64,000 nt of DNA, from the IMG/VR virus record IMGVR_UViG_3300008107_010192, positions 11,507-75,506 of that record; one strand, given 5' to 3'. Positions 1 through 64,000 of the stretch are shown here, piece by piece. The notes beneath the pieces were generated by a model. That model was not told the origin of the DNA and made no database searches. It was given only the letters and a program-made list of their open reading frames with translations. A program made the position numbers and the translations under genes. The stretch is from a virus (lineage: Duplodnaviria; Heunggongvirae; Uroviricota; Caudoviricetes). Each line of letters starts with the position of its first letter. The stretch's first letter is position 1.

Positions 1-676
1 ATTTCACACGTTTTTACATATTTGTGAACTTTTTTCATAGAGTTCCACATTTTTTCATTCCATTTTGTTGCATTTGTATGTAAATGGATTCGTTCTAAAT
101 TTGACCATTTTGACTTATCAAAGTTTCTTAAAAAATCTCTAAATCCAACAGAAACAAATGGATCACCACTACCAGTTATATACAGCGTTTTTGTTGTTTT
201 ACCGTATTCATTTTCAATATCCTCAATCGTTTTTTTAATCCTTTGTATTCCATCGGCACTTTCCACAATTAAATCAACCCTACAAGATGGACATTTAAGA
301 TTGCACGTTCTATCAAATGAAAATTGAATTATTGTTGGGGGTTCAGTGATCCCGTTATTAAATAAATCAATTCTTTCTTTTAATTTACTCGGCATCTCAT
401 TCTTATGATAAAGAGTATCAGTATTACCAATTTTTCCAAATGTTACTAATTGATGTAAAAACGGACACTGACCTTTATCACAATATTTATAAGAGCCATC
501 TAAAACGGATTTTCTGATTTCTATAGCCTCTTCGGATTCCCAGGAATTTTTTAATGTGGTGTTTTCTGGTAGATACTTTTTCAACCACGATGCACAACAA
601 AGAAACCTATTTTTATGTTGTATTTCAAGTGACACAAATGGAACAGCACACACATAATTTTTTAAATCGATACTCA
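1..676 (-). CDS. radical SAM protein, N-terminal part (gene continues beyond window start); paralog of the 19540-26531 radical SAM family
   Basis: Manual translation of the minus strand from ATG at 676. N-terminus has Cys pattern CAVPF...CCASW...CDKGQC as in the paralogs, then CNLKCPSC (CxxxCxxC). Not in the ORF track because it is truncated by the window edge. Confidence 0.5.
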
Positions 677-1351
677 TTAAATTATATTTTTAATTTGTCT
701 CTTGTTATTTAATATATCTATTAAAAATTCTGAAAATTCATAGTGGGAGTCCTCGCACCAATGACCATCGTCTACCTCTCCATTGGTTTCTTGTTTTATG
801 TTTCTATATTTTTTAGATAAAATAATCCCACATTTTGACAGGTCTGAACACCATGACCAATGAATTATTTTATTTTTAAGAGAAAAATTAATCAATTTCA
901 TCCAGTTACATATTTCTAGTACGTAAGGGAAATTCGATCTATTAATTAGTAATTCTTGTATTGTTTTTTCCGAGATAAACTCAAATGTCTCAATTTTTTT
1001 ATGTGCAAAAAATCCGTTTTCGTTACCTGGTTCAGGATTGAAATGTCCCCACTGATCTGACTTATTTACTAATCTAAACCTACTTTGATTAGTCCAACCA
1101 AAAATTAAAATATCCCCTTCCTTAATTTTATCAACAACTTTACAAAACTCCTCTAAAATATGCGAGTTATCAACACCTCCCAGTCCTAAATTTATTAAAT
1201 TTAAACCAAGTTTCTCAGCAATAATCTCACCATAAACTTTCGGGACATATCCCTTATATTCAATGTATTTTTGTCTCCAGTGTATTGTTGATCTTTCCGG
1301 GGGGTAAAAATAATCGGTAAACGAATCCCCAAAGGTCCACAGATTATTCAT
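677..1351 (-). CDS. SGNH/GDSL-like hydrolase (paralog family member 1)
   Basis: N-terminal WTFGDSFTD (GDS block I), GLGGVDNS (block II-like), C-terminal DDGHW (DxxH block V-like). Paralogous to 3417, 4558, 13734, 17125, 22025. Confidence 0.5.
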   Translation of the reverse strand: MNNLWTFGDSFTDYFYPPERSTIHWRQKYIEYKGYVPKVYGEIIAEKLGLNLINLGLGGVDNSHILEEFCKVVDKIKEGDILIFGWTNQSRFRLVNKSDQWGHFNPEPGNENGFFAHKKIETFEFISEKTIQELLINRSNFPYVLEICNWMKLINFSLKNKIIHWSWCSDLSKCGIILSKKYRNIKQETNGEVDDGHWCEDSHYEFSEFLIDILNNKRQIKNII

Positions 1352-1893
1352 CAGATCATTGTTTTATTTTTTTCTTGTCTTGTTGTTAATTTAATTGTTA
1401 CATCGGATATCTCGATAGTATGATCTAGCTCTATAATAAAGTTTAAAATTTTAAACAAATCCTCGAATTTGAGTTTATTAAAATTCGCACCAAACATTTT
1501 ATTATTCTCCATTGTACTTGGGTTAAAATTAATAACTCTAACTTTTTTATACGGATTGGCAATATTTAATGTCTGTGATAAATTTATTAGGTGTTTTTTA
1601 TTTGAGACATATAGAGGACTAAAACATCCGTCCTCGTGTACTGCGGACGTTCCAAAATTTATTATTGTTTTTTCTAAATCCTTCCATTTTTCGAATAGTT
1701 CAAAAAAAACCAAGGATTGCTTCACATCTTTACTATATGCATGATTTAAAAATACATCGCATGAAGCTACCTGCGATAATATAGTGTCAATTTCTTCTCT
1801 TAGATCTATTTTAATTATATCGTGGGTCTTTCCCCACATAAGCGAAGCGTAATTGCCAAAACCGTCTGAAGTACCTGATATTGCTATTTTCAT
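1351..1893 (-). CDS. short NAD(P)-binding Rossmann / SDR-like protein (tentative)
   Basis: N-terminal MKIAISGTSDGFGNY resembles the SDR glycine-rich TGxxxGxG motif. Only 180 aa and the catalytic YxxxK is unclear. Confidence 0.3.
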   Translation of the reverse strand: MKIAISGTSDGFGNYASLMWGKTHDIIKIDLREEIDTILSQVASCDVFLNHAYSKDVKQSLVFFELFEKWKDLEKTIINFGTSAVHEDGCFSPLYVSNKKHLINLSQTLNIANPYKKVRVINFNPSTMENNKMFGANFNKLKFEDLFKILNFIIELDHTIEISDVTIKLTTRQEKNKTMI

Positions 1894-2393
1894 ATTAATT
1901 TCGAATTTCCTATTTGTAAATCATTCTTATTTAAAAATAATATAAGGGACCATCTCTCACCTCCTAATATTTTTTTCACTTCATGGTCCCTATCACTTTT
2001 CATTGTATAAATTGTCCCAGTAACTTTAGGAAGTATTTCTAAAGGATTATATGCAATGAATTCTCCACCATCATAACTTTCATTTAAACAAACACCTATA
2101 TTTAAAATTTGATCAGGATGCGTTGTCGAATCATTATGTTTAGCAAATTCATTACCAGCCAAATAACGATGCAAATATATTTCTTGCATTTCATTTATTT
2201 TATTTTTTGAATATTCATCTAAAAGAAATTCTTTCAGTCGATCAAATATCCACTGGGTGTTACTATTTCTAAGTACAACATGATAATAGTAATTAAAATC
2301 ATTTCTTTTAAATAATGATGATGAGTGTTTAGGTTTAAAAGTATTTGATAGATTAATTATCTTATTACATTCTTCTATTGAAAATGAAATCAT
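1890..2393 (-). CDS. 2OG-Fe(II) oxygenase (prolyl-4-hydroxylase-like)
   Basis: HPD (HxD) ... RDHEV (distal His) ... RWS (RxS 2OG-binding) arrangement; DGGEF double-strand beta-helix signature. Confidence 0.6.
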   Translation of the reverse strand: MISFSIEECNKIINLSNTFKPKHSSSLFKRNDFNYYYHVVLRNSNTQWIFDRLKEFLLDEYSKNKINEMQEIYLHRYLAGNEFAKHNDSTTHPDQILNIGVCLNESYDGGEFIAYNPLEILPKVTGTIYTMKSDRDHEVKKILGGERWSLILFLNKNDLQIGNSKLI

Positions 2394-2881
2394 ATTAATT
2401 TTTTTTTATTCATTATGTCGGTTCTTAATCGTTCAGAACTATTCTCGTCAAATAGATCTTCATAATATTGAATTGGTATTTTTAATTTATCAGACAATTC
2501 CTGTAAATCTTGACCCATTTTTATTAAAAGTTCTCTTGATTTATCAATCGTTTCTACTGGTGGTGCGACATATTCATATGGGGTTCCGGAATGATACCCA
2601 TTTCGAATATTGTGATAAAGGTAAGAGTATGATTCGAGATGATTTTTAAAATTTTTTCGATTTAATAATATCACATCATCAAATTTTTTTGATAATTCAA
2701 AATTATTCTCGTGCTGATGTATTATTGTTTTAACAACAACGTTATTCATATCATCGTCATATAAAAAACGATCACTACCGTCAAACGGCTCAAAGATTGC
2801 TCTAAATTCTCTTTCTTTCGAAATTTTATGTAATAAAGATGTAGATCCCGTTCTGGGTAATGATATTATTAAAATTCTCAT
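2390..2881 (-). CDS. sulfotransferase-like protein (Stf0/Sulfotransfer_3-like, tentative)
   Basis: N-terminal ISLPRTGSTSL matches the 5'-phosphosulfate-binding loop PRSGTT. Downstream LNRKNFKNHLES fits the RxxxxxxxS 3'-phosphate-binding motif. Shorter than typical at 163 aa. Confidence 0.45.
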   Translation of the reverse strand: MRILIISLPRTGSTSLLHKISKEREFRAIFEPFDGSDRFLYDDDMNNVVVKTIIHQHENNFELSKKFDDVILLNRKNFKNHLESYSYLYHNIRNGYHSGTPYEYVAPPVETIDKSRELLIKMGQDLQELSDKLKIPIQYYEDLFDENSSERLRTDIMNKKKLI

Positions 2882-3420
2882 ATTAATCTTTTATTGTCAT
2901 ATAATTTAAGATATTTAAAATCTGTATTAGTCATCCAAACATTTAAAGCGCATCTAACCCCAGTCGTGACAGGCATAACCCCATGGTATATTTTACTTCC
3001 ATCAAAAGATATGGACTGTCCTATTTTTAACAAATGTTTTTGTGAATCGTTTATGTTTTTTGATTTTGATAATATAAATCTCCCATCTTCAAAATTTTCG
3101 CTTAAAACTATTACTGTAGTTAGCTGTGAGGTTGAATCCAAGTGTAAATCTAATCTTCTACTATCGTAATATTTGGTAATACTTATATTAAAATCTTCAA
3201 TTTTAAAATCTTTAAAATTAAACCACAATTTAAATTTTTCTTCTTCAAAATTTTTTATGAACCTGTCAAATATCAATTTATTAAATCCTAAATCGGAAAT
3301 TCTTTTACAATCCCAAACCTCGGATGGATTATAATTAAATTTTTTACCCACCCTATCTGCATATTCAATAATTGAATTACATTCCTCACCTCCAAAGAAA
3401 TTGTTTATCGAATAGTTCAT
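2878..3420 (-). CDS. 2OG-Fe(II) oxygenase
   Basis: HLD (HxD) ... IYHGV (distal His) ... VRCAL (Arg) in jelly-roll spacing; paralog of 1890 and 4052. Confidence 0.55.
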   Translation of the reverse strand: MNYSINNFFGGEECNSIIEYADRVGKKFNYNPSEVWDCKRISDLGFNKLIFDRFIKNFEEEKFKLWFNFKDFKIEDFNISITKYYDSRRLDLHLDSTSQLTTVIVLSENFEDGRFILSKSKNINDSQKHLLKIGQSISFDGSKIYHGVMPVTTGVRCALNVWMTNTDFKYLKLYDNKRLI

Positions 3421-4052
3421 AATATTTTTTTATCCTTTATATCCTCCACAAATTCTACAACGGGTTCTTCTATTTCTAATAATCCATGAATTATTTTATA
3501 CATTTCGTAACATCCTTTAGGTCCTGGATGAAAATCTATTTTTTCTCCAACTCCTTCTTCCCAATTGGAAGTTACCTTAATAAGTGTTACAAAGTCAGAG
3601 GTAGGAATGGCGAATTGTTCACTCCATGTAATAAACACTGGATTATATATTTTTAACCATTTTTGGAGATTTTTTAAAAATTTAATGTCATTTTCCCTAA
3701 CACCGTTTATCCAATTATTACCTTCAGTGAGTCTTAAATCATCTAATTTTTCGGCAAATTTACTATCCTTATAATATTGTGGCGATCTGTACTGGTTATT
3801 TAAATATAGTTCTTTTTTATCCCCATAATACCTTCCGGGTAACCTTCCAGGGTCAGTAAATACAATAACAATTCTATCTCCCTCCATATATTCATCTAAA
3901 TTACCTAATTGAAAAATTATTGAGGAGTTATCAGCCCCAAGTTTACCATGTTTATAAACTTCGTAGTGTTTTGATAAATAATATCTCCAATGGTATTTTG
4001 GTATGTGCCAATCAACAAAAGAATCCCCAAAGCAAAATAATCTCGGTTTCAT
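3417..4052 (-). CDS. SGNH/GDSL-like hydrolase (paralog 2)
   Basis: N-terminal LFCFGDSFVDW, GKLGADNSS block; same family as 677. Confidence 0.5.
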   Translation of the reverse strand: MKPRLFCFGDSFVDWHIPKYHWRYYLSKHYEVYKHGKLGADNSSIIFQLGNLDEYMEGDRIVIVFTDPGRLPGRYYGDKKELYLNNQYRSPQYYKDSKFAEKLDDLRLTEGNNWINGVRENDIKFLKNLQKWLKIYNPVFITWSEQFAIPTSDFVTLIKVTSNWEEGVGEKIDFHPGPKGCYEMYKIIHGLLEIEEPVVEFVEDIKDKKIL

Positions 4053-4555
4053 TAAATTAAAGACGTTCTTTTTTTATTAAACATTATAACTAAAACCCTC
4101 CTTTGTCCAGATTCTAACTGTGTAACTTGGTGAACCTGGTTGTTTCCCTCGAAATTAACATACTGTCCAATTTCTGTAAAATTTACATCCTCTCCATCAA
4201 TTATTAATCTTCCTCCCACAAATTCATTCGATAACAAAATTAACGTGGTCTGTAAAACAAAATACTTATCTCTGTGAGGTTTTGTTAAGTTTCCTTTATC
4301 ATATATTAATTCATAGAAAAAATCTATTTCATATTCAGGTTTGCCAAATTTTTCAACAATAAATGAATTAAACTTGCTATCGTGCATCCCATAATATTTC
4401 ATTGATGTCAGGATTAGTGCATCCTCGCCTTTGATAACTATATAGGGATGCTTATATTTTAAATTTTCATATTCTAAAGGATTCATTCCCCCATTTTCCG
4501 AAAGTGCTTGATTGATGTAATCGATCTCTTCGCTATTTAAACAACCAATATCCAT
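4052..4555 (-). CDS. 2OG-Fe(II) oxygenase
   Basis: HRD (HxD), GGRLII, VHQV (His), RRVLV (Arg). Confidence 0.55.
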   Translation of the reverse strand: MDIGCLNSEEIDYINQALSENGGMNPLEYENLKYKHPYIVIKGEDALILTSMKYYGMHDSKFNSFIVEKFGKPEYEIDFFYELIYDKGNLTKPHRDKYFVLQTTLILLSNEFVGGRLIIDGEDVNFTEIGQYVNFEGNNQVHQVTQLESGQRRVLVIMFNKKRTSLI

Positions 4556-4557
4556 AG

Positions 4558-5376
4558 TTATATCAAGATGTTAATTTTTCCTTTAGTCTTTTCCGATATG
4601 ATTTTATTTTCTCCAATAAAACGGTATATTTCATCGGAAATTAGTTCATATCCAAGCTTATTTGGATGTACACCAACAAGGTTAATTGGGTTTTTAAAAT
4701 TCTCCCAAATACTTTTTTTATCAAAACTGGTTAAAAAGTCCCTAAATGTTTCTTTGCGGAATCCCCAATAGTGCCTAGTGTCGATCAAATCGGTTTTATC
4801 AATTTCCCCTATAATATTTTTTGGCAACATCATATCGAATCCATCGCAAAACAAATATCTAATACCCAAATTTTTAAACATATATTGCAAATACAATAAA
4901 TAACCCTGGTTGACTATGTTATAATAATTTTCGTTGTATAAATTAACCGTGTACCATTCCTTATAGTCGATTTTTAATTTATTATAAATTTTATTTTCCC
5001 CATTTGAGCTCAGTATATGATCGTATATGTATTTTTTGTCTAGATGTCTTTTACTCCATGAATGCCATTCATTATCTGGCGGAAAAAATGGCAATTCTTC
5101 CCTTAAGGGGGAAGACCACATTATAATCACTAGATCATTCTCTTTAATCCTACCAGTATCTATACATTTACAAACGCAATTAAATATGAATCGATTATCT
5201 GATCCACCTACTCCGTAATTTTGGAGGTCTATTTTTAATTTTTCTGCTAATTGTTTTGGCCAAGAATATTTGCTCCGAATTTTTGTTTTTTCCTCTAAAC
5301 TACTTACCGCATTCTCTTCTGCTAAATCTCCACCAACACCCTCCGTCCAGCTATCCCCGAATGTATATAATTTCAT
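4558..5376 (-). CDS. SGNH/GDSL-like hydrolase (paralog 3)
   Basis: YTFGDSWTEGVGG (block I), YGVGGSDN (block II/III), GVHPNKLGYELI (block V HPN..G). Confidence 0.55.
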   Translation of the reverse strand: MKLYTFGDSWTEGVGGDLAEENAVSSLEEKTKIRSKYSWPKQLAEKLKIDLQNYGVGGSDNRFIFNCVCKCIDTGRIKENDLVIIMWSSPLREELPFFPPDNEWHSWSKRHLDKKYIYDHILSSNGENKIYNKLKIDYKEWYTVNLYNENYYNIVNQGYLLYLQYMFKNLGIRYLFCDGFDMMLPKNIIGEIDKTDLIDTRHYWGFRKETFRDFLTSFDKKSIWENFKNPINLVGVHPNKLGYELISDEIYRFIGENKIISEKTKGKINILI

Positions 5377-5975
5377 AACAGGTTTTTTTTAAACATCTTA
5401 TTGATTTCTCTTTCTCTTACCCAAATAACTAAAATATATTTTACACCATCCACAATTGGTAAACCAGCATGTAATGATTTTTTATTTAGTGTTCTATCCG
5501 GGTTTAAATTATTCCACACCAGCAAATCCCCCTGATTTCCTTTTATTTTAATTTTTTTCAAAGGAAATTCAGTTTCTCCCCCGATATAATCATCATTTAA
5601 ATAAAATATTCCGGTTATTAATCGATCACCGCTTTCCCCATTAGGTATATTCTTTGGGTCTCCGTAGCAGTCATAATGTGGCTTGTATTCTCCCCCAATT
5701 CCATATCTTATAAAGGATACCGGGGTTTCTTGCTGATTAATGGTTGTTTTTGTTTTTTCTGAGAATATTTTACGAACTTTTTTTAGTAATTCGGATTCAT
5801 TTCCATATACAGCAATTTCAGCTTTTCTATATTTTATATCTGATTCCACATCCCCATTAATTGTTCTCGCAGTTTTAAATTCGTTAAATTCTTTTATTAA
5901 TTTTTCACAATCCATTTTATCTAATACTTCTGCATGTAATTGATATAAAAGGTTATTATTTTCAAAGTATCTCAT
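5373..5975 (-). CDS. 2OG-Fe(II) oxygenase, prolyl 4-hydroxylase-like
   Basis: KPHYDCYGDP (HxD), GGETEF, LHAGLPIVDGVKYILVIW (distal His plus basic residue). Start moved to internal Met (MRYFENN), which gives an ATGA overlap with the stop of the upstream gene; the ORF-track start 6038 would overlap 67 nt. Confidence 0.55.
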   Translation of the reverse strand: MRYFENNNLLYQLHAEVLDKMDCEKLIKEFNEFKTARTINGDVESDIKYRKAEIAVYGNESELLKKVRKIFSEKTKTTINQQETPVSFIRYGIGGEYKPHYDCYGDPKNIPNGESGDRLITGIFYLNDDYIGGETEFPLKKIKIKGNQGDLLVWNNLNPDRTLNKKSLHAGLPIVDGVKYILVIWVREREINKMFKKNLL

Positions 5976-6463
5976 ATAATAGTTTTTAATTTTCCCCAGT
6001 TCTTTATGTCCCCGTATCTTATATAAAATAACGCACAATATCTAACCCCTCTTTTTACTTTTTTCACTTCGTGATATTCGCTTGATTTATAATGATATAT
6101 TTCACCCATCGGTTTCAAGTATGGTTTATCGTTTAAATAAAACTCCCCACCTTCATAATCATCATTTAATAATATATTAATATTATAAATAAAATCTCTA
6201 CTGAGTGAATTAGTGGCGGACCCCGAATCTATATGTTTTTGAATTAGGTCACCCTCAATGTATTTTAATATACCTACATTAATTGTACTAATGTCCAAAT
6301 TTAAATACTCACTACAATATTGAATAATTAAATTTTTAATTTCACCGTCTTCGACTTCAAATAAAGTGGAATAGTATGAACCACCAGTCTTCACCCTTTT
6401 CCATAAATTTTTTGATTCTGATAACTCAATCAAATACCTACAATGACTATTTGAGATTTTCAT
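5972..6463 (-). CDS. 2OG-Fe(II) oxygenase
   Basis: QKHIDSG (HxD), YEGGEFYL, YHEVKKVKRGVRY (His and Arg). Confidence 0.55.
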   Translation of the reverse strand: MKISNSHCRYLIELSESKNLWKRVKTGGSYYSTLFEVEDGEIKNLIIQYCSEYLNLDISTINVGILKYIEGDLIQKHIDSGSATNSLSRDFIYNINILLNDDYEGGEFYLNDKPYLKPMGEIYHYKSSEYHEVKKVKRGVRYCALFYIRYGDIKNWGKLKTII

Positions 6464-6466
6464 TAT

Positions 6467-6976
6467 TTAAATTAAATTTTTATAGATTTTAATCTGATCT
6501 ATTTCATTTGTCAATGATCCATAAATTCCAATTCTTTCTGGGGTTGAAAATTCGTCACATAAAAAATCCTCTGTTTTAAAAATTAATAGATCTCCGTCTT
6601 CCAATACTATTTCTTTTATTTCATTTTTTAATCTTAATGATATCTTACTTTTAAAGGATTTTATAAAAAGAATGAATGAATATTTTGATTTTGGATTTAT
6701 CCCTCTTTTTAACTGCTTATCGAATTTTATTTCTTGGTCCAATTCCTGTTCCTGTATATAAGCGAAGGTGTTTTTGACATATACTTGAAAATCCTCTAGA
6801 GTTTCTTTTTCTAGGTTTTGTAATATGATTTCAATTATTTTTAAAGTTGTGTCCGATTCTAACCACAGGATTCTCTTATTAAATTCGGATTTTACGTGAT
6901 GTGAATTCAGTATAATATCATATTTTAATAGTTCCAAATTAATTTTTGGCTTAACGATTTTATAAAACATGATCAA
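6467..6976 (-). CDS. hypothetical protein, degenerate paralog of the neighbouring oxygenase-like gene
   Basis: Shares the GDLLIFKTEDF segment with 6973..7686 (GDLIFKTEDE) but lacks the metal-binding His/Asp residues. Confidence 0.3.
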   Translation of the reverse strand: MIMFYKIVKPKINLELLKYDIILNSHHVKSEFNKRILWLESDTTLKIIEIILQNLEKETLEDFQVYVKNTFAYIQEQELDQEIKFDKQLKRGINPKSKYSFILFIKSFKSKISLRLKNEIKEIVLEDGDLLIFKTEDFLCDEFSTPERIGIYGSLTNEIDQIKIYKNLI

Positions 6977-7629
6977 GAATTTATATGATTTTTGAAGACG
7001 ATCCTTCTATTTGTTTCCCTAATAGAATTAAAATCATAATTAATATTCGTTGTGTATACTATTCTATCAGATTCTGAACCTAATGTAAGGGTTGGCATAT
7101 GTTGTAAATCACCAGGAAAAAATAGAATATCGCTTTCTTTTGGAGTGAATGAATGTAATTTTTCGTCTTCTGTTTTAAAAATAAGATCCCCTTCTCCATC
7201 TTTAAGATCCGAAGGAATTTGTATATAAAAAACATAGGTCCATTGCGTTTTCAAATTTGTTCTATTCGATGATTCTATCCAGTCATGGGTGTGCATCCAT
7301 TCCATTTTAAAACCCGGAACTTGTATGTATATCCAACTGGATTTTATAAATCTGTCTATTTTGCAAGACAATTTTTTCCTTAAAAAATCCAATGCCTGAT
7401 TATCTACAGATCTAAATTCATCGCATCCAATATGGACGTCCAATGAATTTTGTACCCTGTATGTCTCGTTTTGGTATAAGGATTCGTTTTGATATATTCT
7501 AGTTAAAAATTCTTTTTTCGAAAACTGATTATCGTACCTTGTCTTGTAGATTGTGTATTTTTCTGACAGCTTATATTGTTCTGAAAAGTTTATTTTTTTC
7601 ATATTTCCCATATTTAGTAAACAGTTCAT
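6973..7629 (-). CDS. cupin/2OG-oxygenase-like protein (divergent)
   Basis: HTHDW and LQHMP His-containing segments flank a beta-rich core. Start is uncertain: ORF-track start 7686 overlaps the upstream gene by 116 nt and internal Mets lie at 7629/7611/7602. Confidence 0.3.
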   Translation of the reverse strand: MNCLLNMGNMKKINFSEQYKLSEKYTIYKTRYDNQFSKKEFLTRIYQNESLYQNETYRVQNSLDVHIGCDEFRSVDNQALDFLRKKLSCKIDRFIKSSWIYIQVPGFKMEWMHTHDWIESSNRTNLKTQWTYVFYIQIPSDLKDGEGDLIFKTEDEKLHSFTPKESDILFFPGDLQHMPTLTLGSESDRIVYTTNINYDFNSIRETNRRIVFKNHINS

Positions 7630-8005
7630 TTCCACGATATATTTTTTTCGTGGCAATCGATAAATTTCTATCAATATTCGGTTCACTATCCCAAGAACAG
7701 CTGTTTACCCAGTGCATGGGTGTTTTAAATATCCAATGACAATTTTTTTCTAGATTGACATTAAACGTCCATTCGTCACCAATCTTAGAAAATTCGTACA
7801 TATCATAAACATGGATCTTAACGTTATAATCAAGGGAATTTAATTCTGATTCAGTTAATTGGTAAATCCCTGAATCCCCCTTCCAGTTAACGAATATTTC
7901 TTCCCCCTCATCGATATCTCTAAGAGCAAAAATACCTACTCCGTGTATATTGCTCGGCGACATTTTAACGTTCACATGATTTTTGATGTATTCATATGCA
8001 GTCAT
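7571..8005 (-). CDS. SET-domain protein (putative protein lysine methyltransferase)
   Basis: IHGVGIFALRDIDEGEEIF (GxG..FA..I..GE.I SET N-region), VNSCSWDSEPN (NHSC.PN-like), RGNELFTKYG (EEL..YG C-flank), ~140 aa like viral vSET. Confidence 0.5.
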   Translation of the reverse strand: MTAYEYIKNHVNVKMSPSNIHGVGIFALRDIDEGEEIFVNWKGDSGIYQLTESELNSLDYNVKIHVYDMYEFSKIGDEWTFNVNLEKNCHWIFKTPMHWVNSCSWDSEPNIDRNLSIATKKIYRGNELFTKYGKYEKNKLFRTI

Positions 8006-8478
8006 TATATGAAATTTTTTGGTGTGGTTCTGAATTGAGATCCATAGTTTCCTAATATCTCTTCACCTTCTTTTATCTTTCTAATTGCAACAGGTGCCAC
8101 ATTATTATTGCTATCCACGTTACAGTTTTTCAATCCACTGTTCATAAACATTTTTGGCCAAATGTATATCCAGTGATAACCTCGCTCTAAGGGGAAAAAT
8201 ATTTTTCCATATTCCTTAGGTATGATTTGTTCGACCCCATTTTTATCAACAAACCACATTTTATTGTCAAAGGTTTCGTATAAATTTTTTTGGAGCTTAT
8301 CAGGGAGTGTGAATAATTCTTCCTGTGTAATTGAATATATCCCACTCTCCCCATGCCAAAGATCAAAAACAGATTCACCTGCTTCAATATCTCTAATGGC
8401 AAAAAATCCAACGCCCTCTACAGAACTCGGCTTAAGTATTGCTGTGACCTTTTGCTGAAGATATTCTAAAGGAGTCAT
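8005..8478 (-). CDS. SET-domain protein (paralog of 7571..8005)
   Basis: VEGVGFFAIRDIEAGESVF, MNSGLKNCNV, IKEGEEILGNYG; directly tandem to the other SET gene. Confidence 0.55.
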   Translation of the reverse strand: MTPLEYLQQKVTAILKPSSVEGVGFFAIRDIEAGESVFDLWHGESGIYSITQEELFTLPDKLQKNLYETFDNKMWFVDKNGVEQIIPKEYGKIFFPLERGYHWIYIWPKMFMNSGLKNCNVDSNNNVAPVAIRKIKEGEEILGNYGSQFRTTPKNFI

Positions 8479-8642
8479 AAATATCCACAGAATTTAAGAA
8501 TGTTTTAACTTAATCAGTTCTACAAGTTTTGACAATATAGTGAAGGTTTTCTGTTTTTTATCCTCGCTGATCGATGAAGCTTGTCTTAATTTAAGATCAA
8601 CAGTATTAATTGACTTATATTTTGTTGGTTTTATCATGATCT

Positions 8643-10517
8643 TTATATTTTTGGTATTCCTCTGTTATGTGCTAAAATTCCATTAGCAAAAAAGTTATGA
8701 TTATTTTTAATATCCTGTAAATTATAAACTAGAGTGGTTTCTTCTATCATGTTTATGTTCACAATTTTTGAGCTCCCCTTTAATAACTTTAAACAGTCTC
8801 CAATCTCTATCTTACCGATTTTAGATTCTATAGTATACAGTTTATTAGATAGATTATTATCGAATGAAGACCATCCTTTATCTTCAACATATACTGGGTG
8901 ATCTATGGTACATTTTAAAAATTCACCATTCTCTAATTCATACTCAACAATTCGGTCCACTTTTTTACTATAAACAGCATTTACTGTATTGGCCTCAATA
9001 TTATTTGATAGCATGTTAAGTGTCAGTACAGAATCACCAGCAATAATATCCTCTATATTTTTTGTAACACCTTCCGAGATGGTTATTTTCGTGCCTGCAA
9101 CGAAACATGGTGCATTGTGTGTTACGAATGAATTGACAGGAGTTGATCCTGCTATTATGTAGGTGTCAGTATCCTCAACATCAATTTCAACTAAGCTGAA
9201 ATTGTTTTCATTAATTATTAATATTTCAGAATTTGTGACCTGCGCTAATGATCCATCATAATCTACTAAGTAATCTGTCGTTGTTTTTATGTTTACAGAT
9301 TGTTTCCATACGATCGAGTCCATTCCCTCGTCATAAACTAAGAAAGATTTATGAACCGACGTATAAATTGAATCCTCGTTATTATTTACTGTTATATTAG
9401 ATAATGTTTTATTCAACAATTCTTTACTATTTTTATATATAACAGTAGATGTCGTTAGATTAGATTCCGGTGGTAAGGTGTTTCCTGATATTTGCCAAGT
9501 TGGATATGTGAAGTCGTCTTCCGTTAAATCTGTTCCCCCTATATAATAAGATTTTATTTCTTCCCCGACAGAAATGTTCCCTATTTCTACCTCAGTATCA
9601 TCAGATTTAATTATTAAATGCGTGTTTAAAATGCCATCAATTATACCATCATATTTAATAAAATTTGTTGCAAACTCGTAATAATGTTTATTGTCTATCT
9701 TATTAATGTATTGGGCTTCATTATAAATTGATTCGACAGGTAATTCAAATGCCGCACTTTCCTGAAATTGTCCTACGTGAATTAGGGACAGATCACCTCC
9801 GTAAATAATCGAGAAAGTTCTCACTGTGGAAACTTTATTATCTGAAACGGTTTGTGAACTTATGTGATATTTTTGTATTACGTTATTTTCTGTTGCCTTT
9901 TCGCTGATGAATACTCCCCATCGGCTTTGGTCTGTATCTTCAGTGGATTCGCTGCCTATTTTATAAAAATCTATAAGGGAATGTTCCGCATCGCTTATGT
10001 TTTTTATTAAGCAATCTGGCAAATTTCCCGAATTAAAATCCCTAGAAATCGTATCGTATTGTCCGAGTGAGGATGAATGATAAAACTCCGCAACGCTATC
10101 CTGCTCATTATAATCACAGAATAGCCTAAGTGTGTTTAATGTTCCCTTAGCATACTCGCTATCAAAAATGGCTGATTCGTCATACGCCATTCTCAGAACG
10201 AATAAGTCTGAAGCATCCTCAACAGGAGTCGGGTATATTCTGTTTGATTGCTCTTTTATCTCCTTAAATTCTGTGATAAATGGAGCGTTCGATGTCAATG
10301 ATTCGGAAAGTTTATCGACTATATACTGATGTATGTTCGGCTTATGTACTACCGTTACTCTTGTGATGTTATTGCTCTCTAAAACCGAGATAAGGTCGTT
10401 AAAATCCAGATAGACTAAATTATTAGTCGAAATAGTTGTGTCTGTATTTACTTCCAATAGTCTTAAATTGCCAACGCTATCCTCAATAAAATCCGCGGAA
10501 AAAAAGGTTCCTTTCAT
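8643..10517 (-). CDS. large protein with C-terminal Hint (hedgehog/intein-like) autoprocessing domain
   Basis: C-terminal ~140 aa: CFVAGTKITISEG (Hint block A Cys) ... TIDHPVYV (block B TxxH) ... NHNFFANGILAHN (blocks F/G) then RGIPKI and stop. Hint-region coordinates about 8664..9091. Confidence 0.6.
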   Translation of the reverse strand: MKGTFFSADFIEDSVGNLRLLEVNTDTTISTNNLVYLDFNDLISVLESNNITRVTVVHKPNIHQYIVDKLSESLTSNAPFITEFKEIKEQSNRIYPTPVEDASDLFVLRMAYDESAIFDSEYAKGTLNTLRLFCDYNEQDSVAEFYHSSSLGQYDTISRDFNSGNLPDCLIKNISDAEHSLIDFYKIGSESTEDTDQSRWGVFISEKATENNVIQKYHISSQTVSDNKVSTVRTFSIIYGGDLSLIHVGQFQESAAFELPVESIYNEAQYINKIDNKHYYEFATNFIKYDGIIDGILNTHLIIKSDDTEVEIGNISVGEEIKSYYIGGTDLTEDDFTYPTWQISGNTLPPESNLTTSTVIYKNSKELLNKTLSNITVNNNEDSIYTSVHKSFLVYDEGMDSIVWKQSVNIKTTTDYLVDYDGSLAQVTNSEILIINENNFSLVEIDVEDTDTYIIAGSTPVNSFVTHNAPCFVAGTKITISEGVTKNIEDIIAGDSVLTLNMLSNNIEANTVNAVYSKKVDRIVEYELENGEFLKCTIDHPVYVEDKGWSSFDNNLSNKLYTIESKIGKIEIGDCLKLLKGSSKIVNINMIEETTLVYNLQDIKNNHNFFANGILAHNRGIPKI

Positions 10518-10557
10518 ACTTAATATTTTCTTTTATATCCCAATATAACAAAATGCA

Positions 10558-10767
10558 TCACTTTTTTAGACCATATTTTATATATCTATACCATACCCTC
10601 TCGTGTAAAAAATATAAGGCCATCTTGGTTATCACCTCAAAGCCGCCAATGGCGATTCCTATTTTTATATTACCTGTTATGGCCCAGCTTAAAATAATCG
10701 TATCTAATGTTCCGACTATTCTCCATGTTATAGTTTTAGCTATGTGTCTCTTTACCTGAGGCATCAA
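10558..10767 (-). CDS. DUF2061-like small membrane protein
   Basis: VKRHIAKTITWRIVGTLDT...KMALYFLHERVW resembles the DUF2061 consensus (ITWRI..T...LHER.W). Family recalled from memory as commonly found next to APS kinase genes. Confidence 0.45.
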   Translation of the reverse strand: MMPQVKRHIAKTITWRIVGTLDTIILSWAITGNIKIGIAIGGFEVITKMALYFLHERVWYRYIKYGLKK

Positions 10768-11107
10768 TTGTTCCCTCCCTTATTTTGGTACCGCTTATTA
10801 GCGCAATATTTTCTGGGGGCTCGTGGTAAATAACCTCATAACCTACCCCTCTCCCATAATTGATTGATTCAATGTCGGGAATTATCGAAAGAAGTATTCT
10901 GTCAGAATTTTTAACAAAAAACGATTCTTTGGAAAGATCTTCCAAAATTTGTTGTGCTTTTTTTGGATTATTGGCATCTTGATCTACGTCCCTGATAGCG
11001 ACCCAAATGTTTTTTCCCTTCTCTAACTGTTGATTAATAAGCCATTCGTGTCCTTTGTGCCAGTTCTGCCATCTACCTATATAGAGAGCATATTTTTTAC
11101 CTTCCAT
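10736..11107 (-). CDS. HxGH-motif nucleotidyltransferase (cytidylyltransferase-like)
   Basis: YALYIGRWQNWHKGHEWL matches the (T/H)xGH nucleotidyltransferase signature of the TagD/NMNAT/PPAT/ATP-sulfurylase fold; small (123 aa). Confidence 0.45.
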   Translation of the reverse strand: MEGKKYALYIGRWQNWHKGHEWLINQQLEKGKNIWVAIRDVDQDANNPKKAQQILEDLSKESFFVKNSDRILLSIIPDIESINYGRGVGYEVIYHEPPENIALISGTKIREGTIDASGKETHS

Positions 11108-11113
11108 TAATAT

Positions 11114-11542
11114 TTATACGCGCAGAAGGAGACAAAGTTCCACGAAAGATCTTTCTATGCTGGATCCGTTTCGAAAAATTAAAAAGTTTTCCTCAGGACC
11201 TTCAAAATTTTTAACGTGTAACTTTTCCTTCCCTCCGTAATCGTTCCTGGAAAATAAAACCTCTACAACATCGTTATTTTGCTTTAGATCTTCCCTTATA
11301 GCACGATAAGGACAAACCATACTTATCACCACGTTATGTCCTTTAACCGACATAAAACGAGCTATAGTGAAGGACCTTTCTATGTTCTTGATCCTGCCAG
11401 AATAAGAATAGTCAGTATTGGGGAATATTTCCCTCAGATCATCGCCATCTATCCATACAGTTCCCATTCCTAATCTTCTAACTAAGAGCTCTGCCATTGT
11501 AGTTTTACCCGATCCTGGCTGTCCTATTAATAGGTATATCAT
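11114..11542 (-). CDS. P-loop kinase, adenylylsulfate (APS) kinase-like
   Basis: LIGQPGSGKTT (Walker A), WIDGDDLREIF (compare CysC LDGDNVRHGL), RIKNIERSF...VVISMVCPYRAIRE (compare CysC RKENIRRV...VLTAFISPHRAER). Confidence 0.5.
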   Translation of the reverse strand: MIYLLIGQPGSGKTTMAELLVRRLGMGTVWIDGDDLREIFPNTDYSYSGRIKNIERSFTIARFMSVKGHNVVISMVCPYRAIREDLKQNNDVVEVLFSRNDYGGKEKLHVKNFEGPEENFLIFRNGSSIERSFVELCLLLRV

Positions 11543-11704
11543 AGTAAAGTAATATCTAGTGGTTATAAATAAATGGGTCTCTTTTTCTTAGTTCCTCCAG
11601 TTTTTTCTTAAATCTTTTTTTCCTTTTATAGTTGTCTATACTTTTCTTTATCCAACTGAAAAGAATCAATCCCCTTAAGAACACAAAGAATTTTCTAAAG
11701 TGCT

Positions 11705-12052
11705 TCATTTATAATTATTTTTAAATTCCTCTAATCCCATGGCTTTATCGTCGATTAGGTAGTCATAATGCAATTTTCCCATTATCAGTCCATGGTGATT
11801 TATTCCCCATTCTTTTAAACTATCCAGGGTAAGAACATAAAGACTGTTATAAACCTTAACCAGATCTCCATTGAACTGTCCCATTCCCCTAGCAGTGTAA
11901 ATGTAAATGGTGTGACCCTCATCATAAAGTTTATTCGATTTATCAATCATGTGCTTTATGGGTACACAATGTTTATATTTATCTGGGCCAAGGTGTTCCA
12001 GATTTTTATCCCGGGTACATAATGTATCGTCTAAATCAAATGCGTAAATCAT
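11705..12052 (-). CDS. HAD-superfamily phosphatase-like
   Basis: N-terminal MIYAFDLDDTLC (DxDxT motif I); small 115-aa HAD core. Confidence 0.5.
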   Translation of the reverse strand: MIYAFDLDDTLCTRDKNLEHLGPDKYKHCVPIKHMIDKSNKLYDEGHTIYIYTARGMGQFNGDLVKVYNSLYVLTLDSLKEWGINHHGLIMGKLHYDYLIDDKAMGLEEFKNNYK

Positions 12053-12153
12053 AGCGTTAGTTCTTTTAATATGTATTCTGATAATATAATATGGAATATC
12101 TCACCATAATGAAGATCTTCAACTTTTCCTTGGTGTCTCCAAAGACCCAAAGA

Positions 12154-13113
12154 TTATTGGACATAACTGAGCAGTCTTATTAATCTTTGCTTTATGTTAT
12201 TTTTAATCGTTTCATCCATAGAATAATCCATTTTAATAATATTATTTAATTTTTGATAGTTATAGTGACCGCAAACCATTATTAATTTTCTTTTATTCGA
12301 AAAATCAAAATTCAGATCTACCCACTTTTCCCATTTTTTAGAATCGTAGCATACCTCGTAAAACATGTCTATCTGATCCTTTTCCATAAAATCTATTATC
12401 GTTTCCGTTTCAATTTGTGCTATTTCTGGCCCAATATTCAAACTATTCAATCCTCTTTTAAATCTTACAACAATATCCGGCCAATCAAGATAATCGCCAT
12501 TATGTTCCTTTGATTTCTTTCCATATGATTTGCATATTCCGATCATAGATTCTAAATCTTCTATATTGAATTTTCCTATATTTTTTTTATTAGCTATATC
12601 TAAACCCACCCCCGATTGAATACACACATATTCTATTTTTTCAAATTCATCCCCGGTTAGACCAATTTGTAATTCTCTCAAAAAAAAATCCAGATCTTCA
12701 GTGGTAATTTTTTTGATTGCCTCTTCTGTCCCAACTTCAAATAAGATGTTTGAATTTAATTTGTGAATGAATTTAATGTTTTCGATTGTTTCTTTTGTCC
12801 CAGATTCGATATCTTGGTATTTTTTCCATGGATCTATGTGTACGATATCAAGATACTTGGAGTCATTAAAATAAGATTCATATTCGTCAGTGTCTCCTTG
12901 CCCTATTCCCCCATGATCCCTTTCTATTATTATTTCGGATCTTTCTTTGACATAATTCTTGAATGCTTCGGTTGTCCAATTATTAACATATCCTCCATTA
13001 AATTCTATCTGTCTTCTGCTTGGCAATAATCCTATCTTTTTAGAGCCCAATTCTATGACTGCATCCACTATGTTTTTAGACATTGGACATATGAAATAAT
13101 TTATTTCAGACAT
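12154..13113 (-). CDS. GatZ/KbaZ (tagatose-6-phosphate kinase/aldolase-subunit) family-like protein
   Basis: Aligns by eye to GatZ: ICPMSKNIVDAVIELG / ICSVCSAHPLVIEAAL; EFNGGYV / NQFGGYT; ERDHGGIG / GGDHLGPN; VHIDP / IHLDAS; EVGTEE / VIGTEV. Confidence 0.4.
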   Translation of the reverse strand: MSEINYFICPMSKNIVDAVIELGSKKIGLLPSRRQIEFNGGYVNNWTTEAFKNYVKERSEIIIERDHGGIGQGDTDEYESYFNDSKYLDIVHIDPWKKYQDIESGTKETIENIKFIHKLNSNILFEVGTEEAIKKITTEDLDFFLRELQIGLTGDEFEKIEYVCIQSGVGLDIANKKNIGKFNIEDLESMIGICKSYGKKSKEHNGDYLDWPDIVVRFKRGLNSLNIGPEIAQIETETIIDFMEKDQIDMFYEVCYDSKKWEKWVDLNFDFSNKRKLIMVCGHYNYQKLNNIIKMDYSMDETIKNNIKQRLIRLLSYVQ

Positions 13114-13762
13114 ATTCTATTCCCGTGTATATTTTAAACTGTTCGATAGCTTGATATCTTGACATTAATTTTCCGCTTTCGAATTCTGTTCTTGCTTCGA
13201 TAATCCGACCGTTTGTGCAAACGTCCACTGGAGTTGCATTAAAAATCCACCCATCCAAACTTTCAATTTTGCTCCAGTTTTTCCTTTCTATTATTTCATA
13301 CTCTATTCCCCGAATTCTACACACATATTGGACTGCTAGACTAAAACCTCCATTTCCCAGTATGGCTATTTTTTTAACTTCCCTTGGTAAATATTTATCT
13401 ATGCCAATCCAGTCTGTGTTGTAACCGAGTAATTTGTTATCAACTATTTTAACAGTATTACACGAACCAATATCTGCGACGGAAGAATCACACCAATCTA
13501 AATAATCTAATATTTGCACTTTATACGGCATGCTAATTGCAAATCCACCAAATTTTAAGTTCTTAGCGGATTCTACCGATAATTCTATATCGTCGCTATA
13601 AAATGATTTATAAATTGCATCAACTGAATACTTCTGAAAAGCACTATTGAAAAAATGACATCCATTATTTCCTGGGTTCTTTGAAAAAGATCCGAATATC
13701 TTAGTATCCTTGTTTATCAACACCTGCGACATTTTATAGTGATAATAATATATTTTCAGCAA
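13106..13762 (-). CDS. shikimate/quinate dehydrogenase-like (AroE family), C-terminally short
   Basis: KIFGSFSKNPGNNGCHFFNSAF (AroE substrate domain), GGFAISMPYK (catalytic Lys), SCNTV, LLGYNTDWIG (NTD motif), IAILGNGGFSLAV (Rossmann GxGG). Confidence 0.6.
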   Translation of the reverse strand: MLKIYYYHYKMSQVLINKDTKIFGSFSKNPGNNGCHFFNSAFQKYSVDAIYKSFYSDDIELSVESAKNLKFGGFAISMPYKVQILDYLDWCDSSVADIGSCNTVKIVDNKLLGYNTDWIGIDKYLPREVKKIAILGNGGFSLAVQYVCRIRGIEYEIIERKNWSKIESLDGWIFNATPVDVCTNGRIIEARTEFESGKLMSRYQAIEQFKIYTGIEYV

Positions 13763-14519
13763 TTATATACTGTCCAGTTTCGTTTGGGTGATGATCGTTA
13801 ACTAATTCTTCCCAAAATTTTGTATCATAATTTTTATATCTGTCAGAATATCTTAAGCATTCATTTGATGTAAACCTCTGAGCGTCGATATTAAATTCAT
13901 CATCATCTAGCGGAAAGTAAATAATTCTGCTTGGATGAGTAATTGTTTTAATGACATTTTCTTTCCTTTTTTGCGTGGAATTTACATCTTTAGGATGTAT
14001 AGGGTTTAAAAACCAATATTTAACTGTCGCACCTATTTTATTTTCCAAATAATCAAAAACAGGAAGTACGTTTTTAAATCCAAGAATTAATAATTCAATT
14101 CTAAAATCTAAAACGAAATCTACGTATTTTTTCATTTTTTCTTCATCATAAAATTTTTCACTCCTGAAATAATCAATCTGATGCCAATCAAAATCTATCA
14201 ATACGTCATTTATTTCAAATATGTCTTTACTAGACCACGATTCTCTTACGTGGTTTTCGTTAACAAAAGGTACAGGGAACCTATCTGGGTATGTAAACTC
14301 GAAAACCACTAAATCCCCCTTCTTTATTTTTTCCATCTGCCTGAACAGCTTTACCGTAGATTCAAAATTGGATTGACCACTAAACCCGTTATTTACAAAA
14401 TTGAATCCAATTTTTTCGGCTAATATTTCTGGCCAAAATTTCAAGCCGTATTCTTTTTCGTGATGTGGAGAATGAGTCCAACTACATCCGTAAGCCCATA
14501 GTGTGTTTTTTGTAATCAT
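13734..14519 (-). CDS. SGNH-like hydrolase paralog (GCS variant)
   Basis: LWAYGCSWTHSP in place of GDS block I, NGFSGQSN, NDHHPNETGQYIIA (block V). Confidence 0.45.
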   Translation of the reverse strand: MITKNTLWAYGCSWTHSPHHEKEYGLKFWPEILAEKIGFNFVNNGFSGQSNFESTVKLFRQMEKIKKGDLVVFEFTYPDRFPVPFVNENHVRESWSSKDIFEINDVLIDFDWHQIDYFRSEKFYDEEKMKKYVDFVLDFRIELLILGFKNVLPVFDYLENKIGATVKYWFLNPIHPKDVNSTQKRKENVIKTITHPSRIIYFPLDDDEFNIDAQRFTSNECLRYSDRYKNYDTKFWEELVNDHHPNETGQYIIAENILLSL

Positions 14520-16413
14520 CTAGAATTTCTATAGATTTGAACCATAACATTTTACCAAATTTTCCATCGTGTAATGGAGACATATTTAGAAATATCAGGC
14601 CTGTTATAAATTTAATCTTATCGAGATCGAATCCGTTTTTCCTGATCCATCCCTCATATTCAGATCTAAACTTAATTAGATTCTTTGAGATATGATATTC
14701 ATATTTAATAGAATAAGATCCTTCAAAGTATGTGATATTACTGTCATCTTTCATTAAATTGTATGGGATTATTAATCCGCCATAAAACTTAGAAAGATCG
14801 TAATAAATGTCTCCAGATTCTACATTTTCTCCAAAGCAGTCTCTCCAGTCTATGTAATAGTATTCGCCATCTTCCGATAATATCATATTATCAAAGTGGA
14901 GATCACCATGAAAATTAGAATAGAAAGGATTCTCGTAAAGACAGTCAAATATTTTTTCATCAGATAATATAAGATCCAAAGATGGTCTTTTAATTTCGTT
15001 TATTTCATGATCAGAAACAAAATAACTTTCTCCATATTTAGCAAGAAATGATTCTAGTCTTTTATGGGTTTTGTCGACATAAAACTTTTTAAGATCTTCT
15101 ATGTTTGCAGGGATTGTCTCCTTGGTGAGGAATTCCAGCTTTGTCAAAAACCTACTAAAATCCCCCAGTTCCCCGCGATCGTATAAAGTTTTACCTTCTA
15201 TCCAATCGTAATAAAGAAAATTCCCAGCAACATTGAAATTTGGGGGAACCAAGCCTCTTAAAATTTCTCCTCTAATTTTCCTTCTTTCTAGCAGATCTCT
15301 ATCTTGTGTAAACTTTAAAAATTTACCCCCGTCCTTATAGGTTATTTCTCCTATGTCTTTTTTCAAAGATAGCGGTTTATCATTAAAGTACTGTCTAGCT
15401 TTATCTAGATCGTCTAGATTTCCGGTATCTAGCCATTTTAACTTTTTTGCCTTTAGACTTGTATAGACTTGAGGTGATTCAAATGCAGAAACTAATTCAC
15501 CGCTTTTAATATTTTCTTTAAGCTCTTTCCAGAAAGTGGAGTAATCTGATATTCCTCCGAAACCAACAAATGCTAGATCGTATCCGTCAGTACTTTTGTT
15601 AACGAAAGATGTTATATTTTCTTTATCGTCCATCTTCACCGTGGAGTATTTTTCTGGATATGATGTTGAATGAACCCCTAACCAGTTACCGTTTATTCCA
15701 GGGATCGGAGAATCTATGATACAATCTCCCATTATAAAATAAAAAGGTCTTTGAAGATGCTCGGAGCACAACAGAGCGCTTGTACCTGGCCCAGTTTGCG
15801 AAGGATCATAATTCTCGACATTTACGAATGTAAATTTGTGATCTGGATAAACTAGATTACAATACTCTTTGACGGAATCTCCCTTGTATCCAATAGCTAT
15901 GATAAAGTCATATTCCTTAGGGAATTTTTCTATTATGTAGGATATGATAGCCCGATTGTTTACCGGCAATAAAGTTTTATTTATGTTGTCTGTTAATTTT
16001 TTTAGACGGCTACCTAAGCCTGCACATAATATTAAAACCGCGGGAGTTTTATGCTCGCTTTCGATCTTTCCATCAGGTCTATTTGTATCATCCTCCACTC
16101 GTATTACATCGTCGACCTCCGGGGTAGAAACTTCTTGCATTATCAGGTCGGTCAAAGCAATTACCCTGTGTTTTTTAGGAGGAATTACGTTATAGTATTG
16201 ACCTGGGCCGTACACCTCCTTAACAATTTCACCTTGATCATTCTCCAGCCAAATTTCTGCTTGTCCCGATATGATATAGTTAGTTTCTTTTTTAAAGTTG
16301 TGATACTGTAAAGATGTTTTATATCCCTCGTTTATATAGATTCTTTTATAACAATAAGAATCATTAAGTTCTATCCATTCTTCTTTACCCCACGGTTTAT
16401 AAATTGTTTTCAT
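14482..16413 (-). CDS. tri-domain fusion: cupin (mannose-6-P isomerase type-II-like) + sugar-1-phosphate nucleotidyltransferase + APH/choline-kinase-fold kinase
   Basis: N-term YKPWGKEEWIELND...SLQYHNFKKETNYIISGQA (cupin); middle VLILCAGLGSRLKKLT...KTLLPV (NTase G-x-G-x-R-L motif); C-term FHGDLHFDNMIL...YYIDWRD (Brenner HGDxxxxN and D of DFG). Confidence 0.6.
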   Translation of the reverse strand: MKTIYKPWGKEEWIELNDSYCYKRIYINEGYKTSLQYHNFKKETNYIISGQAEIWLENDQGEIVKEVYGPGQYYNVIPPKKHRVIALTDLIMQEVSTPEVDDVIRVEDDTNRPDGKIESEHKTPAVLILCAGLGSRLKKLTDNINKTLLPVNNRAIISYIIEKFPKEYDFIIAIGYKGDSVKEYCNLVYPDHKFTFVNVENYDPSQTGPGTSALLCSEHLQRPFYFIMGDCIIDSPIPGINGNWLGVHSTSYPEKYSTVKMDDKENITSFVNKSTDGYDLAFVGFGGISDYSTFWKELKENIKSGELVSAFESPQVYTSLKAKKLKWLDTGNLDDLDKARQYFNDKPLSLKKDIGEITYKDGGKFLKFTQDRDLLERRKIRGEILRGLVPPNFNVAGNFLYYDWIEGKTLYDRGELGDFSRFLTKLEFLTKETIPANIEDLKKFYVDKTHKRLESFLAKYGESYFVSDHEINEIKRPSLDLILSDEKIFDCLYENPFYSNFHGDLHFDNMILSEDGEYYYIDWRDCFGENVESGDIYYDLSKFYGGLIIPYNLMKDDSNITYFEGSYSIKYEYHISKNLIKFRSEYEGWIRKNGFDLDKIKFITGLIFLNMSPLHDGKFGKMLWFKSIEILDDYKKHTMGLRM

Positions 16414-17128
16414 GATATTGATCTTGATTATTTCCCCAATCCATCGTTTTTTGGAATATCGTATTTATAGATATCTCTTCTTTATTTAACTGTCTAGAGT
16501 TAGCCCTTACAGTAACGACAGATGTTCTTGGAATTTTTTTAATTTTTATTTCACTTAGTAAAATGTGTTTGGCTAAGTGATGATGCATGGAGCCGTTACA
16601 TTCGTTTCCGTCTAATCTTTCCGGTATATTATCAATTAATTTTTCGATTAGATCATATTTACCAAAGAAAAAAATATCCTGTATGAATAATTCTTCCCCG
16701 TTATTTCTAATCTCTTCTAACCCGTATACAGATCCCTCTCTTAAATCCTCATCCGAATTTATATTCTCAAAATCGAAATTAAAATCAAAATAATTATCAG
16801 GTCTTGTTAGCATGATATAATCATATTTTATACCGCTTTTTTTGATCATTTTAAGCCCGGATTTCCAGTGGAATATCATCTTTTCTGGATTGGTTAATTC
16901 AGAAAACACATCATCTAATATTAAAACATTTGCGTCTTTAATATGATCTAATATTCTTTTTTCTGTGACTTCCTCGTCGATTATGATGTCTAGTTTTTTA
17001 TTTTTTTGCTTGGATCTAGACCATGTTGAAAAATAAACCTCGCAATCAAACTTGCTTAAAAAATTCCAAGAAGTAACAGCAATATCAAATTCCCTATACA
17101 TCCCATAAACCAAAATTGCAATTTTCAT
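16397..17128 (-). CDS. GT-A-like putative glycosyltransferase (MKIAI family paralog)
   Basis: MKIAILVYGMYREFD...YFSTW and HWKSGLKMIKKSGIKYDYIMLTRPD resemble the W.K......YDYI.(D/R)xD core of GT34/nucleotide-diphospho-sugar transferases. Confidence 0.3.
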   Translation of the reverse strand: MKIAILVYGMYREFDIAVTSWNFLSKFDCEVYFSTWSRSKQKNKKLDIIIDEEVTEKRILDHIKDANVLILDDVFSELTNPEKMIFHWKSGLKMIKKSGIKYDYIMLTRPDNYFDFNFDFENINSDEDLREGSVYGLEEIRNNGEELFIQDIFFFGKYDLIEKLIDNIPERLDGNECNGSMHHHLAKHILLSEIKIKKIPRTSVVTVRANSRQLNKEEISINTIFQKTMDWGNNQDQYHENNL

Positions 17129-17784
17129 ATGATTTTTACCTTTGATTTTATTTCATTTTCTATGTATTGGCAAAAATCCCTATGACCCTTGAATGACCAG
17201 TGATGGTTTACTATTTCTCCCTTTGTTGCATTGACTATTAATTCAAATTTTTCCCAGAGACTTTCTACATCCCAGATATAGCAGAGATTTACTCCTCTAT
17301 CTTTTAGTAGTCTTTCTCTCAAAAAATTCAGTCTAAAATCGTGTCTGATAGAATAAGCTTTCTGTGTTGCAAATTCTATTGAAAACATTTTTATGGTCTC
17401 TATCTGCTCGTTGGTAAATAATCCAACGGTTGCATCTTCAAACCATTTTTGTACGTCTTTTTCCCCTCCCCTATAAACTATAGATTTGACTTCCGGTGAA
17501 TCATTTTCTTTCGGAAAGTCAAATCTGTGTGACCAGGTTTTACCTATTATTACTATATCGTCCTTAGAAATATCCTCCCAGTTTTTTATTATAGTATCAA
17601 TAATAGTATCGTTAGACACCCCAGGTAAACCTTTATTTTGTAGAGCATAGTTTATTTTTCTGGATAATAATTTATTCCAAGAAAGGTCATCATCTTTTAA
17701 CCTATATCTTTGATAATATAGATCATGATCTAATGTGCCGTCTCCGTATGTAAAAGAACATCCAAATGTCCAGATTTTATTCAT
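17125..17784 (-). CDS. SGNH-like hydrolase paralog (GCS variant)
   Basis: IWTFGCSFTYGDG, KGLPGVSNDTI, NHHWSFKGH. Confidence 0.45.
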   Translation of the reverse strand: MNKIWTFGCSFTYGDGTLDHDLYYQRYRLKDDDLSWNKLLSRKINYALQNKGLPGVSNDTIIDTIIKNWEDISKDDIVIIGKTWSHRFDFPKENDSPEVKSIVYRGGEKDVQKWFEDATVGLFTNEQIETIKMFSIEFATQKAYSIRHDFRLNFLRERLLKDRGVNLCYIWDVESLWEKFELIVNATKGEIVNHHWSFKGHRDFCQYIENEIKSKVKII

Positions 17785-19562
17785 ATTAATATTTTATCTA
17801 TGACCTCTGTTTCACCTCCGGGGAACACCGCTATATCTTCGAACAGAACCTCATTGTCCCCAAGTCCCCCTAATTTTAATTGTTTTTTGAGAGTTATAAA
17901 ATTCCTAAATTTGCATATCTGAAAATTAAGAGGGGTAGTTTGATTCTTTACTCCAATCTCTTTTAAATAGTGATAAAAAACTAACTCAGGTATCAGGTGG
18001 TTTCTGCTTTCTTCAAACGTTCTAATGTCTATACTTGGTAGGTGCCTATAAAAATCGCAAATTTTATCGAACGTTAAAGAATCTGAAAACCAAAACACAT
18101 CACCAATTGCAAAATGAGGGTAAACATCAATTTTTCTATTATGTATAGAAAATATAGTATTTGGTTTAACAGTTGATAAAATTTCGATTAAATCAAAAAC
18201 CTGTCCCCATGGAACATATTGATCGTACCGTAATCTGATACAAACATCATATTCGAAATTATTTTCTATCTCGTATTGTCTTTTCAATTCGCACGATCTC
18301 ATCACTGCATAAAACTGGTTTGCACACCAAGTAATGGGCGGACCTTCATTTTCTGGATATCTCTCCTCTGCAATGTCAATAACATCCTGGTTTACTCTTT
18401 GATTTTTTTCAAAATCCTCAATTAGATATTTTTTCGGTTTGTATATTTTAATTATTTCATTTAATTTATCATCGTCGTACGGAGTTACTCTATTATTGGC
18501 GGTTACATCCAATATTGGTCTGGATTCGCTTTCAAAATTCCAAGCATGGCAGAAAAAGTCGACAGTGCTATTAGGATCACTTTCAACTTTATTTTTTAGC
18601 TTTATTATGTTGTGGTAGCATTTTTCATAAGTTCTGAATTGACCACTTAAGCAGATAGCAATTTTCATAGTTCTTAATTTTTTTAACACATTGGGTGAAA
18701 ACCCGGTCTTTTCAAAAATTTCTTTTTTGAATTTCAAAAGTAGATTGTATCCGATGTGTTTGACGTTTGATAATTTTTGAAACTCGTGATTATATAATAT
18801 TCTATTGATTTCAACACACTCCCTAAAATTATCCACTGGATGATAACCCAGGGAGAATTCTCTAAAGATTGTCCACTTATACTCCATTTCATTTAGAAAC
18901 TCTATAGATTCTATATTATTTTCCTTGAGATAATCATCAAAAAACACGTGATAAAGATCTTTGCTTTTATCTGTTGTGATAATATAGTTATGAAACAATG
19001 AAGCCTTATCCATAACTGAGGAATTTGACATAAATACCACATCATGCAGCATTCTGCTTGAAGGATTCTCAAATTCTGTTATTGTGTCGACTAAAAAAAT
19101 ACCATTTTTGATAAAAGAAATGTTGTCGTGAATTATATTTTTTAATTTAATCGACGGATCATATATGCAATCCATTCTCATTTTTATTACAACGTCGTAT
19201 TGAAAATTGTTTTCCTCTTCGTATTTCTTTTTTAAATTAACACTTTCATACCAGCTGTACCACATCGGGGAATTTGATGTCCCCTTTTTTAGAGACAAAT
19301 CGTAATAGTCCTCGTAAATATCAACCTTAGTTTTTTTTGGTTTGTATATGTTATTAATTTTTATGTAATCATTTAGTTCTACCTTCTTGATATGGGTATA
19401 TTCATGTTCGGGTCTTTCGTCCCCAAAAAATCTTTTACCGTCATTAATATCCCACGTGTGTATAAAATAGTCGGCCTCACATCCCTCAATAAAATTGAGT
19501 ATGTTGATGGAAGAATCAACTGCCCTTCTTATTTGACCACTAAAGCAAATCGCAATTTTCAT
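17781..19562 (-). CDS. protein with two tandem copies of the MKIAI GT-A-like domain
   Basis: MKIAICFSGQIRR...YFIHTWDI and again at residue ~300 MKIAICLSGQFRT...FFCHAWNF; each half ends in YDVVIKMRMD / YDVCIRLRYD. Confidence 0.3.
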   Translation of the reverse strand: MKIAICFSGQIRRAVDSSINILNFIEGCEADYFIHTWDINDGKRFFGDERPEHEYTHIKKVELNDYIKINNIYKPKKTKVDIYEDYYDLSLKKGTSNSPMWYSWYESVNLKKKYEEENNFQYDVVIKMRMDCIYDPSIKLKNIIHDNISFIKNGIFLVDTITEFENPSSRMLHDVVFMSNSSVMDKASLFHNYIITTDKSKDLYHVFFDDYLKENNIESIEFLNEMEYKWTIFREFSLGYHPVDNFRECVEINRILYNHEFQKLSNVKHIGYNLLLKFKKEIFEKTGFSPNVLKKLRTMKIAICLSGQFRTYEKCYHNIIKLKNKVESDPNSTVDFFCHAWNFESESRPILDVTANNRVTPYDDDKLNEIIKIYKPKKYLIEDFEKNQRVNQDVIDIAEERYPENEGPPITWCANQFYAVMRSCELKRQYEIENNFEYDVCIRLRYDQYVPWGQVFDLIEILSTVKPNTIFSIHNRKIDVYPHFAIGDVFWFSDSLTFDKICDFYRHLPSIDIRTFEESRNHLIPELVFYHYLKEIGVKNQTTPLNFQICKFRNFITLKKQLKLGGLGDNEVLFEDIAVFPGGETEVIDKILI

Positions 19563-20709
19563 ACTCTAATAAATAATCTCCAATGTCTAGATTTCTTATA
19601 GAATCCATCATTTTTAAAAAATTGGAAGATTTTTTTTCTAAATTCCCATCTTTTTTATTTTCTATCTCGTACATAAATCTATTTCTGTCGCCATCTCCCA
19701 ATTTGTAGATTTGCTCCATTGCAAGATCCTTCAGCTTTGGGTGTAAACAAGATATGTGTAAGTAATTGGGGCTATAGACAAAATTATATTCAATTTGTTC
19801 ACCGGAAAAAAACTCTCTAAAATTCCACACATTACAAACATTCAAAACACTTATTGTCTGGGTTATAGTAATTTGTAATTTTTCTTTTTTCAGTTTTAAA
19901 AAATTATCATACACAACTTCCCATTTTGAAGGATATCTTATATAATCATTCCTATTTCCAACGTCGTCTATAGAAAGCTGTAGTTTTACCTCCCGAAATT
20001 CTCTTAACAGCTCTAAAAACCTGTCTGGTAAATTTGTACAGTTTATGTTATATACCAGCTTTATATTTTTTGATTTGTCTAGAGAAATCAACTTCTCCAA
20101 AAAGTAAAAATGCTCCTTTATCAACGTTGGTTCTCCCCCGTTGATGTAAATTTCCTCCAATTCGCTAGAATGCTTTAATAATTCATCATACCATTCTTTG
20201 TTTTTAAACCAATCGCTTTTATAATCTTCATAGTTGTAATGATCGTCTCCGAACGTGGACGGAAATCTTTTAACATCTTCTATCCACTTGCTACTTGACA
20301 TCGGGTTGCATGTTAAACACTTTATGTTACAAACATTACCGAGTCTTAATTCGATAAACTTAAGATGTATATTTGGGAGTTTTTCGCTTATACTTATTTT
20401 ATTGAGATATTTAGCATTTTCTTCATCTCTTTTACTCTTGAATCCGTTTTCTTCTATCCTGTAACAACCTATACATTCGATAGGTTTCTCATTATTCATC
20501 ATCTTTCTTCTAATTTCTGTGAAAGAATCAGAATTCATAATGTCTTCTATGCTATCCTTACCTAGGGTTAATACTCTATTTTTAGTTTTGGAGAAACAAA
20601 CCCCATTTTCAAAATTAGCAATACAACAAGGTGACACCAGCCCGTTAGGATGAGTTGCTAAATGCGTAAACGGTAACGAACATATAGTTTTTAAATTTGT
20701 GTCCACCAT
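19540..20709 (-). CDS. radical SAM enzyme with N-terminal 4-Cys module
   Basis: CSLPF...SPCCIANF...ECIGCY (C...CC...CxxC), GNVCNIKCLTC (CxxxCxxC), IYINGGEPTL (GGE SAM-binding motif). Confidence 0.6.
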   Translation of the reverse strand: MVDTNLKTICSLPFTHLATHPNGLVSPCCIANFENGVCFSKTKNRVLTLGKDSIEDIMNSDSFTEIRRKMMNNEKPIECIGCYRIEENGFKSKRDEENAKYLNKISISEKLPNIHLKFIELRLGNVCNIKCLTCNPMSSSKWIEDVKRFPSTFGDDHYNYEDYKSDWFKNKEWYDELLKHSSELEEIYINGGEPTLIKEHFYFLEKLISLDKSKNIKLVYNINCTNLPDRFLELLREFREVKLQLSIDDVGNRNDYIRYPSKWEVVYDNFLKLKKEKLQITITQTISVLNVCNVWNFREFFSGEQIEYNFVYSPNYLHISCLHPKLKDLAMEQIYKLGDGDRNRFMYEIENKKDGNLEKKSSNFLKMMDSIRNLDIGDYLLEYENCDLL

Positions 20710-22028
20710 TCTAATAATTTTTTGTTTTGTCCTAGAATATTCTCAAATGTTAATGATCCATTTAAACCGTCCTTTCTGAACTCTGCTATTCTTATCATGT
20801 TTTCTTTCCCTCTCTTTCTGCCCTCTTTATAATCTGGATACGATTCTTCGAAAGTTTTTTTGGTTTTTAAATCTTCTAAAGCCTCCACATAAATTTGGGT
20901 TTTCGATGTAACCCTTGGCTTAATGTAATCTAGGGTATCGTCTATAATTTCTTCGAGGATGGACCTAGGTATTGACAATGGAGACATAAGAACAGAGGAA
21001 TCGAAAGAAAAAGTTGTTTTTATATAGGTTACTACATTTAATTCCACTGCACGATCGAATAATTCTTTTATAGACAGTAGGCCTGGAAGAGTTATTGTAA
21101 GATCAAAAACCATTCCATGATCGCCGTATAAATCGTTTAGAAAAAGACCTCCCTTAAAATTATCTAGCCACTTTTCCCACACTATTCCAGTTCTGATAAA
21201 TTCAACAATTTTTCCAGTTCCATCTATACTTGCACACAGATTTACCCTTTTAAAATGAGGCAGAAAATCATATAGATTCATTCCTTTATATGATACCCTG
21301 CTTAAATTTGTGTTGTATCTTATTATAACATTCTTGGATTGATTATTATCAACCAAATACTTCATGATATCCCAATGAATGTCCCACATCAATGGTTCAC
21401 CACCTACCCAATATATTTCTTCTATTCTATTCTCTTTCACTGCTTCCCAAAGTTCGTTTTCAGTAACTTCTTTCTGGAATTTTTTAAATTTTTCTTGATT
21501 TTCTTTTTTATAAAATGGCTCGGTTTCTAAATTAATGTTGCCCATTATTTTTCTTTCCGCCTCCCACTGTGAACTTAACAAGTCGCCACACATTCTACAT
21601 TTAAAATTACACAGATTACTTATCCGATAGTCATATGATATTGGTTTCATGTGAGTGTAACCATCATCTTCCGTTTTTTCGAATATCTCGTCTATTTTGT
21701 GGGGAAAAAGTGTATTGGTGAAATAACCTTTGTATGTGTAAAGATTTAGAATTTGATCGTTACAAACCTGACATTGTGGAATTGACTCTCCGGACATTAT
21801 TCTTTTTCTAATGTTTTTCATATAATCACTATTCCAATGATCCTCCAGCGAAACTGGTTTAAAATGTGAGTTATCGTCAGGATTTTCAGAATCTATGTAC
21901 TGTTTAATATAGTTTGCCTTTTCCCTACTTGCACAACATAATCTTCTTTCCCCCTGTGGGGAAAGATATGTGTGTGTCCACGGTGCTGTACAAAAAAATT
22001 CATTTCCATCCGAAGGTTTTATTCTCAT
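20691..22028 (-). CDS. radical SAM enzyme with N-terminal 4-Cys module (paralog)
   Basis: FFCTAPWTH...RRLCCASR...PQCQVCND, SNLCNFKCRMC, YWVGGEPLMW. Confidence 0.6.
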   Translation of the reverse strand: MRIKPSDGNEFFCTAPWTHTYLSPQGERRLCCASREKANYIKQYIDSENPDDNSHFKPVSLEDHWNSDYMKNIRKRIMSGESIPQCQVCNDQILNLYTYKGYFTNTLFPHKIDEIFEKTEDDGYTHMKPISYDYRISNLCNFKCRMCGDLLSSQWEAERKIMGNINLETEPFYKKENQEKFKKFQKEVTENELWEAVKENRIEEIYWVGGEPLMWDIHWDIMKYLVDNNQSKNVIIRYNTNLSRVSYKGMNLYDFLPHFKRVNLCASIDGTGKIVEFIRTGIVWEKWLDNFKGGLFLNDLYGDHGMVFDLTITLPGLLSIKELFDRAVELNVVTYIKTTFSFDSSVLMSPLSIPRSILEEIIDDTLDYIKPRVTSKTQIYVEALEDLKTKKTFEESYPDYKEGRKRGKENMIRIAEFRKDGLNGSLTFENILGQNKKLLEWWTQI

Positions 22029-22945
22029 ATTAATCTGCTAGATTTTATTATATTCTGCGTATAGAGATCACCCCTTCCGTTTGAAATCCATTCATACAAC
22101 AATTCTGCCCATAATTTGTGCGATTTGGGTGTTGGATGTACACCATATAATCTTTCCTCCAACGGTATCTGTTTTATATAATTTAAAAATGAATTTGATG
22201 GCTTGTCTTTCATCAGAAAATTGGATTCTGGTACATGGTCCCATTTTAATTTACTCATACGGTATAGATCCTCCCCCCAAATACCTTCAACATATTTGAA
22301 AGAATCTATCCATTTCATAATATTTAAGTCTATAAATTTTCTTTCCATTTTATAGATATGATGTTCCTCAGGTAAAGCATTGAACAAATAACATGGAATT
22401 CCGTACTTATCGCAAAACGTACGTATTTCAAAATTGTAGTTTATGAAATCGTACGCTCCTTCATAGTCATTTTGAACAACCGATAAATACCACTTAAAGA
22501 ATTCCCTCATTCCATATTCCTCTTTATTGAAATCTCCGTTACTGTTTAGAGTTTTTCGGTATATTTTATTATGAGTATTGAAAAAAAATTCCTTTCTAAC
22601 TATAGAGGTCCATCCAATGACTACAATGATGTCATCTGGAGTTTTATTAGGGACAATGTAGTTTTCAAGTAGCCAGTTTAAAAGTGTTTCAAAAATCCAT
22701 TTGTTACCTACTGCAGGCTTGGCTAAATTTATAACCTCTTTTGCCCCTATTAATTCTTTTAAATATGTTGGCCAAATTCTTTCAATCCTATATTGATCGT
22801 TTTTTGCGTCAGTATCTTCTTCTATTATCCCGTTAAATTTATTTATTTGGTGAGGCTTTGATGGAGCTTCCAAAAACTGTGGGTCCACAATTTCACTACC
22901 ATATGTAAAGCTATCTCCGCACACAACTAATTTCATTTCACTCAT
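22025..22945 (-). CDS. SGNH/GDSL-like hydrolase paralog
   Basis: KLVVCGDSFTYGSEI (GDS block), C-terminal YGVHPTPKSHKLWAEL (block V-like). Confidence 0.4.
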   Translation of the reverse strand: MSEMKLVVCGDSFTYGSEIVDPQFLEAPSKPHQINKFNGIIEEDTDAKNDQYRIERIWPTYLKELIGAKEVINLAKPAVGNKWIFETLLNWLLENYIVPNKTPDDIIVVIGWTSIVRKEFFFNTHNKIYRKTLNSNGDFNKEEYGMREFFKWYLSVVQNDYEGAYDFINYNFEIRTFCDKYGIPCYLFNALPEEHHIYKMERKFIDLNIMKWIDSFKYVEGIWGEDLYRMSKLKWDHVPESNFLMKDKPSNSFLNYIKQIPLEERLYGVHPTPKSHKLWAELLYEWISNGRGDLYTQNIIKSSRLI

Positions 22946-24497
22946 CTTTAATATATTTTAGCATTTCATCCTGGATATCGGGTTCGATGTAATCCTGAGA
23001 TCCTGGATTGCTATTTTGAGGATCTAATACCCATCCCTCTTTTTTTGCGGTTTCTATCACATCGTCGACATATTTATTAGATTTAGCATCGTCACCATCA
23101 ACCATTCCTATTTCAAGGGGCTCTATTTTTGTTTCAGGTATCGAATCGAACCATTCTGATAACATCGGGAATGATTCTTTAAAATTCCTATTTCTTCTTA
23201 TGTCATATTGAATATAAAAAGATTTAAAATCTCTTTCTCTAGATTCAATAGATGATGTAAATCTATGCCCAGTTTCAACTTCTCTTATGTAAGCAATCAT
23301 TCTGATTATTCCATCTCTCTCAATATCTAGTAAATCAGAAATATTCTTACTTAGCCATCCCTCTATATGATTTGCTCGTTCAATTCTTATGTCTTGCGGT
23401 AGTGTAACTATAGACTGAAAGCTTGGAAACCTTAATATATTAAAAGAACAAATCGGGAAATGCTTGCCAAATTTTTTCTTCATTTTAATTACCTCATCCA
23501 TAAATTCAGTAAGACTAAACAGACACAAAGAATTTATAGTCATCATTACGTTTAGGGATGCCAATTTACCTTCTTCACAAACCCTGTACATATTTTTAAG
23601 CCATTTTTCCCAGATTAATCCATATCTGATATACTCAGCTTGCTTCCCTGTTGCTTCGCATGATGTGTAGAGATGAAACGTTTTAAAGCTGTGTGTCGAC
23701 TTAATAAGTTCTTCCAAGAGTTCGTCTTTCTGTCCTAGATTGGAGTTAACTGCAAATTCCACACTACAATCCTTATTGGTTTCCCACCATTTCATCAGTT
23801 TCCAGAAATCTTGAGACATTGTTGGTTCACCTCCTGTTACTCTCAATTCTCTTAAAGAATATTGAAGCTCTCCCTCCCACCATTTCCAAAATGCTTCGAT
23901 GTATGGATTTCCGATATTTTTTTTACCGTATGGGAGAGAGTGCGAACCATCATGCTGGAAAGCAGCTGCACCATCACTTACTAAATTCTGATATGGGCCG
24001 AACTTTTTTATATCATTTTGCCAGGTTGTAGAAAATGAAGAATTGCAGTAAGAGCATGCAAAGTTACAATTGGGATCGAATGCAATTTCTAATGTTTTTA
24101 GATCCACGTCTTGCTGCCATCCGAGTTTGTTCTTGGCATCTTTTAGTTCTTCATCGGTGTAAATAACAGATTTATAAACCCGATCAGAAACTTTGTCGCT
24201 TCCCATGTCCTCTATTTTCCAGCAATACTCGCATTCTTTAGGTCTTTCTCCCTCCAGCATTTGTTTTCTGACCAATTTTTTATAGCTAGTGTTGTGTATT
24301 GCTTTATAACTTTGCGCAACTTCTGCGAGGGGTATTTTATGAGCTGGGGGGTGATGGCAACTAGCTGTAGTTCCGTTTCCTAACCAGATTGTTGCGTTAT
24401 ACCATTTAGCACCACAGAAGGAAGGGGAAACAGAGTTTATCGCTCTGTCCCTATATTCTTGGTAGCTCTCCTCTCCTTTTTTTGCAAATATTCCCAT
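22938..24497 (-). CDS. radical SAM enzyme with N-terminal Cys/His module (paralog)
   Basis: SFCGAKW...ASCHHPPAHKIP...ECEYCWKIED, DPNCNFACSYC, LRVTGGEPTM. Confidence 0.6.
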   Translation of the reverse strand: MGIFAKKGEESYQEYRDRAINSVSPSFCGAKWYNATIWLGNGTTASCHHPPAHKIPLAEVAQSYKAIHNTSYKKLVRKQMLEGERPKECEYCWKIEDMGSDKVSDRVYKSVIYTDEELKDAKNKLGWQQDVDLKTLEIAFDPNCNFACSYCNSSFSTTWQNDIKKFGPYQNLVSDGAAAFQHDGSHSLPYGKKNIGNPYIEAFWKWWEGELQYSLRELRVTGGEPTMSQDFWKLMKWWETNKDCSVEFAVNSNLGQKDELLEELIKSTHSFKTFHLYTSCEATGKQAEYIRYGLIWEKWLKNMYRVCEEGKLASLNVMMTINSLCLFSLTEFMDEVIKMKKKFGKHFPICSFNILRFPSFQSIVTLPQDIRIERANHIEGWLSKNISDLLDIERDGIIRMIAYIREVETGHRFTSSIESRERDFKSFYIQYDIRRNRNFKESFPMLSEWFDSIPETKIEPLEIGMVDGDDAKSNKYVDDVIETAKKEGWVLDPQNSNPGSQDYIEPDIQDEMLKYIKDE

Positions 24498-24498
24498 G

Positions 24499-25152
24499 TT
24501 AAATTATTTTGGCGCTAGGCGCTATTTTATTGAATTCGTTGATCGAATGGCTAGAGTATTCTGGATCTTCAAATATAATTCCATGATTTCCGTTCCCACT
24601 TTTATCGAATGTTTTAAATTTTGAATTTCTTTCAAAATCAAAAAACGAGTACAGCTTTTTTGATTTCTCGTCAAAGGAATCGACGATTTCATCGAAAACT
24701 GCAATTTTATAAATATCCCCTTTGAACCAGCATTCATAAGATCCACTGTATGGATTTATAGATCCTATAAAAATATTCTTGTCCGAATAAGATTCAATTG
24801 GACCGGTTTCTTTTTCACCTTTTAAAATTCCATCGATGTATATTTTAACAGAATCTGAAACTGTCACCATGACCTCCATTCTTTTATGTATATCATCAAC
24901 AGGTATCCAAATATCGTTATATTGATAGGGTTTAGTGTACCAAGAGAATTTAACACCATTTGGTTTCTGTAAAAATATTCCCATATGGTATCCTATCCTT
25001 CCTACAATCAACGACTCATCCTCTGCAAACTCAGAGAGTTGAAAATCCCCATAAAGAGAAAAATTCCCCTCCAGATTTTCAAAATTCTTTGTGTTCGTAT
25101 TATTTTTAGAATTGTTTGGGATGTAATATGCTTTCTTTTCGAATCTCATCAA
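24499..25152 (-). CDS. LamG/concanavalin-like domain protein (tentative)
   Basis: MVTVSDSVKIYIDGILKGE...IFIGSINPYSGSYECWFKGDIYKIAVFDE resembles the LamG_3/pentraxin-type beta-sandwich. Confidence 0.35.
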   Translation of the reverse strand: MMRFEKKAYYIPNNSKNNTNTKNFENLEGNFSLYGDFQLSEFAEDESLIVGRIGYHMGIFLQKPNGVKFSWYTKPYQYNDIWIPVDDIHKRMEVMVTVSDSVKIYIDGILKGEKETGPIESYSDKNIFIGSINPYSGSYECWFKGDIYKIAVFDEIVDSFDEKSKKLYSFFDFERNSKFKTFDKSGNGNHGIIFEDPEYSSHSINEFNKIAPSAKII

Positions 25153-26531
25153 ATTATTTTTTTATAAAATTCCTCAAATTCTGGAAAAACCTTCAAAAAA
25201 TTGGTGCCTCTTCTTTTATCGTGATTGTCTACAAAAATTCGGAAATCCCTCCTGTTCTGTAATAAGGTCTCTTCAGGTTCTTCCGTTACCATCCAATCAT
25301 GAATTCTATTTAACTTATTGATTTCGATGTCGGTATATCCAAATCCATCAAGACCAACTCTTATTTGTTCGTAGAAGTCCATTAGCTGAGCTTGCTCTTT
25401 TACTACTGCAGACCATTCCTTATCTAATATTTTCACTGTCTGGTGTGGAGGCCACCTTAAATAGGACGAGTCTAACATAATAGAGGAGCCATAGTATCTG
25501 TGAGGGTTGTGATATTCTTCCTTAAGCTTTATCACATTTTCTATTAGCTTTTTATAATTAGGAACGGAAAGTGCGTTATATGTGGACATTATTATTACGG
25601 TCAGAGGCTCAATTTCCTTCAATAGAAAATTAACTCTATCCCACCATTGGTTGAAGACCAAACCATGTCTAATGTATTCAGCTTGTTCTCCCCAGGTATC
25701 TGCACTGGTAAATAGTATCACCTCGTTTACCCTGTTCTCGTCTATCATTCTTTTTAATTTTTCTACCATTAGATTAAAAAGCTTATCTGGTGCTCCTAAA
25801 TTCGTATTGAGAGAAAAATTTAAATTTCTGTTTGGGTTTTTTTCATCCAGGATATAATCAAAAACCTTAAAAGTGTCTTTAGACAGAAGAGGTTCCCCTC
25901 CTGTTATTCTAAAAGTATGAAGATCTCTGTATAAATCAGGCCACCATTTCCAGAAAGCCTCAACGTATGGGTTCTCCTGATTATGCGGTCTTGGGATCAT
26001 GTTCAGATCCTTCAAATATTCTAAATTGTTAAATCTAAAGCTGGTAGGATATGGTCCATGCTGCTCTATTTCTTGAACCCATTGGGAAGAGAACGACGGT
26101 CCACAATACGAGCATTTAAAATTACAGTGATTACTAAAAGCTACCTCAACATACTTAGGATTGTAATTTTCTTTCCACCCTAAATCTTTTATTTCATTAA
26201 AATATGGGGCAGACCAGGGTTCAGAAGATTTATAAATTCTATCGGAAAATGCATTTGATGTATCTTCTATATTCCAGCAATAATCGCATTCATCTGGTCT
26301 TTTACCATGAAGCATTTTTCTTCTCTGCTGCTTTTTATAAACTGTATTATGTAGAGCAGATGGGTTTTTTTCTAACTCTGATAGTGGGATATGATGCGTG
26401 CCTGGATGGTGACACGAATGTGTTTGTCCCATTTGTAAATGAAGTGTTACTTGAGTCCATTTTGCTAAACAAAAGCCACATCCAACATCGTTTAATTTAT
26501 TTCTAGTTTTGTCGAAAAATTCGTTTAGCAT
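25149..26531 (-). CDS. radical SAM enzyme with N-terminal Cys/His module (paralog)
   Basis: GCGFCLAKW...HSCHHPGTHHIP...ECDYCWNIED, SNHCNFKCSYC, FRITGGEPLL; closest paralog of 22938. Confidence 0.6.
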   Translation of the reverse strand: MLNEFFDKTRNKLNDVGCGFCLAKWTQVTLHLQMGQTHSCHHPGTHHIPLSELEKNPSALHNTVYKKQQRRKMLHGKRPDECDYCWNIEDTSNAFSDRIYKSSEPWSAPYFNEIKDLGWKENYNPKYVEVAFSNHCNFKCSYCGPSFSSQWVQEIEQHGPYPTSFRFNNLEYLKDLNMIPRPHNQENPYVEAFWKWWPDLYRDLHTFRITGGEPLLSKDTFKVFDYILDEKNPNRNLNFSLNTNLGAPDKLFNLMVEKLKRMIDENRVNEVILFTSADTWGEQAEYIRHGLVFNQWWDRVNFLLKEIEPLTVIIMSTYNALSVPNYKKLIENVIKLKEEYHNPHRYYGSSIMLDSSYLRWPPHQTVKILDKEWSAVVKEQAQLMDFYEQIRVGLDGFGYTDIEINKLNRIHDWMVTEEPEETLLQNRRDFRIFVDNHDKRRGTNFLKVFPEFEEFYKKII

Positions 26532-27838
26532 TATAGTAATCTTTTTTTAATTATCGGATTGAGACTCTCCAAACAAATTAGATCGTTTGGTAAATTTCTG
26601 TGTTTTGAATTATTTGCAATCATTAAATCGTGTCTTTCTTTATGATTTACCCATGGATTATCTCCAAATAATCTTATATGTTCATTTATACTCGATATAA
26701 ATATCTTCGATTCAAAGTCGTCGTTATCTAAAATAAACTCTGGAAGATGATACGAATTAACAAACGGAACAATGTAATCATAATTTCGCCTGAGAATTGA
26801 TTCAAAGCTATTTTTTATATTCGCTCCGTCAAGTAATATACATCCATTCTTGACGTAGAATATTATATTCTTTTTACTATCCTTTAAAATATTTAAAATT
26901 ATTTGGGATTCTAAATCTTCCGATGATGTGTCCAAGAAAACATATTCATATTCAAAATGATCAGTAATCATGCTTCTGAGCGTCTCCTTGCTGTTTTTTT
27001 CGATCACAAAATATCTAAGATTTTTAAATTTATTTTTATAAAAGTTTAGGGTAGTTTCCAAAACCCCTCCATAATTTTCTTCAGTTCCATCTACCGAAAC
27101 AAAAGCACAGACCTCAGTAGAGATGCACGGTATGTCTTCATATGGTGGATAATGATTGTCTCTAAAATTTACTAGCTGTTTATAAAGAGAATTTGATATG
27201 GTTGAAGGAAATTCGCAGTTTGATAACGCAAGGCCAAAAACAGCTCCCTCTCCTCTTAAATCATCATCAGCCTCCTTCGCTACCTTTTTTCTAAGCATCG
27301 AATAAAATTCATAGGTTTCAAACAATTTGTCTATCTTTTCTTCGTCAATACCCTCGAAATTAAAATACATTAAATCTTCCCATGGAGTAACTGTATTTCT
27401 AAATTCAACATTATTTTTTATCAGCTCATCTTTAAATTTTCCAAGTTTTGGATTCGTTTCTAATAAGGCTTTGAAATGTATGCTTGTAAATCTGTTGTAT
27501 GAAAATCCTGGATTAAAATTCTTAGAAATAATATCATTTATGAATTCTTCAGAATTTATCAATATCAGATCAGAATCCATATAAAGTATTTTATTATACC
27601 CTCTTTTTCTTACCTGGTTAATGAATATAAATTTGCTATGAAAATCAAAGGTTGTGGAAAAATCGTGCTTTATTGTTTCAACCCCTTCCATGTCTTTGAA
27701 TTCTGACACATTATCAGTGTAAACAAATATTTTAAAAGATCCACTATCAGTGAAATTCTTTATTAAAAATTTGCAGCAGGTATAATAATACTCAGTATTA
27801 GAAGCAATTGTCGCTATTGCTATTTTATTTTCCATCAT
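26531..27838 (-). CDS. hypothetical protein (possible glycosyltransferase-like)
   Basis: 435-aa ORF in the gene string; no confident motif. N-terminal KIAIATIASNTEYYYTCCKF. Confidence 0.3.
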   Translation of the reverse strand: MMENKIAIATIASNTEYYYTCCKFLIKNFTDSGSFKIFVYTDNVSEFKDMEGVETIKHDFSTTFDFHSKFIFINQVRKRGYNKILYMDSDLILINSEEFINDIISKNFNPGFSYNRFTSIHFKALLETNPKLGKFKDELIKNNVEFRNTVTPWEDLMYFNFEGIDEEKIDKLFETYEFYSMLRKKVAKEADDDLRGEGAVFGLALSNCEFPSTISNSLYKQLVNFRDNHYPPYEDIPCISTEVCAFVSVDGTEENYGGVLETTLNFYKNKFKNLRYFVIEKNSKETLRSMITDHFEYEYVFLDTSSEDLESQIILNILKDSKKNIIFYVKNGCILLDGANIKNSFESILRRNYDYIVPFVNSYHLPEFILDNDDFESKIFISSINEHIRLFGDNPWVNHKERHDLMIANNSKHRNLPNDLICLESLNPIIKKRLL

Positions 27839-29281
27839 TTATGCTTTGCAATTAATCAGAAGGGTATTGTTGAATACCTCTTTAGTAGAGACTAACTCGT
27901 ACTTCATACTGTTGAATCCCTCACTTTTATAGTTTATACATTTCCTTTGCATTTCGGTTACGAACCTTTTTTCATTTCTTGCTGTTGTTTCCCCCTTTGC
28001 CCACTTATTATTTACTAGCCCTTCGTCAATGTGTGGTAAACACTCGAAAGATCCTTCTCTCCTATAAGGAATTGGCATGTCGCTAACCTCGATGGAATCT
28101 TCAACGATTTCTAAATTATAAGCCTTAGCTTTAATTCCACTCATTACGTCTTCGATTTCTCCATTTTCTATCAAATCAAATTTAAAATGCAGAACTGGCT
28201 TATGTTTTAAATCGTGAAATTTAGTAACATCTCCTGGAATTTTTACTGCCTTATCAAAAATCATTAATTCTGCAATTTCACCTCTAAAAAATAATGGATT
28301 TTCCTCGTCGCCGTTATATCCCACGATAGATTTTTCTTTATCCCTATACTGAAATAAATCATTATTTATTATTGTAGATTTATTTTCTTTGATTCCTTTT
28401 TCGTTAGATCTTGCTAGTTCGTCATTTAGAAAAAAATTAAAGTGACCACTTGAAGAATCATAAGATGTTGTTACCCAGGACCAAACACCATCATCCCTCT
28501 TGATCCAATTATAGATCTGGGATGATGAAAAATCTGAAATCATGCTAGTAACAGCTCTGGAGTTGTTAAAAGATATGCAGTACGGACTATATGATTGCTT
28601 TCGGAAAACCGGAAATTCTATGAATTTTTTGTCATCCGTTCCTATTAGCCAATCTTTATATTTTTCAGGTTGTTGTTCTGCTTTAAATAGAGCACATACC
28701 GTATGATCTGATCCCAGTATTTTGTTTATGGATTTTATCCATGGGATTTCAACATATGAGTTGTTTCCATTAAATCTTGAAAATTTTCTTTTTTTATATT
28801 TTTTATAAATCCTTTTTTCAACATATCCTTCGAAATAACATCGATAAAAAAGGTCGTCATCTTCCATACCCCAATCCCAATAATCATTAGAATATCCGTT
28901 AGTTTTTATAACTTGATCCTTAGTAAATAGAATTACCCCACCGAAGTATTGTTCATAATTTAGTTTGAAATCGTACTTCGAAAGTTTTGTTGCTATATGA
29001 ATTGGATATTTTTCCGGATATGAATAGTCACAATCATCGGAGAATGGCACCATATCAACGTCATGCCATGCAATATAATCACATCCATCATCGAAGGCAA
29101 ACTTGGCTGCTATGTTTTTCATTAGTCCCCTATTAAACAGCTTATTATCCACCTGATGGGCCACATAAAATTTATGATCTATTCCACGATTTTTTAGATA
29201 CTCCCCCAGGTCTTCAGTTAGCTTCTGTAAGTGATCGAATCTATTTCTGTAAGGTATGCAAATTCCCAGTTTATGACTCAT
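27839..29281 (-). CDS. GT7-family (beta-1,4-galactosyltransferase-like) glycosyltransferase with C-terminal LamG-like extension
   Basis: LGICIPYRNRFDHL (PFRxRxxHL), FNRGLMKNIAAKFAF (FNRxxLxNxGF), YIAWHDVDMVPF (HDVDxxP); C-terminal FFRGEIAELMIFDKAV resembles a LamG end. Confidence 0.55.
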   Translation of the reverse strand: MSHKLGICIPYRNRFDHLQKLTEDLGEYLKNRGIDHKFYVAHQVDNKLFNRGLMKNIAAKFAFDDGCDYIAWHDVDMVPFSDDCDYSYPEKYPIHIATKLSKYDFKLNYEQYFGGVILFTKDQVIKTNGYSNDYWDWGMEDDDLFYRCYFEGYVEKRIYKKYKKRKFSRFNGNNSYVEIPWIKSINKILGSDHTVCALFKAEQQPEKYKDWLIGTDDKKFIEFPVFRKQSYSPYCISFNNSRAVTSMISDFSSSQIYNWIKRDDGVWSWVTTSYDSSSGHFNFFLNDELARSNEKGIKENKSTIINNDLFQYRDKEKSIVGYNGDEENPLFFRGEIAELMIFDKAVKIPGDVTKFHDLKHKPVLHFKFDLIENGEIEDVMSGIKAKAYNLEIVEDSIEVSDMPIPYRREGSFECLPHIDEGLVNNKWAKGETTARNEKRFVTEMQRKCINYKSEGFNSMKYELVSTKEVFNNTLLINCKA

Positions 29282-30684
29282 ATTCCTACGTTAATTTCTG
29301 TTATATTTCCCTCTCTTTTTCTTCCGTGATCTGTGTACTTTAGATCCGATAATCCGTCTCCAAATAAAAGATTGCTGTTATTTCTTACCTCGTTATAGAA
29401 TCTTAATTGATTCCATCTAGTTGCTTTATCCTTCCATCTATTTTCGAAGAAACCATTTTGCTCATGTTTCATGGATTTAAAGATAGAATCCCTTCTGATC
29501 GGAAGGTCTATTTTTTTAAACCAAGGACCTTCCATATCAACAATTTCACATTTGAAAATACTAGCATCGTTTCCGTTTCCTGAAAGATCTACTAACTTAT
29601 AATTTTCTATGTGCTCTGCATCATAGTGACAAAGAATGGATCCGGATTTTTTATATTCCGAAAAGTCGTTTGTTGCTGAAACAGATTTAACTTCATTTTC
29701 ACTTAAAATTCCTTCTAAGACTACCAAAGAATCTATGTACCCCTTGAAAAAATTAGGATCTCCATTTCTTTTAGGATTTCCTGCACCGATAAAGAAATAC
29801 TTTTCGTCTGAATAATCCTTTAATTCTCCCTCCCAATTTGTTTTTCCTATATGTTCTCCGTCTTGATAGAAATTTATTTCTCTCAACGATTGATTTAATG
29901 TGATACAAATATTTGTTTGATAATTAGTAGTTATTTCTGTGTTTATGTATGATGCTTTTTCTTCGGAGTTGAATGTAACAAAATTGTATCTCTTGAATGA
30001 ATTATAGGAAATTGCAGTGTCATACCCCGGAATGCTAAAAACCGTATAAACGTCAAGATCCTTCGTTGAATCATAAACCAATTCATCGGGGAAAAAAGAT
30101 GCAAATAATGTTAGATCCTTGTCTATGCAAAAATTATTTTTTGCTCTCACAAAAGAATCCTGTCCGTTAAATTTTAGTGATTTATGGAAATTTCTTGTTT
30201 TTTTGATGTAATAAGGCTCTGTGCCTATGCTCTTGTTTTTGCATCTTAGGAAAAGGTCATCATCTTCAAATCCCCATCCCCAATACTTATTTGAATATCC
30301 GTTTATCTTTTTGAAATCTTTAATCGGAAACATAGTGACCCCGCCGAAGTATTCGTCGAATGGCTTTGATCTTTCCCCCGAGTCCTCGTCCTCTATTAGA
30401 GTTGCAAGATGAACTGGATGATCACAGTAAGAATAATCAACATCCAATGGCAGCAAATCAACATCATGAAAAACCACATAATCACATCTTAAGTTTCTGG
30501 CACACTTAAATCCTATATTTAATAGCATCCCTCGATTAAATTGCTTACCGTCGTCTTGATTTACGATGATAATTTCATGTGGTATTTTTTCCTCGTTTAG
30601 ATATTTTACTATCTCCTTGAGAAAAAAATAAAGATGTTCCCCTCTGTGGCGGAAAGGAACTATGACTCCTAGTTTTTTATCCAT
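29278..30684 (-). CDS. GT7-family (beta-1,4-galactosyltransferase-like) glycosyltransferase with C-terminal extension (paralog)
   Basis: LGVIVPFRHRGEHL, QFNRGMLLNIGFKCA, YVVFHDVDLLPL: textbook beta4GalT motifs. Confidence 0.6.
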   Translation of the reverse strand: MDKKLGVIVPFRHRGEHLYFFLKEIVKYLNEEKIPHEIIIVNQDDGKQFNRGMLLNIGFKCARNLRCDYVVFHDVDLLPLDVDYSYCDHPVHLATLIEDEDSGERSKPFDEYFGGVTMFPIKDFKKINGYSNKYWGWGFEDDDLFLRCKNKSIGTEPYYIKKTRNFHKSLKFNGQDSFVRAKNNFCIDKDLTLFASFFPDELVYDSTKDLDVYTVFSIPGYDTAISYNSFKRYNFVTFNSEEKASYINTEITTNYQTNICITLNQSLREINFYQDGEHIGKTNWEGELKDYSDEKYFFIGAGNPKRNGDPNFFKGYIDSLVVLEGILSENEVKSVSATNDFSEYKKSGSILCHYDAEHIENYKLVDLSGNGNDASIFKCEIVDMEGPWFKKIDLPIRRDSIFKSMKHEQNGFFENRWKDKATRWNQLRFYNEVRNNSNLLFGDGLSDLKYTDHGRKREGNITEINVGI

Positions 30685-30886
30685 CTATTGTAGGGTCCTT
30701 TGGTTTTATCGATTTATGAAATTCCGTCAGATAGTACTGAATCCTGTTGCTCCAATCATCCTTATCAATATCTTCTATCCAAGCTGAAATGTCATCGAGG
30801 GAATCTGAGATTCTTTCGAGTGCTTTTACTTTTCTAAGTTCCAATTCTAAAAATTGATCCTCGTTTGATTTTTTAGCTGTTGCCAT
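30677..30886 (-). CDS. small acidic hypothetical protein
   Basis: 69-aa ORF filling the gap between flanking genes; predicted helical and acidic. Confidence 0.25.
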   Translation of the reverse strand: MATAKKSNEDQFLELELRKVKALERISDSLDDISAWIEDIDKDDWSNRIQYYLTEFHKSIKPKDPTIDG

Positions 30887-30887
30887 A

Positions 30888-31736
30888 TTAGATTGATATT
30901 ATTTTTTTAATTAAAGAGCTCCATTCTTTATAATCTTCAAAATAGACGCATCCATATTCAAACATAAAATCAGAATTACTGAGGTCTATCCTAGATTTAT
31001 TTCTCTTTATAGCATCATACATCACTTTATATTCGTCAGAATATGAATAATCCTGATTAATATCTGCGACATTTTTGATCCTTTCTAAGCATGTTGAATC
31101 CCATTTAAAATGGTGGACCTGGACGGAATATTTTTCTACTGGTGCAATTAGTGGATGGCTCCATCCTTGCCACCTCCAGGTAGTCTGCCCATTTATTTTT
31201 GCATAATGCTGCCCAGAAGTTATTTCAATTCCTCCTTTAACCAAGCAGATTTTGTTAGGGCATGCGTTACTCATGGGGTATCTGAAAAATCCGGCTATGG
31301 GAAACTGGTCAAAGATTGGTACATCTTCAAGTATCTTACAGAACTCCCCGTTGTTTCCTATCCTGTCTAGAAATCCTCCCCTAATTAATTCCCACCCCTG
31401 ACTTTCACAATCACTAACCATATAATTAGGTGACTCAGGATAAACGTGAAATTCGTCTATATCAGCAATCATGTACCAGTTGCTTCTTGATTTTTTTATT
31501 TGTTCATTATATAGATCAGTAACCCTGTTCCAATCAAAGATCCTATCATAAACAGTTTTAACTATTTTTACTTTTTCCTTACCTCGGATAGATCTTCTTA
31601 CCTCTCTCTTTAAATCTGGATGCAGATCAGATTCATAGACCACAAAATTTATTTCATCTACCATGTTATAATAATGATTGATGAAGTGTGGTATTAGAGG
31701 AACCCCATGACCTATTATAGATATTAATTTTATCAA
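30888..31736 (-). CDS. hypothetical protein
   Basis: 282-aa ORF, no confident motif. Confidence 0.3.
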   Translation of the reverse strand: MIKLISIIGHGVPLIPHFINHYYNMVDEINFVVYESDLHPDLKREVRRSIRGKEKVKIVKTVYDRIFDWNRVTDLYNEQIKKSRSNWYMIADIDEFHVYPESPNYMVSDCESQGWELIRGGFLDRIGNNGEFCKILEDVPIFDQFPIAGFFRYPMSNACPNKICLVKGGIEITSGQHYAKINGQTTWRWQGWSHPLIAPVEKYSVQVHHFKWDSTCLERIKNVADINQDYSYSDEYKVMYDAIKRNKSRIDLSNSDFMFEYGCVYFEDYKEWSSLIKKIISI

Positions 31737-32461
31737 ATCTCTTTTCTTTTAAATAGGGTTATTCCTGATGACGAAGGTTTATCTTTTAATGATCCGTAAT
31801 TAAATAGACTGAATTTTTCCCATTCAGAGTCGTCAAAATCTTTTACAAATTGGGATGGACCAGAGAAATCGTGGAAATCTTTTTTCTGATCTTCAGATAC
31901 TATGAAGCTGGAAGAAAATTTAGGATCTGTGTCATGGATTGCTATGATGCCCTGATCGTTCAAAATGTTTTTGTATAACTTAAAATCCTTGTCTACTCCT
32001 TCATATGAATGATCTCCATCTATAAAAAGAAAGTCTATTTTAATATCTTGTAAAACGAAAAAATCATAATATGCTCTTTCTGAAGTTTCTTTAACAAATC
32101 TTGGATGGAATGTTTTTCTGTAAAAACTTTCTTCATCACACATATTAGATTGTCCCCCTACACCATTACACGGATCTACCACATAAGTTGCTCCGATATT
32201 CCCCCAATTATAATCGGGATTTCCCGAGAAAGTTCCTATTGAATGCAGATCTATTCGGGCTTGTGTTAGAATTCGCGGAATATATCCTCCTCCGCTTCCT
32301 ATGCAAACACAATTTTTAAATCTGAAAAATTGCACTAGAGAATAGATCAGAAGTCCATCCCCCATATCCAGATCAGTCGCTCCGTGGGAGTATCTGAACG
32401 GGACAGGATTGTCCAAATCGTTGGTTATTCTTTGTTTTATGTAATCAGTATTCAGAATCAT
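31733..32461 (-). CDS. class I SAM-dependent methyltransferase-like (TylF/MycF-type fold)
   Basis: CVCIGSGGGYIP (glycine-rich motif I-like), FLFIDGDHSYEGVDKD and GIIAIHDTD typical of TylF/cephalosporin-hydroxylase-like methyltransferases. Paralogous motif in 37237 (YIDANHTYEHVKND). Confidence 0.45.
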   Translation of the reverse strand: MILNTDYIKQRITNDLDNPVPFRYSHGATDLDMGDGLLIYSLVQFFRFKNCVCIGSGGGYIPRILTQARIDLHSIGTFSGNPDYNWGNIGATYVVDPCNGVGGQSNMCDEESFYRKTFHPRFVKETSERAYYDFFVLQDIKIDFLFIDGDHSYEGVDKDFKLYKNILNDQGIIAIHDTDPKFSSSFIVSEDQKKDFHDFSGPSQFVKDFDDSEWEKFSLFNYGSLKDKPSSSGITLFKRKEI

Positions 32462-32569
32462 CCTTACATTTTACCCTATTTTCTATGAAAATTTCATGCA
32501 AAGATTGTCTATGAAATAGACAAGGTTGCATTTTATTTAACCGGGGATTATTTTTACATTTACGACATC

Positions 32570-33358
32570 ATGGAAAAGAAGCAAAAAATATTGACTATAG
32601 GGGACATTCACGGGAGGGATTACTGGAAATTCATTACCCATGGTAGTAGTTACGAATTTGAGCAGTGGGTAACCATGGTGAATGCTGGGGCTAATCCCAT
32701 GGACGATTTGTTTAAAGAGGATTATCCTTATTTTTCCGCAGACAAGATAGTTTTTGTTGGTGATTACGTTGACAGTTTCACAATTAGTAATGTTGAGATC
32801 AAGAAAAATCTTGAGGATATCATTTTCTTTAAAAAGACACTACCAAATAAGGTAGTGCTTCTCTGGGGAAATCACGATGTTCAGTATTTTATTCCCAATC
32901 AAATCTGTAGCGGATATCGTCCAGAGGCAAGATGGGATCTACAGATTCTTTTTGAGAGCAATAAAGATCTTTTCCAGATGGCATATCACGAGGGTGATTA
33001 TCTTTGGACTCATGCTGGTTTATTAAAGCCAGTATTAAGTGATCTTTTAAAACATCATCCGGATCTAAAGGAACTTGGTAATGAGGCAGCTATTTTAAAC
33101 GAGGCATTTAAAATGGAACTCCCCCAAATTTTTCAGGTGGACGGTGCCAGTGGGGGATGGAGCATGTACGGGGGACCGCTCTGGGTTAGGCCAAATCAGC
33201 TTCAAGAATATGGAGTAGACCTGCATCAGATAGTAGGACACACCCCGGTTTCAGAATTGAAGAATTTAAAAAATAAAAGAGACTATAACATCTGGCTCAC
33301 AGATTATTTAGAATATAGCTTGGGCGAAGGACTTGATCCCTTAACTTTAGAAATATGA
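32570..33358 (+). CDS. calcineurin-like metallophosphoesterase (Ser/Thr phosphatase / ApaH-like)
   Basis: ILTIGDIHGR (GDxHG), VFVGDYVDS (GDxxDRG-like), LLWGNHD (GNH[DE]), later WTHAG. Confidence 0.7.
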   Translation: MEKKQKILTIGDIHGRDYWKFITHGSSYEFEQWVTMVNAGANPMDDLFKEDYPYFSADKIVFVGDYVDSFTISNVEIKKNLEDIIFFKKTLPNKVVLLWGNHDVQYFIPNQICSGYRPEARWDLQILFESNKDLFQMAYHEGDYLWTHAGLLKPVLSDLLKHHPDLKELGNEAAILNEAFKMELPQIFQVDGASGGWSMYGGPLWVRPNQLQEYGVDLHQIVGHTPVSELKNLKNKRDYNIWLTDYLEYSLGEGLDPLTLEI

Positions 33359-33639
33359 TATCGAAAAAAACGAAAGAAAGGGCAAAACAAATTATGAATG
33401 GAACATATGTACCTCCAGAGCCAGAAAAGATAGCGGTTACTTTTGAGGTCACTGAAAAACAATATAAAAAATACAAAAGGTGGAGAAATGCTAAGAAGAA
33501 AAAAGAAGGGGAGCTTTACGTCGGAGCAATCGGAGGAGCATACACTTTTTGTTTTACTGCAACAGGAATAGGTGAAATAGTAACTGTGAAAGCAGCAGAC
33601 GGAGATGAGTTAGATTTAACAGATTATAATACTTGGTAA
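33355..33639 (+). CDS. small hypothetical protein
   Basis: 94-aa ORF, overlaps the upstream stop (ATGA), lysine-rich. Confidence 0.35.
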   Translation: MISKKTKERAKQIMNGTYVPPEPEKIAVTFEVTEKQYKKYKRWRNAKKKKEGELYVGAIGGAYTFCFTATGIGEIVTVKAADGDELDLTDYNTW

Positions 33640-33640
33640 T

Positions 33641-34246
33641 ATGAAAGTGATATTTTTAGACAATGACGGAGTAATTTGCCTTTCCAATAATTGGGGATCA
33701 CGACACAAGAAGCAAAAAAAATGGGGTGGTAGGAAACTATCTATGACTACTCGTGAAATGCCCCTTGAATATAGATTTGATAATTTTGATAAAAAAGCAA
33801 TTAAAATCTTAAATGAAATTCTAGAACAAACTGGAGCTGAAATTGTAGTGAGCTCCGATTGGAGATTGTATGCGGATTTAGAGGAGTTGGGGAAATACTA
33901 CACATCCCAGGGTATTATCAAAAATCCTATAGGAGTAACTGAAATATTTCACCATAAAAATTGGGTAGAAGAAGGTAGAATACCCCCAGATTTTGATTGG
34001 TACAGAATCGAAGATAGGGAGCAAGAAAGGCACTTCGAAATTCTGGAATGGCTAAAGAAGAATCCGGAGGTTACTCAATGGGTAGCTGTGGATGATTTAC
34101 ACATGGGGATTCACGTCGAAGCAAGTTCTTATGGAGCATTCGATAGAGATTGGGGATTGAAAAATTTTGTATGGACTCCCAGAGCCTGGGAAGGAATTAA
34201 ACAGTCAGGAATCAAAAAAAAGATTTTAAAATTTTTAAACAACTAA
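33641..34246 (+). CDS. HAD-like hydrolase (tentative)
   Basis: MKVIFLDNDGVIC resembles HAD motif I (DxDG[TV]); rest is unassigned. Confidence 0.35.
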   Translation: MKVIFLDNDGVICLSNNWGSRHKKQKKWGGRKLSMTTREMPLEYRFDNFDKKAIKILNEILEQTGAEIVVSSDWRLYADLEELGKYYTSQGIIKNPIGVTEIFHHKNWVEEGRIPPDFDWYRIEDREQERHFEILEWLKKNPEVTQWVAVDDLHMGIHVEASSYGAFDRDWGLKNFVWTPRAWEGIKQSGIKKKILKFLNN

Positions 34247-34249
34247 AAA

Positions 34250-34459
34250 ATGGAATACGTAATCGCAATTGGAATAAGCTTCGGACTTGCTGCTATCATA
34301 GCATTTTTCTGGGTAAGAGGAATTGATAATATGCAGAAGAATTATCCAGACTATAAAGGGGAAGACTTCCTAAATTGGAACGAGAAGGAAATAGACGATG
34401 AATTTAGCAGACAATCCAAACAAAATAACAAAAAACAAAATCATGAAGGAGATCTTTAG
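34250..34459 (+). CDS. small membrane protein
   Basis: One predicted TM helix (IAIGISFGLAAIIAFFWV). Confidence 0.3.
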   Translation: MEYVIAIGISFGLAAIIAFFWVRGIDNMQKNYPDYKGEDFLNWNEKEIDDEFSRQSKQNNKKQNHEGDL

Positions 34460-34790
34460 AAAAGCATTTAGTGTTAAATCATTAGAACCTTTTGTTGTGG
34501 GTATTAGTGTAATTCTATTATTAGAATTTGCAATTTTTCCCGCTCTTACAATTGCCAACACTTTTTTGAATCTATTAGGAGGAGGATTAGGTGTGGGACT
34601 TGTGATATTTCTTTACGAATATGTAAAGAAAAAAATTCATAATGTTATACCTGATGAACTGCCAGAAGGGGAAACTGAATTGGATTATGTCAACCCAGAG
34701 GAACTAAAGCCTAAGAGAAAAAGAAATCCTAAGCAGTTTCCCGAGGTAAAAAGCGAAGGACCTTTTATAAAAACTAGAAAAAATAAATAA
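34443..34790 (+). CDS. small membrane protein
   Basis: Internal Met (MKEIF) of ORF 34398..34790 chosen to limit overlap; two hydrophobic helices and a basic C-terminus. Confidence 0.3.
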   Translation: MKEIFRKAFSVKSLEPFVVGISVILLLEFAIFPALTIANTFLNLLGGGLGVGLVIFLYEYVKKKIHNVIPDELPEGETELDYVNPEELKPKRKRNPKQFPEVKSEGPFIKTRKNK

Positions 34791-34791
34791 T

Positions 34792-35703
34792 ATGGGACTT
34801 TATGATAACGATTATCAGGCTCTAAGACAAAAAGAGCGTGAAGAAGAAAAATTAAAACAACAATTAAAAATTAAAAAAATGATTAAAACAATCGGAGTTG
34901 CAGTTGCAGGATTTTTTCTGCTAGTATTTTTATTCATGTCTTGCGAAAGAATTGATGCTGGACATGTTGGGGTGAAAGTTAATCTTTACGGAGACAATAA
35001 AGGGGTAGATGATGTTGTGGAAGTTACTGGGATGGTTTTTTATAATCCATTAACCCACAACATTTACGAATTTCCTACATACGTCCAGCACAAAGAATAC
35101 GTTGGGGATAATTCATTTATAGTTAACTCTAAAGATGGTTCAGAATTTCACGTGAGCCCGATTATTAACTATTCAGTTAAAAGAGAGATGGTACCAAAGA
35201 TTTTTTCTAAGTATAGAAGAAATCTAGAAAGTATCGAAGAAGGATTTTTGAAGACCGCAGTATTTGATGCCTTTAGATTAGCAACAAACGTATACACTGC
35301 AGATGAGTTAATAGGCAACAGACAGAAATTTGAAGTAGAGGTCAGAAGAATTCTCGAAGATCAACTAAATAAAGAGGGATTCTACATTCAGCAATTTACG
35401 TCAAACCTAGTTTATCCTGAAACATTCAAGAAAGCTATCGAGGCAAAGAACAATGCTGTTCAATCAGCTTTAATGGCAGAAAATAAAGTTAAACAAGCTG
35501 AAGCAGAGGCTAAAATCAAAGTAGCTACTGCGGACGGTAACGCTCAAGCGATGTTAACATCAGCTAAAGCTGAAGCTGAAGCCAATAGACTGAAGCAGCA
35601 AACAATCACCCCGATGTTATTACAATTGGAATGGATTAATAAGTGGGACGGAAAGCTACCAGTATATGGACAAGCACCTATGCTTTATAAACCAGTACAA
35701 TAA
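34792..35703 (+). CDS. SPFH/band-7 (prohibitin-like) domain protein
   Basis: N-terminal TM helix, then central beta/alpha domain and Ala/Glu/Lys-rich coiled region (KQAEAEAKIKVATADGNAQAMLTSAKAEAEANRLKQQ) typical of SPFH proteins. Confidence 0.45.
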   Translation: MGLYDNDYQALRQKEREEEKLKQQLKIKKMIKTIGVAVAGFFLLVFLFMSCERIDAGHVGVKVNLYGDNKGVDDVVEVTGMVFYNPLTHNIYEFPTYVQHKEYVGDNSFIVNSKDGSEFHVSPIINYSVKREMVPKIFSKYRRNLESIEEGFLKTAVFDAFRLATNVYTADELIGNRQKFEVEVRRILEDQLNKEGFYIQQFTSNLVYPETFKKAIEAKNNAVQSALMAENKVKQAEAEAKIKVATADGNAQAMLTSAKAEAEANRLKQQTITPMLLQLEWINKWDGKLPVYGQAPMLYKPVQ

Positions 35704-35717
35704 ACTAAAATAAAAAA

Positions 35718-36788
35718 ATGAGTATCGCCTTAACTTATGATGACATCCAATTAGTTCCTGCTTACTCTGAAGTTGTTTCCAGGAGTACAATCAATCTTAA
35801 CACTTTGGTGACACGAAGATACGGATTAATTAGACCCCTGGTGGCTTCTCCGATGGATACGGTGTGTGAACTTGACATGGCCTATAGAATTTTTCTATTC
35901 GGAGGAGTTGGATGTATCCATCGTTTCATGCCTATTGAAAATCAATCCCGGATGATTGAGATGCTAAGATATAAAATATATGGAGACGGATTTGGTGGTC
36001 CTTTCGAGGATTGGGGAATCATGTATGACGATTGGCATTCTGAGATCAAGCAGATACCTATTATGGCAGCTGTTGGAGCTAATGGCGATTATTTGGATAG
36101 AGCAAAAAGTCTAATAAAGAATGGAGCAAATATCATCCTCATAGACGTAGCTCATGGACATCATAAAAATGTCAAAGATGCAATCGAATCTATAAAATCT
36201 ATTAGTCCCGAAATTGATGTGATAGCAGGAAATATTGCAACACCAGAAGCTGCTCAAGATTTAGAATCGTGGGGAGCGGACGGATTAAGAGTTGGTATTG
36301 GAGGTGGATCCCTTTGTACAACTAGAGTTAAAACTGGATTTGGTATTCCTAACGTAACTTGTATAGAAGAGATATCAAAAATTGCCACAGTTCCTGTTAT
36401 GGCAGATGGAGGTATTCGAACTAGTGGAGATATTGCTAAGGCTTTAGCACTTGGGGCAAGCAGTGTGATGCTAGGATCATTGCTTGCAGGGACAGAAGAA
36501 TCCCCTGGACAGATAGTTGAAAAATCAACGGGTCTATATAAAAGATACAGGGGTGCAGCATCATTAGAAACCAAAACGGTTCACGGACAAGCACAGAGAA
36601 ATGTAGAGGGGGAATCTACAATTATTCCATATAAAGGAGGAGCTAAATTTGTTTTAGAGGGATTACTTGACGGGGTTAAATCTGCTCTTTCATATGCAGG
36701 TGCGGTTTGTTTGAAAACATATCACCCAAAATATGTTCAAATTACCAACGCTGGTATGAACGAAGCAAAGCCGCATCTGATAAATTAA
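35718..36788 (+). CDS. guaC: GMP reductase / IMP dehydrogenase family (CBS-less, GuaC-like)
   Basis: LTYDDIQLVP (TFDDVLLVP-like), GIGGGSLCTTRVKTGFGIP (catalytic Cys loop GIGPGSICTTR), ADGGIRTSGDIAKALALGA (DGGI..GD..KA.A.GA); 356 aa without CBS insert. Confidence 0.7.
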   Translation: MSIALTYDDIQLVPAYSEVVSRSTINLNTLVTRRYGLIRPLVASPMDTVCELDMAYRIFLFGGVGCIHRFMPIENQSRMIEMLRYKIYGDGFGGPFEDWGIMYDDWHSEIKQIPIMAAVGANGDYLDRAKSLIKNGANIILIDVAHGHHKNVKDAIESIKSISPEIDVIAGNIATPEAAQDLESWGADGLRVGIGGGSLCTTRVKTGFGIPNVTCIEEISKIATVPVMADGGIRTSGDIAKALALGASSVMLGSLLAGTEESPGQIVEKSTGLYKRYRGAASLETKTVHGQAQRNVEGESTIIPYKGGAKFVLEGLLDGVKSALSYAGAVCLKTYHPKYVQITNAGMNEAKPHLIN

Positions 36789-36838
36789 TTCGGTTCGCAC
36801 GAAACAAACTTCTTAAAAGATATATAAATTTCATCATT

Positions 36839-37220
36839 GGGGGTGTATTTGGCACTTGACAGACATTGGTAGTTCTTTGAGATGATGCAGGCCGAGTTAG
36901 TATTGGAAACTCGTTAATCACCTATGCAAACAATAAACGACGTAGAATTATCTACAATGACCTTCGAAGACGCTATGTCTTTCGTTGGTGCTGATTACGC
37001 AATAGCTGCCTAATCCCTCCCGCACACATCGTGGGGCTTAAAATAGAATGTGAACCCAGGTGGAATATGACTGAACCCGAAATCGAGTCATCTGAATTTG
37101 GTAGTTTAATCAGCCAACTATAAACTACATATTTTGTTTGTAAAGAAAAACAAGCTAAGCCTGTGAATGAGTTTCTTTTAACAGATGGACTGGACACCGG
37201 TTCGATTCCGGTCACCTCCA
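36839..37220 (+). ncRNA. ssrA: tmRNA (SsrA-like transfer-messenger RNA)
   Basis: 5' GGGGGTG pairs with 3' CACCTCC, giving a 7-bp acceptor with a G3:U70 wobble (Ala identity). T-arm ACCGG-TTCGATT-CCGGT precedes it; discriminator A then CA. Internal reading frame ends ...GADYAIAA-TAA (a YALAA-type degradation tag). About 380 nt. Confidence 0.65.
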
Positions 37221-37236
37221 CAAAAATTAATTTAAT

Positions 37237-37869
37237 ATGCAAGACAGAAAAGAATTCCCGTCGTTATTGAAATCGATGGGATTGACCAACAAGGGAGTTG
37301 AGGTTGGATCTTTTAAGGGTGACTTTGCTAAAGAAATTCTTGAGCAGTGGCCAGGAATATTATATTTAGTGGATCCTTGGCGAGAAATGAAGGAAGAGGA
37401 GTATGACGATATTTCAAACATGAAACACCAGGGAAAAGTTTATGAAAAAACTTTTGAAAACCTAACAGGATTTGAAGAGCGAGCATTAATGATGAGAATG
37501 ACATCAGATCAGGCTGCTGAATTATTTCCCGACAGGTCTTTGGATTTTGTTTATATTGACGCAAACCACACTTATGAGCATGTGAAAAATGATATCATGC
37601 TTTGGTATCCCAAAGTTAAAATAGGAGGAATTCTTGCAGGACATGATTTTTTAAAACTAGAATGCTTCAACAAAGAATCTTACGCTAATGGACAAAAGAA
37701 CCACCCGATTTGGATGTGGTTAGATGGGGATTACAATAATAGATTCTATGCTGGAATGTTTGGAGTGAATCCAGCAGTGGAAGAATTTTTGGAATATAAT
37801 GGTTACGATCTTCATGTCACTAATGAGTTCACAGGAACTTGGTGGATAGTCAAAAAAAGCAATCTATGA
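37237..37869 (+). CDS. class I SAM-dependent methyltransferase-like (TylF/MycF-type)
   Basis: VEVGSFKGDFAKEI (motif I region), LYLVDPW, FVYIDANHTYEHVKNDI; paralogous to 31733..32461. Confidence 0.45.
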   Translation: MQDRKEFPSLLKSMGLTNKGVEVGSFKGDFAKEILEQWPGILYLVDPWREMKEEEYDDISNMKHQGKVYEKTFENLTGFEERALMMRMTSDQAAELFPDRSLDFVYIDANHTYEHVKNDIMLWYPKVKIGGILAGHDFLKLECFNKESYANGQKNHPIWMWLDGDYNNRFYAGMFGVNPAVEEFLEYNGYDLHVTNEFTGTWWIVKKSNL

Positions 37870-38807
37870 AAACCGCCTTTCTAAATCTCAGAAATCACAG
37901 GAAGGCTTATCTTATTTGTTCAGTTGGTCAAAGGTATATTGATATGGTTGAAGAACTGGTCCGCCAGTTAGACAAATATTCATCATTTCCTGTTTTTTTA
38001 TACTATTCGGATGGCCAGGTTAATTTTGATTTTCCCAATCTAATAAAACAGAAGTTTGAAATTGATTCCTCGATAAAGTATGAAATCGAAGGAATAAATC
38101 CAGAGAGTGTTAAAACACTAATGCTTACCACAGTTAAACCCAGGGCTTGCAAGCTTTTATTGGAAAACTATGAGGTAGATGAATTTGTCTTTCTTGATTC
38201 CGATGTTTTGGTTACACCTGCTATAGATTCTGTTTTTCTAAACTATGGCGATTCTATTTCTAACTTTCCTATTTTTCTAAGATATTCATGGGACTGGGTA
38301 ACCACCAACGGAAAGCAGCATGTTGCAGATATTATCTTAGAGAGAATTGGAATTTCTAGGGCTCCAACAGTAACCTCACTTTGTACCTGTCTTTTTATTG
38401 CAAACAGAAATTGTAAATCTTTCTTATCTGATTGGGAAAAATATTGTTCAGATCCTGAAATAATTAAGTTTGCTTTAAGTCCGGAGGGATACGGAGGATT
38501 TACCGATGAATCTGTTGCTAACGCAGTCGCTTGGCTTTATAGATGTAATATTTCCATTCCAACTAATCTTTGTTGGGCTTGGAAATATGAACCAGTGAAA
38601 TATGTCTTTGATTTTTATGACGGGATAATTTCAGATCTAGAAAGACACACTTCACAGCCGACCCATTATAAATTGAGTGGAGAAAATGAAGTACCTTTTG
38701 GTCTTTCTGTTATTCCCGAAAGAAAAAATAATTTTTTAGGATTTCATTTCATCAAAGATCTAGAGACAATTAAAAAAGTTGCAGAAGAAATAGAAAAAAG
38801 GTTCTAA
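37866..38807 (+). CDS. GT-A fold glycosyltransferase-like (DxD)
   Basis: CKLLLENYEVDEFVFLDSDVLV fits the nucleotide-diphospho-sugar transferase W/K....YD.v.f.DsD core. Start set to Met10, giving an ATGA overlap with the upstream stop. Confidence 0.4.
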   Translation: MKTAFLNLRNHRKAYLICSVGQRYIDMVEELVRQLDKYSSFPVFLYYSDGQVNFDFPNLIKQKFEIDSSIKYEIEGINPESVKTLMLTTVKPRACKLLLENYEVDEFVFLDSDVLVTPAIDSVFLNYGDSISNFPIFLRYSWDWVTTNGKQHVADIILERIGISRAPTVTSLCTCLFIANRNCKSFLSDWEKYCSDPEIIKFALSPEGYGGFTDESVANAVAWLYRCNISIPTNLCWAWKYEPVKYVFDFYDGIISDLERHTSQPTHYKLSGENEVPFGLSVIPERKNNFLGFHFIKDLETIKKVAEEIEKRF

Positions 38808-38884
38808 TTTCTGAAAATTTTTCTTTTTATCTTCTATAATCTAAAACAAAAGGAATATATAAAAATTCCTAGATCTTTAAACAT

Positions 38885-38959
38885 TGCGGGGTAGAGCAGT
38901 GGTAGCTCGCTGGGCTCATAACCCAGAAGTCGTGGGTTCGAATCCCACCCCCGCTACCA
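38885..38959 (+). tRNA. tRNA-Met, initiator type (anticodon CAT)
   Basis: Cloverleaf TGCGGGG-TA-GAGC..GCTC-G-CTGGG-CTCATAA-CCCAG-AAGTC-GTGGG-TTCGAAT-CCCAC-CCCCGCT-A-CCA: 1x72 mismatch and three G:C pairs in the anticodon stem as in bacterial tRNA-fMet; CCA encoded. Confidence 0.8.
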
Positions 38960-38969
38960 AAAAGAAGTT

Positions 38970-39075
38970 GGTAGCAAACTTGTGTATGATACGTTCCGGC
39001 TTCGATTGATAATCGAAGGTATCAAAAAGGAAGACGTCTCCGAGGTCTAATTCCCGCAAGTCCCTGCTACCTTTT
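38970..39075 (+). other. structured tRNA-like element bounded by a perfect 7-bp inverted repeat (GGTAGCA...TGCTACC), followed by a T-run
   Basis: The 106-nt span begins GGTAGCA and ends TGCTACC-TTTTTT. It contains an internal 8-bp hairpin, CTTCGATT-GATA-AATCGAAG, but no canonical D/T arms. Could be an intron-containing or degenerate tRNA, a small RNA, or an extended terminator. Confidence 0.2.
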
Positions 39076-39113
39076 TTATTGTAACCATTTCGTTATTCAA
39101 TCGTATAATATGC

Positions 39114-39887
39114 ATGAGCAAAAATTTGGTAATTTATTTAAATGTCTTTGATGACATATCAAAGACAGCACAAAGTGTAGAATCGATTAGAAGAGCATGT
39201 CATCGATGGGGTGCTAATTTTTACGAGGTGACAAACGTTCAGTATCCAAATGCACCTTATCCCTTTCTCTGGGAAACCCTTGCAGCTTTTGAAGAGTTCA
39301 ATCACTATGATAAAATTTTAAATTTGGATCATGATATCATCATAAATTCTAATGCTCCAAACATATTTGAGGAATTAACAGATGAATATGATTTTTGTGC
39401 TGTTAGAGACGGGAATCCGGGAGGAAGATTTCCTCATAATGATGGATTTCTAAGAGATTCTATTATAAAAACAATTAGTCACGATCAAAATTGCTTTGAT
39501 CTTTTTCATAGTGTTTTAAAGAATTTTAATTATGAAAAATACTGGCAAAATTATTTTAATTTAGGTGTCTATCTATTTAACCCCAAAAAATACAATCGAT
39601 TGATTAAAGAAATCAAGCAATTGGCTTTTGATGACAAAAGAGTTTATCAAATGCTTATGGGACAGGGATTTCCTTGGCACGCATTACAGAATTTTTTTAA
39701 TGCTTACATATCTTCCTCCGATCTTAAAATTAAATTAATTGACAATACTTGGAATTGGATTATGCCAGATATATCCGAGGAATATCACGATGATTTTTAT
39801 CTGGGAAAAATGAAACCAAACATCTATCATTTCTGTGGAACCCCAACATCAAAGGAGGACCTTCCTTTTTATGACAGATGGAAATAA
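39114..39887 (+). CDS. GT-A fold glycosyltransferase-like (GT8-like DxD)
   Basis: WETLAAFEEFNHYDKILNLDHDIII (W..l......YDkil.lD.D), C-terminal HFCG. Confidence 0.4.
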   Translation: MSKNLVIYLNVFDDISKTAQSVESIRRACHRWGANFYEVTNVQYPNAPYPFLWETLAAFEEFNHYDKILNLDHDIIINSNAPNIFEELTDEYDFCAVRDGNPGGRFPHNDGFLRDSIIKTISHDQNCFDLFHSVLKNFNYEKYWQNYFNLGVYLFNPKKYNRLIKEIKQLAFDDKRVYQMLMGQGFPWHALQNFFNAYISSSDLKIKLIDNTWNWIMPDISEEYHDDFYLGKMKPNIYHFCGTPTSKEDLPFYDRWK

Positions 39888-39902
39888 TTAAAATGAATCG
39901 AT

Positions 39903-40550
39903 ATGGCAAATGGAGTATACAAAATTACAGAAGAATTTGAAAAATCACTCGAAAGCTATACAGGAGCTCCACATGTTGTAACTTTAGACAATCAGAGTAA
40001 CGGACTTTTTCTTTCCCTATATTATGAAAATTACGTTAAAAAGAGCATAGAAAAAGGAAGTATAAAAATTCCAAGTCGAACTTATCCTTCAGTTCCTTGC
40101 GAGATTATTCATGCTGGCCTTAAAGTAGAGTTTGAGCATGTGAAAGGTAAGACGATTAAAGGTGCATACCAACTAAAAGGGAGCAAGGTTTGGGATTCTG
40201 CATTGTGTTTTACCTATAATATGTATAAGAAAAATACCCATATGTGCGTTTCTTTTACTGGACCATTTAAGCATTTTAAGTTGTCTAAAGGTGGAGCAAT
40301 ATTAACAGATGATCATGAAGCATATCTTTGGTTTAAAAGAGCTAGATATAGTGGCAGAAGAGAATGTTCTTATCATGACGATCACTTTGATATGCTGGGA
40401 TGGAATTTTTATATGATGCCAGAATTAGCAGCAAGGGGTTTACTCATGATGGGACAATTTTATGATCCTACAACGGGAAAACCTAAAAACAATCCAGATC
40501 TGGAACTACCATATCCAGATTTATCAAAATTTGATATTTATAAAAAATGA
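39903..40550 (+). CDS. hypothetical protein (weak similarity to DegT/DnrJ N-terminal region)
   Basis: EEFEKSLESYTGAPHVVTLDNQSNGLFLSL resembles the fE..f..y.G..h.v...SGT.AL.lal opening of sugar aminotransferases but is only 215 aa. Confidence 0.2.
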   Translation: MANGVYKITEEFEKSLESYTGAPHVVTLDNQSNGLFLSLYYENYVKKSIEKGSIKIPSRTYPSVPCEIIHAGLKVEFEHVKGKTIKGAYQLKGSKVWDSALCFTYNMYKKNTHMCVSFTGPFKHFKLSKGGAILTDDHEAYLWFKRARYSGRRECSYHDDHFDMLGWNFYMMPELAARGLLMMGQFYDPTTGKPKNNPDLELPYPDLSKFDIYKK

Positions 40551-42730
40551 GTAAAAAATTATCTATAATAATTCCCTCACTAAACAGGGAAAAATTACTT
40601 ATAAGTTCTATCAATAGCATAGTAGAAATTTTTAATTCATTCAACTTTCAAGATTATGATGTACATGCTATAGTAAATGGGTCAAACAAAAATACAACAG
40701 AAAAAATTAGAGAGAATATTTTTTTACATCATCATGAAAAAAAATTGAATCCTGGAATAGCGAGAAATATAGGAATTGAAAAAAGCGACTCTGAGTGGAT
40801 TTGGTTTATTGACGACGACGATGAAATAGTAGGTGAAAACATATCAAAAGTAATAGATTTTTTATACGACAAAAATGGTAATCATGGATTCGATTTAATA
40901 GCTCATTCTTTAAAAAATAAATACATTCCGGAAGATAATAAGAGATCTCTATTGGAAAATGTTTGTTTTTTTAAAGAAAAACAGGAGGCATTCAATTACA
41001 TTTTCAAAAGAGATTTAATAAAAAAGCATAATATATTATTTTCCGACGGATTACACGAGGATATCAGATACGTAACAGAACTGATAATAAATTCCTCCAT
41101 CATTAAAATATTTGATTTTTTCCTGTATAAAAAAATTAACCGGGATGATTCGATAACTAAAAATCTCAATCCATCTAGAATAGATGGATATTTACTAGCA
41201 ATCAGCGAGATTCAATCACTAGATAGCGATGAAATTTCTTCGATGTCTAATGGAATAGTGACACAGTGTCTAGGAACTATCCTATATCTAATAAACAAAT
41301 CCCAAAATAAGTTGGAGCTACTAGAATATCTGGACAGCAAATTCACATTTTATCTAAGATCAAAAATAACCGAAACGTATAGTGAAAAAGATACTAATTT
41401 CAAATACGCTGTTTCTCTTTACATTAATAAGAAAGACAATCTAGTATTTCTTGAAAGATTAAACGAATGCTTTTCTAGCTATCTCTCTTGTAGAGATCTA
41501 AAAAACTCAATATTTCTTGGTCCGAAAGAAATAATAGGATGCTGTAAAAGATTCTTTTATAATGGTAAGATGAAGGGTGACATCGTTTTAATGTCGGAAT
41601 CAATAGATGTTAATTTAGATTCTATACTTAAAAGAAAGGCTGAGGTTGAAGATGGGATAAATTCACAGACATATGAACCTTGTGAGGGGTGCCCTTATAT
41701 AGAAAGATATAGTAGATTAGAAAATAAAAAAATAAACTACATAAGCTTAGAAAATTTCACTTATTGCAACATGCGTTGTACTTATTGTTCTCCTAAATAT
41801 TATGGGGGTAAAGAAGCAGTATACAACACTCATGATATAATTAGTCAATTAATAGATGGTGAATATCTTGACGATAAAGTACACGTTGTTTGGGGAGGGG
41901 GAGAGCCAACATTACAAAGGGAATTTGGGGAAATAACAGAGAAACTAATAAACATAGAAAATGTCTATAAGATAAGAGTTCTTACAAACAGTCTAAGATT
42001 TTCAAACGATCTTTATAACCTAGCATCGAATGATAAAATAAGGATAGTTACTAGTATAGATGCAGGAACTCAAGATGTATTTAAAAATATCAGGGGAAAA
42101 GGAGAAATTTTAACAGTTTTAGAGAACCTAAAAAAATATACAGAGCAAACCAAGGATCCAGAGAATCTAACTTTAAAATACATTCTAACTGAACAAAACT
42201 ATCATTCCAATCAGTTAGAACAATTTGTAAAAACTATAAAAGAATTTGGATTTGAAAACAATTTTGTCCAAATAAGTTGTAATTTTTTATATGATCATCT
42301 GGGTGATGAGATAATATTTTCAATATACGAATTAGCAGCTAGACTATTAAATAATGGATTTAAGTTTGTTTATTTTGATGATTTAATCCGTGACAGATTA
42401 GCTATAAGTGAGGATATTGCGGATAAAGTAATCAATTATTTGTCGGAAAAATACCTCTATCACGATGATATAATTTCTTATAAGAGTAATAAACGGGTAG
42501 TTCTTTGGGGAGATGGATACCAATCTAGATGGATAAAAAACAGCACAACCTTTGGAAAATCTAATAAAATAAGGGGAATCGTTTCCGATATAAATGGATT
42601 TAACAATTTGAATTTAAATGTGGGTTTTACAGTATCCCCTGCCGCAATCCAACAATTACCAGACATATTTAAGGAAATTAAGAAGGAAAAAGATGTCTAT
42701 AATAAATTGAAATTCCACATATTTCTATAA
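40547..42730 (+). CDS. fusion protein: N-terminal GT2 (GT-A) glycosyltransferase + C-terminal radical SAM domain
   Basis: N-term LSIIIPSLNREKLL...GIARNIGIEKS...WIWFIDDDDE (GT2 motifs incl. DxD). C-terminal half has FTYCNMRCTYC (CxxxCxxC) and VVWGGGEPTL (GGE motif). Confidence 0.65.
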   Translation: MSKKLSIIIPSLNREKLLISSINSIVEIFNSFNFQDYDVHAIVNGSNKNTTEKIRENIFLHHHEKKLNPGIARNIGIEKSDSEWIWFIDDDDEIVGENISKVIDFLYDKNGNHGFDLIAHSLKNKYIPEDNKRSLLENVCFFKEKQEAFNYIFKRDLIKKHNILFSDGLHEDIRYVTELIINSSIIKIFDFFLYKKINRDDSITKNLNPSRIDGYLLAISEIQSLDSDEISSMSNGIVTQCLGTILYLINKSQNKLELLEYLDSKFTFYLRSKITETYSEKDTNFKYAVSLYINKKDNLVFLERLNECFSSYLSCRDLKNSIFLGPKEIIGCCKRFFYNGKMKGDIVLMSESIDVNLDSILKRKAEVEDGINSQTYEPCEGCPYIERYSRLENKKINYISLENFTYCNMRCTYCSPKYYGGKEAVYNTHDIISQLIDGEYLDDKVHVVWGGGEPTLQREFGEITEKLINIENVYKIRVLTNSLRFSNDLYNLASNDKIRIVTSIDAGTQDVFKNIRGKGEILTVLENLKKYTEQTKDPENLTLKYILTEQNYHSNQLEQFVKTIKEFGFENNFVQISCNFLYDHLGDEIIFSIYELAARLLNNGFKFVYFDDLIRDRLAISEDIADKVINYLSEKYLYHDDIISYKSNKRVVLWGDGYQSRWIKNSTTFGKSNKIRGIVSDINGFNNLNLNVGFTVSPAAIQQLPDIFKEIKKEKDVYNKLKFHIFL

Positions 42731-42756
42731 TAGAATATTTTTAAAGAGAATTATAA

Positions 42757-43857
42757 ATGAAAAATAAAAAATTAAAAGTTTCTGTCATAGGAGGGGGTAT
42801 AAATTCTGCAGTGGGATACGCACACTATTCTGCTATTAAGCTTTCAAACAAGTTCGAGATAACCTGCGGAAATTTTAGCAGAAATTCAAAGACTAATAGG
42901 GAAAGCGCTGAAATATATGGAGTGAATAAAGTTTATAGCGACTATAGGACTATGCTGTTGGAAGAAAAAAATAATATAGATGCAGTTGTAATATTAACCC
43001 CTACGGATCAGCATTATGATCAGTTAGACCTTGCAATAAGCTTAGGAATCCCTATTGTTTGTGAGAAATGCTTGATCGCTAATAATTTGGAATTAGAAAA
43101 ACTGAAGGAGAAACAATCTAATAATTTCATAGCAGTTGTTTTCAATTATCTCTGTTATCCTATGTTGAAGGAATTAAAAAGCATAATTGATTCGGGTGGA
43201 ATTGGAAAAATTTTACAGATTCAAATCGAGATGCCGCAAGAAGGATTTCTTAGGCACATGAACGGATTACCACTTAAACCACAAAAATGGAGATTAGTGG
43301 ATGGAAGAGTTCCCACCCTTTCTCTTGATCTAGCAACGCACACATATTCTATAGTAAGATTTTTAACATCACAAAATCCTTTAGAGGTTATTGCAGTCGA
43401 AAGTAGTTTTGGAAATTTTCCTGGAATAGTTGATGATATAAATTGCATAATTAAATACACGAATGATATAATTTGTAATATGTGGTATAGTAAAACCGCA
43501 TTAGGGAATAGAAATGGATTAAGGGTTAGAATATTTGGGTCTGATGGAAGTGCAGAATGGTACCAATTAGAACCAGAAGTAATTCACATGTCAGATAAAA
43601 GTGGAAAGATATCTTTGCTAGATAGGGGATCTGAAGGATTATTAACAGCTAATGAATTCAAATATAATAGATTCAAAGTTGGGCATCCTGTAGGATTTAT
43701 TGAATCCCTCGCTAATTTTTATGAGGACGTCTATGATGATTTTAAAAAAAGTCATGATGATCGCGTTACATATGGTCTAGAGCAATCAGAGGAGTGTATT
43801 AAACTGCTAGAGGCAATATCTAAGTCATCCGAAGAAAAATCTTGGCAATCCTTATGA
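42757..43857 (+). CDS. Gfo/Idh/MocA-family NAD(P)-dependent oxidoreductase
   Basis: LKVSVIGGGINSAVGYAH (Rossmann GxGxxG), AVVILTPTDQHYDQLDLAISLGIPIVCEK (V...tP...H......al.aGk.v.cEKP consensus). Confidence 0.6.
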   Translation: MKNKKLKVSVIGGGINSAVGYAHYSAIKLSNKFEITCGNFSRNSKTNRESAEIYGVNKVYSDYRTMLLEEKNNIDAVVILTPTDQHYDQLDLAISLGIPIVCEKCLIANNLELEKLKEKQSNNFIAVVFNYLCYPMLKELKSIIDSGGIGKILQIQIEMPQEGFLRHMNGLPLKPQKWRLVDGRVPTLSLDLATHTYSIVRFLTSQNPLEVIAVESSFGNFPGIVDDINCIIKYTNDIICNMWYSKTALGNRNGLRVRIFGSDGSAEWYQLEPEVIHMSDKSGKISLLDRGSEGLLTANEFKYNRFKVGHPVGFIESLANFYEDVYDDFKKSHDDRVTYGLEQSEECIKLLEAISKSSEEKSWQSL

Positions 43858-45017
43858 AAAAAATTTTACTGCTCGATACTAACGTTTCATCGTTTCCTAT
43901 TTATAATTTTTTGGTTAACGAGGGATATGAAGTTTATGTTGCTGGATCAAAAGAAAATGATTGTCTGGCAAAATGCTCTACTAATTATATTTTTTTAGAC
44001 TATTCCAGAATAGAAGAATTAAACAAAATAATTGAAGATTATAAATTTGATTATATTGTTCCAGGGTGTAACGACATGTCTTATGCTTGTGTTACTAAAA
44101 TAAATAAATCTAGAAAATTTCCTGGATTAGATCCGACTGAAATTTGCGAAACTATTAATAATAAATCGATGTTTAGAGATTTTGCAATTTCGAATGGATT
44201 AAATGTTCCCAAGGTTTATTCTTTAAAAGATGCTTATTGTGTTAATGTTCCACTAATAATAAAACCAGTTGATGCTTATAGCGGGAGAGGGATTTCTATA
44301 GTAAACGAACCAAACAAGATGTTACTAGATTTGGCTGTTGAAAATGCTATAAAATTTTCAAAAGACAAAAAATATGTAATAGAAGAATACAAAACAGGTC
44401 AGCTATACAGTCATTCTGCATTTATAGAAAACAAAAAGATAGTAAAAGATTTTATAGTTGTAGAAAATTGTACTGCCAATCCTTTTACTGTGGATTCTAG
44501 TTATGTTGTACATGATGACTTTCCTGTTAATTTGCTAGAATCAATAAGGAAAGATATAGAGATAATAGCAAAAATTTTAAAATTAGAGGATGGTCTTATT
44601 CATACGCAATTTATAAGGTCTGGAGATTCTTTTTATATAATAGAGGTTACCAGAAGATGTCCGGGGGATTTGTATAGCTTGCTGATTGAAAAATCTACAA
44701 ATTTTAAATATTCACAAAATTATGTTAGACCTTTTATTGGGAAAAAAATAATACAATCCACATCAGAAGAAATTAAAAAATACATTTTTAGACACACTAT
44801 ATCTAGCGATGCAGACCTTTTTTCGATTGGAATTGAATTTAAAAACGAATTGGATATAGATTTATACATTTCTCTTTCTGTTACTGGGGATGAAATGAAA
44901 AAATCACCATTCAGTAGATTTGGTCTGGTCTTCATTAAATGTAACGATCAGAAGGATCTTGAGAATAAATACGGCCTAGCTTTGAGGAGAGAACTATATT
45001 ATTATAAGAGTATATAG
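43842..45017 (+). CDS. ATP-grasp domain enzyme (carboxylate-amine ligase-like)
   Basis: Pre-ATP-grasp N-domain, then LIIKPVDAYSGRGISIV (KP..g..GkG) and EEYKTGQLYSHSAFI; overall ATP-grasp architecture. Confidence 0.55.
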   Translation: MAILMKKILLLDTNVSSFPIYNFLVNEGYEVYVAGSKENDCLAKCSTNYIFLDYSRIEELNKIIEDYKFDYIVPGCNDMSYACVTKINKSRKFPGLDPTEICETINNKSMFRDFAISNGLNVPKVYSLKDAYCVNVPLIIKPVDAYSGRGISIVNEPNKMLLDLAVENAIKFSKDKKYVIEEYKTGQLYSHSAFIENKKIVKDFIVVENCTANPFTVDSSYVVHDDFPVNLLESIRKDIEIIAKILKLEDGLIHTQFIRSGDSFYIIEVTRRCPGDLYSLLIEKSTNFKYSQNYVRPFIGKKIIQSTSEEIKKYIFRHTISSDADLFSIGIEFKNELDIDLYISLSVTGDEMKKSPFSRFGLVFIKCNDQKDLENKYGLALRRELYYYKSI

Positions 45018-45033
45018 AGATATTTTTATAGAA

Positions 45034-45357
45034 ATGATTACAGTAACTGAAAAAGCAGCACAAAGAATTAAATACCTAATAGAAGAAGCAGAAGATTCTA
45101 AGTTTTATCTAAGAGTATCTGTTAAAGGGGGAGGATGTAGCGGACTTTCATATGATTTATCATTTGATGACGAGATGAACGAAAAAGACACTCTTTATGA
45201 AGATAAAGCAGTTAAAATATTAGTGGATAATAAATCCATTCTTTATCTGTTTGGAACTGAACTAGACTTCTCTGACGGACTTAACGGTAAGGGATTTCAG
45301 TTCGTAAATCCTAATGCCTCCCGCACATGTGGATGTGGAGAAAGCTTTGCTGTGTAG
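45034..45357 (+). CDS. A-type Fe-S cluster carrier (IscA/SufA/ErpA, HesB family)
   Basis: ITVTEKAAQRIKYL...YLRVSVKGGGCSGLSYDLSFDD...VDNKSILYLFGTELDFSDGLNGKGFQFVNPNASRTCGCGESF: the HesB signature (GGCSG ... C-G-C-G-E-S-F) is complete. Confidence 0.8.
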   Translation: MITVTEKAAQRIKYLIEEAEDSKFYLRVSVKGGGCSGLSYDLSFDDEMNEKDTLYEDKAVKILVDNKSILYLFGTELDFSDGLNGKGFQFVNPNASRTCGCGESFAV

Positions 45358-45373
45358 CTTGATATATAGCTAC

Positions 45374-46066
45374 ATGATAAAGGGGTTTTCTGAATACATT
45401 AACGAAGCTTATAGCAATCCTAAAAATTATACGGATTTAAAATACGGAAATCCACAAAAGTGGCAAAAAGAAGCCATGGACAGAGGATCTAACCTTTTAA
45501 AATCTGTCAAAGAATCAAATCTTTGGGAAAAATGGACTTCTAGTTTACCTCCCAATCAAGATTCAGAGGAGGTAAAATCCGATTTACAAAATTTAATTCT
45601 CATGGGAAATTCTTTAACCGAGGAGGAAAAAGAGTTTGTAAAGGATTCAGAAAATGATATGCTAGGAATCTTTGAGAAATTTTTAAAGTTAAATGGGGTT
45701 GATTCTATTAAGAAAGAAGATTTGGAATCGGTAACAGATGAATTGGATCCGATCACTTTTATTTTAAAATATCAGTTTAACTATCCTAGACCACTTCAAC
45801 TGGCTCTTGTCCACGACATACCCCTTTATCCAGAGCAGCCAACTAACGCTTGCAGTCCCGCTTATCCTTCCGGACACTCAATAGATGCTTTTGTGATTGC
45901 TGGATTGATTGCTAAAAAATACCCTCAACTTGCCGATGATGTTTCTAAGCTTTCTGAAAGAGTTTCTATGACTAGAAACCTGGGAGGAATACATTTCACG
46001 TTTGATTCATCCTTTGGTAAAGAAATAGCAGAAGATATACTTTCTTTGGATCTTTTATCCCTTTAG
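45374..46066 (+). CDS. PAP2-superfamily phosphatase-like protein
   Basis: KYQFNYPRP (KxxxxxxRP), AYPSGHS (PSGH), SMTRNLGGIHFTFD (SRxxxxxHxxxD): all three PAP2 motifs present. Start set to internal Met to avoid overlapping iscA. Confidence 0.55.
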   Translation: MIKGFSEYINEAYSNPKNYTDLKYGNPQKWQKEAMDRGSNLLKSVKESNLWEKWTSSLPPNQDSEEVKSDLQNLILMGNSLTEEEKEFVKDSENDMLGIFEKFLKLNGVDSIKKEDLESVTDELDPITFILKYQFNYPRPLQLALVHDIPLYPEQPTNACSPAYPSGHSIDAFVIAGLIAKKYPQLADDVSKLSERVSMTRNLGGIHFTFDSSFGKEIAEDILSLDLLSL

Positions 46067-46183
46067 AAAAATAGTTTAACCGATTAAACTTTCCCGTTTG
46101 TTTTATTGAATATATAAATTGGGCTTGATAAAAGGATATCTCATTGATACACTAATCATGCTGGAGAAATTGTATGAATTATT

Positions 46184-49100
46184 ATGGCAAATTATAGAAT
46201 TTTAGGACAAGAAACTGTTAACAATTCGGTAAGTCCGGGACCTACCCTTGTAACACTTTATACGGTTCCTCAAAATGCTTCCATTCTAATCAATGCAATA
46301 ACCGGATATAATGAGGGATTTAATAGTGGATATCTTACCGTTGCAGTAAAAAGGAACGGGGACGAGGACTATTCTCCAGATCAAATTGTTATAAATACTC
46401 CCTTAGCACCCGGTGCTTCAATACAAATTTCTCCTCAATTTTCTCCTGTTGGTTTAACTGCCGGCGACGTAATACTTTTAGTTGGTAATTATTCTCCTGC
46501 CCCTACAACAGTAGCGGTAACCTTATTCGGTGAAGACGGGGCTTCTAGCGGTGGATCCGGCAATGCAGGAACATCCGGAACTTCAGGAAACAGTGGGGGC
46601 TCAAGTACTTCAGGAAGTAATGGTACTAGCGGGACTTCGGGAACTAATGGATCTACAGGAACTGGTGGTACTAGTGGTACCTCTGGAATGAACGGATCTA
46701 TCGGAACTAATGGTACGAGTGGAACCTCAGGTGAAACCTTCGGAACTAGTGGAACGTCAGGGGCAGCTGGTGCTCCTGGAGCAGCGGGATCTTCTGGAAC
46801 ATCTGGGGTTTCCGGAGCATCTGGTTCTTCTGGAACCTCTGGGGTTTCCGGAGCATCCGGTTCTTCCGGAACATCGGGAAATTCAGGTTCTTCTGGAACA
46901 TCTGGGATTTCCGGGGCATCTGGTTCTTCCGGAACATCAGGAAATTCGGGATCCTCTGGTACATCAGGAAATTCGGGAACCTCTGGTACTTCGGGAGAAT
47001 CTGGTTCTGCTGGTACATCCGGATCATCTGGAACATCAGGAAACTCCGGGTCATCCGGTACATCAGGAAACTCCGGGTCCTCCGGTACATCAGGAAATTC
47101 GGGAACCTCTGGTACTTCTGGGGAATCTGGCTCTTCTGGAACATCAGGATTCTCTGGGTCCTCCGGAACATCAGGAAACTCCGGGTCATCCGGTACATCA
47201 GGATCCTCTGGAGAACCCGGTTCTGCCGGAACATCGGGATCCTCAGGTACATCTGGTACATCAGGAAACTCCGGGTCATCCGGTACATCAGGGTCATCCG
47301 GTACATCAGGGTCCTCTGGTACATCTGGTGCTGATGGTACATCCGGTTCTTCCGGAACCTCGGGAAACCCTGGATCATCAGGGACCTCTGGAACATCAGG
47401 AAACTCTGGATCATCGGGGACATCCGGATCCGCTGGAACTTCTGGTTTAAGCGGAATATCTGCAGGACAGATTTATTATTTTAACCAATCTCAGTCTTCT
47501 GACATTTCTCCATATAAAGTCCTTAGTGTTTACCCATCAGGAGCTGCTGAACAAACAGTTCCTATGGTATTAACGGGCGGGCAATTGAATGTTCTGGTAA
47601 GTCAATTCCTGACCCCCGAATTGGGATTTGCTGTAATTCCACCAGGCACTCAGAGATTTCATCTGCATTTTTTAAAACAACAGTTTAATGATGACATAGA
47701 TGGCTATGTTACCATAGAACTTGCAAATTCGTCAGGTGTAGGATATGGCACTATTATTCAATCAAACAAAGCTTTAATTGGATGGGTGAGTGTTTCTCAA
47801 TCTTATGAGCTGTTGGTTGATATTGTTTTACCTTCAGTATACATAAACACCACAGACAGAATGATTGTCAAGGTTTACGTTGACAATAATGAAGCAACCG
47901 TCAGAAATTTAACTTGGTACACAGAGGGGGCTCAAAACTATTCATATGTAATCACATCGGTTGGAGCAATTGTAGCAAGCTCTGGAACGTCAGGGAGTTC
48001 TGGAACTAGTGGATCAAGCGGAACTTCGGGATCCGGGGGTTCATCAGGAACTAGCGGATCTAGTGGATCGGAGGGAACTTCAGGTAGCTCTGGTACTTCC
48101 GGCAGTTCTGGAACCTCTGGAGAAGATGGAACTTCAGGTAGCTCTGGTACTTCCGGCAGTTCTGGAACCTCTGGAGAAGATGGAACTTCGGGATCTGGGG
48201 GTTCATCAGGAACTAGCGGATCTAGTGGATCGGAGGGAACTTCAGGTAGCTCTGGTACTTCGGGAACCTCTGGAGAAGATGGAACTTCAGGTAGCTCTGG
48301 TACTTCGGGAACCTCTGGAGAAGATGGAACTAGTGGATCTTCAGGTACATCAGGAACCTCGGGGGTGTGCGAGTGTCCACACAGCTACACTATCACGGCT
48401 CCAACGGATATCACGTGTTACTCTTTAACAAATGACGGAGATCCCGACAACGTAAATAGTACAAACTATCTCGATTGTAACGGGAATCCTGCGGTCATTT
48501 ACAATAAAATTTTTCTCACACCAGCTACTTATTTCTGTGCTCAGACCGGATCTGTTACAACTGATTCGGGGCTCACTGTAATATCAGTACCTGATGATCC
48601 TGGATCTTGCGACGGATGTTGCGATGGATATGCTTATTCTTATACCGACGAAACAGATACTATCATAAGTGGAATCATATATGACGGAGAATCTCTAACT
48701 TTCTGTGCGATCCCAGGATCTGTAGTTTGGTCCCATACAATAGTAGACAATGGGCATTGTGTAGGAAGTTCAGGTACTTCCGGCAGTTCTGGTTCGAATG
48801 GTACGTCAGGTAGCTCTGGTACTTCCGGCAGTTCTGGTTCGAATGGTACGTCAGGTAGCTCTGGTACTTCCGGCAGTTCTGGATCTTCTGGGACATCAGG
48901 AACTGATGGTTCCTCCGGTAGTACAGGTACTTCTGGTTCTTCCGGCAGTTCTGGATCTTCTGGGACATCAGGAACTGATGGTTCCTCCGGTAGTACAGGT
49001 ACTTCTGGATCCTCAGGGTCATCTGGAACTTCCGGAACTGATGGATCTTCAGGTACATCAGGTAACTCTGGTTCTTCTGGAACCTCAGGATCAGCAGGTA

Positions 49101-49315
49101 CATCAGGAAATGAGGGTCCCCCTGGATCTTCGGGAACGTCAGGAATTGATGGAACCAACGGATCGACAGGTTCTTCTGGAACCTCAGGAAACTCTGGTTC
49201 TTCAGGTACTTCAGGTACTTCAGGTAGTTCTGGTTCAACTGGTACTTCAGGTAGTTCTGGTTCTTCTGGAACCTCTGGTTCTTCTGGTTCAACTGGTACT
49301 TCAGGTACTTCGTAG
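46184..49315 (+). CDS. collagen-like repeat fibre protein (tail-fibre/tailspike candidate), N-terminal reading frame ending at a frameshift
   Basis: Hundreds of Gly-X-Y triplets (GTSGSSGTSGNSG...) interrupted by two globular inserts, one Cys-rich (VCECPH...CDGCCDGY). Frame ends at TAG 49313-49315 inside the repeat, where ggtacttcAGgtagttctgg appears as ggtacttc--gtagttctgg. Confidence 0.55.
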   Translation: MANYRILGQETVNNSVSPGPTLVTLYTVPQNASILINAITGYNEGFNSGYLTVAVKRNGDEDYSPDQIVINTPLAPGASIQISPQFSPVGLTAGDVILLVGNYSPAPTTVAVTLFGEDGASSGGSGNAGTSGTSGNSGGSSTSGSNGTSGTSGTNGSTGTGGTSGTSGMNGSIGTNGTSGTSGETFGTSGTSGAAGAPGAAGSSGTSGVSGASGSSGTSGVSGASGSSGTSGNSGSSGTSGISGASGSSGTSGNSGSSGTSGNSGTSGTSGESGSAGTSGSSGTSGNSGSSGTSGNSGSSGTSGNSGTSGTSGESGSSGTSGFSGSSGTSGNSGSSGTSGSSGEPGSAGTSGSSGTSGTSGNSGSSGTSGSSGTSGSSGTSGADGTSGSSGTSGNPGSSGTSGTSGNSGSSGTSGSAGTSGLSGISAGQIYYFNQSQSSDISPYKVLSVYPSGAAEQTVPMVLTGGQLNVLVSQFLTPELGFAVIPPGTQRFHLHFLKQQFNDDIDGYVTIELANSSGVGYGTIIQSNKALIGWVSVSQSYELLVDIVLPSVYINTTDRMIVKVYVDNNEATVRNLTWYTEGAQNYSYVITSVGAIVASSGTSGSSGTSGSSGTSGSGGSSGTSGSSGSEGTSGSSGTSGSSGTSGEDGTSGSSGTSGSSGTSGEDGTSGSGGSSGTSGSSGSEGTSGSSGTSGTSGEDGTSGSSGTSGTSGEDGTSGSSGTSGTSGVCECPHSYTITAPTDITCYSLTNDGDPDNVNSTNYLDCNGNPAVIYNKIFLTPATYFCAQTGSVTTDSGLTVISVPDDPGSCDGCCDGYAYSYTDETDTIISGIIYDGESLTFCAIPGSVVWSHTIVDNGHCVGSSGTSGSSGSNGTSGSSGTSGSSGSNGTSGSSGTSGSSGSSGTSGTDGSSGSTGTSGSSGSSGSSGTSGTDGSSGSTGTSGSSGSSGTSGTDGSSGTSGNSGSSGTSGSAGTSGNEGPPGSSGTSGIDGTNGSTGSSGTSGNSGSSGTSGTSGSSGSTGTSGSSGSSGTSGSSGSTGTSGTS

Positions 49316-50822
49316 TTCTGGTTCTTCTGGAACCTCAGGAAACTCTGGATCTTCTGGAACCTCTGGAGCATCAGGATCTTCTGGAACCTCAGGAAACTCT
49401 GGTTCTTCTGGAACCTCTGGAGCATCAGGTAGTTCTGGTTCTTCTGGAACCTCTGGAGCATCAGGATCTTCTGGAACCTCAGGAAACTCTGGATCTTCTG
49501 GAACCTCAGGAAACTCTGGATCTTCTGGAACCTCTGGAGCATCAGGATCTTCTGGAACCTCAGGAAACTCTGGATCTTCTGGAACCTCTGGAGCATCAGG
49601 ATCTTCTGGAACCTCTGGAGCATCGGGAGCTAATGGATCTTCTGGAACCTCTGGAGCATCAGGATCTTCTGGAACCTCTGGAGCATCAGGAGCTAATGGA
49701 TCTTCTGGAACCTCTGGAGCATCAGGAGCTAATGGATCTTCTGGAACCTCAGGAAACTCTGGTTCTTCTGGAACCTCTGGAGCATCAGGAGCTAATGGAT
49801 CTTCTGGAACCTCAGGATCTTCTGGAACCCGAGGTTCCTCAGGAACTTCAGGAGCTTCCGGTGGAAACGGAACATCCGGAACTTCAGGAGCTTCCGGGGG
49901 AAGCGGAACATCCGGAACTTCGGGAGCTTCTAGTTCAGCAATATCTAGTAATAACATCGACAACTATGTTGTTACCATGACTGGAAACAATTCCACGCCT
50001 TTCCAAGGGGAGCCTAACTTAACATTCGATAATACGAGACTTTTTGTAACTGGGAAAGTAAGGGTTTATCAAAATCCATTAAGCATAAGTTCAGGAAGTC
50101 TTTCTTGGCCTTTAAGATCTGGAGCAAATGCAACAGTTACTTTAAATCAAAATGTAACTACGTTTACACTTAGCGAATTTGAAGCTGGAGATACTGGGGT
50201 ATTAATAGTAAAACAAGATGCTACTGGAGGTAGAACAATGGTACTTCCCTCTAGTTCACAAGTAGTTGGAGGAGGATCTTATACCCCAACATCCGCTGCA
50301 AACTCACAAGACGTTCTTGGAGTTTACTACGACGGAACAACATATTTCTGGACCATTGGGCTCGCTAGTGTTACAGGTAACTTACTTACAATAAACAATA
50401 ATGCAGATCACAGAATATTGACTGCAACTGGTAGTGCTACTTCGATAGACGGAGAAACAGGATTGACTTATAACAGCAGTACATTAGCAGTAACTGGAGC
50501 AATCACAGCAACAGGAGATATCACTGCTTATTCATCTTCGGATGAAAGATTAAAGGATAATATTTCGGTTATTCAGGATGCTTTGGAAAAGGTCTCTAGC
50601 ATAAGAGGAGTGGAATTTGATTGGAACGACAAGGCTCATGAAGTTAATAGAGGTCACGATCTTGGAGTAATTGCTCAAGAGCTGATTAAAGTTCTTCCTG
50701 ATGCAGTTAAAGAAAGAGAAGATGGATATTATGGGGTAAGATATGACAGAATTATACCTCTTCTCATAGAGGCTATAAAAGACTTAAGAAAAGAAATAGA
50801 AGAACTTAAAAGAGAAAAATAA
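49314..50822 (+). CDS. collagen-like fibre protein, C-terminal part in the shifted frame, ending in an intramolecular-chaperone (peptidase S74-like) domain
   Basis: Continues the GSSGTSG repeats, then a beta-rich domain and C-terminal SSDERLKDNISVIQDALEKV...DLGVIAQELIKVLPDAV...YDRIIPLLIEAIKDLRKEIEELK (S74/CIMCD consensus with the Ser-Lys dyad). ORF-track 48798..50822 covers this frame. Confidence 0.55.
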   Translation, partial: SSGSSGTSGNSGSSGTSGASGSSGTSGNSGSSGTSGASGSSGSSGTSGASGSSGTSGNSGSSGTSGNSGSSGTSGASGSSGTSGNSGSSGTSGASGSSGTSGASGANGSSGTSGASGSSGTSGASGANGSSGTSGASGANGSSGTSGNSGSSGTSGASGANGSSGTSGSSGTRGSSGTSGASGGNGTSGTSGASGGSGTSGTSGASSSAISSNNIDNYVVTMTGNNSTPFQGEPNLTFDNTRLFVTGKVRVYQNPLSISSGSLSWPLRSGANATVTLNQNVTTFTLSEFEAGDTGVLIVKQDATGGRTMVLPSSSQVVGGGSYTPTSAANSQDVLGVYYDGTTYFWTIGLASVTGNLLTINNNADHRILTATGSATSIDGETGLTYNSSTLAVTGAITATGDITAYSSSDERLKDNISVIQDALEKVSSIRGVEFDWNDKAHEVNRGHDLGVIAQELIKVLPDAVKEREDGYYGVRYDRIIPLLIEAIKDLRKEIEELKREK

Positions 50823-51175
50823 TGACACATTTAGAGCCAGTAATAGTTCAAAATGAAATACCTCCATACTTTGATATTTACTTTGAAAACACCCTTCCAG
50901 AAGGTGAGGATGAATTTTCTTTTTCTTTTGGACCCCAACCGGGATACGATACTTGGGAGATAGAATTCGCTGAAGGATCAACTGATTGGGAGGTTAAACC
51001 TGATGGCTGGGTACAGATTGAAATAGGATGGGGTCAAGAAACATATTTAACCCCTTTCCATCATTTGAACCAAATAATACATTTAGAATTTAATAGAATC
51101 CATGTGATGAAACCCGGAACTCTAAAAACATTAAAATTAAGAGGTAGAAGAATAGCATTGAAAGATAAATCATGA
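50822..51175 (+). CDS. hypothetical protein (fibre-associated?)
   Basis: 117-aa ORF starting at the fibre-gene stop (ATGA-type overlap). Confidence 0.35.
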   Translation: MTHLEPVIVQNEIPPYFDIYFENTLPEGEDEFSFSFGPQPGYDTWEIEFAEGSTDWEVKPDGWVQIEIGWGQETYLTPFHHLNQIIHLEFNRIHVMKPGTLKTLKLRGRRIALKDKS

Positions 51176-51876
51176 GCCAGAGATATTACATGACCAGCTT
51201 AGGAAGAAGGCCTACTGGACCATCTACTGCTATCATCGGTAGTGATGCCGATGTTCTGATGTTCAGATATGTTTGGCCAGGAACTTTGAATGGAGGTGAT
51301 GCTGATACATTCACTGGCATTGAACCAGGAACTGGTACATCCTATGATGGTATAAAAAATGCTAGCGGGGCACCAACCCGTTATGTTGGATATGCTCCAG
51401 GGGGAGGAATGACATCTACTGTGGGCTCGACGACAGGCATAAATACCTCAACAACACTCATTTATTGGGCTGGTGATAATACCTCAACTGCTGGACAGGA
51501 AGTTGTTTTAGTTAGACCCAAATCAATAGCTGCATTAGACACCTCTATAACAAGATGGAAAATCGGAATATATCTCAATTGGTATGATACAGTAGGGGTT
51601 GGGTGTATGGACTTTATAATCAGGTGCTACAGTGGTTCAACTTTCTCGGATACCGGTACAGACATCAGTGCATCAGGGGGAACGCTTTTAAGAACTTACC
51701 TGTTTAATGCTAATACAAACAACCAAAATAATCCCTCTGGGACTGGATACCCATCGAATGGTATCAATGGATATGCTCAAATCGGTATTTTTGAATTTTT
51801 TTCCAGTGGAGATGGGTTTTTTAGATATAATCTAACCTCTATCGGGAGCTGCAGTACTGAGAATGATATGGCTTAA
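51172..51876 (+). CDS. hypothetical Gly/Thr/Ser-rich beta protein (possible fibre or receptor-binding accessory)
   Basis: 234-aa ORF, Gly/Thr/Ser-rich, follows the fibre genes. Confidence 0.35.
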   Translation: MSQRYYMTSLGRRPTGPSTAIIGSDADVLMFRYVWPGTLNGGDADTFTGIEPGTGTSYDGIKNASGAPTRYVGYAPGGGMTSTVGSTTGINTSTTLIYWAGDNTSTAGQEVVLVRPKSIAALDTSITRWKIGIYLNWYDTVGVGCMDFIIRCYSGSTFSDTGTDISASGGTLLRTYLFNANTNNQNNPSGTGYPSNGINGYAQIGIFEFFSSGDGFFRYNLTSIGSCSTENDMA

Positions 51877-52060
51877 TTTTTTTGTAACTTTTTTGTATAT
51901 TTGTATAAAATAGATATTCAAACGATATATAGATCAATTAACATGAAAAAAGGTTTCAACATATTGCCCCTTCATAGTTCGTTATCATCTTCAACAAGAA
52001 GACCGATAACCCCTGTGGAGAATCTGGGCAATTAAGAAACTTAAATTCATTTTAGTTCTA

Positions 52061-52098
52061 AAAAACCCAGATCTCCTTCAAAAGAGGTCTGGGTTTTT
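52061..52098. terminator. bidirectional rho-independent terminator hairpin
   Basis: AAAAACCCAGATCTC-CTTCAAAA-GAGGTCTGGGTTTTT: 15-bp stem (one G.U) flanked by A5 and T5. The same core recurs at 58825. Confidence 0.5.
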
Positions 52099-52130
52099 AT
52101 TTAGGGTTCTTTGACATTGTGGAAAATAAC

Positions 52131-52217
52131 GGAGGCTTGGCAGAGCGGTCGAATGCGGCAGTCTTGAAAACTGCTTTACGGGTAACTGTAACCGGGGTTC
52201 GAATCCCTGAGCCTCCG
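52131..52217 (+). tRNA. tRNA-Ser (anticodon TGA)
   Basis: GGAGGCT/AGCCTCC acceptor, anticodon arm GCAGT-CTTGAAA-ACTGC, long variable arm, T-loop TTCGAAT. Confidence 0.8.
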
Positions 52218-52222
52218 CAATT

Positions 52223-52295
52223 GCCTCCTTAGCTCAGCTGGTAGAGCGACGCACTTGTAATGCGTAGGTCATTGGTTCGATCCCGATAGGAGGCT
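52223..52295 (+). tRNA. tRNA-Thr (anticodon TGT)
   Basis: GCCTCCT/AGGAGGC acceptor, D-arm TAGCTCAGCTGGTAGAGC, anticodon arm ACGCA-CTTGTAA-TGCGT, T-loop TTCGATC. Confidence 0.8.
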
Positions 52296-52366
52296 CGATA
52301 CTAACGTAAAACTTGTACACTAACATAATCCTTGTTAGCGTACAAAAAGTTCGTTAGCAGTCAAAT

Positions 52367-52453
52367 AGAGAGGTGTCCGAGAGGCTGATGGAGCACGCTT
52401 GGAAAGCGTGTTTACGAGCGATCGTAACAAGGGTTCGAATCCCTTTCTCTCTG
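52367..52453 (+). tRNA. tRNA-Ser (anticodon GGA)
   Basis: AGAGAGG/TCTCTCT acceptor, TG-TCCGAGAGGCTGA D-arm, anticodon arm CACGC-TTGGAAA-GCGTG, long variable arm, T-arm AAGGG-TTCGAAT-CCCTT. Confidence 0.7.
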
Positions 52454-52458
52454 CACAT

Positions 52459-52562
52459 GCCGGTGTGGCGGAATGATGACTTGGCCAGTCATAGACGTCC
52501 CTGATCTAGAGTGGGGGTGTAACCGAAAAGGACACCGTGAAGGTAAACAACCCTTCCACCGG
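52459..52562 (+). other. aberrant tRNA-like element (pseudo-tRNA or tRNA with inserted hairpin)
   Basis: Perfect acceptor pairing GCCGGTG...CACCGGC-A-CC; the Leu/Tyr-type D-arm start TG-GCGGAAT is interrupted by a 17-nt hairpin ATGACT-TGGCC-AGTCAT. No clean 7-nt anticodon loop, and T-loop TAAACAAC is non-canonical. Total ~104 nt. Confidence 0.3.
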
Positions 52563-52570
52563 CACCTTTT

Positions 52571-52656
52571 GCCTGGGTGTTGGAATAGGTAGACAAGACA
52601 GACTTAAAATCTGTTGGACTGCAAAGTCCGTGCGGGTTCGATTCCCGCCCCAGGTA
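52571..52656 (+). tRNA. tRNA-Leu (anticodon TAA)
   Basis: GCCTGGG/CCCAGGT acceptor (G1.U72), anticodon arm ACAGA-CTTAAAA-TCTGT, long variable arm, T-arm GCGGG-TTCGATT-CCCGC. Confidence 0.8.
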
Positions 52657-52753
52657 CAAACCAAAAACAGCGTCGAGCCACATTTTGCGTCGTTCTTGGT
52701 CTAGATCTTCTCAACGGGAGAGGTGGCCGCGACCCCGAGGAGATCACCAAATT

Positions 52754-52827
<74 letters not shown>

Positions 52828-52836
52828 CATTAAAAT

Positions 52837-52910
52837 GTTGGATGTAGCTCAGTTGGCAGAGCACTAGCTTGTGGCGCTAGATGTCGCCGGTTCGATCCCG
52901 GTCGTTCAAC
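52837..52910 (+). tRNA. tRNA-His (anticodon GTG) with encoded G-1
   Basis: G(-1)-TTGGATG ... anticodon arm CTAGC-TTGTGGC-GCTAG, T-arm GCCGG-TTCGATC-CCGGT, acceptor 3' CGTTCAA, discriminator C73 opposite G-1. Confidence 0.75.
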
Positions 52911-52916
52911 CATTAT

Positions 52917-52993
52917 CGAGTAGTTCGGGAGTCAGGTTACCCGGCTTGGTTTGGGACCAAGACAACTCGCAAGTTCGAATCTTGCCTACTCGA
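52917..52993 (+). tRNA. tRNA-Pro (anticodon TGG)
   Basis: Acceptor CGAGTAG/CTACTCG, D-stem CGGG/CCCG, anticodon arm CTTGG-TTTGGGA-CCAAG, T-arm GCAAG-TTCGAAT-CTTGC; variable loop appears 7 nt. Confidence 0.65.
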
Positions 52994-52999
52994 CAAAAA

Positions 53000-53090
53000 G
53001 GAGAGGTGCCTGAGTGGCCGAAAGGGCCGGTTTGCTAAACCGTTGTACGGACTTAAATCTGTACCGAGGGTTCGAATCCCTCCCTCTCCG
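53000..53090 (+). tRNA. tRNA-Ser (anticodon GCT)
   Basis: GGAGAGG/CCTCTCC acceptor, anticodon arm CCGGT-TTGCTAA-ACCG, long variable arm, T-arm GAGGG-TTCGAAT-CCCTC. Confidence 0.8.
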
Positions 53091-53150
53091 CGTAGATTCT
53101 AAGCTAATTTTCTTTCCAGTAGGATATATAAATGGACATAAAAATAGGAA

Positions 53151-53846
53151 ATGGAAATTATCACTAGATTTTTAGACTTCGTTAACGAGTCCATGATTTT
53201 AGAGTATCGCCCCAAGTCAGAACAAACCGGGGCTTACTCTATTTTTAAAATCACATTCTCCAATGGAGAAACACATTATGGACAACTAAGGGGTATTATC
53301 GACCCCGATGTTTATCTTAATACACTAAGATCCGGAGCTAAAAACGCAGCATCAAAAACGAGGTTGCAAGAAAGAATTCTTTTCGAAGAGCCAAATCCAG
53401 ACACAGAACTAGTCTTTTTTTCAAAAGACGAGGGTGAGGTTGTTGAAAAAATGAAAGATCTAGTTAAGAATGATCCTGACAGCATAAATACCCTGAATAT
53501 GATAGGGTTAAAAAGAAGACTCGGTGTCAAGAATAAAACCATTTCAGTTCCGATTGATAAAACATATCTTTCTTCCGATGATCAAATTTTCATAGAAATG
53601 GATTATGCTATGAACGATCCGGAATTAAAATTAAGAGTTGATCTAGGAAAGACAGCATATAATCCAATAAACAGGAAAAAGTATGTTAAATCGAAAAACA
53701 AGAATTATATTAAACTAATTTCATTGGAAAAACCCACAGAATTTTCTGGCGAAACTGACTATCCCTATAAAGAATTAATACCCACAGAGGAAATGACAGC
53801 GGATTATATCAAGCAGTACTTTGGATTGGGTAAATACTCGAGATAA
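53151..53846 (+). CDS. hypothetical protein
   Basis: 231-aa ORF between tRNA arrays; no motif recognised. Confidence 0.35.
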   Translation: MEIITRFLDFVNESMILEYRPKSEQTGAYSIFKITFSNGETHYGQLRGIIDPDVYLNTLRSGAKNAASKTRLQERILFEEPNPDTELVFFSKDEGEVVEKMKDLVKNDPDSINTLNMIGLKRRLGVKNKTISVPIDKTYLSSDDQIFIEMDYAMNDPELKLRVDLGKTAYNPINRKKYVKSKNKNYIKLISLEKPTEFSGETDYPYKELIPTEEMTADYIKQYFGLGKYSR

Positions 53847-53886
53847 GTCCCTTAAATCACGCAACTTCTTAAAATTTAATAATATT

Positions 53887-53960
53887 GGACCTGTAGCTCA
53901 GTTGGTTAGAGCACCTGACTCATAATCAGTAGGTCCCTGGTTCGAGCCCAGGCTGGTCCA
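53887..53960 (+). tRNA. tRNA-Met/Ile2 (anticodon CAT, elongator type)
   Basis: GGACCTG acceptor, TAGCTCAGTTGGTTAGAGC D-arm, anticodon loop CTCATAA, T-arm CCTGG-TTCGAGC-CCAGG. Lacks initiator features, so elongator Met or lysidine-Ile. Confidence 0.7.
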
Positions 53961-53968
53961 CGATATTT

Positions 53969-54907
53969 TTGTTATGTATGAAAACTATTTGGGTTTTAGA
54001 GGACATAAAAAAAGATGGAGAATTTTTCCTTCATGAGGTTGAGCTCGTTTGTCTGATTGCATCAGTTTCGAATTGGAAGGTGTTATATCCGGAATGTGAA
54101 ACTGTAATTTATGTGTGTCCCTCAGTTTACAATTATCTAGAAAAAATTGGAATTTTAAATTTATGGGACAGTGTAGAAACTAATCCTTTATCAAAAAGTG
54201 ATAATATTAATAGAAGAGCTTTCTGGACTGCTTCCAAGCTGAAGTGTATGAAAAACATAGAAGCTCCTTTCATAATGATGGATTGTGATTTATATTTCAA
54301 AAGAAAAACATTTGAAATCAAGGACTTATCCAAATACGATATAATAGTTAATCAGATCGAAGAAGGAGTAAAGGTTTATCCCAGCATCAAAGACAAAATA
54401 CTAAATCAGATAGTAAATGAATATCCGATTAAATTCGGATGGAAAAACACACATTCAACCAACGTTTCATTCCTTTATATAAATAATGAAGATTTTAGAA
54501 TGGAATATGCTAACATCTCATTGGAATGGATGGAAATCCTTTCGCAAAGATTTTGGGACGATCCTGATTTGAACGGAAAATATATGGTTTTTTGTGAACA
54601 GAAGATTTTAAAAGAGCTTGGGGATTTAAGAGTTCAAAAGATAGCAGCTCTTTCTCCACAATTCTTTTTCGGAGAAGAAAATACAATTCTGAATATCCCT
54701 GATGAATATGGAACTTTTTCAATGAATGACAGTCTAGATTATTCTCATCTCCATGCGAATAAAAGATTTGTTCTCAAGGACAGGAGTCTTTTTTTAGATA
54801 TAAGAAGCGATATTATAGAATCCATGGTAAATCTAAATAGTTTTACTATGAAACTTTTGCATCAGATATTACTTAAAAATAAAGAAATAATTGGCCCAGT
54901 GGCGTAA
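53969..54907 (+). CDS. GT-A-like putative glycosyltransferase
   Basis: AFWTASKLKCMKNIEAPFIMMDCDLYF fits the W..K........y..i.lD.D core of GT-A enzymes. Last 15 nt overlap the 5' end of the following tRNA-Leu. Confidence 0.35.
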   Translation: MLCMKTIWVLEDIKKDGEFFLHEVELVCLIASVSNWKVLYPECETVIYVCPSVYNYLEKIGILNLWDSVETNPLSKSDNINRRAFWTASKLKCMKNIEAPFIMMDCDLYFKRKTFEIKDLSKYDIIVNQIEEGVKVYPSIKDKILNQIVNEYPIKFGWKNTHSTNVSFLYINNEDFRMEYANISLEWMEILSQRFWDDPDLNGKYMVFCEQKILKELGDLRVQKIAALSPQFFFGEENTILNIPDEYGTFSMNDSLDYSHLHANKRFVLKDRSLFLDIRSDIIESMVNLNSFTMKLLHQILLKNKEIIGPVA

Positions 54908-54974
54908 TTGGTAGCCGCACTAGACTTAGGATCTAGTGTCGAAAGACGTGGGGGTTCGAGTCCCTCCTGGGTCA
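54893..54974 (+). tRNA. tRNA-Leu (anticodon TAG)
   Basis: GGCCCAG/CTGGGTC acceptor, TG-GCG-TAATTGGTAG-CCGC D-arm, anticodon arm CTAGA-CTTAGGA-TCTAG, long variable arm, T-arm GGGGG-TTCGAGT-CCCTC. Confidence 0.75.
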
Positions 54975-54982
54975 CACAGAAA

Positions 54983-55600
54983 ATGATAGTTCACTTTATT
55001 TGGGTTGGGGATCGAAAAATTCCTCAGCATTTTTTGTCTAATCTGGAAAAGTTTAAATCCTTAAATCCCTCTGAAGAAATTCTGGAGTGGGACGATGAGC
55101 ATTTAATCCCATTAATTAAATCTTACGGCAGGGAAGAACTTTATTTTTCTTCTGGTATTTTCCACAAGTTACAAATTGCTAGATACACTGTTTTAGATTA
55201 CTATGGAGGAATTTACATAGACTATGATCTGAATTGGAAAGTCTCAGTCAAAGAAGGACTAGGATTAAGAACAGAAAGGGATCTGTGTTTAATTAAAAGA
55301 AGATCCCTATATTTCTACAAGAAAGAAGAATCAATCTTAAAGATTGATCTATTAGACGATTATGTAATTTTTGCTAAGCCTGGAATTACAAACGGGTTTA
55401 TAGATTATAGCCTGAACAGGTTCCTAGATAAATCTAGAATCAAAGAATGCCAAACTGAACCTTTCAGCGTGTATTCTTTGACTGAATGGGTTCACGATTC
55501 ACAATTCGATTTTGATTGTTTCGATCATACTGAGATATATGACAGCGGGGAATGTAAGCTAGCATATCATGATAACAAAAAAACCTGGGAGGGAAAATAA
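54983..55600 (+). CDS. GT32-like glycosyltransferase (sugar-binding region with DXD motif family)
   Basis: Start at Met26 of ORF 54908 (the upstream part is the tRNA). MIVHFIWVGDRKIPQ matches the IP.iIHqiWiG opening of the GT32/OCH1-type domain; GGIYIDYDLNW carries the D.D motif. Confidence 0.5.
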   Translation: MIVHFIWVGDRKIPQHFLSNLEKFKSLNPSEEILEWDDEHLIPLIKSYGREELYFSSGIFHKLQIARYTVLDYYGGIYIDYDLNWKVSVKEGLGLRTERDLCLIKRRSLYFYKKEESILKIDLLDDYVIFAKPGITNGFIDYSLNRFLDKSRIKECQTEPFSVYSLTEWVHDSQFDFDCFDHTEIYDSGECKLAYHDNKKTWEGK

Positions 55601-55602
55601 GA

Positions 55603-55914
55603 ATGCCGACTAAAAAAATAAAAGAGATAGTTAAAGAGTATAAGGATGCAACCGCCTTTGAGATTTTTGAGGGAGTTAGAGATAATTTTCTCTTTGGATT
55701 TATTGGAGCAACTTTGGTAGTTTTCATTTCGACCCGGTTAGATATAGGAGTTTTATTGGGTTATATTACATATTACTATTTTATGGGAAGAATTGTAAAT
55801 CGTCCTAAATACGTGACCTCCTTAGGAAAATTAATAGTTTTCCCCATTCCCTCTGCACTTGGGGCTTTTGCAGGATACAAGTTAGCTTATTATCTACATC
55901 TGATAATTCAATAA
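55603..55914 (+). CDS. small membrane protein
   Basis: 103 aa with three hydrophobic helices; ends 2 nt before the next tRNA. Confidence 0.35.
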   Translation: MPTKKIKEIVKEYKDATAFEIFEGVRDNFLFGFIGATLVVFISTRLDIGVLLGYITYYYFMGRIVNRPKYVTSLGKLIVFPIPSALGAFAGYKLAYYLHLIIQ

Positions 55915-55916
55915 CT

Positions 55917-55989
55917 ACACCCGTAGTTCAATGGATTAGAACACTTGACTACGGATCAAGAAATGTGGGTTCGACCCCTACCGGGTGTA
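55917..55989 (+). tRNA. tRNA-Arg (anticodon ACG)
   Basis: ACACCCG/CGGGTGT acceptor, TA-GTTC-AATGGATTA-GAAC D-arm, anticodon arm CTTGA-CTACGGA-TCAAG, T-arm GTGGG-TTCGACC-CCTAC. Confidence 0.7.
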
Positions 55990-56041
55990 CATTTTTTATT
56001 TTTAAAAAATCCTCGTAAATTTGATCCTAAATTAAAAAGCA

Positions 56042-56302
56042 ATGAAAAAGATTCTTCTATTCTTATTAGTTCTAGGATTTAGCTATTCCGTATTTGCTCA
56101 GGAACCTAAAACTGTTGAAGTTACAATTCAAAAATTTAGGGAAATTAAAAAAGATTTGGAAAAGAGGAAAATTGCCTACTATATAGATGCTGGCATTATC
56201 CACACAGAAAACTTCGGTAAAGAACCTAAAGAGATCTTGATTTATGTTTCCAAGGATGAAAACGGACTGAAACAGGTTTTAACTACTGGAAGTAGACCTT
56301 AA
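56042..56302 (+). CDS. small secreted protein
   Basis: Signal peptide MKKILLFLLVLGFSYSVFAQ, then an 86-aa product. Confidence 0.4.
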   Translation: MKKILLFLLVLGFSYSVFAQEPKTVEVTIQKFREIKKDLEKRKIAYYIDAGIIHTENFGKEPKEILIYVSKDENGLKQVLTTGSRP

Positions 56303-57504
56303 TTATCAACCTTACCAGATCCATGGGTGATTCCCCCCGTTCCTATTCCTCCTGTGGACTGTACAGCGGAACCTACCTCAACATTTGCAATCGCACTATT
56401 GTATGTTTTTGGCATTTCTCTTAAGATTCTATTTACTATTGCGTTAGAAAGCACGTTCCAGTATTTGGGTAAAAATTCATCAAATTCTGGGTAGTCCTTA
56501 AGTGTTTTTGGCTGGTAGATCTTTAGCATCTCCATGATTTGGGTTTTTATAGAGGTGGGATCGAAACTTTTGATGTCATTTGGCTGTGCACTTACAATTT
56601 TTTCAGCATATGGTTGGAGATCCACCTTATAAATTTTACTTAAATCCATCGGATAAAAATCCGATAAACCAGCAAGACAATATTGAAAAACAACAGCTAA
56701 ATAGTACGCCGGCGGTTCTTTTGCGAAAACCTTCTTCATCTCGCTAAATCCGAAAAACGAGCTAAATTTAGAATTCCATTTAGCATTATTTCTTAAGAAA
56801 TGAGCTGCTTTAATTCCATCAGCGATACTATCTCCTGAAACTACTATTTGATCATTAGAGCTAGTTTGAATTTCGTCTGGTTTTTGATCTTGTGATAAAG
56901 CTTCTTTGAGTTGATTCTCGAATCTTTTCACAAGATCGGCATATCCAGTTGAGATCCTAACTCCATTTGCTTGATCATATTTTCCATTAACACTTAGACC
57001 CATTCCTTTTCTAGTGACCTCTCCAATTTTGATCATCATGATTCCCTCAAATGGAAACTTATAATCAAACGAATTTTTAGTAACTGCAACATTCAAATAA
57101 TGCAAAGCTCTTAATAAAGCTAATAATCCATTTCCCGAACCCTCGACTTCCAAAACTGTGGAATTATTGAACGGAATCTTGACGGAACCGGTTTCTGTCA
57201 TTGTGTATTTTTTGCCATCAGCAGTTATTGTTAAATAATCCATTCCTGCTTTGACTTTTTTCCCGCTCGTTACACTCTCGAATTTTTTTGCAGCCCCTAT
57301 CTTTATCATCTCTTCTACTCCGCTTATTTTAAGCGAGGTTGTGGTATCCTGTTGAATACCTATAGGATTTGCAGCTCCCGCAAAAAGATTGTCAGTGTCT
57401 GTGGATCCTATAACGGCTATAAAACCTTTATCTGTTCCTTCCTGCTCTAAGATTGCATAGCTGTTTCTTTTTAAGAATTGATCGAACGTTTCTAGTATTT
57501 TCAT
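56299..57504 (-). CDS. hypothetical protein (possible virion/structural protein)
   Basis: 401-aa minus-strand ORF with Gly-rich C-terminus (GGIGTGGITHGSG); convergent with upstream genes. Confidence 0.35.
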   Translation of the reverse strand: MKILETFDQFLKRNSYAILEQEGTDKGFIAVIGSTDTDNLFAGAANPIGIQQDTTTSLKISGVEEMIKIGAAKKFESVTSGKKVKAGMDYLTITADGKKYTMTETGSVKIPFNNSTVLEVEGSGNGLLALLRALHYLNVAVTKNSFDYKFPFEGIMMIKIGEVTRKGMGLSVNGKYDQANGVRISTGYADLVKRFENQLKEALSQDQKPDEIQTSSNDQIVVSGDSIADGIKAAHFLRNNAKWNSKFSSFFGFSEMKKVFAKEPPAYYLAVVFQYCLAGLSDFYPMDLSKIYKVDLQPYAEKIVSAQPNDIKSFDPTSIKTQIMEMLKIYQPKTLKDYPEFDEFLPKYWNVLSNAIVNRILREMPKTYNSAIANVEVGSAVQSTGGIGTGGITHGSGKVDN

Positions 57505-57535
57505 AAAGATATATATCTTGTAAATATTCGTTTAT

Positions 57536-58330
57536 ATGAGAAAAATACAGTCATTTTCACAATTTGTCAGCGAAGCTCAATTTGCTATAAGTGATCCCTC
57601 AACAGCAGGAGAGAAATTAGCAGGTGTCCTAGTAGCTAATAAAGACGCAAAAGAAGAACCAAAGGGAAGTAATAAAGGACCGGAAGTAGACAAATATCTA
57701 CAATCAGTAGGATTAGGCCCAGGTTTACCCTGGTGTGCAGCCTTTGTTTATTATATTTTTGACCAGCTTTCCAAGCAACTTGGAACTTCAAACCCACTTC
57801 CTAAGACTGGAGGGGTAATGAATCACTGGAATAAATCAGACCAGGATGCAAAGATTACCATAGATCAAGCTAGGATCAATCCAAATTTAGTTAGGCCAGG
57901 ACAAGTATTTATAATGACCAGACCAGGTAAAGGATTGGGACATACTGGTATAATAGTATCAGTAGATCCACAAAAGAAAACCATGACAACTATGGAGGGT
58001 AACACCAACGATCAGCTTTCTGGTGAAGGTAACAGAGTCGGAACTAATGTGAGAAAATTGGATCAAGGAACCCTAGTAGGATTCTTGGATTATTTTAAAA
58101 CAAGTAGAACACCAGAATTTGAAGCAGATCTTTCTAAAGCAATAACAGGTCAAGCCACAGCATTACCTCCTCTTTCAGCTGACGATGTTCCAGGAGACGA
58201 TGTAGTAGGTCCGGTTAAAACCGATGCTGGAGGACAATTAATGGCTCAAGCTCTTGGTAATGTTGCAGCGGCAACTGCAAATATGGAAGCTCCTAGAACA
58301 CCAGAAGAAGTTCCGGTGGAACTTAGATAA
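57536..58330 (+). CDS. CHAP-domain peptidase (peptidoglycan hydrolase / endolysin-like)
   Basis: GPGLPWCAAFVYYIF (catalytic Cys in W.CaaFv context) and GKGLGHTGIIVSVD (catalytic His) in CHAP spacing. Confidence 0.55.
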   Translation: MRKIQSFSQFVSEAQFAISDPSTAGEKLAGVLVANKDAKEEPKGSNKGPEVDKYLQSVGLGPGLPWCAAFVYYIFDQLSKQLGTSNPLPKTGGVMNHWNKSDQDAKITIDQARINPNLVRPGQVFIMTRPGKGLGHTGIIVSVDPQKKTMTTMEGNTNDQLSGEGNRVGTNVRKLDQGTLVGFLDYFKTSRTPEFEADLSKAITGQATALPPLSADDVPGDDVVGPVKTDAGGQLMAQALGNVAAATANMEAPRTPEEVPVELR

Positions 58331-58365
58331 ATAGATTATTAAATACAAAAATATAATAAGTAGAT

Positions 58366-58662
58366 ATGAAACATCTTAAAGGATATAACGAAATAAGCGA
58401 AAGTTTTTTCGATTTTAATTTTGGAAGGCCTACCGCTACAAAGGCAGCTAAAGACAGTCTAAGAGGAACTGGGGTTTCTGGATATTCAAGGGGAGATCAA
58501 AATTACGGAGAAGCTCCAGATCCTAAGAAAGAGGTAGTAATTTTTCAAGGAAGGGAATTCACGCAGGATCAAATAGAATATGCTGGTTATAACGATCTTG
58601 GAGAAATTCCAAGAATTGAAGGAGATAAATTAATTATTGCAAATCCTGTTTGGGAAATGTAA
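58366..58662 (+). CDS. hypothetical protein
   Basis: 98-aa ORF. Confidence 0.3.
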   Translation: MKHLKGYNEISESFFDFNFGRPTATKAAKDSLRGTGVSGYSRGDQNYGEAPDPKKEVVIFQGREFTQDQIEYAGYNDLGEIPRIEGDKLIIANPVWEM

Positions 58663-58824
58663 TTTTTTTCTTAAATTTACACGAAACAAAAAATAACGTT
58701 TGATATATAACAAACATCTCATGAAGACTCAGTTCACATATAATTGCAACCAAATGCCTGAACAAGGTAATAAGGGGGATTATATGGATACGGATCTGGG
58801 TTAACATGTCTAAAATATAAATTG

Positions 58825-58855
58825 AAAAACCCAGATCCAAAAGGTCTGGGTTTTT
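58825..58855. terminator. rho-independent terminator hairpin (copy 2 of the AAAAACCCAGATC...GGTCTGGGTTTTT motif)
   Basis: AAAAACCCAGATC-CAAAAG-GTCTGGGTTTTT immediately upstream of the second tRNA array; same arms as 52061. Confidence 0.5.
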
Positions 58856-58863
58856 CTTTTGAT

Positions 58864-58935
58864 GGCGATTTGGCCGAGTGGTTCAGGCAGGGGTCTGCAA
58901 AACCTCTTACTCCAGTTCGACTCTGGAAATCGCCT
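58864..58935 (+). tRNA. tRNA-Cys (anticodon GCA)
   Basis: GGCGATT/AATCGCC acceptor, anticodon arm GGGGT-CTGCAAA-ACCTC, T-arm TCCAG-TTCGACT-CTGGA. Confidence 0.75.
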
Positions 58936-58943
58936 CAGAAATT

Positions 58944-59015
58944 GGGGATATAGCTCAGCGGTAGAGCAAGCGACTGTTAATCGCTAGGTCATAGGTTCGA
59001 ATCCTTTTATCCCCG
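58944..59015 (+). tRNA. tRNA-Asn (anticodon GTT)
   Basis: GGGGATA/TATCCCC acceptor, TAGCTCAGCGGTAGAGC D-arm, anticodon arm AGCGA-CTGTTAA-TCGCT, T-loop TTCGAAT. Confidence 0.8.
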
Positions 59016-59045
59016 CAGATGGTTCTTTGACATATTGGAAAACTT

Positions 59046-59117
59046 GGCCCCGTCGTCTAATGGTTAGGACGCCTCCCTTTCACGGAGGAAATTTCGGTTC
59101 GACTCCGTGCGGGGCTA
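59046..59117 (+). tRNA. tRNA-Glu (anticodon TTC)
   Basis: GGCCCCG/CGGGGCT acceptor, TC-GTCT-AATGGTTA-GGAC D-arm as in bacterial tRNA-Glu, anticodon arm CCTCC-CTTTCAC-GGAGG, T-loop TTCGACT. Confidence 0.75.
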
Positions 59118-59125
59118 CATTCGAG

Positions 59126-59198
59126 GATCTCTTAGCTCAATCGGTAGAGCACTACACTTTTAATGTAGGGGTTTTGGGTTCGAGTCCCAAAGGGATCA
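59126..59198 (+). tRNA. tRNA-Lys (anticodon TTT)
   Basis: GATCTCT/AGGGATC acceptor, TAGCTCAATCGGTAGAGC D-arm, anticodon arm CTACA-CTTTTAA-TGTAG, T-arm TTGGG-TTCGAGT-CCCAA. Confidence 0.75.
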
Positions 59199-59287
59199 CA
59201 TAATACCTTATTATAAGCTCATAGCTGAACTCTAATTTTTAATCAGATTTAGATACTATAAGCTAAAATAATCTCTTTAAACAAAGC

Positions 59288-59369
59288 GGGAGCATCGCAT
59301 AGCGGCAATTGCAAGGGACTGTAAATCCCTCCTCTTACGAGTTCGGTGGTTCGAGTCCACCTGCTCCCA
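59288..59369 (+). tRNA. tRNA-Tyr (anticodon GTA), bacterial type with long variable arm
   Basis: GGGAGCA/TGCTCCC acceptor, anticodon arm AGGGA-CTGTAAA-TCCCT, long variable arm, T-arm GGTGG-TTCGAGT-CCACC. Confidence 0.8.
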
Positions 59370-59453
59370 CAAATCAGAAGCGGTAAGAAGCGTTACTTCA
59401 TCAAAATTGGATTTGACAACAACACACGCTGATTAAATATTCTCTGATTTTAT

Positions 59454-59524
59454 TGCCCGATGGTGTAATGGCAGCACAAGTGGTTTTGGTCCACTTAGTC
59501 TAGGTTCGAATCCTAGTCGGGCAT
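59454..59524 (+). tRNA. tRNA-Gln (anticodon TTG)
   Basis: TGCCCGA/TCGGGCA acceptor (U1-A72 as in bacterial tRNA-Gln), anticodon arm AGTGG-TTTTGGT-CCACT, T-arm CTAGG-TTCGAAT-CCTAG. Confidence 0.7.
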
Positions 59525-59529
59525 CATTA

Positions 59530-60186
59530 TTACCAATAATAGGATTCCCATTTAAATTTTTCAATCGGAGTAAATACTGGTTCTTTTGTTCCGTATGATG
59601 CACGCTTCTCCACATCATCTTTAGGATTTTGAAGAATTTGGAGTGCATAATCTACAATTCTGGGTCCATGAGGTAAAACGTGAGTAACTTTATATCGGGA
59701 TGCAAATTCTTTCACCCTGTTTATTATTTCAGGTAATATCTCATAGTATTTTTCACTGTATCTTGATCCCCATGTTCTTTCAATTTTAAGATAATTTTCT
59801 GAATCCCATGATGCTCCGGGGGCGTAAACCTTTATAGGGGAGAATTGATAAACAGTATCTATATACATAGGATGATAATAGGAGATAAGACACTCAAGTT
59901 CTTCCAGCTTATTTCCTATGAACCCCTTTATATTTTTTTCCGCATGTTCTGCTCTTTTGATCTCGTCATTATTTAAGGTGAATCCCCCCCTCCACCCAAG
60001 ATAACATGCATCAATTAATTTGGACTGATTTCTCTCGCTGAAAAGTTCCTCTATCTTTTCCTCGTTATAAATTGGCCCAGTTATTACTGTTCTATTATGG
60101 AGGATTTTTTTAAATTCCATCCCGAATAGATCTCTTCCTTTCTGAGAGATACCATAAAAACTCTCGTAAATTGTTAGATGTCTCAC
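59530..60186 (-). CDS. hypothetical protein
   Basis: 218-aa minus-strand ORF; no motif recognised. Confidence 0.35.
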   Translation of the reverse strand: MRHLTIYESFYGISQKGRDLFGMEFKKILHNRTVITGPIYNEEKIEELFSERNQSKLIDACYLGWRGGFTLNNDEIKRAEHAEKNIKGFIGNKLEELECLISYYHPMYIDTVYQFSPIKVYAPGASWDSENYLKIERTWGSRYSEKYYEILPEIINRVKEFASRYKVTHVLPHGPRIVDYALQILQNPKDDVEKRASYGTKEPVFTPIEKFKWESYYW

Positions 60187-60259
60187 AAATCTATATATTC
60201 CGCATTTTTTATTAATAATCCTCTTTATTAAATTTGGGATAGATAGGAAACACTTTTAT

Positions 60260-60754
60260 ATGAAAACGAAAAAAATATTAGTGCTAATTTTTCTTTTTTT
60301 AATTCCAGCTTGGGAATTTCAAAAAGAACCAGATTTTAAATTCTTCAAAATAATTCCGGAGGAGGTAGAAAAAATTTCTCATCAAAATCTTTATAATGAA
60401 ATTATTGAAAGCGGAATAAAATTCCCCGAAATAGCTTTCGTACAGGCAATTATAGAATCCGGGAATTTTACATCCGGGCTTTTTAAAAAGCATAACAATC
60501 TTTTTGGAATGAGATTTCCAGGAAGGAGAGAAACAACTTCTATAGGTAGAAACAAAAGGGGATATGCAAGATACGAAGATTGGGACGATAGCGTAAAGGA
60601 TTATTTTCATTGGCAATCCTTTTTTATGAGAAGGAGAGACATCAACACCAAAGAAGAGTATCTAGATCTTTTAGATGATGTGTATGCTGAAGATAAATCT
60701 TATGTTACTGTTATTAGAAAGAATATAAAGCAATACAAACACATTTTTGATTAA
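60260..60754 (+). CDS. GH73-family N-acetylglucosaminidase (FlgJ-type glucosaminidase domain) with signal peptide
   Basis: Signal peptide MKTKKILVLIFLFLIPAWE; EIAFVQAIIESGNFTSGLFKKHNNLFGMRF matches the glucosaminidase (PF01832) A..ESg.g.S.l....NN.FGik core. Confidence 0.65.
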   Translation: MKTKKILVLIFLFLIPAWEFQKEPDFKFFKIIPEEVEKISHQNLYNEIIESGIKFPEIAFVQAIIESGNFTSGLFKKHNNLFGMRFPGRRETTSIGRNKRGYARYEDWDDSVKDYFHWQSFFMRRRDINTKEEYLDLLDDVYAEDKSYVTVIRKNIKQYKHIFD

Positions 60755-60755
60755 T

Positions 60756-60829
60756 GGACCGGTAGTTCAGCTGGTTAGAATGCCGCCCTGTCACGGCGGA
60801 GGTCGCGGGTTCGAGTCCCGTCCGGTCCG
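60756..60829 (+). tRNA. tRNA-Asp (anticodon GTC)
   Basis: GGACCGG/CCGGTCC acceptor, TAGTTCAGCTGGTTAGAAT D-arm, anticodon arm GCCGC-CTGTCAC-GCGGA, T-arm GCGGG-TTCGAGT-CCCGT. Confidence 0.8.
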
Positions 60830-60830
60830 C

Positions 60831-60874
60831 AAATGGTCAAAATTTGAGTAGTAAAACGGTCAAAATTTGAGTAG
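60831..60874. repeat. tandem direct repeat 2 x AAA(T/C)GGTCAAAATTTGAGTAG (period 23 nt)
   Basis: aaatGGTCAAAATTTGAGTAGtaaaacGGTCAAAATTTGAGTAG between tRNA-Asp and tRNA-Gly; candidate protein-binding or promoter element. Confidence 0.5.
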
Positions 60875-60927
60875 CAAATAATTACTAGGAACTTTTAAAA
60901 TTTTTTAGCATATAATTTCGGATACTA

Positions 60928-61000
60928 GCAGCGGTGGTGTTCAATGGTAGCACGCCAGCCTTCCAAGCTGGACGAGAGGGTTCGAATCCCTTTCGCTGCT
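60928..61000 (+). tRNA. tRNA-Gly (anticodon TCC)
   Basis: GCAGCGG/TCGCTGC acceptor, anticodon arm CCAGC-CTTCCAA-GCTGG, T-arm GAGGG-TTCGAAT-CCCTT. Confidence 0.75.
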
Positions 61001-61009
61001 CAATATAAT

Positions 61010-61043
61010 AAACCAGATTCTGTCTAATAATCACATCTGGTTT
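61010..61043 (+). terminator. rho-independent terminator-like hairpin
   Basis: AAACCAGAT-(16 nt loop)-ATCTGGTTT followed by ATTTAGT; sits between the two tRNA-Gly genes. Confidence 0.35.
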
Positions 61044-61067
61044 ATTTAGTAAAAACAGGTTTAGTAA

Positions 61068-61140
<73 letters not shown>

Positions 61141-61175
61141 CAAAATATAAAAACAAGTATTTTTATAAATAGAAC

Positions 61176-62264
61176 ATGACTGATTATCTAATAGTTGGAG
61201 CTGGACTTTACGGATCTATTGTTGCAAACGAATTAAAAAAATCAGGTAAGTCAGTTATTGTAATAGATCAGAGAGATCATATTGGAGGAAACTGTTTCAC
61301 ACAAAGCATAGATGGTATTAATGTTCATAAATATGGGCCCCATATATTTCACACAGATAATCTAAGTGTTTGGAATTACATTCAAAAATTCTGCGATTTT
61401 AATCATTTTAGCTACAGACCAAGGGTTAACTATAAAGGAAAAATATATTCCTTTCCGATCAACTTACTAACTTTTCAACAAGTATATGGTATCAGTTCTC
61501 CTGCTGAAGTCCAGAAATTACTGGAAGAGATAAGGATTTTTCACGAGGATCCAAAAAACATGGAAGAATGGATGCTAGATCAAATTGGACCAGATCTTTA
61601 TAAAATTTTTATAGAAGGGTATACTACAAAACAGTGGGGAAGATCTCCGAAGGAACTTCCTGCTTCCATAGTAAAAAGAATTCCAATACGTCTAACTTTT
61701 GATGATAATTACTATAATCATCCATACCAAGGAATCCCAGTTGGCGGGTACACACAGATTTTTGAAAAACTTCTTAATGGTATAGACGTCAGATTAAATC
61801 ACAATTATTTTGATAATAAAGAATTTTTTGACTCTCTAGCAAAGAATGTAATTTACACCGGTCCGATAGACAGATTCTATAATTATGAATTTGGAAAATT
61901 AGAATATAGATCCTTAGATTTTAAAACAGAACTTTTAGATATTCCGGATTTTCAGGGGGTAGCTGGGGTTAATTATACAGATTTAGATGTACCATATACA
62001 AGAATAGTAGAACACAAACATTTTGAATTTGGAAAACAAAACCACACGATCATCACAAAAGAATATTCAAAATCGTTAGGTGATCCCTACTATCCAATAA
62101 ATGACGGAAGAAATCAAAAGATTTATGAAGTGTATAGATCCAAGTCCGTGGAAAATCCGAAGTTTAATTTTGGCGGAAGATTAGCAGAGTATAAGTATTA
62201 TGACATGCATCAAATAATCTCGCAAGCCCTTGATTTCTCTTCGAAAATTAGAATCAAAAATTAA
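61176..62264 (+). CDS. glf: UDP-galactopyranose mutase
   Basis: DYLIVGAGLYGSIVANEL (FAD Rossmann GxGxxG), VIDQRDHIGGNCFT, VHKYGPHIFHT: hallmark Glf motifs; 362 aa. Confidence 0.85.
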   Translation: MTDYLIVGAGLYGSIVANELKKSGKSVIVIDQRDHIGGNCFTQSIDGINVHKYGPHIFHTDNLSVWNYIQKFCDFNHFSYRPRVNYKGKIYSFPINLLTFQQVYGISSPAEVQKLLEEIRIFHEDPKNMEEWMLDQIGPDLYKIFIEGYTTKQWGRSPKELPASIVKRIPIRLTFDDNYYNHPYQGIPVGGYTQIFEKLLNGIDVRLNHNYFDNKEFFDSLAKNVIYTGPIDRFYNYEFGKLEYRSLDFKTELLDIPDFQGVAGVNYTDLDVPYTRIVEHKHFEFGKQNHTIITKEYSKSLGDPYYPINDGRNQKIYEVYRSKSVENPKFNFGGRLAEYKYYDMHQIISQALDFSSKIRIKN

Positions 62265-62866
62265 TTTTTGTGATCCTTGTCTTCGCAAAGCATTTCTAAT
62301 TGTTCCCAGCTAAATTTTGGCTTTTCATTTAAAAAAACAAAGCATCTCCACTTTTTTTGAGACTCAAAGTAGATATGCTTTTGTAGGTGGGAGGGAATGG
62401 CAGCATTTGTCTCAACTCTTTTAACGGGATTGTCAAAAAATATTTTAATTAATACAGTGATATTTTCTTTATCGTCCCATTTTCTGATCTGCTCCTCCAA
62501 TAATCTCCATTCACCCCTATTCAGATACTGATTTTGCATAATGCAATTAAGGTAAGAAAATGTTTGCTTTAGGTTTTCCATGTTGTCAGAAAATGTAGCA
62601 GCAGGTGCTCCATGTCCTTTATCATACACATTTTTTACATAATCATCAGCATCCGAAGTTTTGACTGATTTTTCTGTGTAAAAATCCATTGATCCCCTAT
62701 TAACATTAGTAGGTCTGTTGGTTGATCTATATTTGATCCATAAAGGCTGCTCTAATTTCTGCGAATATAAAACTTCAAACACTTGATTTTTAATTCTTAC
62801 TGTGTCTTGGGCTTTTAATACTACTGATAGTGATAAAAATAGAAGTACTGATAAAATTCTTTTCAT
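62261..62866 (-). CDS. secreted DNA/RNA non-specific endonuclease (Endonuclease_NS / NucA-like)
   Basis: Signal peptide MKRILSVLLFLSLSVVLKAQ; YDKGHGAPAATF matches the D-R-G-H...PAA active-site motif of Serratia-type nucleases. Confidence 0.6.
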   Translation of the reverse strand: MKRILSVLLFLSLSVVLKAQDTVRIKNQVFEVLYSQKLEQPLWIKYRSTNRPTNVNRGSMDFYTEKSVKTSDADDYVKNVYDKGHGAPAATFSDNMENLKQTFSYLNCIMQNQYLNRGEWRLLEEQIRKWDDKENITVLIKIFFDNPVKRVETNAAIPSHLQKHIYFESQKKWRCFVFLNEKPKFSWEQLEMLCEDKDHKN

Positions 62867-62868
62867 GT

Positions 62869-63687
62869 TTATTTTTTTCTTTTTAACTCTTTCATCGGAA
62901 CATTTACATGTTTACCGAACGGCATTTGTTTACTGCTTATCATTGCCCAAATAATTTTTTTGTGCCATTTTGGTTTTTCAGGGTCGTGAGCACCACCGTC
63001 AGTAAAGTATATGAGGCAGGCAAGATCTTTTCCTTTTTTTAGAATGTTATCTTCTGCCCATTTTATAGGCGGGTCAAATCCAAGTTCGTTACCACCCGTA
63101 GATCCCTGTTTAGAAGGATCTAATTTTTGAGTTGGGTATTTTAAATAATCTATACCATCTATGTCATCACTGCAATAGATTATCCAAATTTCTTCAGGAG
63201 AAAAAGCTTTAAGTATACTTCTAGCTTCTGTCAAGAAAGTATTATATTCTTCGGATCCTATACTTCCGGAGGTATCAACTGCAATTACAACTGATCCAAA
63301 TCCCTCTTCCTTTCCTCTTAGACCAGGAAGGTAAATGCCTTGACTAGCATATCTTCTGTTTGGTATTTTATACATTGTAGGTTCCTCGTTGGCAGTCGAA
63401 ACGTATCTTTGTAATATTTTTCTCCAATTAATCTGTGGATTAGCTAATCTTTCAACGAATTTTCTAAGAGCCCCTGATCCTCCTCCACTGCCCATTCCTC
63501 TGTTTGCAGCATTGTTTACTATTTCTTTTACCTTGTCTTTTACAGATTTTCTTTCCTTCTGTATTGGTTTTTCTTTCTGTGGATTCCAATCCCCCTTCTC
63601 TTGATCTGGCTTATCTGGATCCCCATCTTTCCATTCGCTTTCTTTTTCGTCAGAAATGATTTTGTATTTTCCTTTTTGTACGTACAT
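62869..63687 (-). CDS. von Willebrand factor A (vWA) domain protein with lysine-rich N-terminus
   Basis: VVIAVDTSGSIGSEEY (MIDAS DxSxS), later ACLIYFTDGGAHDP (TDG metal-site motif). Confidence 0.55.
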   Translation of the reverse strand: MYVQKGKYKIISDEKESEWKDGDPDKPDQEKGDWNPQKEKPIQKERKSVKDKVKEIVNNAANRGMGSGGGSGALRKFVERLANPQINWRKILQRYVSTANEEPTMYKIPNRRYASQGIYLPGLRGKEEGFGSVVIAVDTSGSIGSEEYNTFLTEARSILKAFSPEEIWIIYCSDDIDGIDYLKYPTQKLDPSKQGSTGGNELGFDPPIKWAEDNILKKGKDLACLIYFTDGGAHDPEKPKWHKKIIWAMISSKQMPFGKHVNVPMKELKRKK

Positions 63688-63753
63688 ATTAAACTTCTAT
63701 ATCTCCGTTTTTATAAACCTTCTTTATAGTTTTAATAGCTCCGCTATCTAATC

Positions 63754-63993
63754 TTACTTTTTGTCCGGTTTTAGGTAACTCCAATTCTCCGGATCCTCCC
63801 TCGGCATTTCCTGATCCTCCTTCACCTTCACCTTCTCCTTCACCTTCACCTTCTCCCTCGCCTTCTCCTTCACCTTCACCTTCTCCTTCACCTTCACCTT
63901 CTCCCTCGCCTTCTCCTTCACCTTCTCCCTCGCCTTCTCCTTCACCTTCACCTTCACCCTCGCCTTCACCTTCTCCTTCACCTTCTCCTTCAC
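63754..63993 (-). CDS. lysine/glutamate-rich KEKV-repeat protein (may extend beyond window end)
   Basis: Translation is almost entirely (V/A)KEK(V/A)(K/R)EK repeats, encoded by tandem ccttcaccttctcc units that run to position 64000. Confidence 0.3.
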   Translation of the reverse strand: MKEKVKEKVKARVKVKVKEKAREKVKEKAREKVKVKEKVKVKEKAREKVKVKEKVKVKEDQEMPREDPENWSYLKPDKK

Positions 63994-64000
63994 CTTCTCC
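63795..64000. repeat. tandem short-period DNA repeat (6/12/18-nt units CCTTCA/CCTTCT/CCCTCG)
   Basis: Plus strand reads ccttcaccttcaccttctcc... continuously to the window edge. Confidence 0.6.

What the first reader, a model, noticed from the sequence alone, without database searches (positions are those of the whole stretch)
36839..37220. tmRNA (ssrA-like) gene in a phage-like, tRNA-rich region
The sequence folds into a tRNA-Ala-like acceptor/T-arm: 5' GGGGGTG with G3:U70, T-arm ACCGG-TTCGATT-CCGGT and discriminator A. It encloses a reading frame ending ...GADYAIAA-stop, a close variant of the canonical YALAA proteolysis tag. Phage-borne tmRNAs exist but are rare, mostly in jumbo phages with large tRNA sets. 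The alternative is that this is a host ssrA and the surrounding DNA is an island integrated next to it, since the ssrA 3' end is a classic integration site.
Basis: partly seen in the sequence, partly recalled or inferred. Interest (0 to 1): 0.7.

Follow-up and report, generated by a model that had tools for sequence, protein, structure and literature searches.

The report
Phage tmRNA with long conserved tag
This is a real, intact ribosome-rescue RNA (tmRNA) carried by a large uncultivated phage and not by a bacterium, and it belongs to a phage-borne family found on at least 40 contigs that all encode the same unusually long, acidic 24-26-residue tag.

Summary
ARAGORN and Rfam RF00023 (79.5 bits, E 3e-29, full length) both call a tmRNA at 36839-37221/37223 (+). 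It has G3·U70, discriminator A, a T-arm, PK1, an 11-nt linker with U-5/A-4, and a 24-codon tag, DVELSTMTFEDAMSFVGADYAIAA.

It is phage-borne. The 64 kb hold 21 tRNAs, a tail-fibre-like gene, lysin domains and sugar/radical-SAM genes. No integrase, att repeat, SmpB or housekeeping gene was found. UvsX-like and RNase H-like genes lie just outside the window.

Going beyond the finding, a codon-degenerate scan for the tag core found 38 more viral contigs (up to 271 kb), all of them tmRNAs. That gives 29 distinct full-length sequences. G3·U70 is invariant, and the acceptor, T-stem, H2 and PK1 covary.

The tag is the best-conserved module (88-95 % identity, against 59-78 % for the other modules). 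Several codons outside the searched stretch vary only synonymously. Two 96 %-identical phages differ by a complete swap of the PK2-4 core.

Phage tmRNAs are already known, including the long acidic tag of Bxz1. This is therefore a new member, and a sizeable new family, of a known kind. What the conserved long tag does is unknown.

The parts
36839..37220 (+). Mature tmRNA, nt 1-382, ending at discriminator A. The following CAA means that CCA is not encoded.
   Evidence: ARAGORN. Rfam RF00023, 79.5 bits, E 3e-29. Sequence.
36839..36845 (+). Acceptor stem, 5' strand GGGGGUG (G3 of the G3·U70 alanine identity pair)
   Evidence: All 7 pairs form. Across 29 family members G3·U70 is kept in 29 of 29, and pair 5 covaries G-C (16) with A-U (13).
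37213..37220 (+). Acceptor stem, 3' strand CACCUCC, plus discriminator A
   Evidence: Discriminator A is present in 29 of 29.
37196..37212 (+). T-arm: ACCGG / loop UUCGAUU / CCGGU
   Evidence: The T-stem is always Watson-Crick paired in the family, with 2-4 pair types at each position.
36860..36892 (+). Helix 2, 5' strand (H2a nt 22-30, H2d nt 49-54)
   Evidence: Rfam alignment. Pair list. H2d is 100 % paired with 2 covarying pairs. H2a is weaker.
37159..37192 (+). Helix 2, 3' strand (H2d nt 321-326, H2a nt 344-354)
36893..36927 (+). Pseudoknot 1: S1 nt 55-60 with 70-75; S2 nt 62-68 with 83-89 (one U·U)
   Evidence: An H-type PK1 forms in 29 of 29 family members, with 8 different fully complementary S1 versions. 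The single-sequence energy is not better than shuffles.
36928..36938 (+). 11-nt single-stranded linker AAACAAUAAAC, with U at -5 and A at -4 before the resume codon
   Evidence: Sequence. The length and the U85/A86 rule match the E. coli experiments (PMC2481249). The linker is kept across the family.
36939..37013 (+). Tag template: resume codon GAC, 24 codons (DVELSTMTFEDAMSFVGADYAIAA), stop UAA
   Evidence: ARAGORN. This is the most conserved module in the family. Outside the searched codons, seven positions vary only synonymously.
36942..36955 (+). Hairpin GUAGA-AUUA-UCUAC (nt 104-117) formed by tag codons 2-6. Codons 2-5 are invariant at the nucleotide level in every family member.
   Evidence: MFE fold. 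Codons 2-5 show no variation even at sites the search pattern left free.
37014..37155 (+). Variable core (PK2-PK4 region, nt 176-317). Model: PK2 180-185/193-198 plus 187-191/210-214; PK3 229-234/248-253 plus 239-243/259-263; hairpin 264-270/283-289; PK4 stem 298-303/312-317.
   Evidence: This is a model only. The energetics are marginal, with 12 of 200 shuffles as good. Only the 298-317 stem has covariation support. The region is unalignable between scaffolds and is swapped wholesale between L171 and L172.
35718..36788 (+). Upstream gene: IMPDH/GMP-reductase family protein (356 aa), 50 nt before the tmRNA
   Evidence: Pfam PF00478, E 1.6e-97. No promoter-like site lies between it and the tmRNA.
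37237..38807 (+). Downstream genes: Methyltransf_24 (37237-37869) and a 322-aa ORF of unknown family (37839-38807). The pair is conserved next to the tmRNA and is fused in some relatives.
38885..38959 (+). tRNA-Met (CAU), same strand and same gene string as the tmRNA
32570..34246 (+). Metallophosphoesterase plus HAD_SAK_2 (RNA-repair-type) genes at the head of the same plus-strand gene string. In type-B relatives the tmRNA lies directly after the metallophosphoesterase.

Best explanation
The locus is a functional, phage-encoded, one-piece tmRNA (ssrA) of a large, T4-like-replicating, tRNA-rich phage whose host is probably a member of Bacteroidota.

Steps shown by the sequence data:
- The RNA has every tRNA-like and mRNA-like element of a tmRNA.
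- It is embedded in a phage gene string with no detectable promoter or terminator of its own.
- It is kept under purifying selection in a family found on at least 40 phage contigs.

Inferred mechanism:
- It is transcribed with its neighbours (GMP-reductase-like gene, tmRNA, methyltransferase, ORF322, tRNA-Met).
- It is cut out like a tRNA by RNase P and 3' trimming, and then receives CCA, which is not encoded.
- It is charged with alanine by the host AlaRS through G3·U70.
- With SmpB it enters ribosomes stalled on broken or non-stop mRNAs. No SmpB was found in the DNA at hand, so the host protein is assumed.
- Translation resumes at GAC, four nucleotides after the conserved A of the linker. 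The tag (A)DVELSTMTFEDAMSFVGADYAIAA is appended and the ribosome is released at UAA.
- The C-terminal YA(I/V/L)AA is a canonical ClpXP-type degron, so tagged fragments are probably degraded.

Proposed benefit to the phage: extra rescue capacity while host mRNA is being destroyed, or while RNA-targeting defences cut mRNAs and tRNAs. This fits the neighbouring tRNAs and RNA-repair-type genes.

The 17 or so residues ahead of the degron are conserved at the protein level across the family. They probably serve a specific recognition step, such as an adaptor or a protease choice. That partner is unknown.
For: Identity as a tmRNA:
- ARAGORN and Rfam at 79.5 bits, E 3e-29.
- All acceptor, T-arm, H2d and PK1 pairs form.
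- The 11-nt linker with U-5/A-4 matches the experimentally defined frame-setting rule.

Phage origin:
- Flanking gene content.
- The identical locus on at least 22 metagenome contigs.
- UvsX-like, RNase H-like and TROVE genes just outside the window.
- No att repeat.
- No close cellular tmRNA among the 3'-end scan hits.

Selection:
- Between the window and L171 the tmRNA is 97.4 % identical, while the flanking genes are 69-85 % identical.
- Among 29 distinct family members G3·U70 and discriminator A are invariant. Acceptor pair 5, all five T-stem pairs, two H2d pairs and PK1-S1 covary. A smaller alignment shows the same.

Tag:
- There are 25 distinct templates. Outside the searched codons, seven positions change only synonymously, and amino-acid changes are limited and mostly conservative.
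- The tag is the most conserved module.

Precedent:
- Phage tmRNAs occur in about 2.3 % of phages and in huge phages.
- The Bxz1 tag is also long and acidic.

Host hints:
- The TLD and 5' module are closest to Chitinophagaceae tmRNAs, with the same linker, the same tag end GCUGCCUAAUC and an identical 31-nt 3' end.
- The best SPFH and UvsX hits are phages of Bacteroidota.
- Shine-Dalgarno use is at background.
Against: - No expression or activity data exist.
- No SmpB gene was found in the window, its flanks or any related locus.
- No promoter or terminator is recognisable.
- The PK2-PK4 fold is only a model. Rfam posterior probabilities are low there, and its energy is matched by 12 of 200 shuffles.
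- The whole-RNA MFE z-score is only -1.4.
- The high conservation between the window and L171 could partly reflect recent recombination and not selection, because cassette exchange demonstrably happens in this gene.
- Conservation of tag codons 2-13 across the 38 scan hits is by construction of the search.
- The host assignment rests on indirect hints. A TTGACA-containing motif in front of tRNA clusters is not a Bacteroidota-type promoter.
Confidence: 0.85

Rival explanations
1. It is a working tmRNA, but its main purpose is not generic rescue plus degradation. The conserved long acidic tag redirects trans-translation products to a phage-chosen fate. That fate could be a phage-encoded adaptor or protease, sequestration, or signalling of the host's translational state.
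For: The tag is more conserved than the tRNA-like domain, which is unusual. Protein-level selection acts on residues upstream of the degron. Type-B relatives keep a similar N-terminal tag part (VE[LM]S..T.[DE]) but end in ...AELV or ...ELELA and not in a canonical ..AA degron. Unrelated large phages (Bxz1, LR756508) also have 25-36-residue tags with net charge -5 to -7. The closest cellular relatives have 9-residue neutral tags.
Against: The window-type tags all keep a textbook YA(V/I/L)AA or LAVAA C-terminus, which suffices for degradation in model systems. No candidate adaptor or protease was identified. The similarity between type A and type B tags is only suggestive (shuffle p 0.011 and 0.059), and there is none to Bxz1. 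Codons 2-5 are conserved at the RNA level, so part of the tag conservation is not about the peptide.
Confidence: 0.2
2. It is a passenger: a host ssrA captured by imprecise excision or recombination that is carried along without function, or is decaying.
For: The TLD, linker, tag end and 31-nt 3' end resemble Chitinophagaceae tmRNAs, so an ultimate host origin is plausible. The PK2-4 core shows no similarity to them beyond shuffled controls.
Against: The gene is intact in every functional element. It is far better conserved than the neighbouring protein genes. It shows compensatory substitutions across 29 distinct copies, with invariant identity elements. It also shows synonymous-only variation in tag codons. 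Decay would not produce these patterns.
Confidence: 0.04
3. It is the bacterial host's own ssrA and the surrounding phage-like DNA is an island or prophage integrated at its 3' end.
For: ssrA is a classic integration site. The 3' 31 nt are identical to those of some Bacteroidota tmRNAs.
Against: Phage-type genes lie on both sides and continue beyond the window edges. There is no integrase, no housekeeping gene and no repeat of the 3' end in 64 kb. The same RNA family sits at different places in viral contigs of up to 271 kb. The tag was not seen in any cellular tmRNA recovered by the 3'-end scans.
Confidence: 0.02

Closest known systems
Bacterial one-piece tmRNA (ssrA; Rfam RF00023), e.g. E. 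coli and Chitinophagaceae (Flavisolibacter) tmRNAs
   Same: The acceptor with G3·U70, discriminator A, T-arm, helix 2, PK1, the 11-nt linker with U-5/A-4, the tag frame ending YA(x)AA plus stop, and an overall size of about 380 nt are all shared. With Flavisolibacter the 5' module is 72 % identical and the 3' module 78 %. The 3'-terminal 31 nt and the tag end GCUGCCUAAUC are identical, and CCA is likewise not encoded.
   Different: It is encoded by a phage. The tag has 24 codons against 9-10 and a net charge of -5 against 0 to -2. The PK2-4 core has no detectable similarity (87 of 178, the same as shuffled). In this family the tag template, and not the tRNA-like domain, is the most conserved module.
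Mycobacteriophage Bxz1 (cluster C) tmRNA
   Same: It is a phage-encoded one-piece tmRNA in a large myovirus with about 30 tRNAs. It has a long acidic tag (ATDTDATVTDAEIEAFFAEEAAALV, 25 residues, net charge -7). The same genome has a UvsX-like recombinase and an 'RNA-binding protein' gene. It is listed as a known phage ssrA in PMC4131195.
   Different: There is no significant tag or RNA sequence similarity. Bxz1 is 435 nt long and its tag ends ...AALV, whereas the window tag ends in the canonical ...YAIAA. The host phylum is different.
tmRNAs of huge phages (Al-Shayeb et al. 2020) and the two-piece tmRNAs of marine pelagimyophages and phage Melnitz (Buchholz et al. 2022)
   Same: They are carried by large aquatic phages together with tRNAs and other translation genes. 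The proposed roles are to maintain hijacked translation or to tag host proteins. The huge phage LR756508 has a tmRNA about 4 kb from its GMP-reductase homologue.
   Different: The window RNA is one-piece, not permuted, and no riboswitch was called. The LR756508 tmRNA is unrelated in sequence and in acceptor stem. The VELSTMTFEDAM tag is not encoded in any of 50,697 reference phage records.
Type-B tmRNAs of sister phages (L163, L165, L167, L168, L175; found here)
   Same: They share the same neighbourhood (metallophosphoesterase ... tmRNA ... methyltransferase-ORF322), the same resume context AAUAAnn|GAC, and a long acidic tag with a similar start, D(NNT)VE(M/L)S.YT.D.
   Different: The acceptor is GGGCCUG, the size is 433-483 nt, and the tag has 27 codons ending ...AELV or ...ELELA. 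The tag similarity to the window type is only suggestive (p 0.011 and 0.059).

Membership tests
tmRNA (ssrA, RF00023) | Covariance-model score above the curated threshold over the full model | tested here: met
   79.5 bits against a gathering score of 47, E 3.3e-29, model positions 1-374. ARAGORN concurs.
tmRNA (ssrA, RF00023) | tRNA-Ala-like acceptor stem with G3·U70 and discriminator A | tested here: met
   All 7 pairs form, with G3·U379 and A382. These elements are invariant in 29 of 29 family members, and pair 5 covaries.
tmRNA (ssrA, RF00023) | T-arm with a GGUUCGAnUCC-type loop and no anticodon arm | tested here: met
   ACCGG/UUCGAUU/CCGGU. All five T-stem pairs covary and are always Watson-Crick paired.
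tmRNA (ssrA, RF00023) | Long helix 2 joining the tRNA-like domain to the pseudoknot ring | tested here: met
   H2d is 6 of 6 paired in the window and 100 % paired across the family, with 2 covarying pairs. H2a forms in the window with a mismatch and a bulge, and is less well supported (86.7 % paired).
tmRNA (ssrA, RF00023) | Pseudoknot 1 immediately upstream of the tag template | tested here: met
   An H-type PK1 is present in the window and in 29 of 29 relatives, with 8 complementary stem-1 versions. Single-sequence energetics alone are not significant.
tmRNA (ssrA, RF00023) | Resume codon set by a single-stranded upstream sequence with a conserved A at -4 (E. coli A86) | tested here: met
   The linker AAACAAUAAAC|GAC is 11 nt long with U-5 and A-4. 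The rule comes from PMC2481249. It is conserved in the family.
tmRNA (ssrA, RF00023) | Short internal reading frame that ends in a hydrophobic or Ala-rich degron followed by a stop codon | tested here: met
   ...GADYAIAA-UAA. All 25 distinct templates end (Y/L)A(V/I/L)AA plus stop. The length of 24 codons is at the long end of the range.
tmRNA (ssrA, RF00023) | Pseudoknots PK2-PK4 downstream of the tag | tested here: inconclusive
   Three H-type pseudoknots can be drawn, but Rfam posterior probabilities are low and 12 of 200 shuffles do as well. Only the 298-317 stem covaries. The region is replaceable in nature and in E. coli (PMC2481249).
tmRNA (ssrA, RF00023) | Works with SmpB, is charged by AlaRS and mediates trans-translation | not testable with these tools
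   No SmpB gene was found in any DNA held. Activity needs experiments.
Phage-encoded tmRNA (as opposed to host ssrA with an integrated element) | Phage genes on both sides, no integrase or att duplication, and recurrence on viral contigs | tested here: met
TLD-only mini-tmRNA (mycobacteriophage DS6A type) | Little more than the tRNA-like domain, with no tag template | tested here: not met
   The window RNA is full length with a tag. Two other viral contigs (L001, L002) that share its 3' 30 nt do carry such a 139-nt molecule.
Two-piece (permuted) tmRNA | Circularly permuted gene order, with the acceptor 3' half upstream of the 5' half | tested here: not met
   Both programs align it as a standard one-piece tmRNA from position 1 to 374.

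The most novel reading that the evidence does not exclude
A clade of large, apparently aquatic phages has evolved its own tmRNA lineage in which the selected unit is the tag peptide, not the scaffold. The tag is a 24-27-residue strongly acidic sequence kept constant while the H2/PK1 sequences and the T-stem diverge and the PK2-4 core is exchanged. Under this reading the phage uses trans-translation to attach a phage-specific label to truncated, mostly host, proteins. A dedicated adaptor, protease or sensor then reads that label. The phage would be reprogramming host protein quality control and not merely supplementing it. Long acidic tags in unrelated large phages (Bxz1, LR756508, the type-B relatives) would then be convergent solutions to the same need.
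Probability: 0.2. Interest if true: 0.65.

Novelty: new member of a known kind. Interest (0 to 1): 0.42.

Why it matters
Phage-encoded tmRNAs are known but uncommon (about 2 % of sequenced phages), and I found no experimental test of their function in the papers consulted. This locus is a clean, intact example. It also opens onto a family of 40 loci and 29 distinct full-length sequences on viral contigs of up to 271 kb, and none of those sequences matches any reference phage.

The family gives natural evidence for three points:
- The tRNA-like domain, H2 and PK1 are maintained by compensatory change.
- The PK2-4 core is freely exchangeable, even between 96 %-identical genomes. This mirrors what mutagenesis showed in E. 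coli.
- The long acidic tag is the most constrained part.

That last point turns a vague question, why phages carry tmRNAs, into a testable one: what recognises the conserved 17 residues ahead of the degron?

There is also a practical point. ARAGORN missed or mis-framed several relatives, so phage tmRNA censuses based on it alone are probably undercounts.

Tried and rejected
- Megablast and blastn of the locus and of the tmRNA against 50,697 reference phages gave no match. tblastn of both tag peptides also gave no match.
- An exact tag-end 27-mer was absent from IMG/VR. ORF322 relatives were also absent from IMG/VR.
- I first treated the 66 IMG/VR loci that share the GMP-reductase gene as relatives lacking the tmRNA. 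One search showed that only that one gene is shared, so the inference was dropped. Two of those contigs later proved to carry the tmRNA elsewhere.
- An att-site duplicate of the 3' end was not found.
- A sigma-70 promoter or intrinsic terminator at the gene was not found on the plus strand.
- The motif AACTTCTTAAAA lies upstream of the tmRNA and of a tRNA-Met, but it is not significant.
- A Bacteroidota TAnnTTTG promoter box is not enriched upstream of genes.
- Thermodynamic support for the pseudoknots from the single sequence is weak.
- There is no significant tag similarity to Bxz1 or LR756508.
- Marinamargulisbacteria and UBP8 tmRNAs with long tags and the same T-arm were considered as a source. 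They were rejected because they are only 59-61 % identical in the 5' module, against 71-74 % for Chitinophagaceae.
- A giant-virus origin was considered because of the collagen, SET and Glyco_transf_7 genes. It was rejected because of the peptidoglycan hydrolases, the S74 fibre chaperone domain, the operon-like packing and the T4-type genes.
- A search for sample metadata in the paper library found nothing.
Full report
**1. The observation**

- ARAGORN calls a tmRNA at 36839-37221 (+) with the tag DVELSTMTFEDAMSFVGADYAIAA*.
- Rfam RF00023 matches the whole model at 36839-37223 with 79.5 bits (gathering score 47, E 3.3e-29).
- Twenty-one tRNA genes lie in the window, twenty of them at 52-61 kb.
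- The antisense ORF 36973-37242 matches no Pfam or PHROG family. Independent gene calls on six metagenome contigs leave the gap empty.

**2. Anatomy** (tmRNA numbering; nt 1 = window 36839)

- The acceptor is 1-7/375-381 with G3·U379. The discriminator is A382, followed by CAA. CCA is therefore not encoded, which is also true of most of the window's tRNAs.
- The T-arm is 358-362/370-374 with loop UUCGAUU.
- Helix 2 consists of H2a (22-30/344-354, with one mismatch and one bulge) and H2d (49-54/321-326).
- PK1 has stem 1 at 55-60/70-75 and stem 2 at 62-68/83-89 (one U·U).
- An 11-nt linker, AAACAAUAAAC, places U at -5 and A at -4 before the resume codon GAC. E. coli has the same length and the same U85/A86 arrangement, and A86 sets the frame there (PMC2481249).
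- Twenty-four sense codons and UAA follow (nt 101-175).
- Downstream I can draw three H-type pseudoknots and a hairpin. Rfam's posterior probabilities are low there, 12 of 200 shuffles give as much pseudoknot energy, and the whole-RNA MFE z-score is only -1.4. The PK2-4 fold is therefore a model, not a result.
- No sigma-70-like promoter or terminator was found on the plus strand. The gene lies 50 nt after a GMP-reductase-family gene and 15 nt before a methyltransferase gene. Co-transcription followed by tRNA-like processing is the likely route, but this is inferred.

**3. Phage or host**

- The window is 28-39 % G+C apart from a collagen-repeat gene and the tRNA clusters.
- Its genes are 2OG-Fe(II) oxygenases, a SET-domain protein, a Hint-domain protein, four paralogous radical-SAM enzymes, many glycosyltransferases, an SPFH protein, a metallophosphoesterase and a HAD_SAK_2 RNA-repair-type protein.
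- It also has a collagen-repeat protein with a Peptidase_S74 fibre-chaperone domain, CHAP and glucosaminidase lysin domains, and a non-specific endonuclease.
- There is no integrase, SmpB or housekeeping gene, and no second copy of the tmRNA 3' end.
- The same locus, with an identical tmRNA, occurs on at least 22 metagenome contigs from several samples.
- Contigs that extend beyond the window carry an AAA_5/VWA pair, NT5C, a T4-type RNase H and a RecA-like gene. The best matches of that RecA-like gene are the 735-kb and 462-kb huge phages of Al-Shayeb et al., followed by cyanophage UvsX. On the other side lie a radical-SAM gene and a TROVE (Ro-like) gene.
- One index block holds a contig of 0.2-1 Mb.
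- The host-ssrA-plus-island alternative is therefore rejected.

**4. Where the RNA came from**

- Scans for the 3' 22-mer found cellular tmRNAs in Chitinophagaceae (tag GNTQYAMAA), Marinamargulisbacteria, UBP8 and others. None is more than about 68 % identical overall.
- Chitinophagaceae are closest in the 5' module, at 71-74 % against 59-61 % for the others.
- Against Flavisolibacter the 5' module is 72 % identical and the 3' module 78 %. The last 31 nt are identical, the linker is nearly the same, and the tag frame ends in the same GCUGCCUAAUC. The core is no more similar than shuffled sequence (87 of 178 against 87.8 ± 3.5).
- Three further hints point the same way. The SPFH best hits are crAss-like and Lak phages. 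The UvsX best hit is a huge phage predicted to infect Bacteroidetes. Shine-Dalgarno use is at background, 8 of 57 genes.
- Together these suggest a Bacteroidota host and an ancient capture of a Bacteroidota-type tmRNA. I hold this at roughly even odds.

**5. True relatives and the family**

The 66 IMG/VR loci that share the GMP-reductase gene share nothing else with the window, so they say nothing about this locus.

Homologues of the lineage-specific ORF322 led to real relatives.

*Type B.* One group carries a 433-483-nt tmRNA directly after the metallophosphoesterase gene.
- Its acceptor is GGGCCUG, and G3·U is retained.
- The resume context is AAUAACC|GAC.
- The tags have 27 codons: DNNTVEMSTYTVDSLLAELEAPVAELV or DNTTVELSDYTVDSLLAELEGVELELA.
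- ARAGORN missed three of these and mis-framed one.

*L171.* This locus has the window's own gene order.
- Its protein genes are 69-85 % identical to the window's at the DNA level, yet its tmRNA is 97.4 % identical, with 10 differences.
- Two of those differences convert G·U pairs to A-U pairs, and one breaks a modelled PK4 pair.

*L172 and L173.* These are 96 % identical to L171 on both sides. Inside the tmRNA gene, nt ~181-317 are replaced by 196 unrelated nucleotides, and three T-stem pairs carry double changes. The tag template stays 99 % identical.

*The wider scan.* A codon-degenerate scan of IMG/VR for VELSTMTFEDAM returned 38 contigs of 14-271 kb. All of them are tmRNA tag frames that end in (Y/L)A(V/L/I)AA-stop. 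With the window and L171 this gives 40 loci, 25 distinct tag templates and 29 distinct full-length RNAs of 366-423 nt.

**6. Evidence for function from the family**

- Among the 29 distinct sequences, G3·U70 and discriminator A never change.
- Acceptor pair 5 is G-C in 16 and A-U in 13.
- Every T-stem position is always Watson-Crick paired, with two to four pair types.
- On the alignment, H2d and the T-arm are 100 % paired, with 2 and 5 covarying pairs. The covariation score is exceeded by 0 of 500 shuffles and by none of the slid controls.
- A smaller alignment with full-length cores gave 94.7 % paired cells against 35-47 % when slid, and nine pairs with double changes. Three of those are in the 298-317 stem.
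- PK1 forms in all 29, with eight different complementary versions of stem 1.

**7. The tag**

- Relative to the window, other members are 67-74 % identical in the 5' module, 59-78 % in the core and 67-77 % in the 3' module, but 88-95 % in the tag.
- Part of this is ascertainment, because I searched for codons 2-13.
- Two observations are free of that bias. In codons 14-24, seven positions vary only synonymously, and amino-acid changes are confined to four positions (S/A, A/V, Y/L, V/L/I). This indicates selection on the peptide. In codons 2-5, GUAGAAUUAUCU never varies even at the five sites the pattern left free. These codons form the hairpin GUAGA-AUUA-UCUAC right after the resume codon, which indicates an RNA-level constraint.
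- The first codon varies (D, A, N, G, T).
- The tag has net charge -5 and no basic residue, against 0 and -2 for the two cellular tags compared.
- The type-B tags resemble it at the start, but the similarity is only suggestive (p 0.011 and 0.059).

**8. Comparison with what is known**

- Phage tmRNAs are documented in cluster-C mycobacteriophages, in Bacillus phage G, and in a TLD-only form in DS6A (PMC4131195). They occur in about 2.3 % of 18,146 phage genomes, many of the aquatic ones being two-piece (PMC9004378), and in huge phages together with SmpB (PMC7162821).
- I verified that Bxz1 encodes a 435-nt tmRNA with the 25-residue acidic tag ATDTDATVTDAEIEAFFAEEAAALV. A long acidic tag is therefore not new in itself.
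- The new elements are this particular family, which is absent from reference phages, the demonstration that its tag is the most constrained module, and the natural cassette swap of the PK2-4 core.

**9. Verdict**

This is a genuine, very probably functional, phage-encoded tmRNA. It is a new member, and the entry point to a sizeable new family, of a known kind. The rescue mechanism is inferred from complete conservation of the defining elements. The benefit to the phage and the role of the long tag remain hypotheses.

Noticed in passing
L001 4715-4853 (-) and L002 4091-4229 (-) (IMGVR_UViG_3300033388_004813 and IMGVR_UViG_3300033145_001073): This is a 139-nt 'mini-tmRNA': acceptor, T-arm, encoded CCA and a 79-nt insert, sharing the window tmRNA's last 30 nt exactly. 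Rfam scores it 59.3 bits and ARAGORN calls nothing. It folds well (z = -3.0) and has no convincing tag frame. It resembles the TLD-only molecule of mycobacteriophage DS6A, which has been proposed to titrate SmpB (PMC4131195). Only these two contigs have it.
   Followed up: partly
L163 6725-7157, L165 4959-5392, L167 5375-5857, L168 3683-4115, L175 2317-2750 (-): A second tmRNA type occurs in sister phages. It is 433-483 nt long, has acceptor GGGCCUG, and carries 27-codon acidic tags ending ...AELV or ...ELELA, which are not canonical degrons. ARAGORN missed three of the four full-length copies it was run on and mis-set the resume codon in the fourth.
   Followed up: partly
L171 2941-3077 versus L172 85-280: Two phage segments that are 96 % identical on both sides differ by a complete replacement of the tmRNA PK2-4 core (137 nt against 196 unrelated nt). 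This is a natural module swap inside an RNA gene.
   Followed up: yes
L157 15752-16198 (LR756508.1, 484-kb uncultured huge phage): This 447-nt tmRNA (Rfam 72 bits) lies about 4 kb upstream of the GMP-reductase homologue. ARAGORN's tag (GRRKPLSW) looks mis-framed. Reading from CUAUAACU|GGC gives a 36-residue tag, GVNNADYESAGFTAEDFAQMDGESLYHGSERKPAAV.
   Followed up: partly
window 52106-52126 and 59022-59042 (+); also downstream of the tmRNA in L184 and L205: The conserved motif GTTCTTTGACATnnTGGAAAA lies immediately in front of tRNA clusters (2 copies against 0.05 expected). One window copy follows a terminator-like hairpin. A close variant sits in front of a tRNA in two related viral contigs. 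The spacing does not fit a sigma-70 promoter for the tRNA.
   Followed up: partly
window 32570-34246 (+); L161/L162 15494-17134; L163 1659-3284; L167 284-1909: An RNA-repair and RNA-quality-control flavoured set of genes surrounds the tmRNA in this phage group: a metallophosphoesterase, HAD_SAK_2 ('Swiss army knife' RNA repair), and a TROVE (Ro60-like) protein about 15 kb left of the window. Bxz1 also has an 'RNA-binding protein' gene. The gene-free gap upstream of the TROVE gene (L163 1170-1658) gave no Rfam hit. A Y-RNA-like partner was not searched for further.
   Followed up: no
window 46184-50822 (+): The collagen-like G-X-Y repeat fibre gene (G+C 45-49 %, against about 32 % around it) is split into two overlapping ORFs by a frame change inside the repeat. 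The second ORF ends in a Peptidase_S74 chaperone domain. On a related contig the gene is called as one product of 1570 aa that runs past the end of the fetched locus. The split could be an assembly slip or a genuine frameshift.
   Followed up: partly
window 19540-30684 (-): Four paralogous radical-SAM genes (24-33 % identical) are followed by two paralogous proteins with eukaryote-type Glyco_transf_7 (beta-1,4-galactosyltransferase) N and C domains plus a Laminin_G_3 lectin domain. This is an unusual glycan-modification block for a phage.
   Followed up: no
window 8005-10517 (-): A SET-domain protein (157 aa) lies next to a 624-aa protein whose C-terminus matches Hint, intein-splicing and AXH models.
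   Followed up: no
window 37237-38807 (+); P0004, P0007, P0011: The Methyltransf_24 gene and the unknown 322-aa ORF just downstream of the tmRNA are fused into one 513-539-aa protein in sister phages. They probably work together. ORF322 has no Pfam or PHROG match and no relative in reference phages.
   Followed up: partly
window 36807-36818 and 53863-53874 (+): The 12-mer AACTTCTTAAAA occurs exactly twice, both times 13-32 nt upstream of an RNA gene (the tmRNA and a tRNA-Met). It is not statistically significant on its own.
   Followed up: yes
L029 69-410 and L050 26-366: Other viral contigs that share only the GMP-reductase gene carry a different, canonical tmRNA (Rfam 128-131 bits, tag GNYNLALAA). 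tmRNAs have therefore entered this ecological group of phages more than once.
   Followed up: partly

Follow-up and report, generated by a model that had tools for sequence, protein, structure and literature searches.

Most known examples of radical SAM chemistry on sugars come from antibiotic pathways, in which free nucleotide sugars or aminocyclitols are the substrates, and the SPASM/twitch enzymes that work on carbohydrates or peptides (BtrN, anSME, SkfB and BlsE) are among the closest known systems to the protein described here. For phages, Nishimura et al. 2017 (PMC5332604) reported marine T4-like genomes with an A-type Fe-S carrier and many radical SAM genes, and the idea that such a carrier serves the phage's many radical SAM enzymes has been in print since that paper. 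Pelagimyophages (Zaragoza-Solas et al. 2020, PMC7029224) have a large variable region in which radical SAM cassettes and GT8-rich "LPS" genes are mixed with tail fibers, as does the window analyzed here, a 64,000-nucleotide stretch of viral DNA. Neither of the two papers describes the GT2-radical SAM fusion that is our main subject, or the four-gene module to which it belongs. A phage origin of the window is supported by a tmRNA and 21 tRNAs, by an endolysin-like protein and by collagen-like tail-fiber proteins that match PHROG tail-fiber entries strongly. No close DNA relative of it was found among 50,697 deposited phages, and no deposited phage record contains the fusion or the ATP-grasp ligase of its module.

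The fusion gene is a complete open reading frame with an ATG start (40547..42730, + strand) that encodes 727 amino acids. The initial annotation had read it as a GT2 and a radical SAM domain in a single polypeptide, and profile searches agree: Glycos_transf_2 (PF00535) matches aa 6-110 (E 9e-18, 65.2 bits against a gathering cut-off of 23.3) and Radical_SAM (PF04055) matches aa 405-540 (E 5e-18, 66.2 bits against 29.5). The motifs on which that reading relied, DDDDE (aa 89-93), CNMRCTYC (407-414) and GGGEP (450-454), are all present and are invariant in 27 aligned homologs. The annotation did overlook two further domains, a twitch-like domain and a C-terminal alpha/beta domain. The GT-A/GT2 domain (aa 1-235; 40547..41251, + strand) carries a DxD metal/diphosphate-binding motif at aa 89-92 (nt 40811-40822), whose D89, D91 and D92 are unchanged in the 27 homologs, and an ED motif, E171-D172, at the usual position of the GT2 catalytic base, which is invariant across homologs of 33-73% identity. 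The latter is only suggestive of glycosyl-transfer activity. We nevertheless predict that this half is an inverting glycosyltransferase of the soluble TarS/TarP/RmlT type. These wall-teichoic-acid GT2 enzymes are 15-21% identical to it and differ in having no radical SAM half, their C-terminal parts being trimerization or carbohydrate-binding domains. According to modeled secondary structure and the alignment, the GT2 half continues into an all-helical extension or linker with a conserved NFKYA motif (aa 236-310; 41252..41476, + strand).

The second half begins with a Cys-rich, putatively twitch-like auxiliary-cluster domain (aa 311-395; 41477..41731, + strand), delimited by alignment, by hhalign and by standalone radical SAM homologs, which begin exactly with this domain. 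The radical SAM core follows (aa 396-620; 41732..42406, + strand), with the cluster-binding CX3CX2C motif at aa 407-414 (nt 41765-41788; C407, C411 and C414 invariant) and GGGEP at aa 450-454, and the protein ends in a small conserved alpha/beta domain, Rossmann- or flavodoxin-like, with an LWGxGxQ motif (42407..42727, + strand). Invariant cysteines also occur in the Cys-rich domain (C315, C332, C333, C379 and C382) and in the core (C578), and these might bind an auxiliary [4Fe-4S] cluster, so that the C-terminal half would be a radical SAM enzyme with its auxiliary-cluster domain placed ahead of the core. The same permuted order is found in NF033640 proteins ("N-terminal twitch domain" radical SAM), of which the window holds four full copies. 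The fusion reaches only 45.6 bits against this model, over the core alone and against a curated cut-off of 170 bits, and because of this score its radical SAM half is regarded as a separate family; it also differs from NF033640 proteins in its extra C-terminal alpha/beta domain and in the GT2 fusion. Remote homology to NF033640 proteins, with the Cys-rich domain included, is nonetheless supported, as judged by an hhalign comparison with the paralogs in the window (97% probability, with the CC and CxxC motifs aligned). Two of these paralogs, the ORFs at 19540 and 20691, match the Pfam SPASM model (PF13186), whereas the fusion gave no match to it at E<=0.01. To our knowledge, NF033640 is itself functionally uncharacterized.

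An AlphaFold2 model of the fusion (pLDDT 91, pTM 0.83) shows two folded catalytic halves, as had been anticipated, with a GT-A three-dimensional fold in the GT2 half and a partial TIM barrel in the radical SAM half, for which the nearest solved folds are generic. No frameshift or stop separates the two parts, and more than 110 database proteins have the same two domains over ~100% of the length at 33-73% identity, and GT2 fusion is present in at least 85 of the best 150 relatives (clusters) of the radical SAM half. The fusion is thus real, neither an artifact nor a one-off, and it is not peculiar to this phage, its family spanning phages and several bacterial phyla. Pseudoalteromonas encodes the two halves in separate genes that lie side by side, next to fliD/fliS. 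Because the fusion is kept across at least 85 clusters and the split genes remain neighbors there, we conclude that the two halves are functionally coupled. A Pelagibacteraceae single-amplified genome, on the other side, has a standalone radical SAM copy without a recognizable GT2 neighbor, and one fused homolog (L100) is an orphan. Literature and database searches returned no characterized member, in line with the initial annotation, and there is no specific NCBIfam model; the family is widespread but unstudied.

One way to read such a protein is that the GT-A domain serves as an NDP-sugar-binding module that presents the sugar to the radical SAM site, making a single-function NDP-sugar-modifying enzyme that performs no transfer. 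The pTM value might indicate rigidly packed halves, as this reading would have it, and other glycosyltransferase genes nearby could carry out the transfer. However, DxD and E171-D172 are both invariant over the whole range of homologs, as expected of an active transferase, and the free-standing GT2 half in Pseudoalteromonas (355 aa) is an ordinary GT2, so we regard a mere binding role as quite unlikely. Since a conserved fusion with a split-gene counterpart exists, we predict instead an enzyme in which glycosyl transfer and radical tailoring are coupled. The initial interpretation is, taken as a whole, partly supported.

The conserved genomic unit comprises a short DegT gene, the fusion, a Gfo/Idh/MocA gene and an ATP-grasp gene, with or without a Methyltransf_24 gene. 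Six other phage contigs have it in collinear order, and it is found again in Proteobacteria and Planctomycetes. The neighbors named in the initial annotation (Gfo/Idh/MocA, ATP-grasp, A-type Fe-S carrier and PAP2) were all detected by profile or motif, but only the first two belong to the conserved neighborhood. The candidate DegT/DnrJ/EryC1-type PLP enzyme (215 aa; 39903..40550, + strand) is the conserved upstream partner, its stop overlapping the start codon of the fusion, and is 62-80% identical to the copies in related phage contigs. It scores 39 bits against 19.8 with PF01041, yet covers only profile positions 24-98 of 360, with ~145 residues of the canonical fold (full domain ~360 aa) missing, and a sequence search gave no PDB match. 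An SF..K..GG-like stretch can be seen in it by eye. The Gfo/Idh/MocA NAD(P) sugar dehydrogenase (42757..43857, + strand) has three Pfam domains, PF01408 (47.6 bits against 24), PF02894 (54.3 against 22.9) and PF22725 (60.6 against 27). The Gfo proteins of the Neptuniibacter and Burkholderiales loci have no similarity to it detectable by tblastn at 1e-5, and the Gfo partner may therefore represent two subfamilies. The ATP-grasp carboxylate-amine ligase (43842..45017, + strand; PF13535, 34.3 bits against 27) shares 38-42% identity with the copies from Neptuniibacter, Burkholderiales and related MAGs (L001/L007/L012) and 25-34% with those in more distant bacterial loci; among solved structures, its nearest relatives are the L-amino-acid ligase 3vot and a PurD-like protein. 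The Methyltransf_24 SAM-dependent methyltransferase, a frequent but not universal member, lies 2 kb upstream here (37237..37869, + strand). In two loci the ATP-grasp gene is swapped, either for an adenylating enzyme, an ACP and an acyltransferase or for an adenylating enzyme and an aminoglycoside-type N-acetyltransferase.

We consider it reasonably likely that the fusion is a bifunctional glycan-building enzyme whose gene is the hallmark of a mobile 4-5-gene cassette, and that this cassette produces an N-acylated amino sugar, transfers it and tailors it by radical chemistry. This reading builds on the identified domains and their conserved motifs, on the linkage of the two halves by fusion or as split genes, and on the synteny and flagellar context of the cassette; from these we infer an order of steps, a substrate, a radical SAM reaction and an acceptor. 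A ketone would first be formed from a sugar hydroxyl by the Gfo/Idh/MocA dehydrogenase and then transaminated by the DegT-type enzyme to give an amino sugar, whose amine the ATP-grasp ligase would N-acylate, using a carboxylic or amino acid. Once the GT2 half had moved this sugar onto the growing glycan, its tethered radical SAM partner would carry out an oxidative or epimerizing tailoring of the sugar or acyl group, and the Methyltransf_24 enzyme would often methylate the product. Alternatively, the ATP-grasp enzyme could couple a sugar carboxylate to an amine from the DegT-like enzyme, after which the PAP2 or HAD phosphatase would trim the product. For such uronic-acid amidation, Campylobacter jejuni Cj1438, a glycosyltransferase with an ATP-grasp amidoligase, offers a model, and an ATP-grasp ligase, a PLP enzyme and phosphatases (PAP2, 45374-46066; HAD, 33641-34246) all occur in the window. 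Yet the ATP-grasp substitutes in the two loci work on a free acid, which they activate, and on a sugar amine, which they acylate, and not on a sugar carboxylate; neither phosphatase gene is kept with the cassette, and no UDP-sugar 6-dehydrogenase was seen, which makes this alternative very unlikely.

The Fe-S carrier (45034..45357, + strand), although adjacent here, is a separate accessory gene outside the cassette, and recurs in only 1/6 related phage contigs, ~5.4 kb downstream of the ATP-grasp gene. It had been called IscA-type. Its A-type assignment holds (TIGR00049, E 2e-37, 127.7 bits against 58.8, with the C-X63-C-X-C cysteines Cys35, Cys99 and Cys101), but it passes the ErpA model (126.9 bits against a cut-off of 117) and fails both IscA models (107.7 against 181 and 106.8 against 150.6), which rules it out as an IscA equivalog. 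A plausible role of this ErpA-like carrier is to help supply the six radical SAM proteins of the phage with [4Fe-4S] clusters, and it is one further example of the published pattern. The count of six was borne out as five complete ORFs and one partial ORF with a CNLKCPSC motif at the left window edge (3-689). The soluble PAP2-superfamily phosphatase (45374..46066, + strand) lies in an ORF that opens at 45314, with Met 45374 following the stop of the carrier gene. Its profile score is marginal (28.2 bits against 27.2), and the K152-x6-RP (KX6RP), PSGH185 and R221-x5-H-x3-D motifs are present. A GT8 glycosyltransferase gene (39114..39887, + strand) is part of the same co-directional gene string as the fusion, and GT2_4 and Glf genes are also nearby.

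In T4-like aquatic phages the cassette sits in the large hypervariable glycan/tail-fiber region, where it would decorate either the surface of the infected cell or the virion. Alteration of the host's LPS, capsule or surface glycan, blocking superinfection or the adsorption of progeny to dying cells, is a tentative reading. The GT2 half has its closest resemblance to TarS, TarP and RmlT, which decorate cell-wall polymers and of which TarP is prophage encoded, and GT8, GT2_4, Glf and the PAP2 phosphatase would suit envelope glycan chemistry. Such a role has also been proposed for the equivalent glycosyltransferase-rich region of the marine T4-like pelagimyophages (PMC7029224). Against it, the bacterial counterparts are tied to flagellin rather than to LPS loci, and no Wzx/Wzy/WaaL-type flippase, polymerase or ligase and no lipid-carrier priming transferase was seen in the window. 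The cassette and the ~34-kb glycan island around it could also equip the phage's own tail fibers with an O-linked glycan, much as the bacterial version of the cassette would O-glycosylate flagellin. Genes for collagen-like tail fibers with extremely Ser/Thr-rich repeats (46184-50822) start just 118 nt after the PAP2 gene, the bacterial homologs share their flagellar filament loci with a TPR-GT41 protein glycosyltransferase, and pelagimyophage-type phages hold glycosyltransferases and radical SAM cassettes within the tail-fiber/host-recognition region (PMC7029224). This virion role is doubtful, however: the window has no TPR-GT41 or other recognizable protein O-glycosyltransferase, and co-location with tail fibers is equally expected for any hypervariable island. 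A more specific version, in which the fused enzyme adds an N-acyl amino sugar to the collagen-like fibers and the twitch-type radical SAM half then acts on the glycan (for example by oxidation, epimerization or C-C cross-linking), is unlikely; if true, such post-transfer radical tailoring would be a step new to glycobiology.

An attractive aspect of the fusion is that it defines a compact, testable four-gene module common to the flagellar loci of cultivable bacteria (Neptuniibacter pectenicola and Pseudoalteromonas sp.) and to uncultured T4-like aquatic phages. The chemistry of a phage glycan island that is otherwise out of reach can therefore be approached by direct experiment in the bacteria, and so can the question of whether the target of such islands is the host surface or the virion. 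Among described phages, Flavobacterium phage vB_FspM_immuto (Immutovirus) encodes a short DegT protein (immuto35A_98, 78% identical) in a cluster of glycosyltransferase genes located downstream of a PD-(D/E)XK nuclease, the same genomic position as in the related contigs L005 and L101, but a PglD-type acetyltransferase follows it in place of the fusion, Gfo and ATP-grasp trio. Bacterial flagellin glycosylation islands, of which Pse/Leg islands and TPR-GT41 transferases of the FlmG/FgtA type are examples, host the bacterial homologs, and the cassette is plugged into them there: in Neptuniibacter the module is flanked by fliS and fleQ and accompanied by a TPR-GT41 protein, and the Pseudoalteromonas locus includes NeuB, a CMP-transferase and DegT. 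The window, without flagellar genes or a TPR-GT41 protein, is no such island but a phage island adjoining tail-fiber genes; the phage copy of the cassette may nevertheless work in the way that a flagellin glycosylation island does.

The GT2 and radical SAM domains that the initial annotation placed on one polypeptide are encoded by a single plus-strand gene (40547-42730) with an unbroken reading frame of 727 codons, and Pfam detects both far over the gathering score (Glycos_transf_2 at residues 6-110, E 9e-18; Radical_SAM at residues 405-540, E 5e-18). In a search of 5.8 billion proteins, homologues of 715-770 aa formed more than 110 clusters; they span 97-100% of the query with identities of 33-73%, and Neptuniibacter pectenicola, Burkholderiales and Hirschia baltica are among their sources; PF00535 and PF04055 are present in all of these full-length clusters. 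The radical SAM half alone was used as the query in an exhaustive phmmer search of 1.84 billion 50%-identity representatives, yielding 154 proteins at E <= 1e-30, beyond which the matches tail off broadly into generic radical SAM proteins. Among the best 150 relatives, at least 85 are fused to GT2, about 23-40 are standalone proteins of ~430 aa each and the remainder are fragments. No frameshift or stop divides the two domains in this ORF, and its continuity, the more than 110 full-length homologues and the at least 85 fused cluster representatives exclude an artificial fusion created by frameshift or mis-assembly.

Standalone relatives begin exactly at the 'SC.DL..S.F..P.E.R.CCKRF' motif, and one of them reveals a split-gene counterpart of the fusion. 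In Pseudoalteromonas sp. SS15, a standalone radical SAM gene (32% identity to the C-terminal half from residue 313, E 7e-66) is directly followed by a gene for a 355-aa GT2 that is 29% identical to the N-terminal half and has family-specific motifs in common with it. That the halves are fused in some genomes and adjacent in SS15 is classic evidence of functional coupling. A GT2 neighbor is not universal among the standalone copies, since none is recognizable at the locus from a Pelagibacteraceae single-cell genome (L019).

Conservation spans the entire length of the fusion in an alignment of 27 homologues. In the GT2 half, the positions invariant across all 27 are the DxD residues (D89, D91 and D92) and E171-D172; in the radical SAM core they are C407/C411/C414 and GGGEP. 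Also invariant are six additional cysteines (C315, C332, C333, C379, C382 and C578) and the DDLIRDR and C-terminal LWGxGxQ motifs. With this alignment as input, AlphaFold2 produced a model with a mean pLDDT of 91.1 and a pTM of 0.83, so that both halves are confidently modeled and their relative placement is confident as well. Between the GT2 and radical SAM parts, the model has a helical extension (residues 236-310) and a Cys-rich beta-hairpin/helix domain (residues 311-395). The modeled C-terminal half superposes on PFL-AE (16.6), SkfB (15.2), viperin (14.3), BlsE (13.7), anSME (13.0) and MoaA (12.9), and judging from this prediction no single radical SAM core stands out as its closest structural relative.

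Four radical SAM paralogues encoded on the minus strand of the same phage (ORFs 19540, 20691, 22938 and 25149, within 19540-26531) clearly belong to NF033640, the family with an 'N-terminal twitch domain', at scores of 307-331 bits against a cut-off of 170; their only homologue among deposited phages is in the Ralstonia jumbo phage RsoM2USA (38% identity). Together with the fusion and a partial ORF at the left edge (3-689, minus strand), they bring the radical SAM proteins of the phage to the six counted originally. The radical SAM half of the fusion reaches only 45.6 bits, which excludes membership in NF033640 and leaves remote homology: a profile-profile alignment with the paralogues (probability 97%, E 7e-11) runs from the CC motif through CxxC and CX3CX2C to GGEP. 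The combination of this match with the low family score indicates that the fusion belongs to a separate family with a putative, distantly related auxiliary-cluster domain that is permuted as in NF033640. Matches to NCBIfam models are exclusively sub-threshold and spread over many GT2 and radical SAM/SPASM models, placing the fusion outside every curated family in that collection.

The fusion travels with a fixed set of partners. The order short DegT, fusion, Gfo/Idh/MocA oxidoreductase and ATP-grasp ligase is strictly collinear in six other phage-like contigs (L005/L006, the IMG/VR contigs L091-L094, and L101) at 53-80% identity, often with a Methyltransf_24 gene nearby. Phage-type genes in these contigs include DNA polymerase B in L005, clamp-loader genes in L101 and a PD-(D/E)XK nuclease in both. 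The partners are found again in bacteria, including Neptuniibacter, two Burkholderiales, Methylophaga, a Rhizobium sp. and Planctomycetes; near fused homologues, Gfo is present in 17 of 19 distinct contexts and ATP-grasp and DegT in 16 of 19 each, and one fused homologue is an orphan. Similarity between the Neptuniibacter-type and phage Gfo proteins was not detectable by tblastn. In Neptuniibacter the flagellar filament locus encloses the cassette, and the genes there run FliD, FliS, TPR-GT41, RmlB-like, RmlA-like, DegT, Gfo, ATP-grasp, fusion, Methyltransf_24 and FleQ. A TPR-GT41 protein is also encoded near the cassette in Burkholderiales, and the Pseudoalteromonas split pair adjoins FliD/FliS in an island that has NeuB, a CMP-sugar synthetase, DegT and Gfo. 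These bacterial locations are positions of flagellin glycosylation islands. Flanking one Burkholderiales cassette (L007) is a DAHP_synth_1 gene of the KDO8P/DAHP-synthase type at 13641-14756 on the minus strand, beside DegT and TPR-GT41; like NeuB in Pseudoalteromonas, it hints at a tie to an ulosonic-acid pathway in some hosts.

Both enzymes reported downstream of the fusion are there on the plus strand, the Gfo/Idh/MocA oxidoreductase at 42757-43857 and the ATP-grasp ligase at 43842-45017. The closest matches of the former, inositol 2-dehydrogenase, levoglucosan dehydrogenase and UDP-GlcNAc 3-dehydrogenase, all act at sugar C-2 or C-3, and the nearest, weak match of the latter is an L-amino-acid ligase. 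Among the 50,697 deposited phage genomes, searches with the fusion and the ATP-grasp protein found generic radical SAM or ATP-grasp matches only. Upstream lies a 'mini-DegT' of about 210-215 aa (39903-40550, plus strand; 9001-9645 in L097 and 8001-8588 in L098) in which about 40% of the canonical fold is missing and for which no solved relative was found by sequence. It is highly conserved (62-80%) among contigs of uncultured phages and in one isolate, Flavobacterium phage immuto. Directly after the immuto copy (78% identical) comes a PglD-type acetyltransferase; Synechococcus phage S-SCSM2R has a distant copy, whose neighbors are a radical SAM 'maturase' and a glycosyltransferase. We suspect that it may be a minimal PLP sugar enzyme. 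Pairs of Gfo/Idh/MocA and DegT enzymes, such as WbpB/WbpE and GnnA/GnnB, convert a sugar hydroxyl to a keto group and then to an amine. Elsewhere ATP-grasp is replaced by other means of N-acylating a sugar amine: an adenylating enzyme, carrier protein and acyltransferase at locus L009, and an adenylating enzyme with an aminoglycoside-type N-acetyltransferase at L020. The Gfo/DegT pairing, the ATP-grasp match and its replacements, and the immuto acetyltransferase lead us to favor an N-acylated amino sugar as the cassette product. Based on family knowledge and gene context, Gfo/Idh/MocA would make a keto-sugar that DegT transaminates, ATP-grasp would N-acylate the resulting amine, and the GT2 half would transfer the N-acylated amino sugar, with tailoring by the radical SAM half tethered to it. 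Candidate radical reactions are dehydrogenation, epimerisation or C-C bond formation.

The A-type Fe-S carrier (45034-45357; Cys35/99/101) and the PAP2-superfamily protein (ORF opening at 45314, with a Met at 45374 past the carrier stop, and all three signature motifs) were also located downstream on the plus strand. The carrier was initially called IscA-type; its A-type assignment holds, but it fails the IscA equivalogs and passes ErpA (126.9 versus 117 bits). Neither gene is part of the conserved cassette, both being missing beside the module in L005, L091, L092, L094, L101 and all bacterial loci. L093 alone has a 68%-identical carrier, located some 5.4 kb beyond the 3' end of its ATP-grasp gene. 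Here the carrier starts 16 nt past that gene, a tight spacing specific to the present phage. Among deposited phages, convincing homologues (57% and 48% identity) come exclusively from huge uncultured ones, and other matches look like bacterial contamination. The proposal that the phage supplies a carrier for its own radical SAM enzymes is reasonable but not new: Nishimura et al. described one T4-like genome with an A-type carrier and 12 radical SAM genes, and suggested that the viral carrier acts for Fe-S proteins of the virus itself (PMC5332604).

Phage origin is indicated by collagen-like tail fibers, an endolysin-like protein, 21 tRNAs and a tmRNA. No close DNA-level relative was found among the 50,697 deposited phage genomes, the sole match being tRNA-Arg(tct) (52754-52828), which shares 86-94% identity with tRNAs from marine cyanophages and from an uncultured phage of 635 kb. 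The tRNA genes (38885-61141, plus strand) lie mostly in three arrays (52131-53091, 58864-59525 and 60756-61141). The tmRNA (36839-37223, plus strand; Rfam RF00023, 79.5 bits versus 47; ARAGORN tag peptide DVELSTMTFEDAMSFVGADYAIAA) sits between a CBS-less IMPDH/GMP-reductase-family gene (35718-36788; PF00478 E 2e-97, under all NCBIfam equivalog cut-offs), itself preceded by an SPFH/Band-7 gene (34792-35703, both plus strand), and the methyltransferase that opens the plus-strand string of glycan genes. A promoter and terminator scan of 36700-46400 gave the same counts as shuffled controls. About 14 back-to-back small minus-strand ORFs of 144-272 aa occupy 677-8478; at least two encode 2OG-Fe(II) oxygenases (1890-2393 and 5373-6038), and the others have no Pfam match.

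The module lies within a glycan island (about nt 12,000 to 46,000) that also holds the NF033640 paralogues, GT8, GT2_4 and two Methyltransf_24 genes. Another island gene (14482-16413, minus strand) encodes a 643-aa protein in which a cupin of the mannose-6-phosphate-isomerase type is combined with a nucleotidyltransferase and an APH-like kinase domain, possibly a one-protein sugar salvage/activation enzyme (kinase plus NDP-sugar pyrophosphorylase). Also in the island, two tandem minus-strand genes (27839-29281 and 29278-30684) each couple a eukaryote-type GT7, matched by the N and the C domain of beta-1,4-galactosyltransferase (E 1e-16 to 1e-20), to a lectin domain of the laminin-G/concanavalin-like kind, a fusion unusual for a phage. 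Beyond the tRNA array, a UDP-galactopyranose mutase gene, glf (61176-62264, plus strand; phrog_9677 E 4e-125), shares 50-53% identity with genes annotated as glf in Streptococcus suis phages and implies galactofuranose in the phage-directed glycan. The window is AT-rich, and GC is about 31% around the fusion and in the adjacent glycan genes, versus 45-49% in two plus-strand collagen-like (G-S/T-S repeat) tail-fiber ORFs directly downstream of the island (46184-49315 and 48798-50822; PHROG tail-fiber E 7e-45, Pfam Collagen E 2e-77). These overlap by 518 nt in different frames and could represent one gene split by a repeat-region assembly error or a real frameshift; the second has a tail-fiber chaperone-like C-terminus. 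The island matches what has been published on T4-like phages of the pelagimyophage type, whose hypervariable host-recognition cluster combines tail fibers, GT8-rich 'LPS' genes and radical SAM cassettes and has been proposed to remodel the host O-chain (PMC7029224). An attractive alternative is that the cassette glycosylates the phage's own Ser/Thr-rich fibers, because its bacterial version is linked to flagellin O-glycosylation, although a search of the window for a protein O-glycosyltransferase found none.

The literature covered by our searches contained nothing relevant on a characterized GT2-radical SAM enzyme, nor on flagellin glycosylation islands that encode a radical SAM enzyme. We regard the fusion family as a well-defined and experimentally tractable target rather than a surprise. 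GT2 and radical SAM domain types, phage glycan islands and viral A-type carriers are already known; undescribed, as far as the literature searched, PDB, Pfam and NCBIfam show, is the family that joins GT2 to an N-terminally 'twitched' radical SAM domain, which is marked by a fixed set of partner enzymes, a split-gene counterpart and its occurrence in both phages and bacterial flagellar loci.

Follow-up and report, generated by a model that had tools for sequence, protein, structure and literature searches.

A modular collagen-like tail-fibre gene of an uncultivated phage, split in one assembly by a frame break that is most likely an artefact

The Ser-Lys dyad of the S-D-x-R-x-K motif, in which the lysine lies five residues past the serine, is catalytic in the S74 domains of phage fibres and tailspikes; the K1F endosialidase, the L-shaped fibre pb1 of T5 and the long tail fibre of S16 carry such a domain. 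In BclA of the Bacillus exosporium the number of collagen-like repeats differs among strains and fixes filament length. BclA is glycosylated, and bacterial collagens have on average 19% Pro at the X position and 32% Thr at the Y position of the Gly-X-Y triplet (PMC8968730). Prophage proteins of E. coli O157:H7 join Gly-X-Y tracts to phage fibre domains (PMC3368898). Collagen-repeat fibre genes are also located among glycosyltransferase and sugar-modifying genes in the variable region of the host-recognition clusters of pelagimyophages and cyanomyophages, where such glycosyltransferases are read as host-surface modifiers (PMC7029224).

The window analysed here, a stretch of 64,000 nucleotides, belongs to an uncultivated phage of large size with a tmRNA and 21 tRNAs. 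Positions 46184-50822 hold a single fibre gene, which in this window is split across two frames (Table 1). A single collagen-like S74 fibre gene of about 1,550 aa had been proposed from a sequence-only reading, and Pfam, the repaired ORF, PHROG and the motif alignment agree with this proposal. Both frames are collagen-like, as had been claimed (Pfam Collagen E 1.7e-77 upstream and 5.7e-28 downstream), and the downstream frame is open as far back as 48765. Insertion of AG in silico gave a 1,546-aa ORF with a Gly-X-Y tract of 390 residues (130 triplets) that runs unbroken over the junction. With a probability of roughly two in three, the product is a trimeric, modular tail fibre with a length of about 1,550 aa, and the internal stop is most likely an artefact, a null allele being the less likely cause.

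Table 1. Features of the fibre gene and its downstream neighbours in the window. Amino acid positions refer to the repaired ORF.
Feature	Position	Strand	Basis or remark
Upstream part of the fibre gene, 1,043 aa	46184..49315	+	ATG shared with the intact L001 and L092 genes; TAG at 49313-49315 within a Gly-X-Y tract (ORF list)
N-terminal non-collagen domain, aa 1-122	46184..46549	+	Domain map
Collagen-like tract 1, aa 123-426, two small breaks near its start	46550..47461	+	Gly-X-Y map, Pfam Collagen
Insert D1, aa 427-600, jelly-roll beta-sandwich resembling CBMs	47462..47983	+	
Collagen-like tract 2, aa 601-729, 43 triplets	47984..48370	+	Gly-X-Y map
Insert D2, aa 730-860, Cys-rich (9 Cys)	48371..48763	+	Domain map
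Collagen-like tract 3, 130 triplets after repair, holds the frame break	48764..49931	+	Gly-X-Y map
Frameshifting junction GGTACTTC/GTAGTTCTGG	49304..49321	+	29 nt absent between 49311 and 49312
Junction sequence forms			Window: ACTTCAGGTACTTCGTAGTTCTGGTTC; intact: ACTTCAGGTACTTCCGGTAGTTCTGG, ACTGGTACTTCAGGTAGTTCTGGTTCTTC
Downstream part in the shifted frame, 502 codons and stop	49314..50822	+	ORF list, Pfam
C-terminal non-collagen fibre region, aa 1251-1452	49932..50537	+	PHROG, tblastn, PF26209
S74 chaperone domain, aa 1453-1546	50538..50819	+	PF13884; SDERLK motif at 50538-50555
Two ORFs, 117 aa and 234 aa	50822..51876	+	Starts overlap the preceding stops (translationally coupled)

The C-terminal S74 domain predicted earlier was recovered by the Pfam profile Peptidase_S74 (PF13884) with 60.6-61.8 bits (E 1.8e-16), the gathering score being 22 bits. 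A search with the C-terminal piece alone gave E 7.4e-17, and the whole profile (1-58 of 58) was covered. The domain forms the final 94 residues, and its SDERLK motif (aa 1453-1458) aligns with SDERLK of PDB 8jov and SDRRIK of PDB 6f45. As in the known S74 fibres and tailspikes, a PF13884 domain of about 94 aa with the aligned motif stands at the C-terminus, following a beta-rich region that matches tail-fibre PHROGs. Identity to the solved S74 structures is low, and the match is confined to the last ~105 residues, namely S74 and ~12 residues before it. In contrast to the triple beta-helix or coiled coil of those proteins, the shaft consists here of about 820 collagen-like residues.

Matches were obtained to 40 PHROG families, mostly annotated as tail fibre or baseplate (lowest E 4.7e-46), and tblastn matched the C-terminal region to fibre C-termini in 421 phage records. 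Furthermore, a precomputed PF26209 (Phage_phiTE_241_C) assignment was found on an identical 281-aa product. Residues 1251-1452 presumably represent the distal receptor-binding part. An AF2 single-sequence model of the C-terminal 296 aa was unusable (pLDDT 35). A scan of IMG/VR for relatives of the C-terminus revealed distant fibres only (at most 61% identity) and no close relative. Likewise, blastn and tblastn searches of INPHARED displayed no related cultured phage; the matches there were due to collagen-repeat similarity to 735-kb uncultured phages and to generic S74 fibre ends.

The three collagen-like tracts matched PF01391 and harbor 80, 43 and 130 perfect Gly-X-Y triplets, tract 3 being counted after repair. 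Among the 253 triplets, X is Thr in 40% and Ser in 36%, and Y is Ser in 85%. Pro was found at 5 of 506 X/Y positions (0.4% at X, 1.6% at Y) and Lys at none, which confirms the earlier description of the repeats as Ser/Thr-rich and Pro/Lys-poor. A helix-stabilising composition (Pro/Hyp, or Pro-X with Thr-Y) was not found in these 253 triplets. BclA also has a Thr/Ser-rich collagen-like region that is a candidate for O-glycosylation, but its repeat is Gly-Pro-Thr, compared with ~1% Pro and 85% Ser at Y in the present fibre, and its C-terminus is a C1q-like trimerisation domain instead of S74. The Ser-dominated repeat make-up is unusual, and the length of the alleles appears to change between samples in 9-nt steps.

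The N-terminal domain (aa 1-122), which presumably attaches the fibre to the virion, matched no family in Pfam or PHROG, and an exhaustive HMMER search of 1.8 billion representatives yielded five weak or short, uninformative homologues. For D2 (aa 730-860), no homologues were detectable. D1 exhibits a beta-sandwich jelly-roll fold like that of CBMs and galactose-binding-like domains, with a sequence identity of 5-17% to CBMs. It is common to 58 protein clusters (P0001-P0058) at 43-66% identity, some of which end in S74 or Phage_tail_C; among the cultured phages in INPHARED, none has D1. A word-indexed protein search gave D1 homologues only and missed the near-identical 1,552-aa protein. Relatives of the D1 family are located in myovirus-like tail modules, and homologues with D1 and S74 in L100 and L101 adjoin gp25 and large structural genes, the D1-family gene of L101 lying next to gp25. 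Like the prophage fibres of E. coli O157:H7, the 58 metagenomic clusters combine Gly-X-Y tracts with phage fibre domains. These proteins are 300-750 aa long, whereas the present fibre, with 1,546-1,567 aa, is two to three times longer and comprises three tracts together with an orphan N-terminal domain and the Cys-rich D2. The gene represents, in large and modular form, an uncultivated family of D1-bearing collagen-like fibres.

At the break, the split had been attributed to a 2-nt deletion in a recurring 20-mer. This 20-mer, GGTACTTCAGGTAGTTCTGG, is present in two copies (at 49214 and 49241), and the 18-mer that equals it without AG in a single copy (49304-49321); neither is expected by chance. 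The reading without AG was correct, but the missing block is larger. The orthologous assemblies have 29 nt at 49311/49312 (CGGTAGTTCTGGTTCAACTGGTACTTCAG) that are missing from the window, and relative to L002 the missing block amounts to 38 nt; this corresponds to one repeat unit of 27 nt (or 36 nt) with 2 nt in addition. The site itself reads ACTTCGTAGTT.

The break was judged from assembled contigs, by comparison of the one window with seven other public assemblies from seven samples that extend over the site (L001, L002, L091, L092, L093, L096 and L098). All seven are in frame there, each with 29 extra nt (38 in one), and differ from the window by 0-6 substitutions across the gene; for L092, 2 substitutions were counted in 4.7 kb. 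The complete genes encode 1,552 aa and 1,567 aa (L001, L092). The remaining 14 indels among the assemblies, mostly in tract 3 and otherwise in tracts 1 and 2, are without exception multiples of 9 nt and keep the triplet register every time; only the 29 nt of the window depart from this rule. Indels were taken from pairwise alignments with free end gaps, as a MAFFT multiple alignment gave spurious odd-length gaps at contig ends. Among the assemblies compared, only this one has the split. No other copy of the window junction was found in metagenome, viral and genome (GTDB) contig collections, and exact look-up of the 1,043-aa, 674-aa and minus-strand 327-aa products of the window retrieved none on record.

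At least 13 contigs terminate within the collagen tracts, which shows how difficult this region is for assemblers. Over 2-12 kb, the window matches L004, L010 and L099 at 100% identity. Contigs that agree with its flanks at 99.99-100% identity come from the samples SRR5574091, SRR7182478, JGI 3300042691 and JGI 3300031951. The strain that is identical to the window is represented by L094, L004, L010, L097 and L099; all five contigs end before the site, so that the sequence of this strain at the break is known from the window only. For a 36-nt deletion at about 49204, L094 is uninformative, since it ends at 49253 inside the repeat.

Because all seven other assemblies are in frame, the junction was found in no other contig and all other indels are multiples of 9 nt, we infer that the split is most likely an artefact of assembly or consensus calling in a tract within which contigs from short reads usually end. 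These observations fit an error of assembly or sequencing, an option already offered by the sequence-only reading; they also fit a private mutation. The stop at 49313 would then not be a designed feature and would stem from a mis-join or an erroneous consensus within repeats that assemblies of short reads seldom span.

It is possible, though rather unlikely, that the window holds a real and recent null allele, in which, in the sampled population, an imprecise 29-nt repeat contraction cuts the fibre short after residue 1,043. Such an allele might be tolerated thanks to further receptor-binding proteins of the phage, or might represent a transient defective form. The tract plainly gains and loses repeat units between samples, and outside the break the consensus of the window is accurate, as its identity to L004, L010 and L099 demonstrates. 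Moreover, graph assemblers require read support for the junction k-mer; a pure de Bruijn assembler cannot invent it, and if such an assembler produced the window with neither scaffolding nor polishing, the junction must be present in some reads. On the other hand, none of the seven other assemblies has the break and the junction was unique in the public scans. The 1.5 kb following the stop show no decay and are identical to the intact alleles. The truncated product would be devoid of the tip and the S74 folding domain, and translation would find no restart codon in the downstream frame within 660 nt after the stop. Finally, in a 4.6-kb gene that is strongly conserved, with no more than 2-6 substitutions, a null allele is unlikely to prevail in a population.

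Contingency loci in receptor-binding genes are known from other systems, and the present gene is highly repetitive and varies in length between samples. A regulated break, either by slippage phase variation or by a ribosomal +1/-2 shift at ACT TCG TAG that gives both fibre lengths, is nevertheless very improbable. Neither an AG run, a homopolymer, a slippery motif nor a re-pairing codon was found at the shift site (ACTTC/GTAG), TCG-TAG providing none for either the +1 or the -2 frame. Dinucleotide slippage, suggested earlier as a source of phase variation, is not supported: the site has no AG repeat or other dinucleotide run, the missing block measures 29 nt, and slippage of repeat units preserves the frame, all observed slippage being in 9-nt multiples. 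The stop is missing from all seven relatives, hence the frameshift is not conserved, and a +1 product would disrupt the Gly register (GTS-SS-GSS). In the absence of a slippery site and of conservation in the seven assemblies, programmed frameshifting and dinucleotide slippage were rejected.

Multi-subunit phage fibres exist, and the downstream part has its own trimerisation/chaperone domain, yet the orthologues, which are intact single ORFs, effectively refute a natural pair of genes for proximal and distal subunits such as those of the long tail fibre of T4. The split is also located inside a continuous tract of 130 triplets, and the downstream frame contains no start codon at 49150-49976, its ATG at 49977 having no visible ribosome-binding site. 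A promoter and terminator scan gave counts no higher than chance. Annotators should merge the two ORFs into a single fibre gene, or mark them as a probable assembly frameshift, and should avoid the labels pseudogene and switch.

For the intact protein we infer the following roles of the individual domains. The orphan N-terminal domain would anchor the fibre on the virion, and the three long (Gly-Thr/Ser-Ser)n tracts would form its shaft, interrupted by D1 and D2 as putative nodules, the one CBM-like and the other Cys-rich. The beta-rich C-terminal region may constitute the distal tip. The S74 domain is predicted to drive trimer folding and then to remove itself by Ser-Lys autoproteolysis at SDERLK.

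In the window, the fibre gene is surrounded by genes for glycan- or sugar-modifying enzymes, tRNAs and unknown ORFs, so that no adjacent structural genes speak for the tail-fibre role there. This setting resembles the host-recognition clusters of pelagimyophages and cyanomyophages; it differs from them in that the window contains a tmRNA and no hallmark structural genes among its genes, and related contigs suggest a phage genome of more than 200 kb. The GT7 genes reported earlier for the window were found as two proteins encoded at 27839-30684 on the minus strand. Both beta4GalT-like proteins are fused to a ConA-like lectin domain and match animal beta4GalT7 and beta4GalT1 with E 1e-30 to 7e-33. 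The genes are 15-18 kb away from the fibre gene and on the opposite strand, and their link to fibre glycosylation is a spatial association only. It seems improbable, if attractive, that phage enzymes O-glycosylate the near-Pro-free shaft at Ser/Thr, thereby shielding or stabilising a putative helix, with the 9-nt steps tuning fibre length. Candidate enzymes for such a modification are the two GT7-lectin fusions; alternatively, it may be due to the GT2, GT8 and sugar-nucleotide enzymes encoded on either side of the fibre gene.

The two ORFs downstream of the fibre gene are possibly fibre-associated. Their gene order is the same in all related contigs, and the only family match was to phrog_24956 of unknown function. 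Apart from breaking or mis-joining metagenome assemblies, long Gly-X-Y tracts also yield spurious open frames on both strands, which are sometimes taken by gene callers, as exemplified by a 299-aa minus-strand call in L002.

The collagen-like tail-fibre gene is divided into an ORF of 1,043 codons (46184..49315) terminated by TAG and a downstream frame ending at 50822, which stays open back to 48765. The premature stop sits in the 18-mer GGTACTTCGTAGTTCTGG (49304-49321), which upon insertion of AG becomes the 20-mer present at 49214 and 49241. This 2-nt insertion yielded an ORF of 1,546 aa and placed the break inside one unbroken run of 130 Gly-X-Y triplets. Both halves of the split gene matched Pfam Collagen, and the translated downstream frame matched Peptidase_S74 over its residues 409-466. 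These results confirmed the sequence-only reading of a collagen-like gene split by TAG in its Gly-X-Y repeat and carrying a C-terminal S74-type domain; 46184-50822 is a real, single gene. Minus-strand ORFs over the tracts (e.g. 48640..49623, reading PEVPEEPE...) and alternative plus-strand frames were not considered genes but by-products of the repeat. Such frames are occasionally picked by gene callers on truncated contigs, as in the same-phage contig L002.

Two genes on either side of the fibre gene (the IscA-like ORF at 45034 and the 234-aa ORF at 51172) were looked up by their exact products, which brought up 19 same-phage contigs (ENA, JGI, NCBI, Logan); a scan of the metagenome collection with a junction-flanking pattern added one more, L091. 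Seven contigs from seven samples spanned the break site (L001, L002, L091, L092, L093, L096 and L098), and all were in frame. Each has additional sequence relative to the window: 38 nt in L002 and 29 nt, CGGTAGTTCTGGTTCAACTGGTACTTCAG, in the other six, where L098 shows a single A-for-C difference. The fibre gene is complete and uninterrupted in L001 (1,552 aa) and L092 (1,567 aa). Only two substitutions in 4.7 kb separate the window from L092, against which it also has the 29-nt gap and a 36-nt gap that keeps the frame. The remaining eight assemblies show 14 indels, all of them multiples of 9 nt. The window junction sequence had no other occurrence in the metagenome, viral or genome collections scanned, and look-up of the split products gave no exact record in the public collection. 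The supposed 2-nt deletion is therefore a contraction of the repeat unit (27 + 2 nt) private to this assembly: the frame is indeed off by 2 nt, but the actual loss is larger.

At least 13 retrieved contigs start or end within the collagen tracts, indicating that short-read assemblers rarely cross this region, and the break site is the place most prone to mis-joining. None of the contigs that agree with the window to 99.99-100% where the two overlap (L094, L097, L099, L004, L010) reaches across this site; L094 ends at 49253 and L004 starts at 49748, so that the site in this strain is documented by the window alone. A technical origin of this private split is most likely, and we assign a probability of roughly 0.65 to an assembly artefact. 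A real, recent and private null allele is a distinctly weaker, though serious, alternative. The undecayed 1.5 kb downstream of the stop, the strong conservation of the fibre gene and the absence of a restart codon between 49150 and 49976 speak against an established pseudogene. A programmed or phase-variable switch, offered earlier as one option in the form of dinucleotide slippage, is very improbable, as ACT TCG TAG offers neither an AG tract nor a homopolymer or slippery codon, the relatives lack the stop, and slippage in this tract runs in frame-preserving 9-nt units. In any case, the split is not regarded as a regulated feature.

Comparison of the window with L001, L002 and L091-L098 showed that variation of the fibre gene between samples consists almost exclusively of in-frame indels, 9-171 nt long and all multiples of 9. 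The complete alleles measure 1,552 and 1,567 aa and the repaired window allele 1,546 aa; in partial contigs as much as 171 nt is missing from one site. These 9-nt steps reflect either true length polymorphism of the shaft or repeat collapse during assembly.

The repaired protein consists of an N-terminal domain, three collagen tracts separated by two inserts, D1 and D2, a C-terminal region and the S74 domain (see table). For D1, 58 metagenomic homologues with 43-66% identity were detected and none in cultured phages. In complete homologues D1 is flanked by Gly-X-Y tracts, and some of these proteins end in S74 or Phage_tail_C. Two D1-family homologues sit in myovirus-like structural modules, with gp25 as neighbour in L101, a contig of a related phage. 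Matches of the C-terminal region comprised 421 phage records and 40 PHROG families, most of which are annotated as tail fibre or baseplate (E down to 4.7e-46); the SDERLK motif of the S74 domain aligns to the counterpart in the solved fibres 8jov and 6f45. Together with the intact orthologues, these matches uphold the assignment as a single tail fibre with S74 chaperone. It adds a new member, of unusual length, to the collagen-like phage fibres already known. By inference from known S74 fibres, which fold chaperone-driven and cleave themselves, the S74 domain would nucleate trimer folding at the C-terminus and then be self-removed by cleavage at the conserved Ser. This would leave a long fibre built in segments, with the tip and perhaps also D1 binding to the host surface.

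Features of the window and segments of the fibre protein (residues in the numbering of the repaired 1,546-aa protein)
Feature	Position	Strand	Remarks
ORF, 624 aa	8643-10517	-	Hint, intein-splicing and pretoxin-HINT domain matches in the last ~150 aa (E 1e-10 to 1e-13); N-terminal ~460 aa without family match
Four paralogous radical-SAM proteins	19540-20709, 20691-22028, 22938-24497, 25149-26531	-	two of four with SPASM domains
GT7 paralogue	27839-29281	-	catalytic-domain match, lectin fusion
GT7 paralogue	29278-30684	-	catalytic-domain match, lectin fusion
tmRNA	36839-37221	+	phage-borne; tag peptide DVELSTMTFEDAMSFVGADYAIAA
21 tRNA genes	38885-61141		mostly clustered just downstream of fibre operon, 52131-53091 and 58864-61141
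GT2-radical SAM fusion	40547-42730
IscA/HesB-type Fe-S assembly protein	45034-45357	+	directly upstream of fibre gene, with PAP2
PAP2-family phosphatase	45314-46066	+	directly upstream of fibre gene
ORF, 117 aa	50822-51175	+	translationally coupled to fibre gene; no known function
ORF, 234 aa	51172-51876	+	translationally coupled to fibre gene; no known function
N-terminal domain	residues 1-122		no family match; almost no homologues
Collagen tract 1	residues 123-426
D1 insert	residues 427-600
Collagen tract 2	residues 601-729
D2 insert	residues 730-860		9 Cys; no homologues found
Collagen tract 3	residues 861-1250		contains the break
Beta-rich C-terminal region	residues 1251-1452
S74 domain	residues 1453-1546

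As anticipated, the repeats are rich in Ser/Thr and poor in Pro and Lys. In the 253 triplets, the X position is occupied by Thr in 40% and by Ser in 36%, and the Y position by Ser in 85%; Pro accounts for about 1% of the X and Y positions and Lys is absent. In bacterial collagens, Pro fills on average 19% of X positions and Thr 32% of Y positions (PMC8968730); the fibre tracts share their Gly periodicity but not their composition. Any triple helix formed by them is putative. This Ser-dominated, practically Pro-free repeat and the apparent length polymorphism in 9-nt steps are the most interesting remainder of the analysis.

The beta4GalT7-like GT7 enzymes reported earlier for the window were recovered as two paralogues that share 30% identity. 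Over ~165 aa at their N-termini they are strongly similar to the catalytic domains of animal beta4GalT7 and beta4GalT1 (E 1e-30 to 7e-33; PDB 3lw6, 1tvy), and both carry a fused Laminin_G_3/ConA-like lectin domain, which is unusual in a phage because GT7 is mainly an animal family. Directly upstream of the fibre gene lie GT2-radical SAM, GT8, GFO/Idh/MocA, ATP-grasp and other enzyme genes. The association of sugar-enzyme genes and fibre is only spatial, and comparable pelagimyophage and cyanomyophage clusters were interpreted as modifying the host surface (PMC7029224). Glycosylation of the fibre is an improbable hypothesis.

L101 (JGI 3300071632), a 171-kb contig from a large related phage, encodes a D1-family fibre of the collagen/S74 type within 10001-21734. 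The genes that follow encode three 2OG-Fe(II) oxygenases, of which one belongs to the prolyl-hydroxylase-type 2OG-FeII_Oxy_3 family, as well as a sulfotransferase, two GT2 enzymes and a further collagen-like protein. This may be a different collagen-modifying enzyme set beside a homologous fibre.

The public collection contains the 234-aa protein encoded downstream of the fibre gene, unchanged in sequence, in 43 blocks; the phage is therefore widespread across many samples. GC content of the window is low (about 30-39% outside the fibre gene), genes are arranged in long blocks on the same strand, and one tmRNA and 21 tRNAs accompany phage-typical families, among them HNH endonuclease, 2OG oxygenase and numerous enzymes of sugar modification. 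Upstream of the fibre gene, the ATP-grasp and GFO/Idh/MocA genes precede the IscA/HesB and PAP2 genes. The radical-SAM paralogues (19540-26531, minus strand) are interleaved with a DUF6071 protein and adjoin the GT7 pair.
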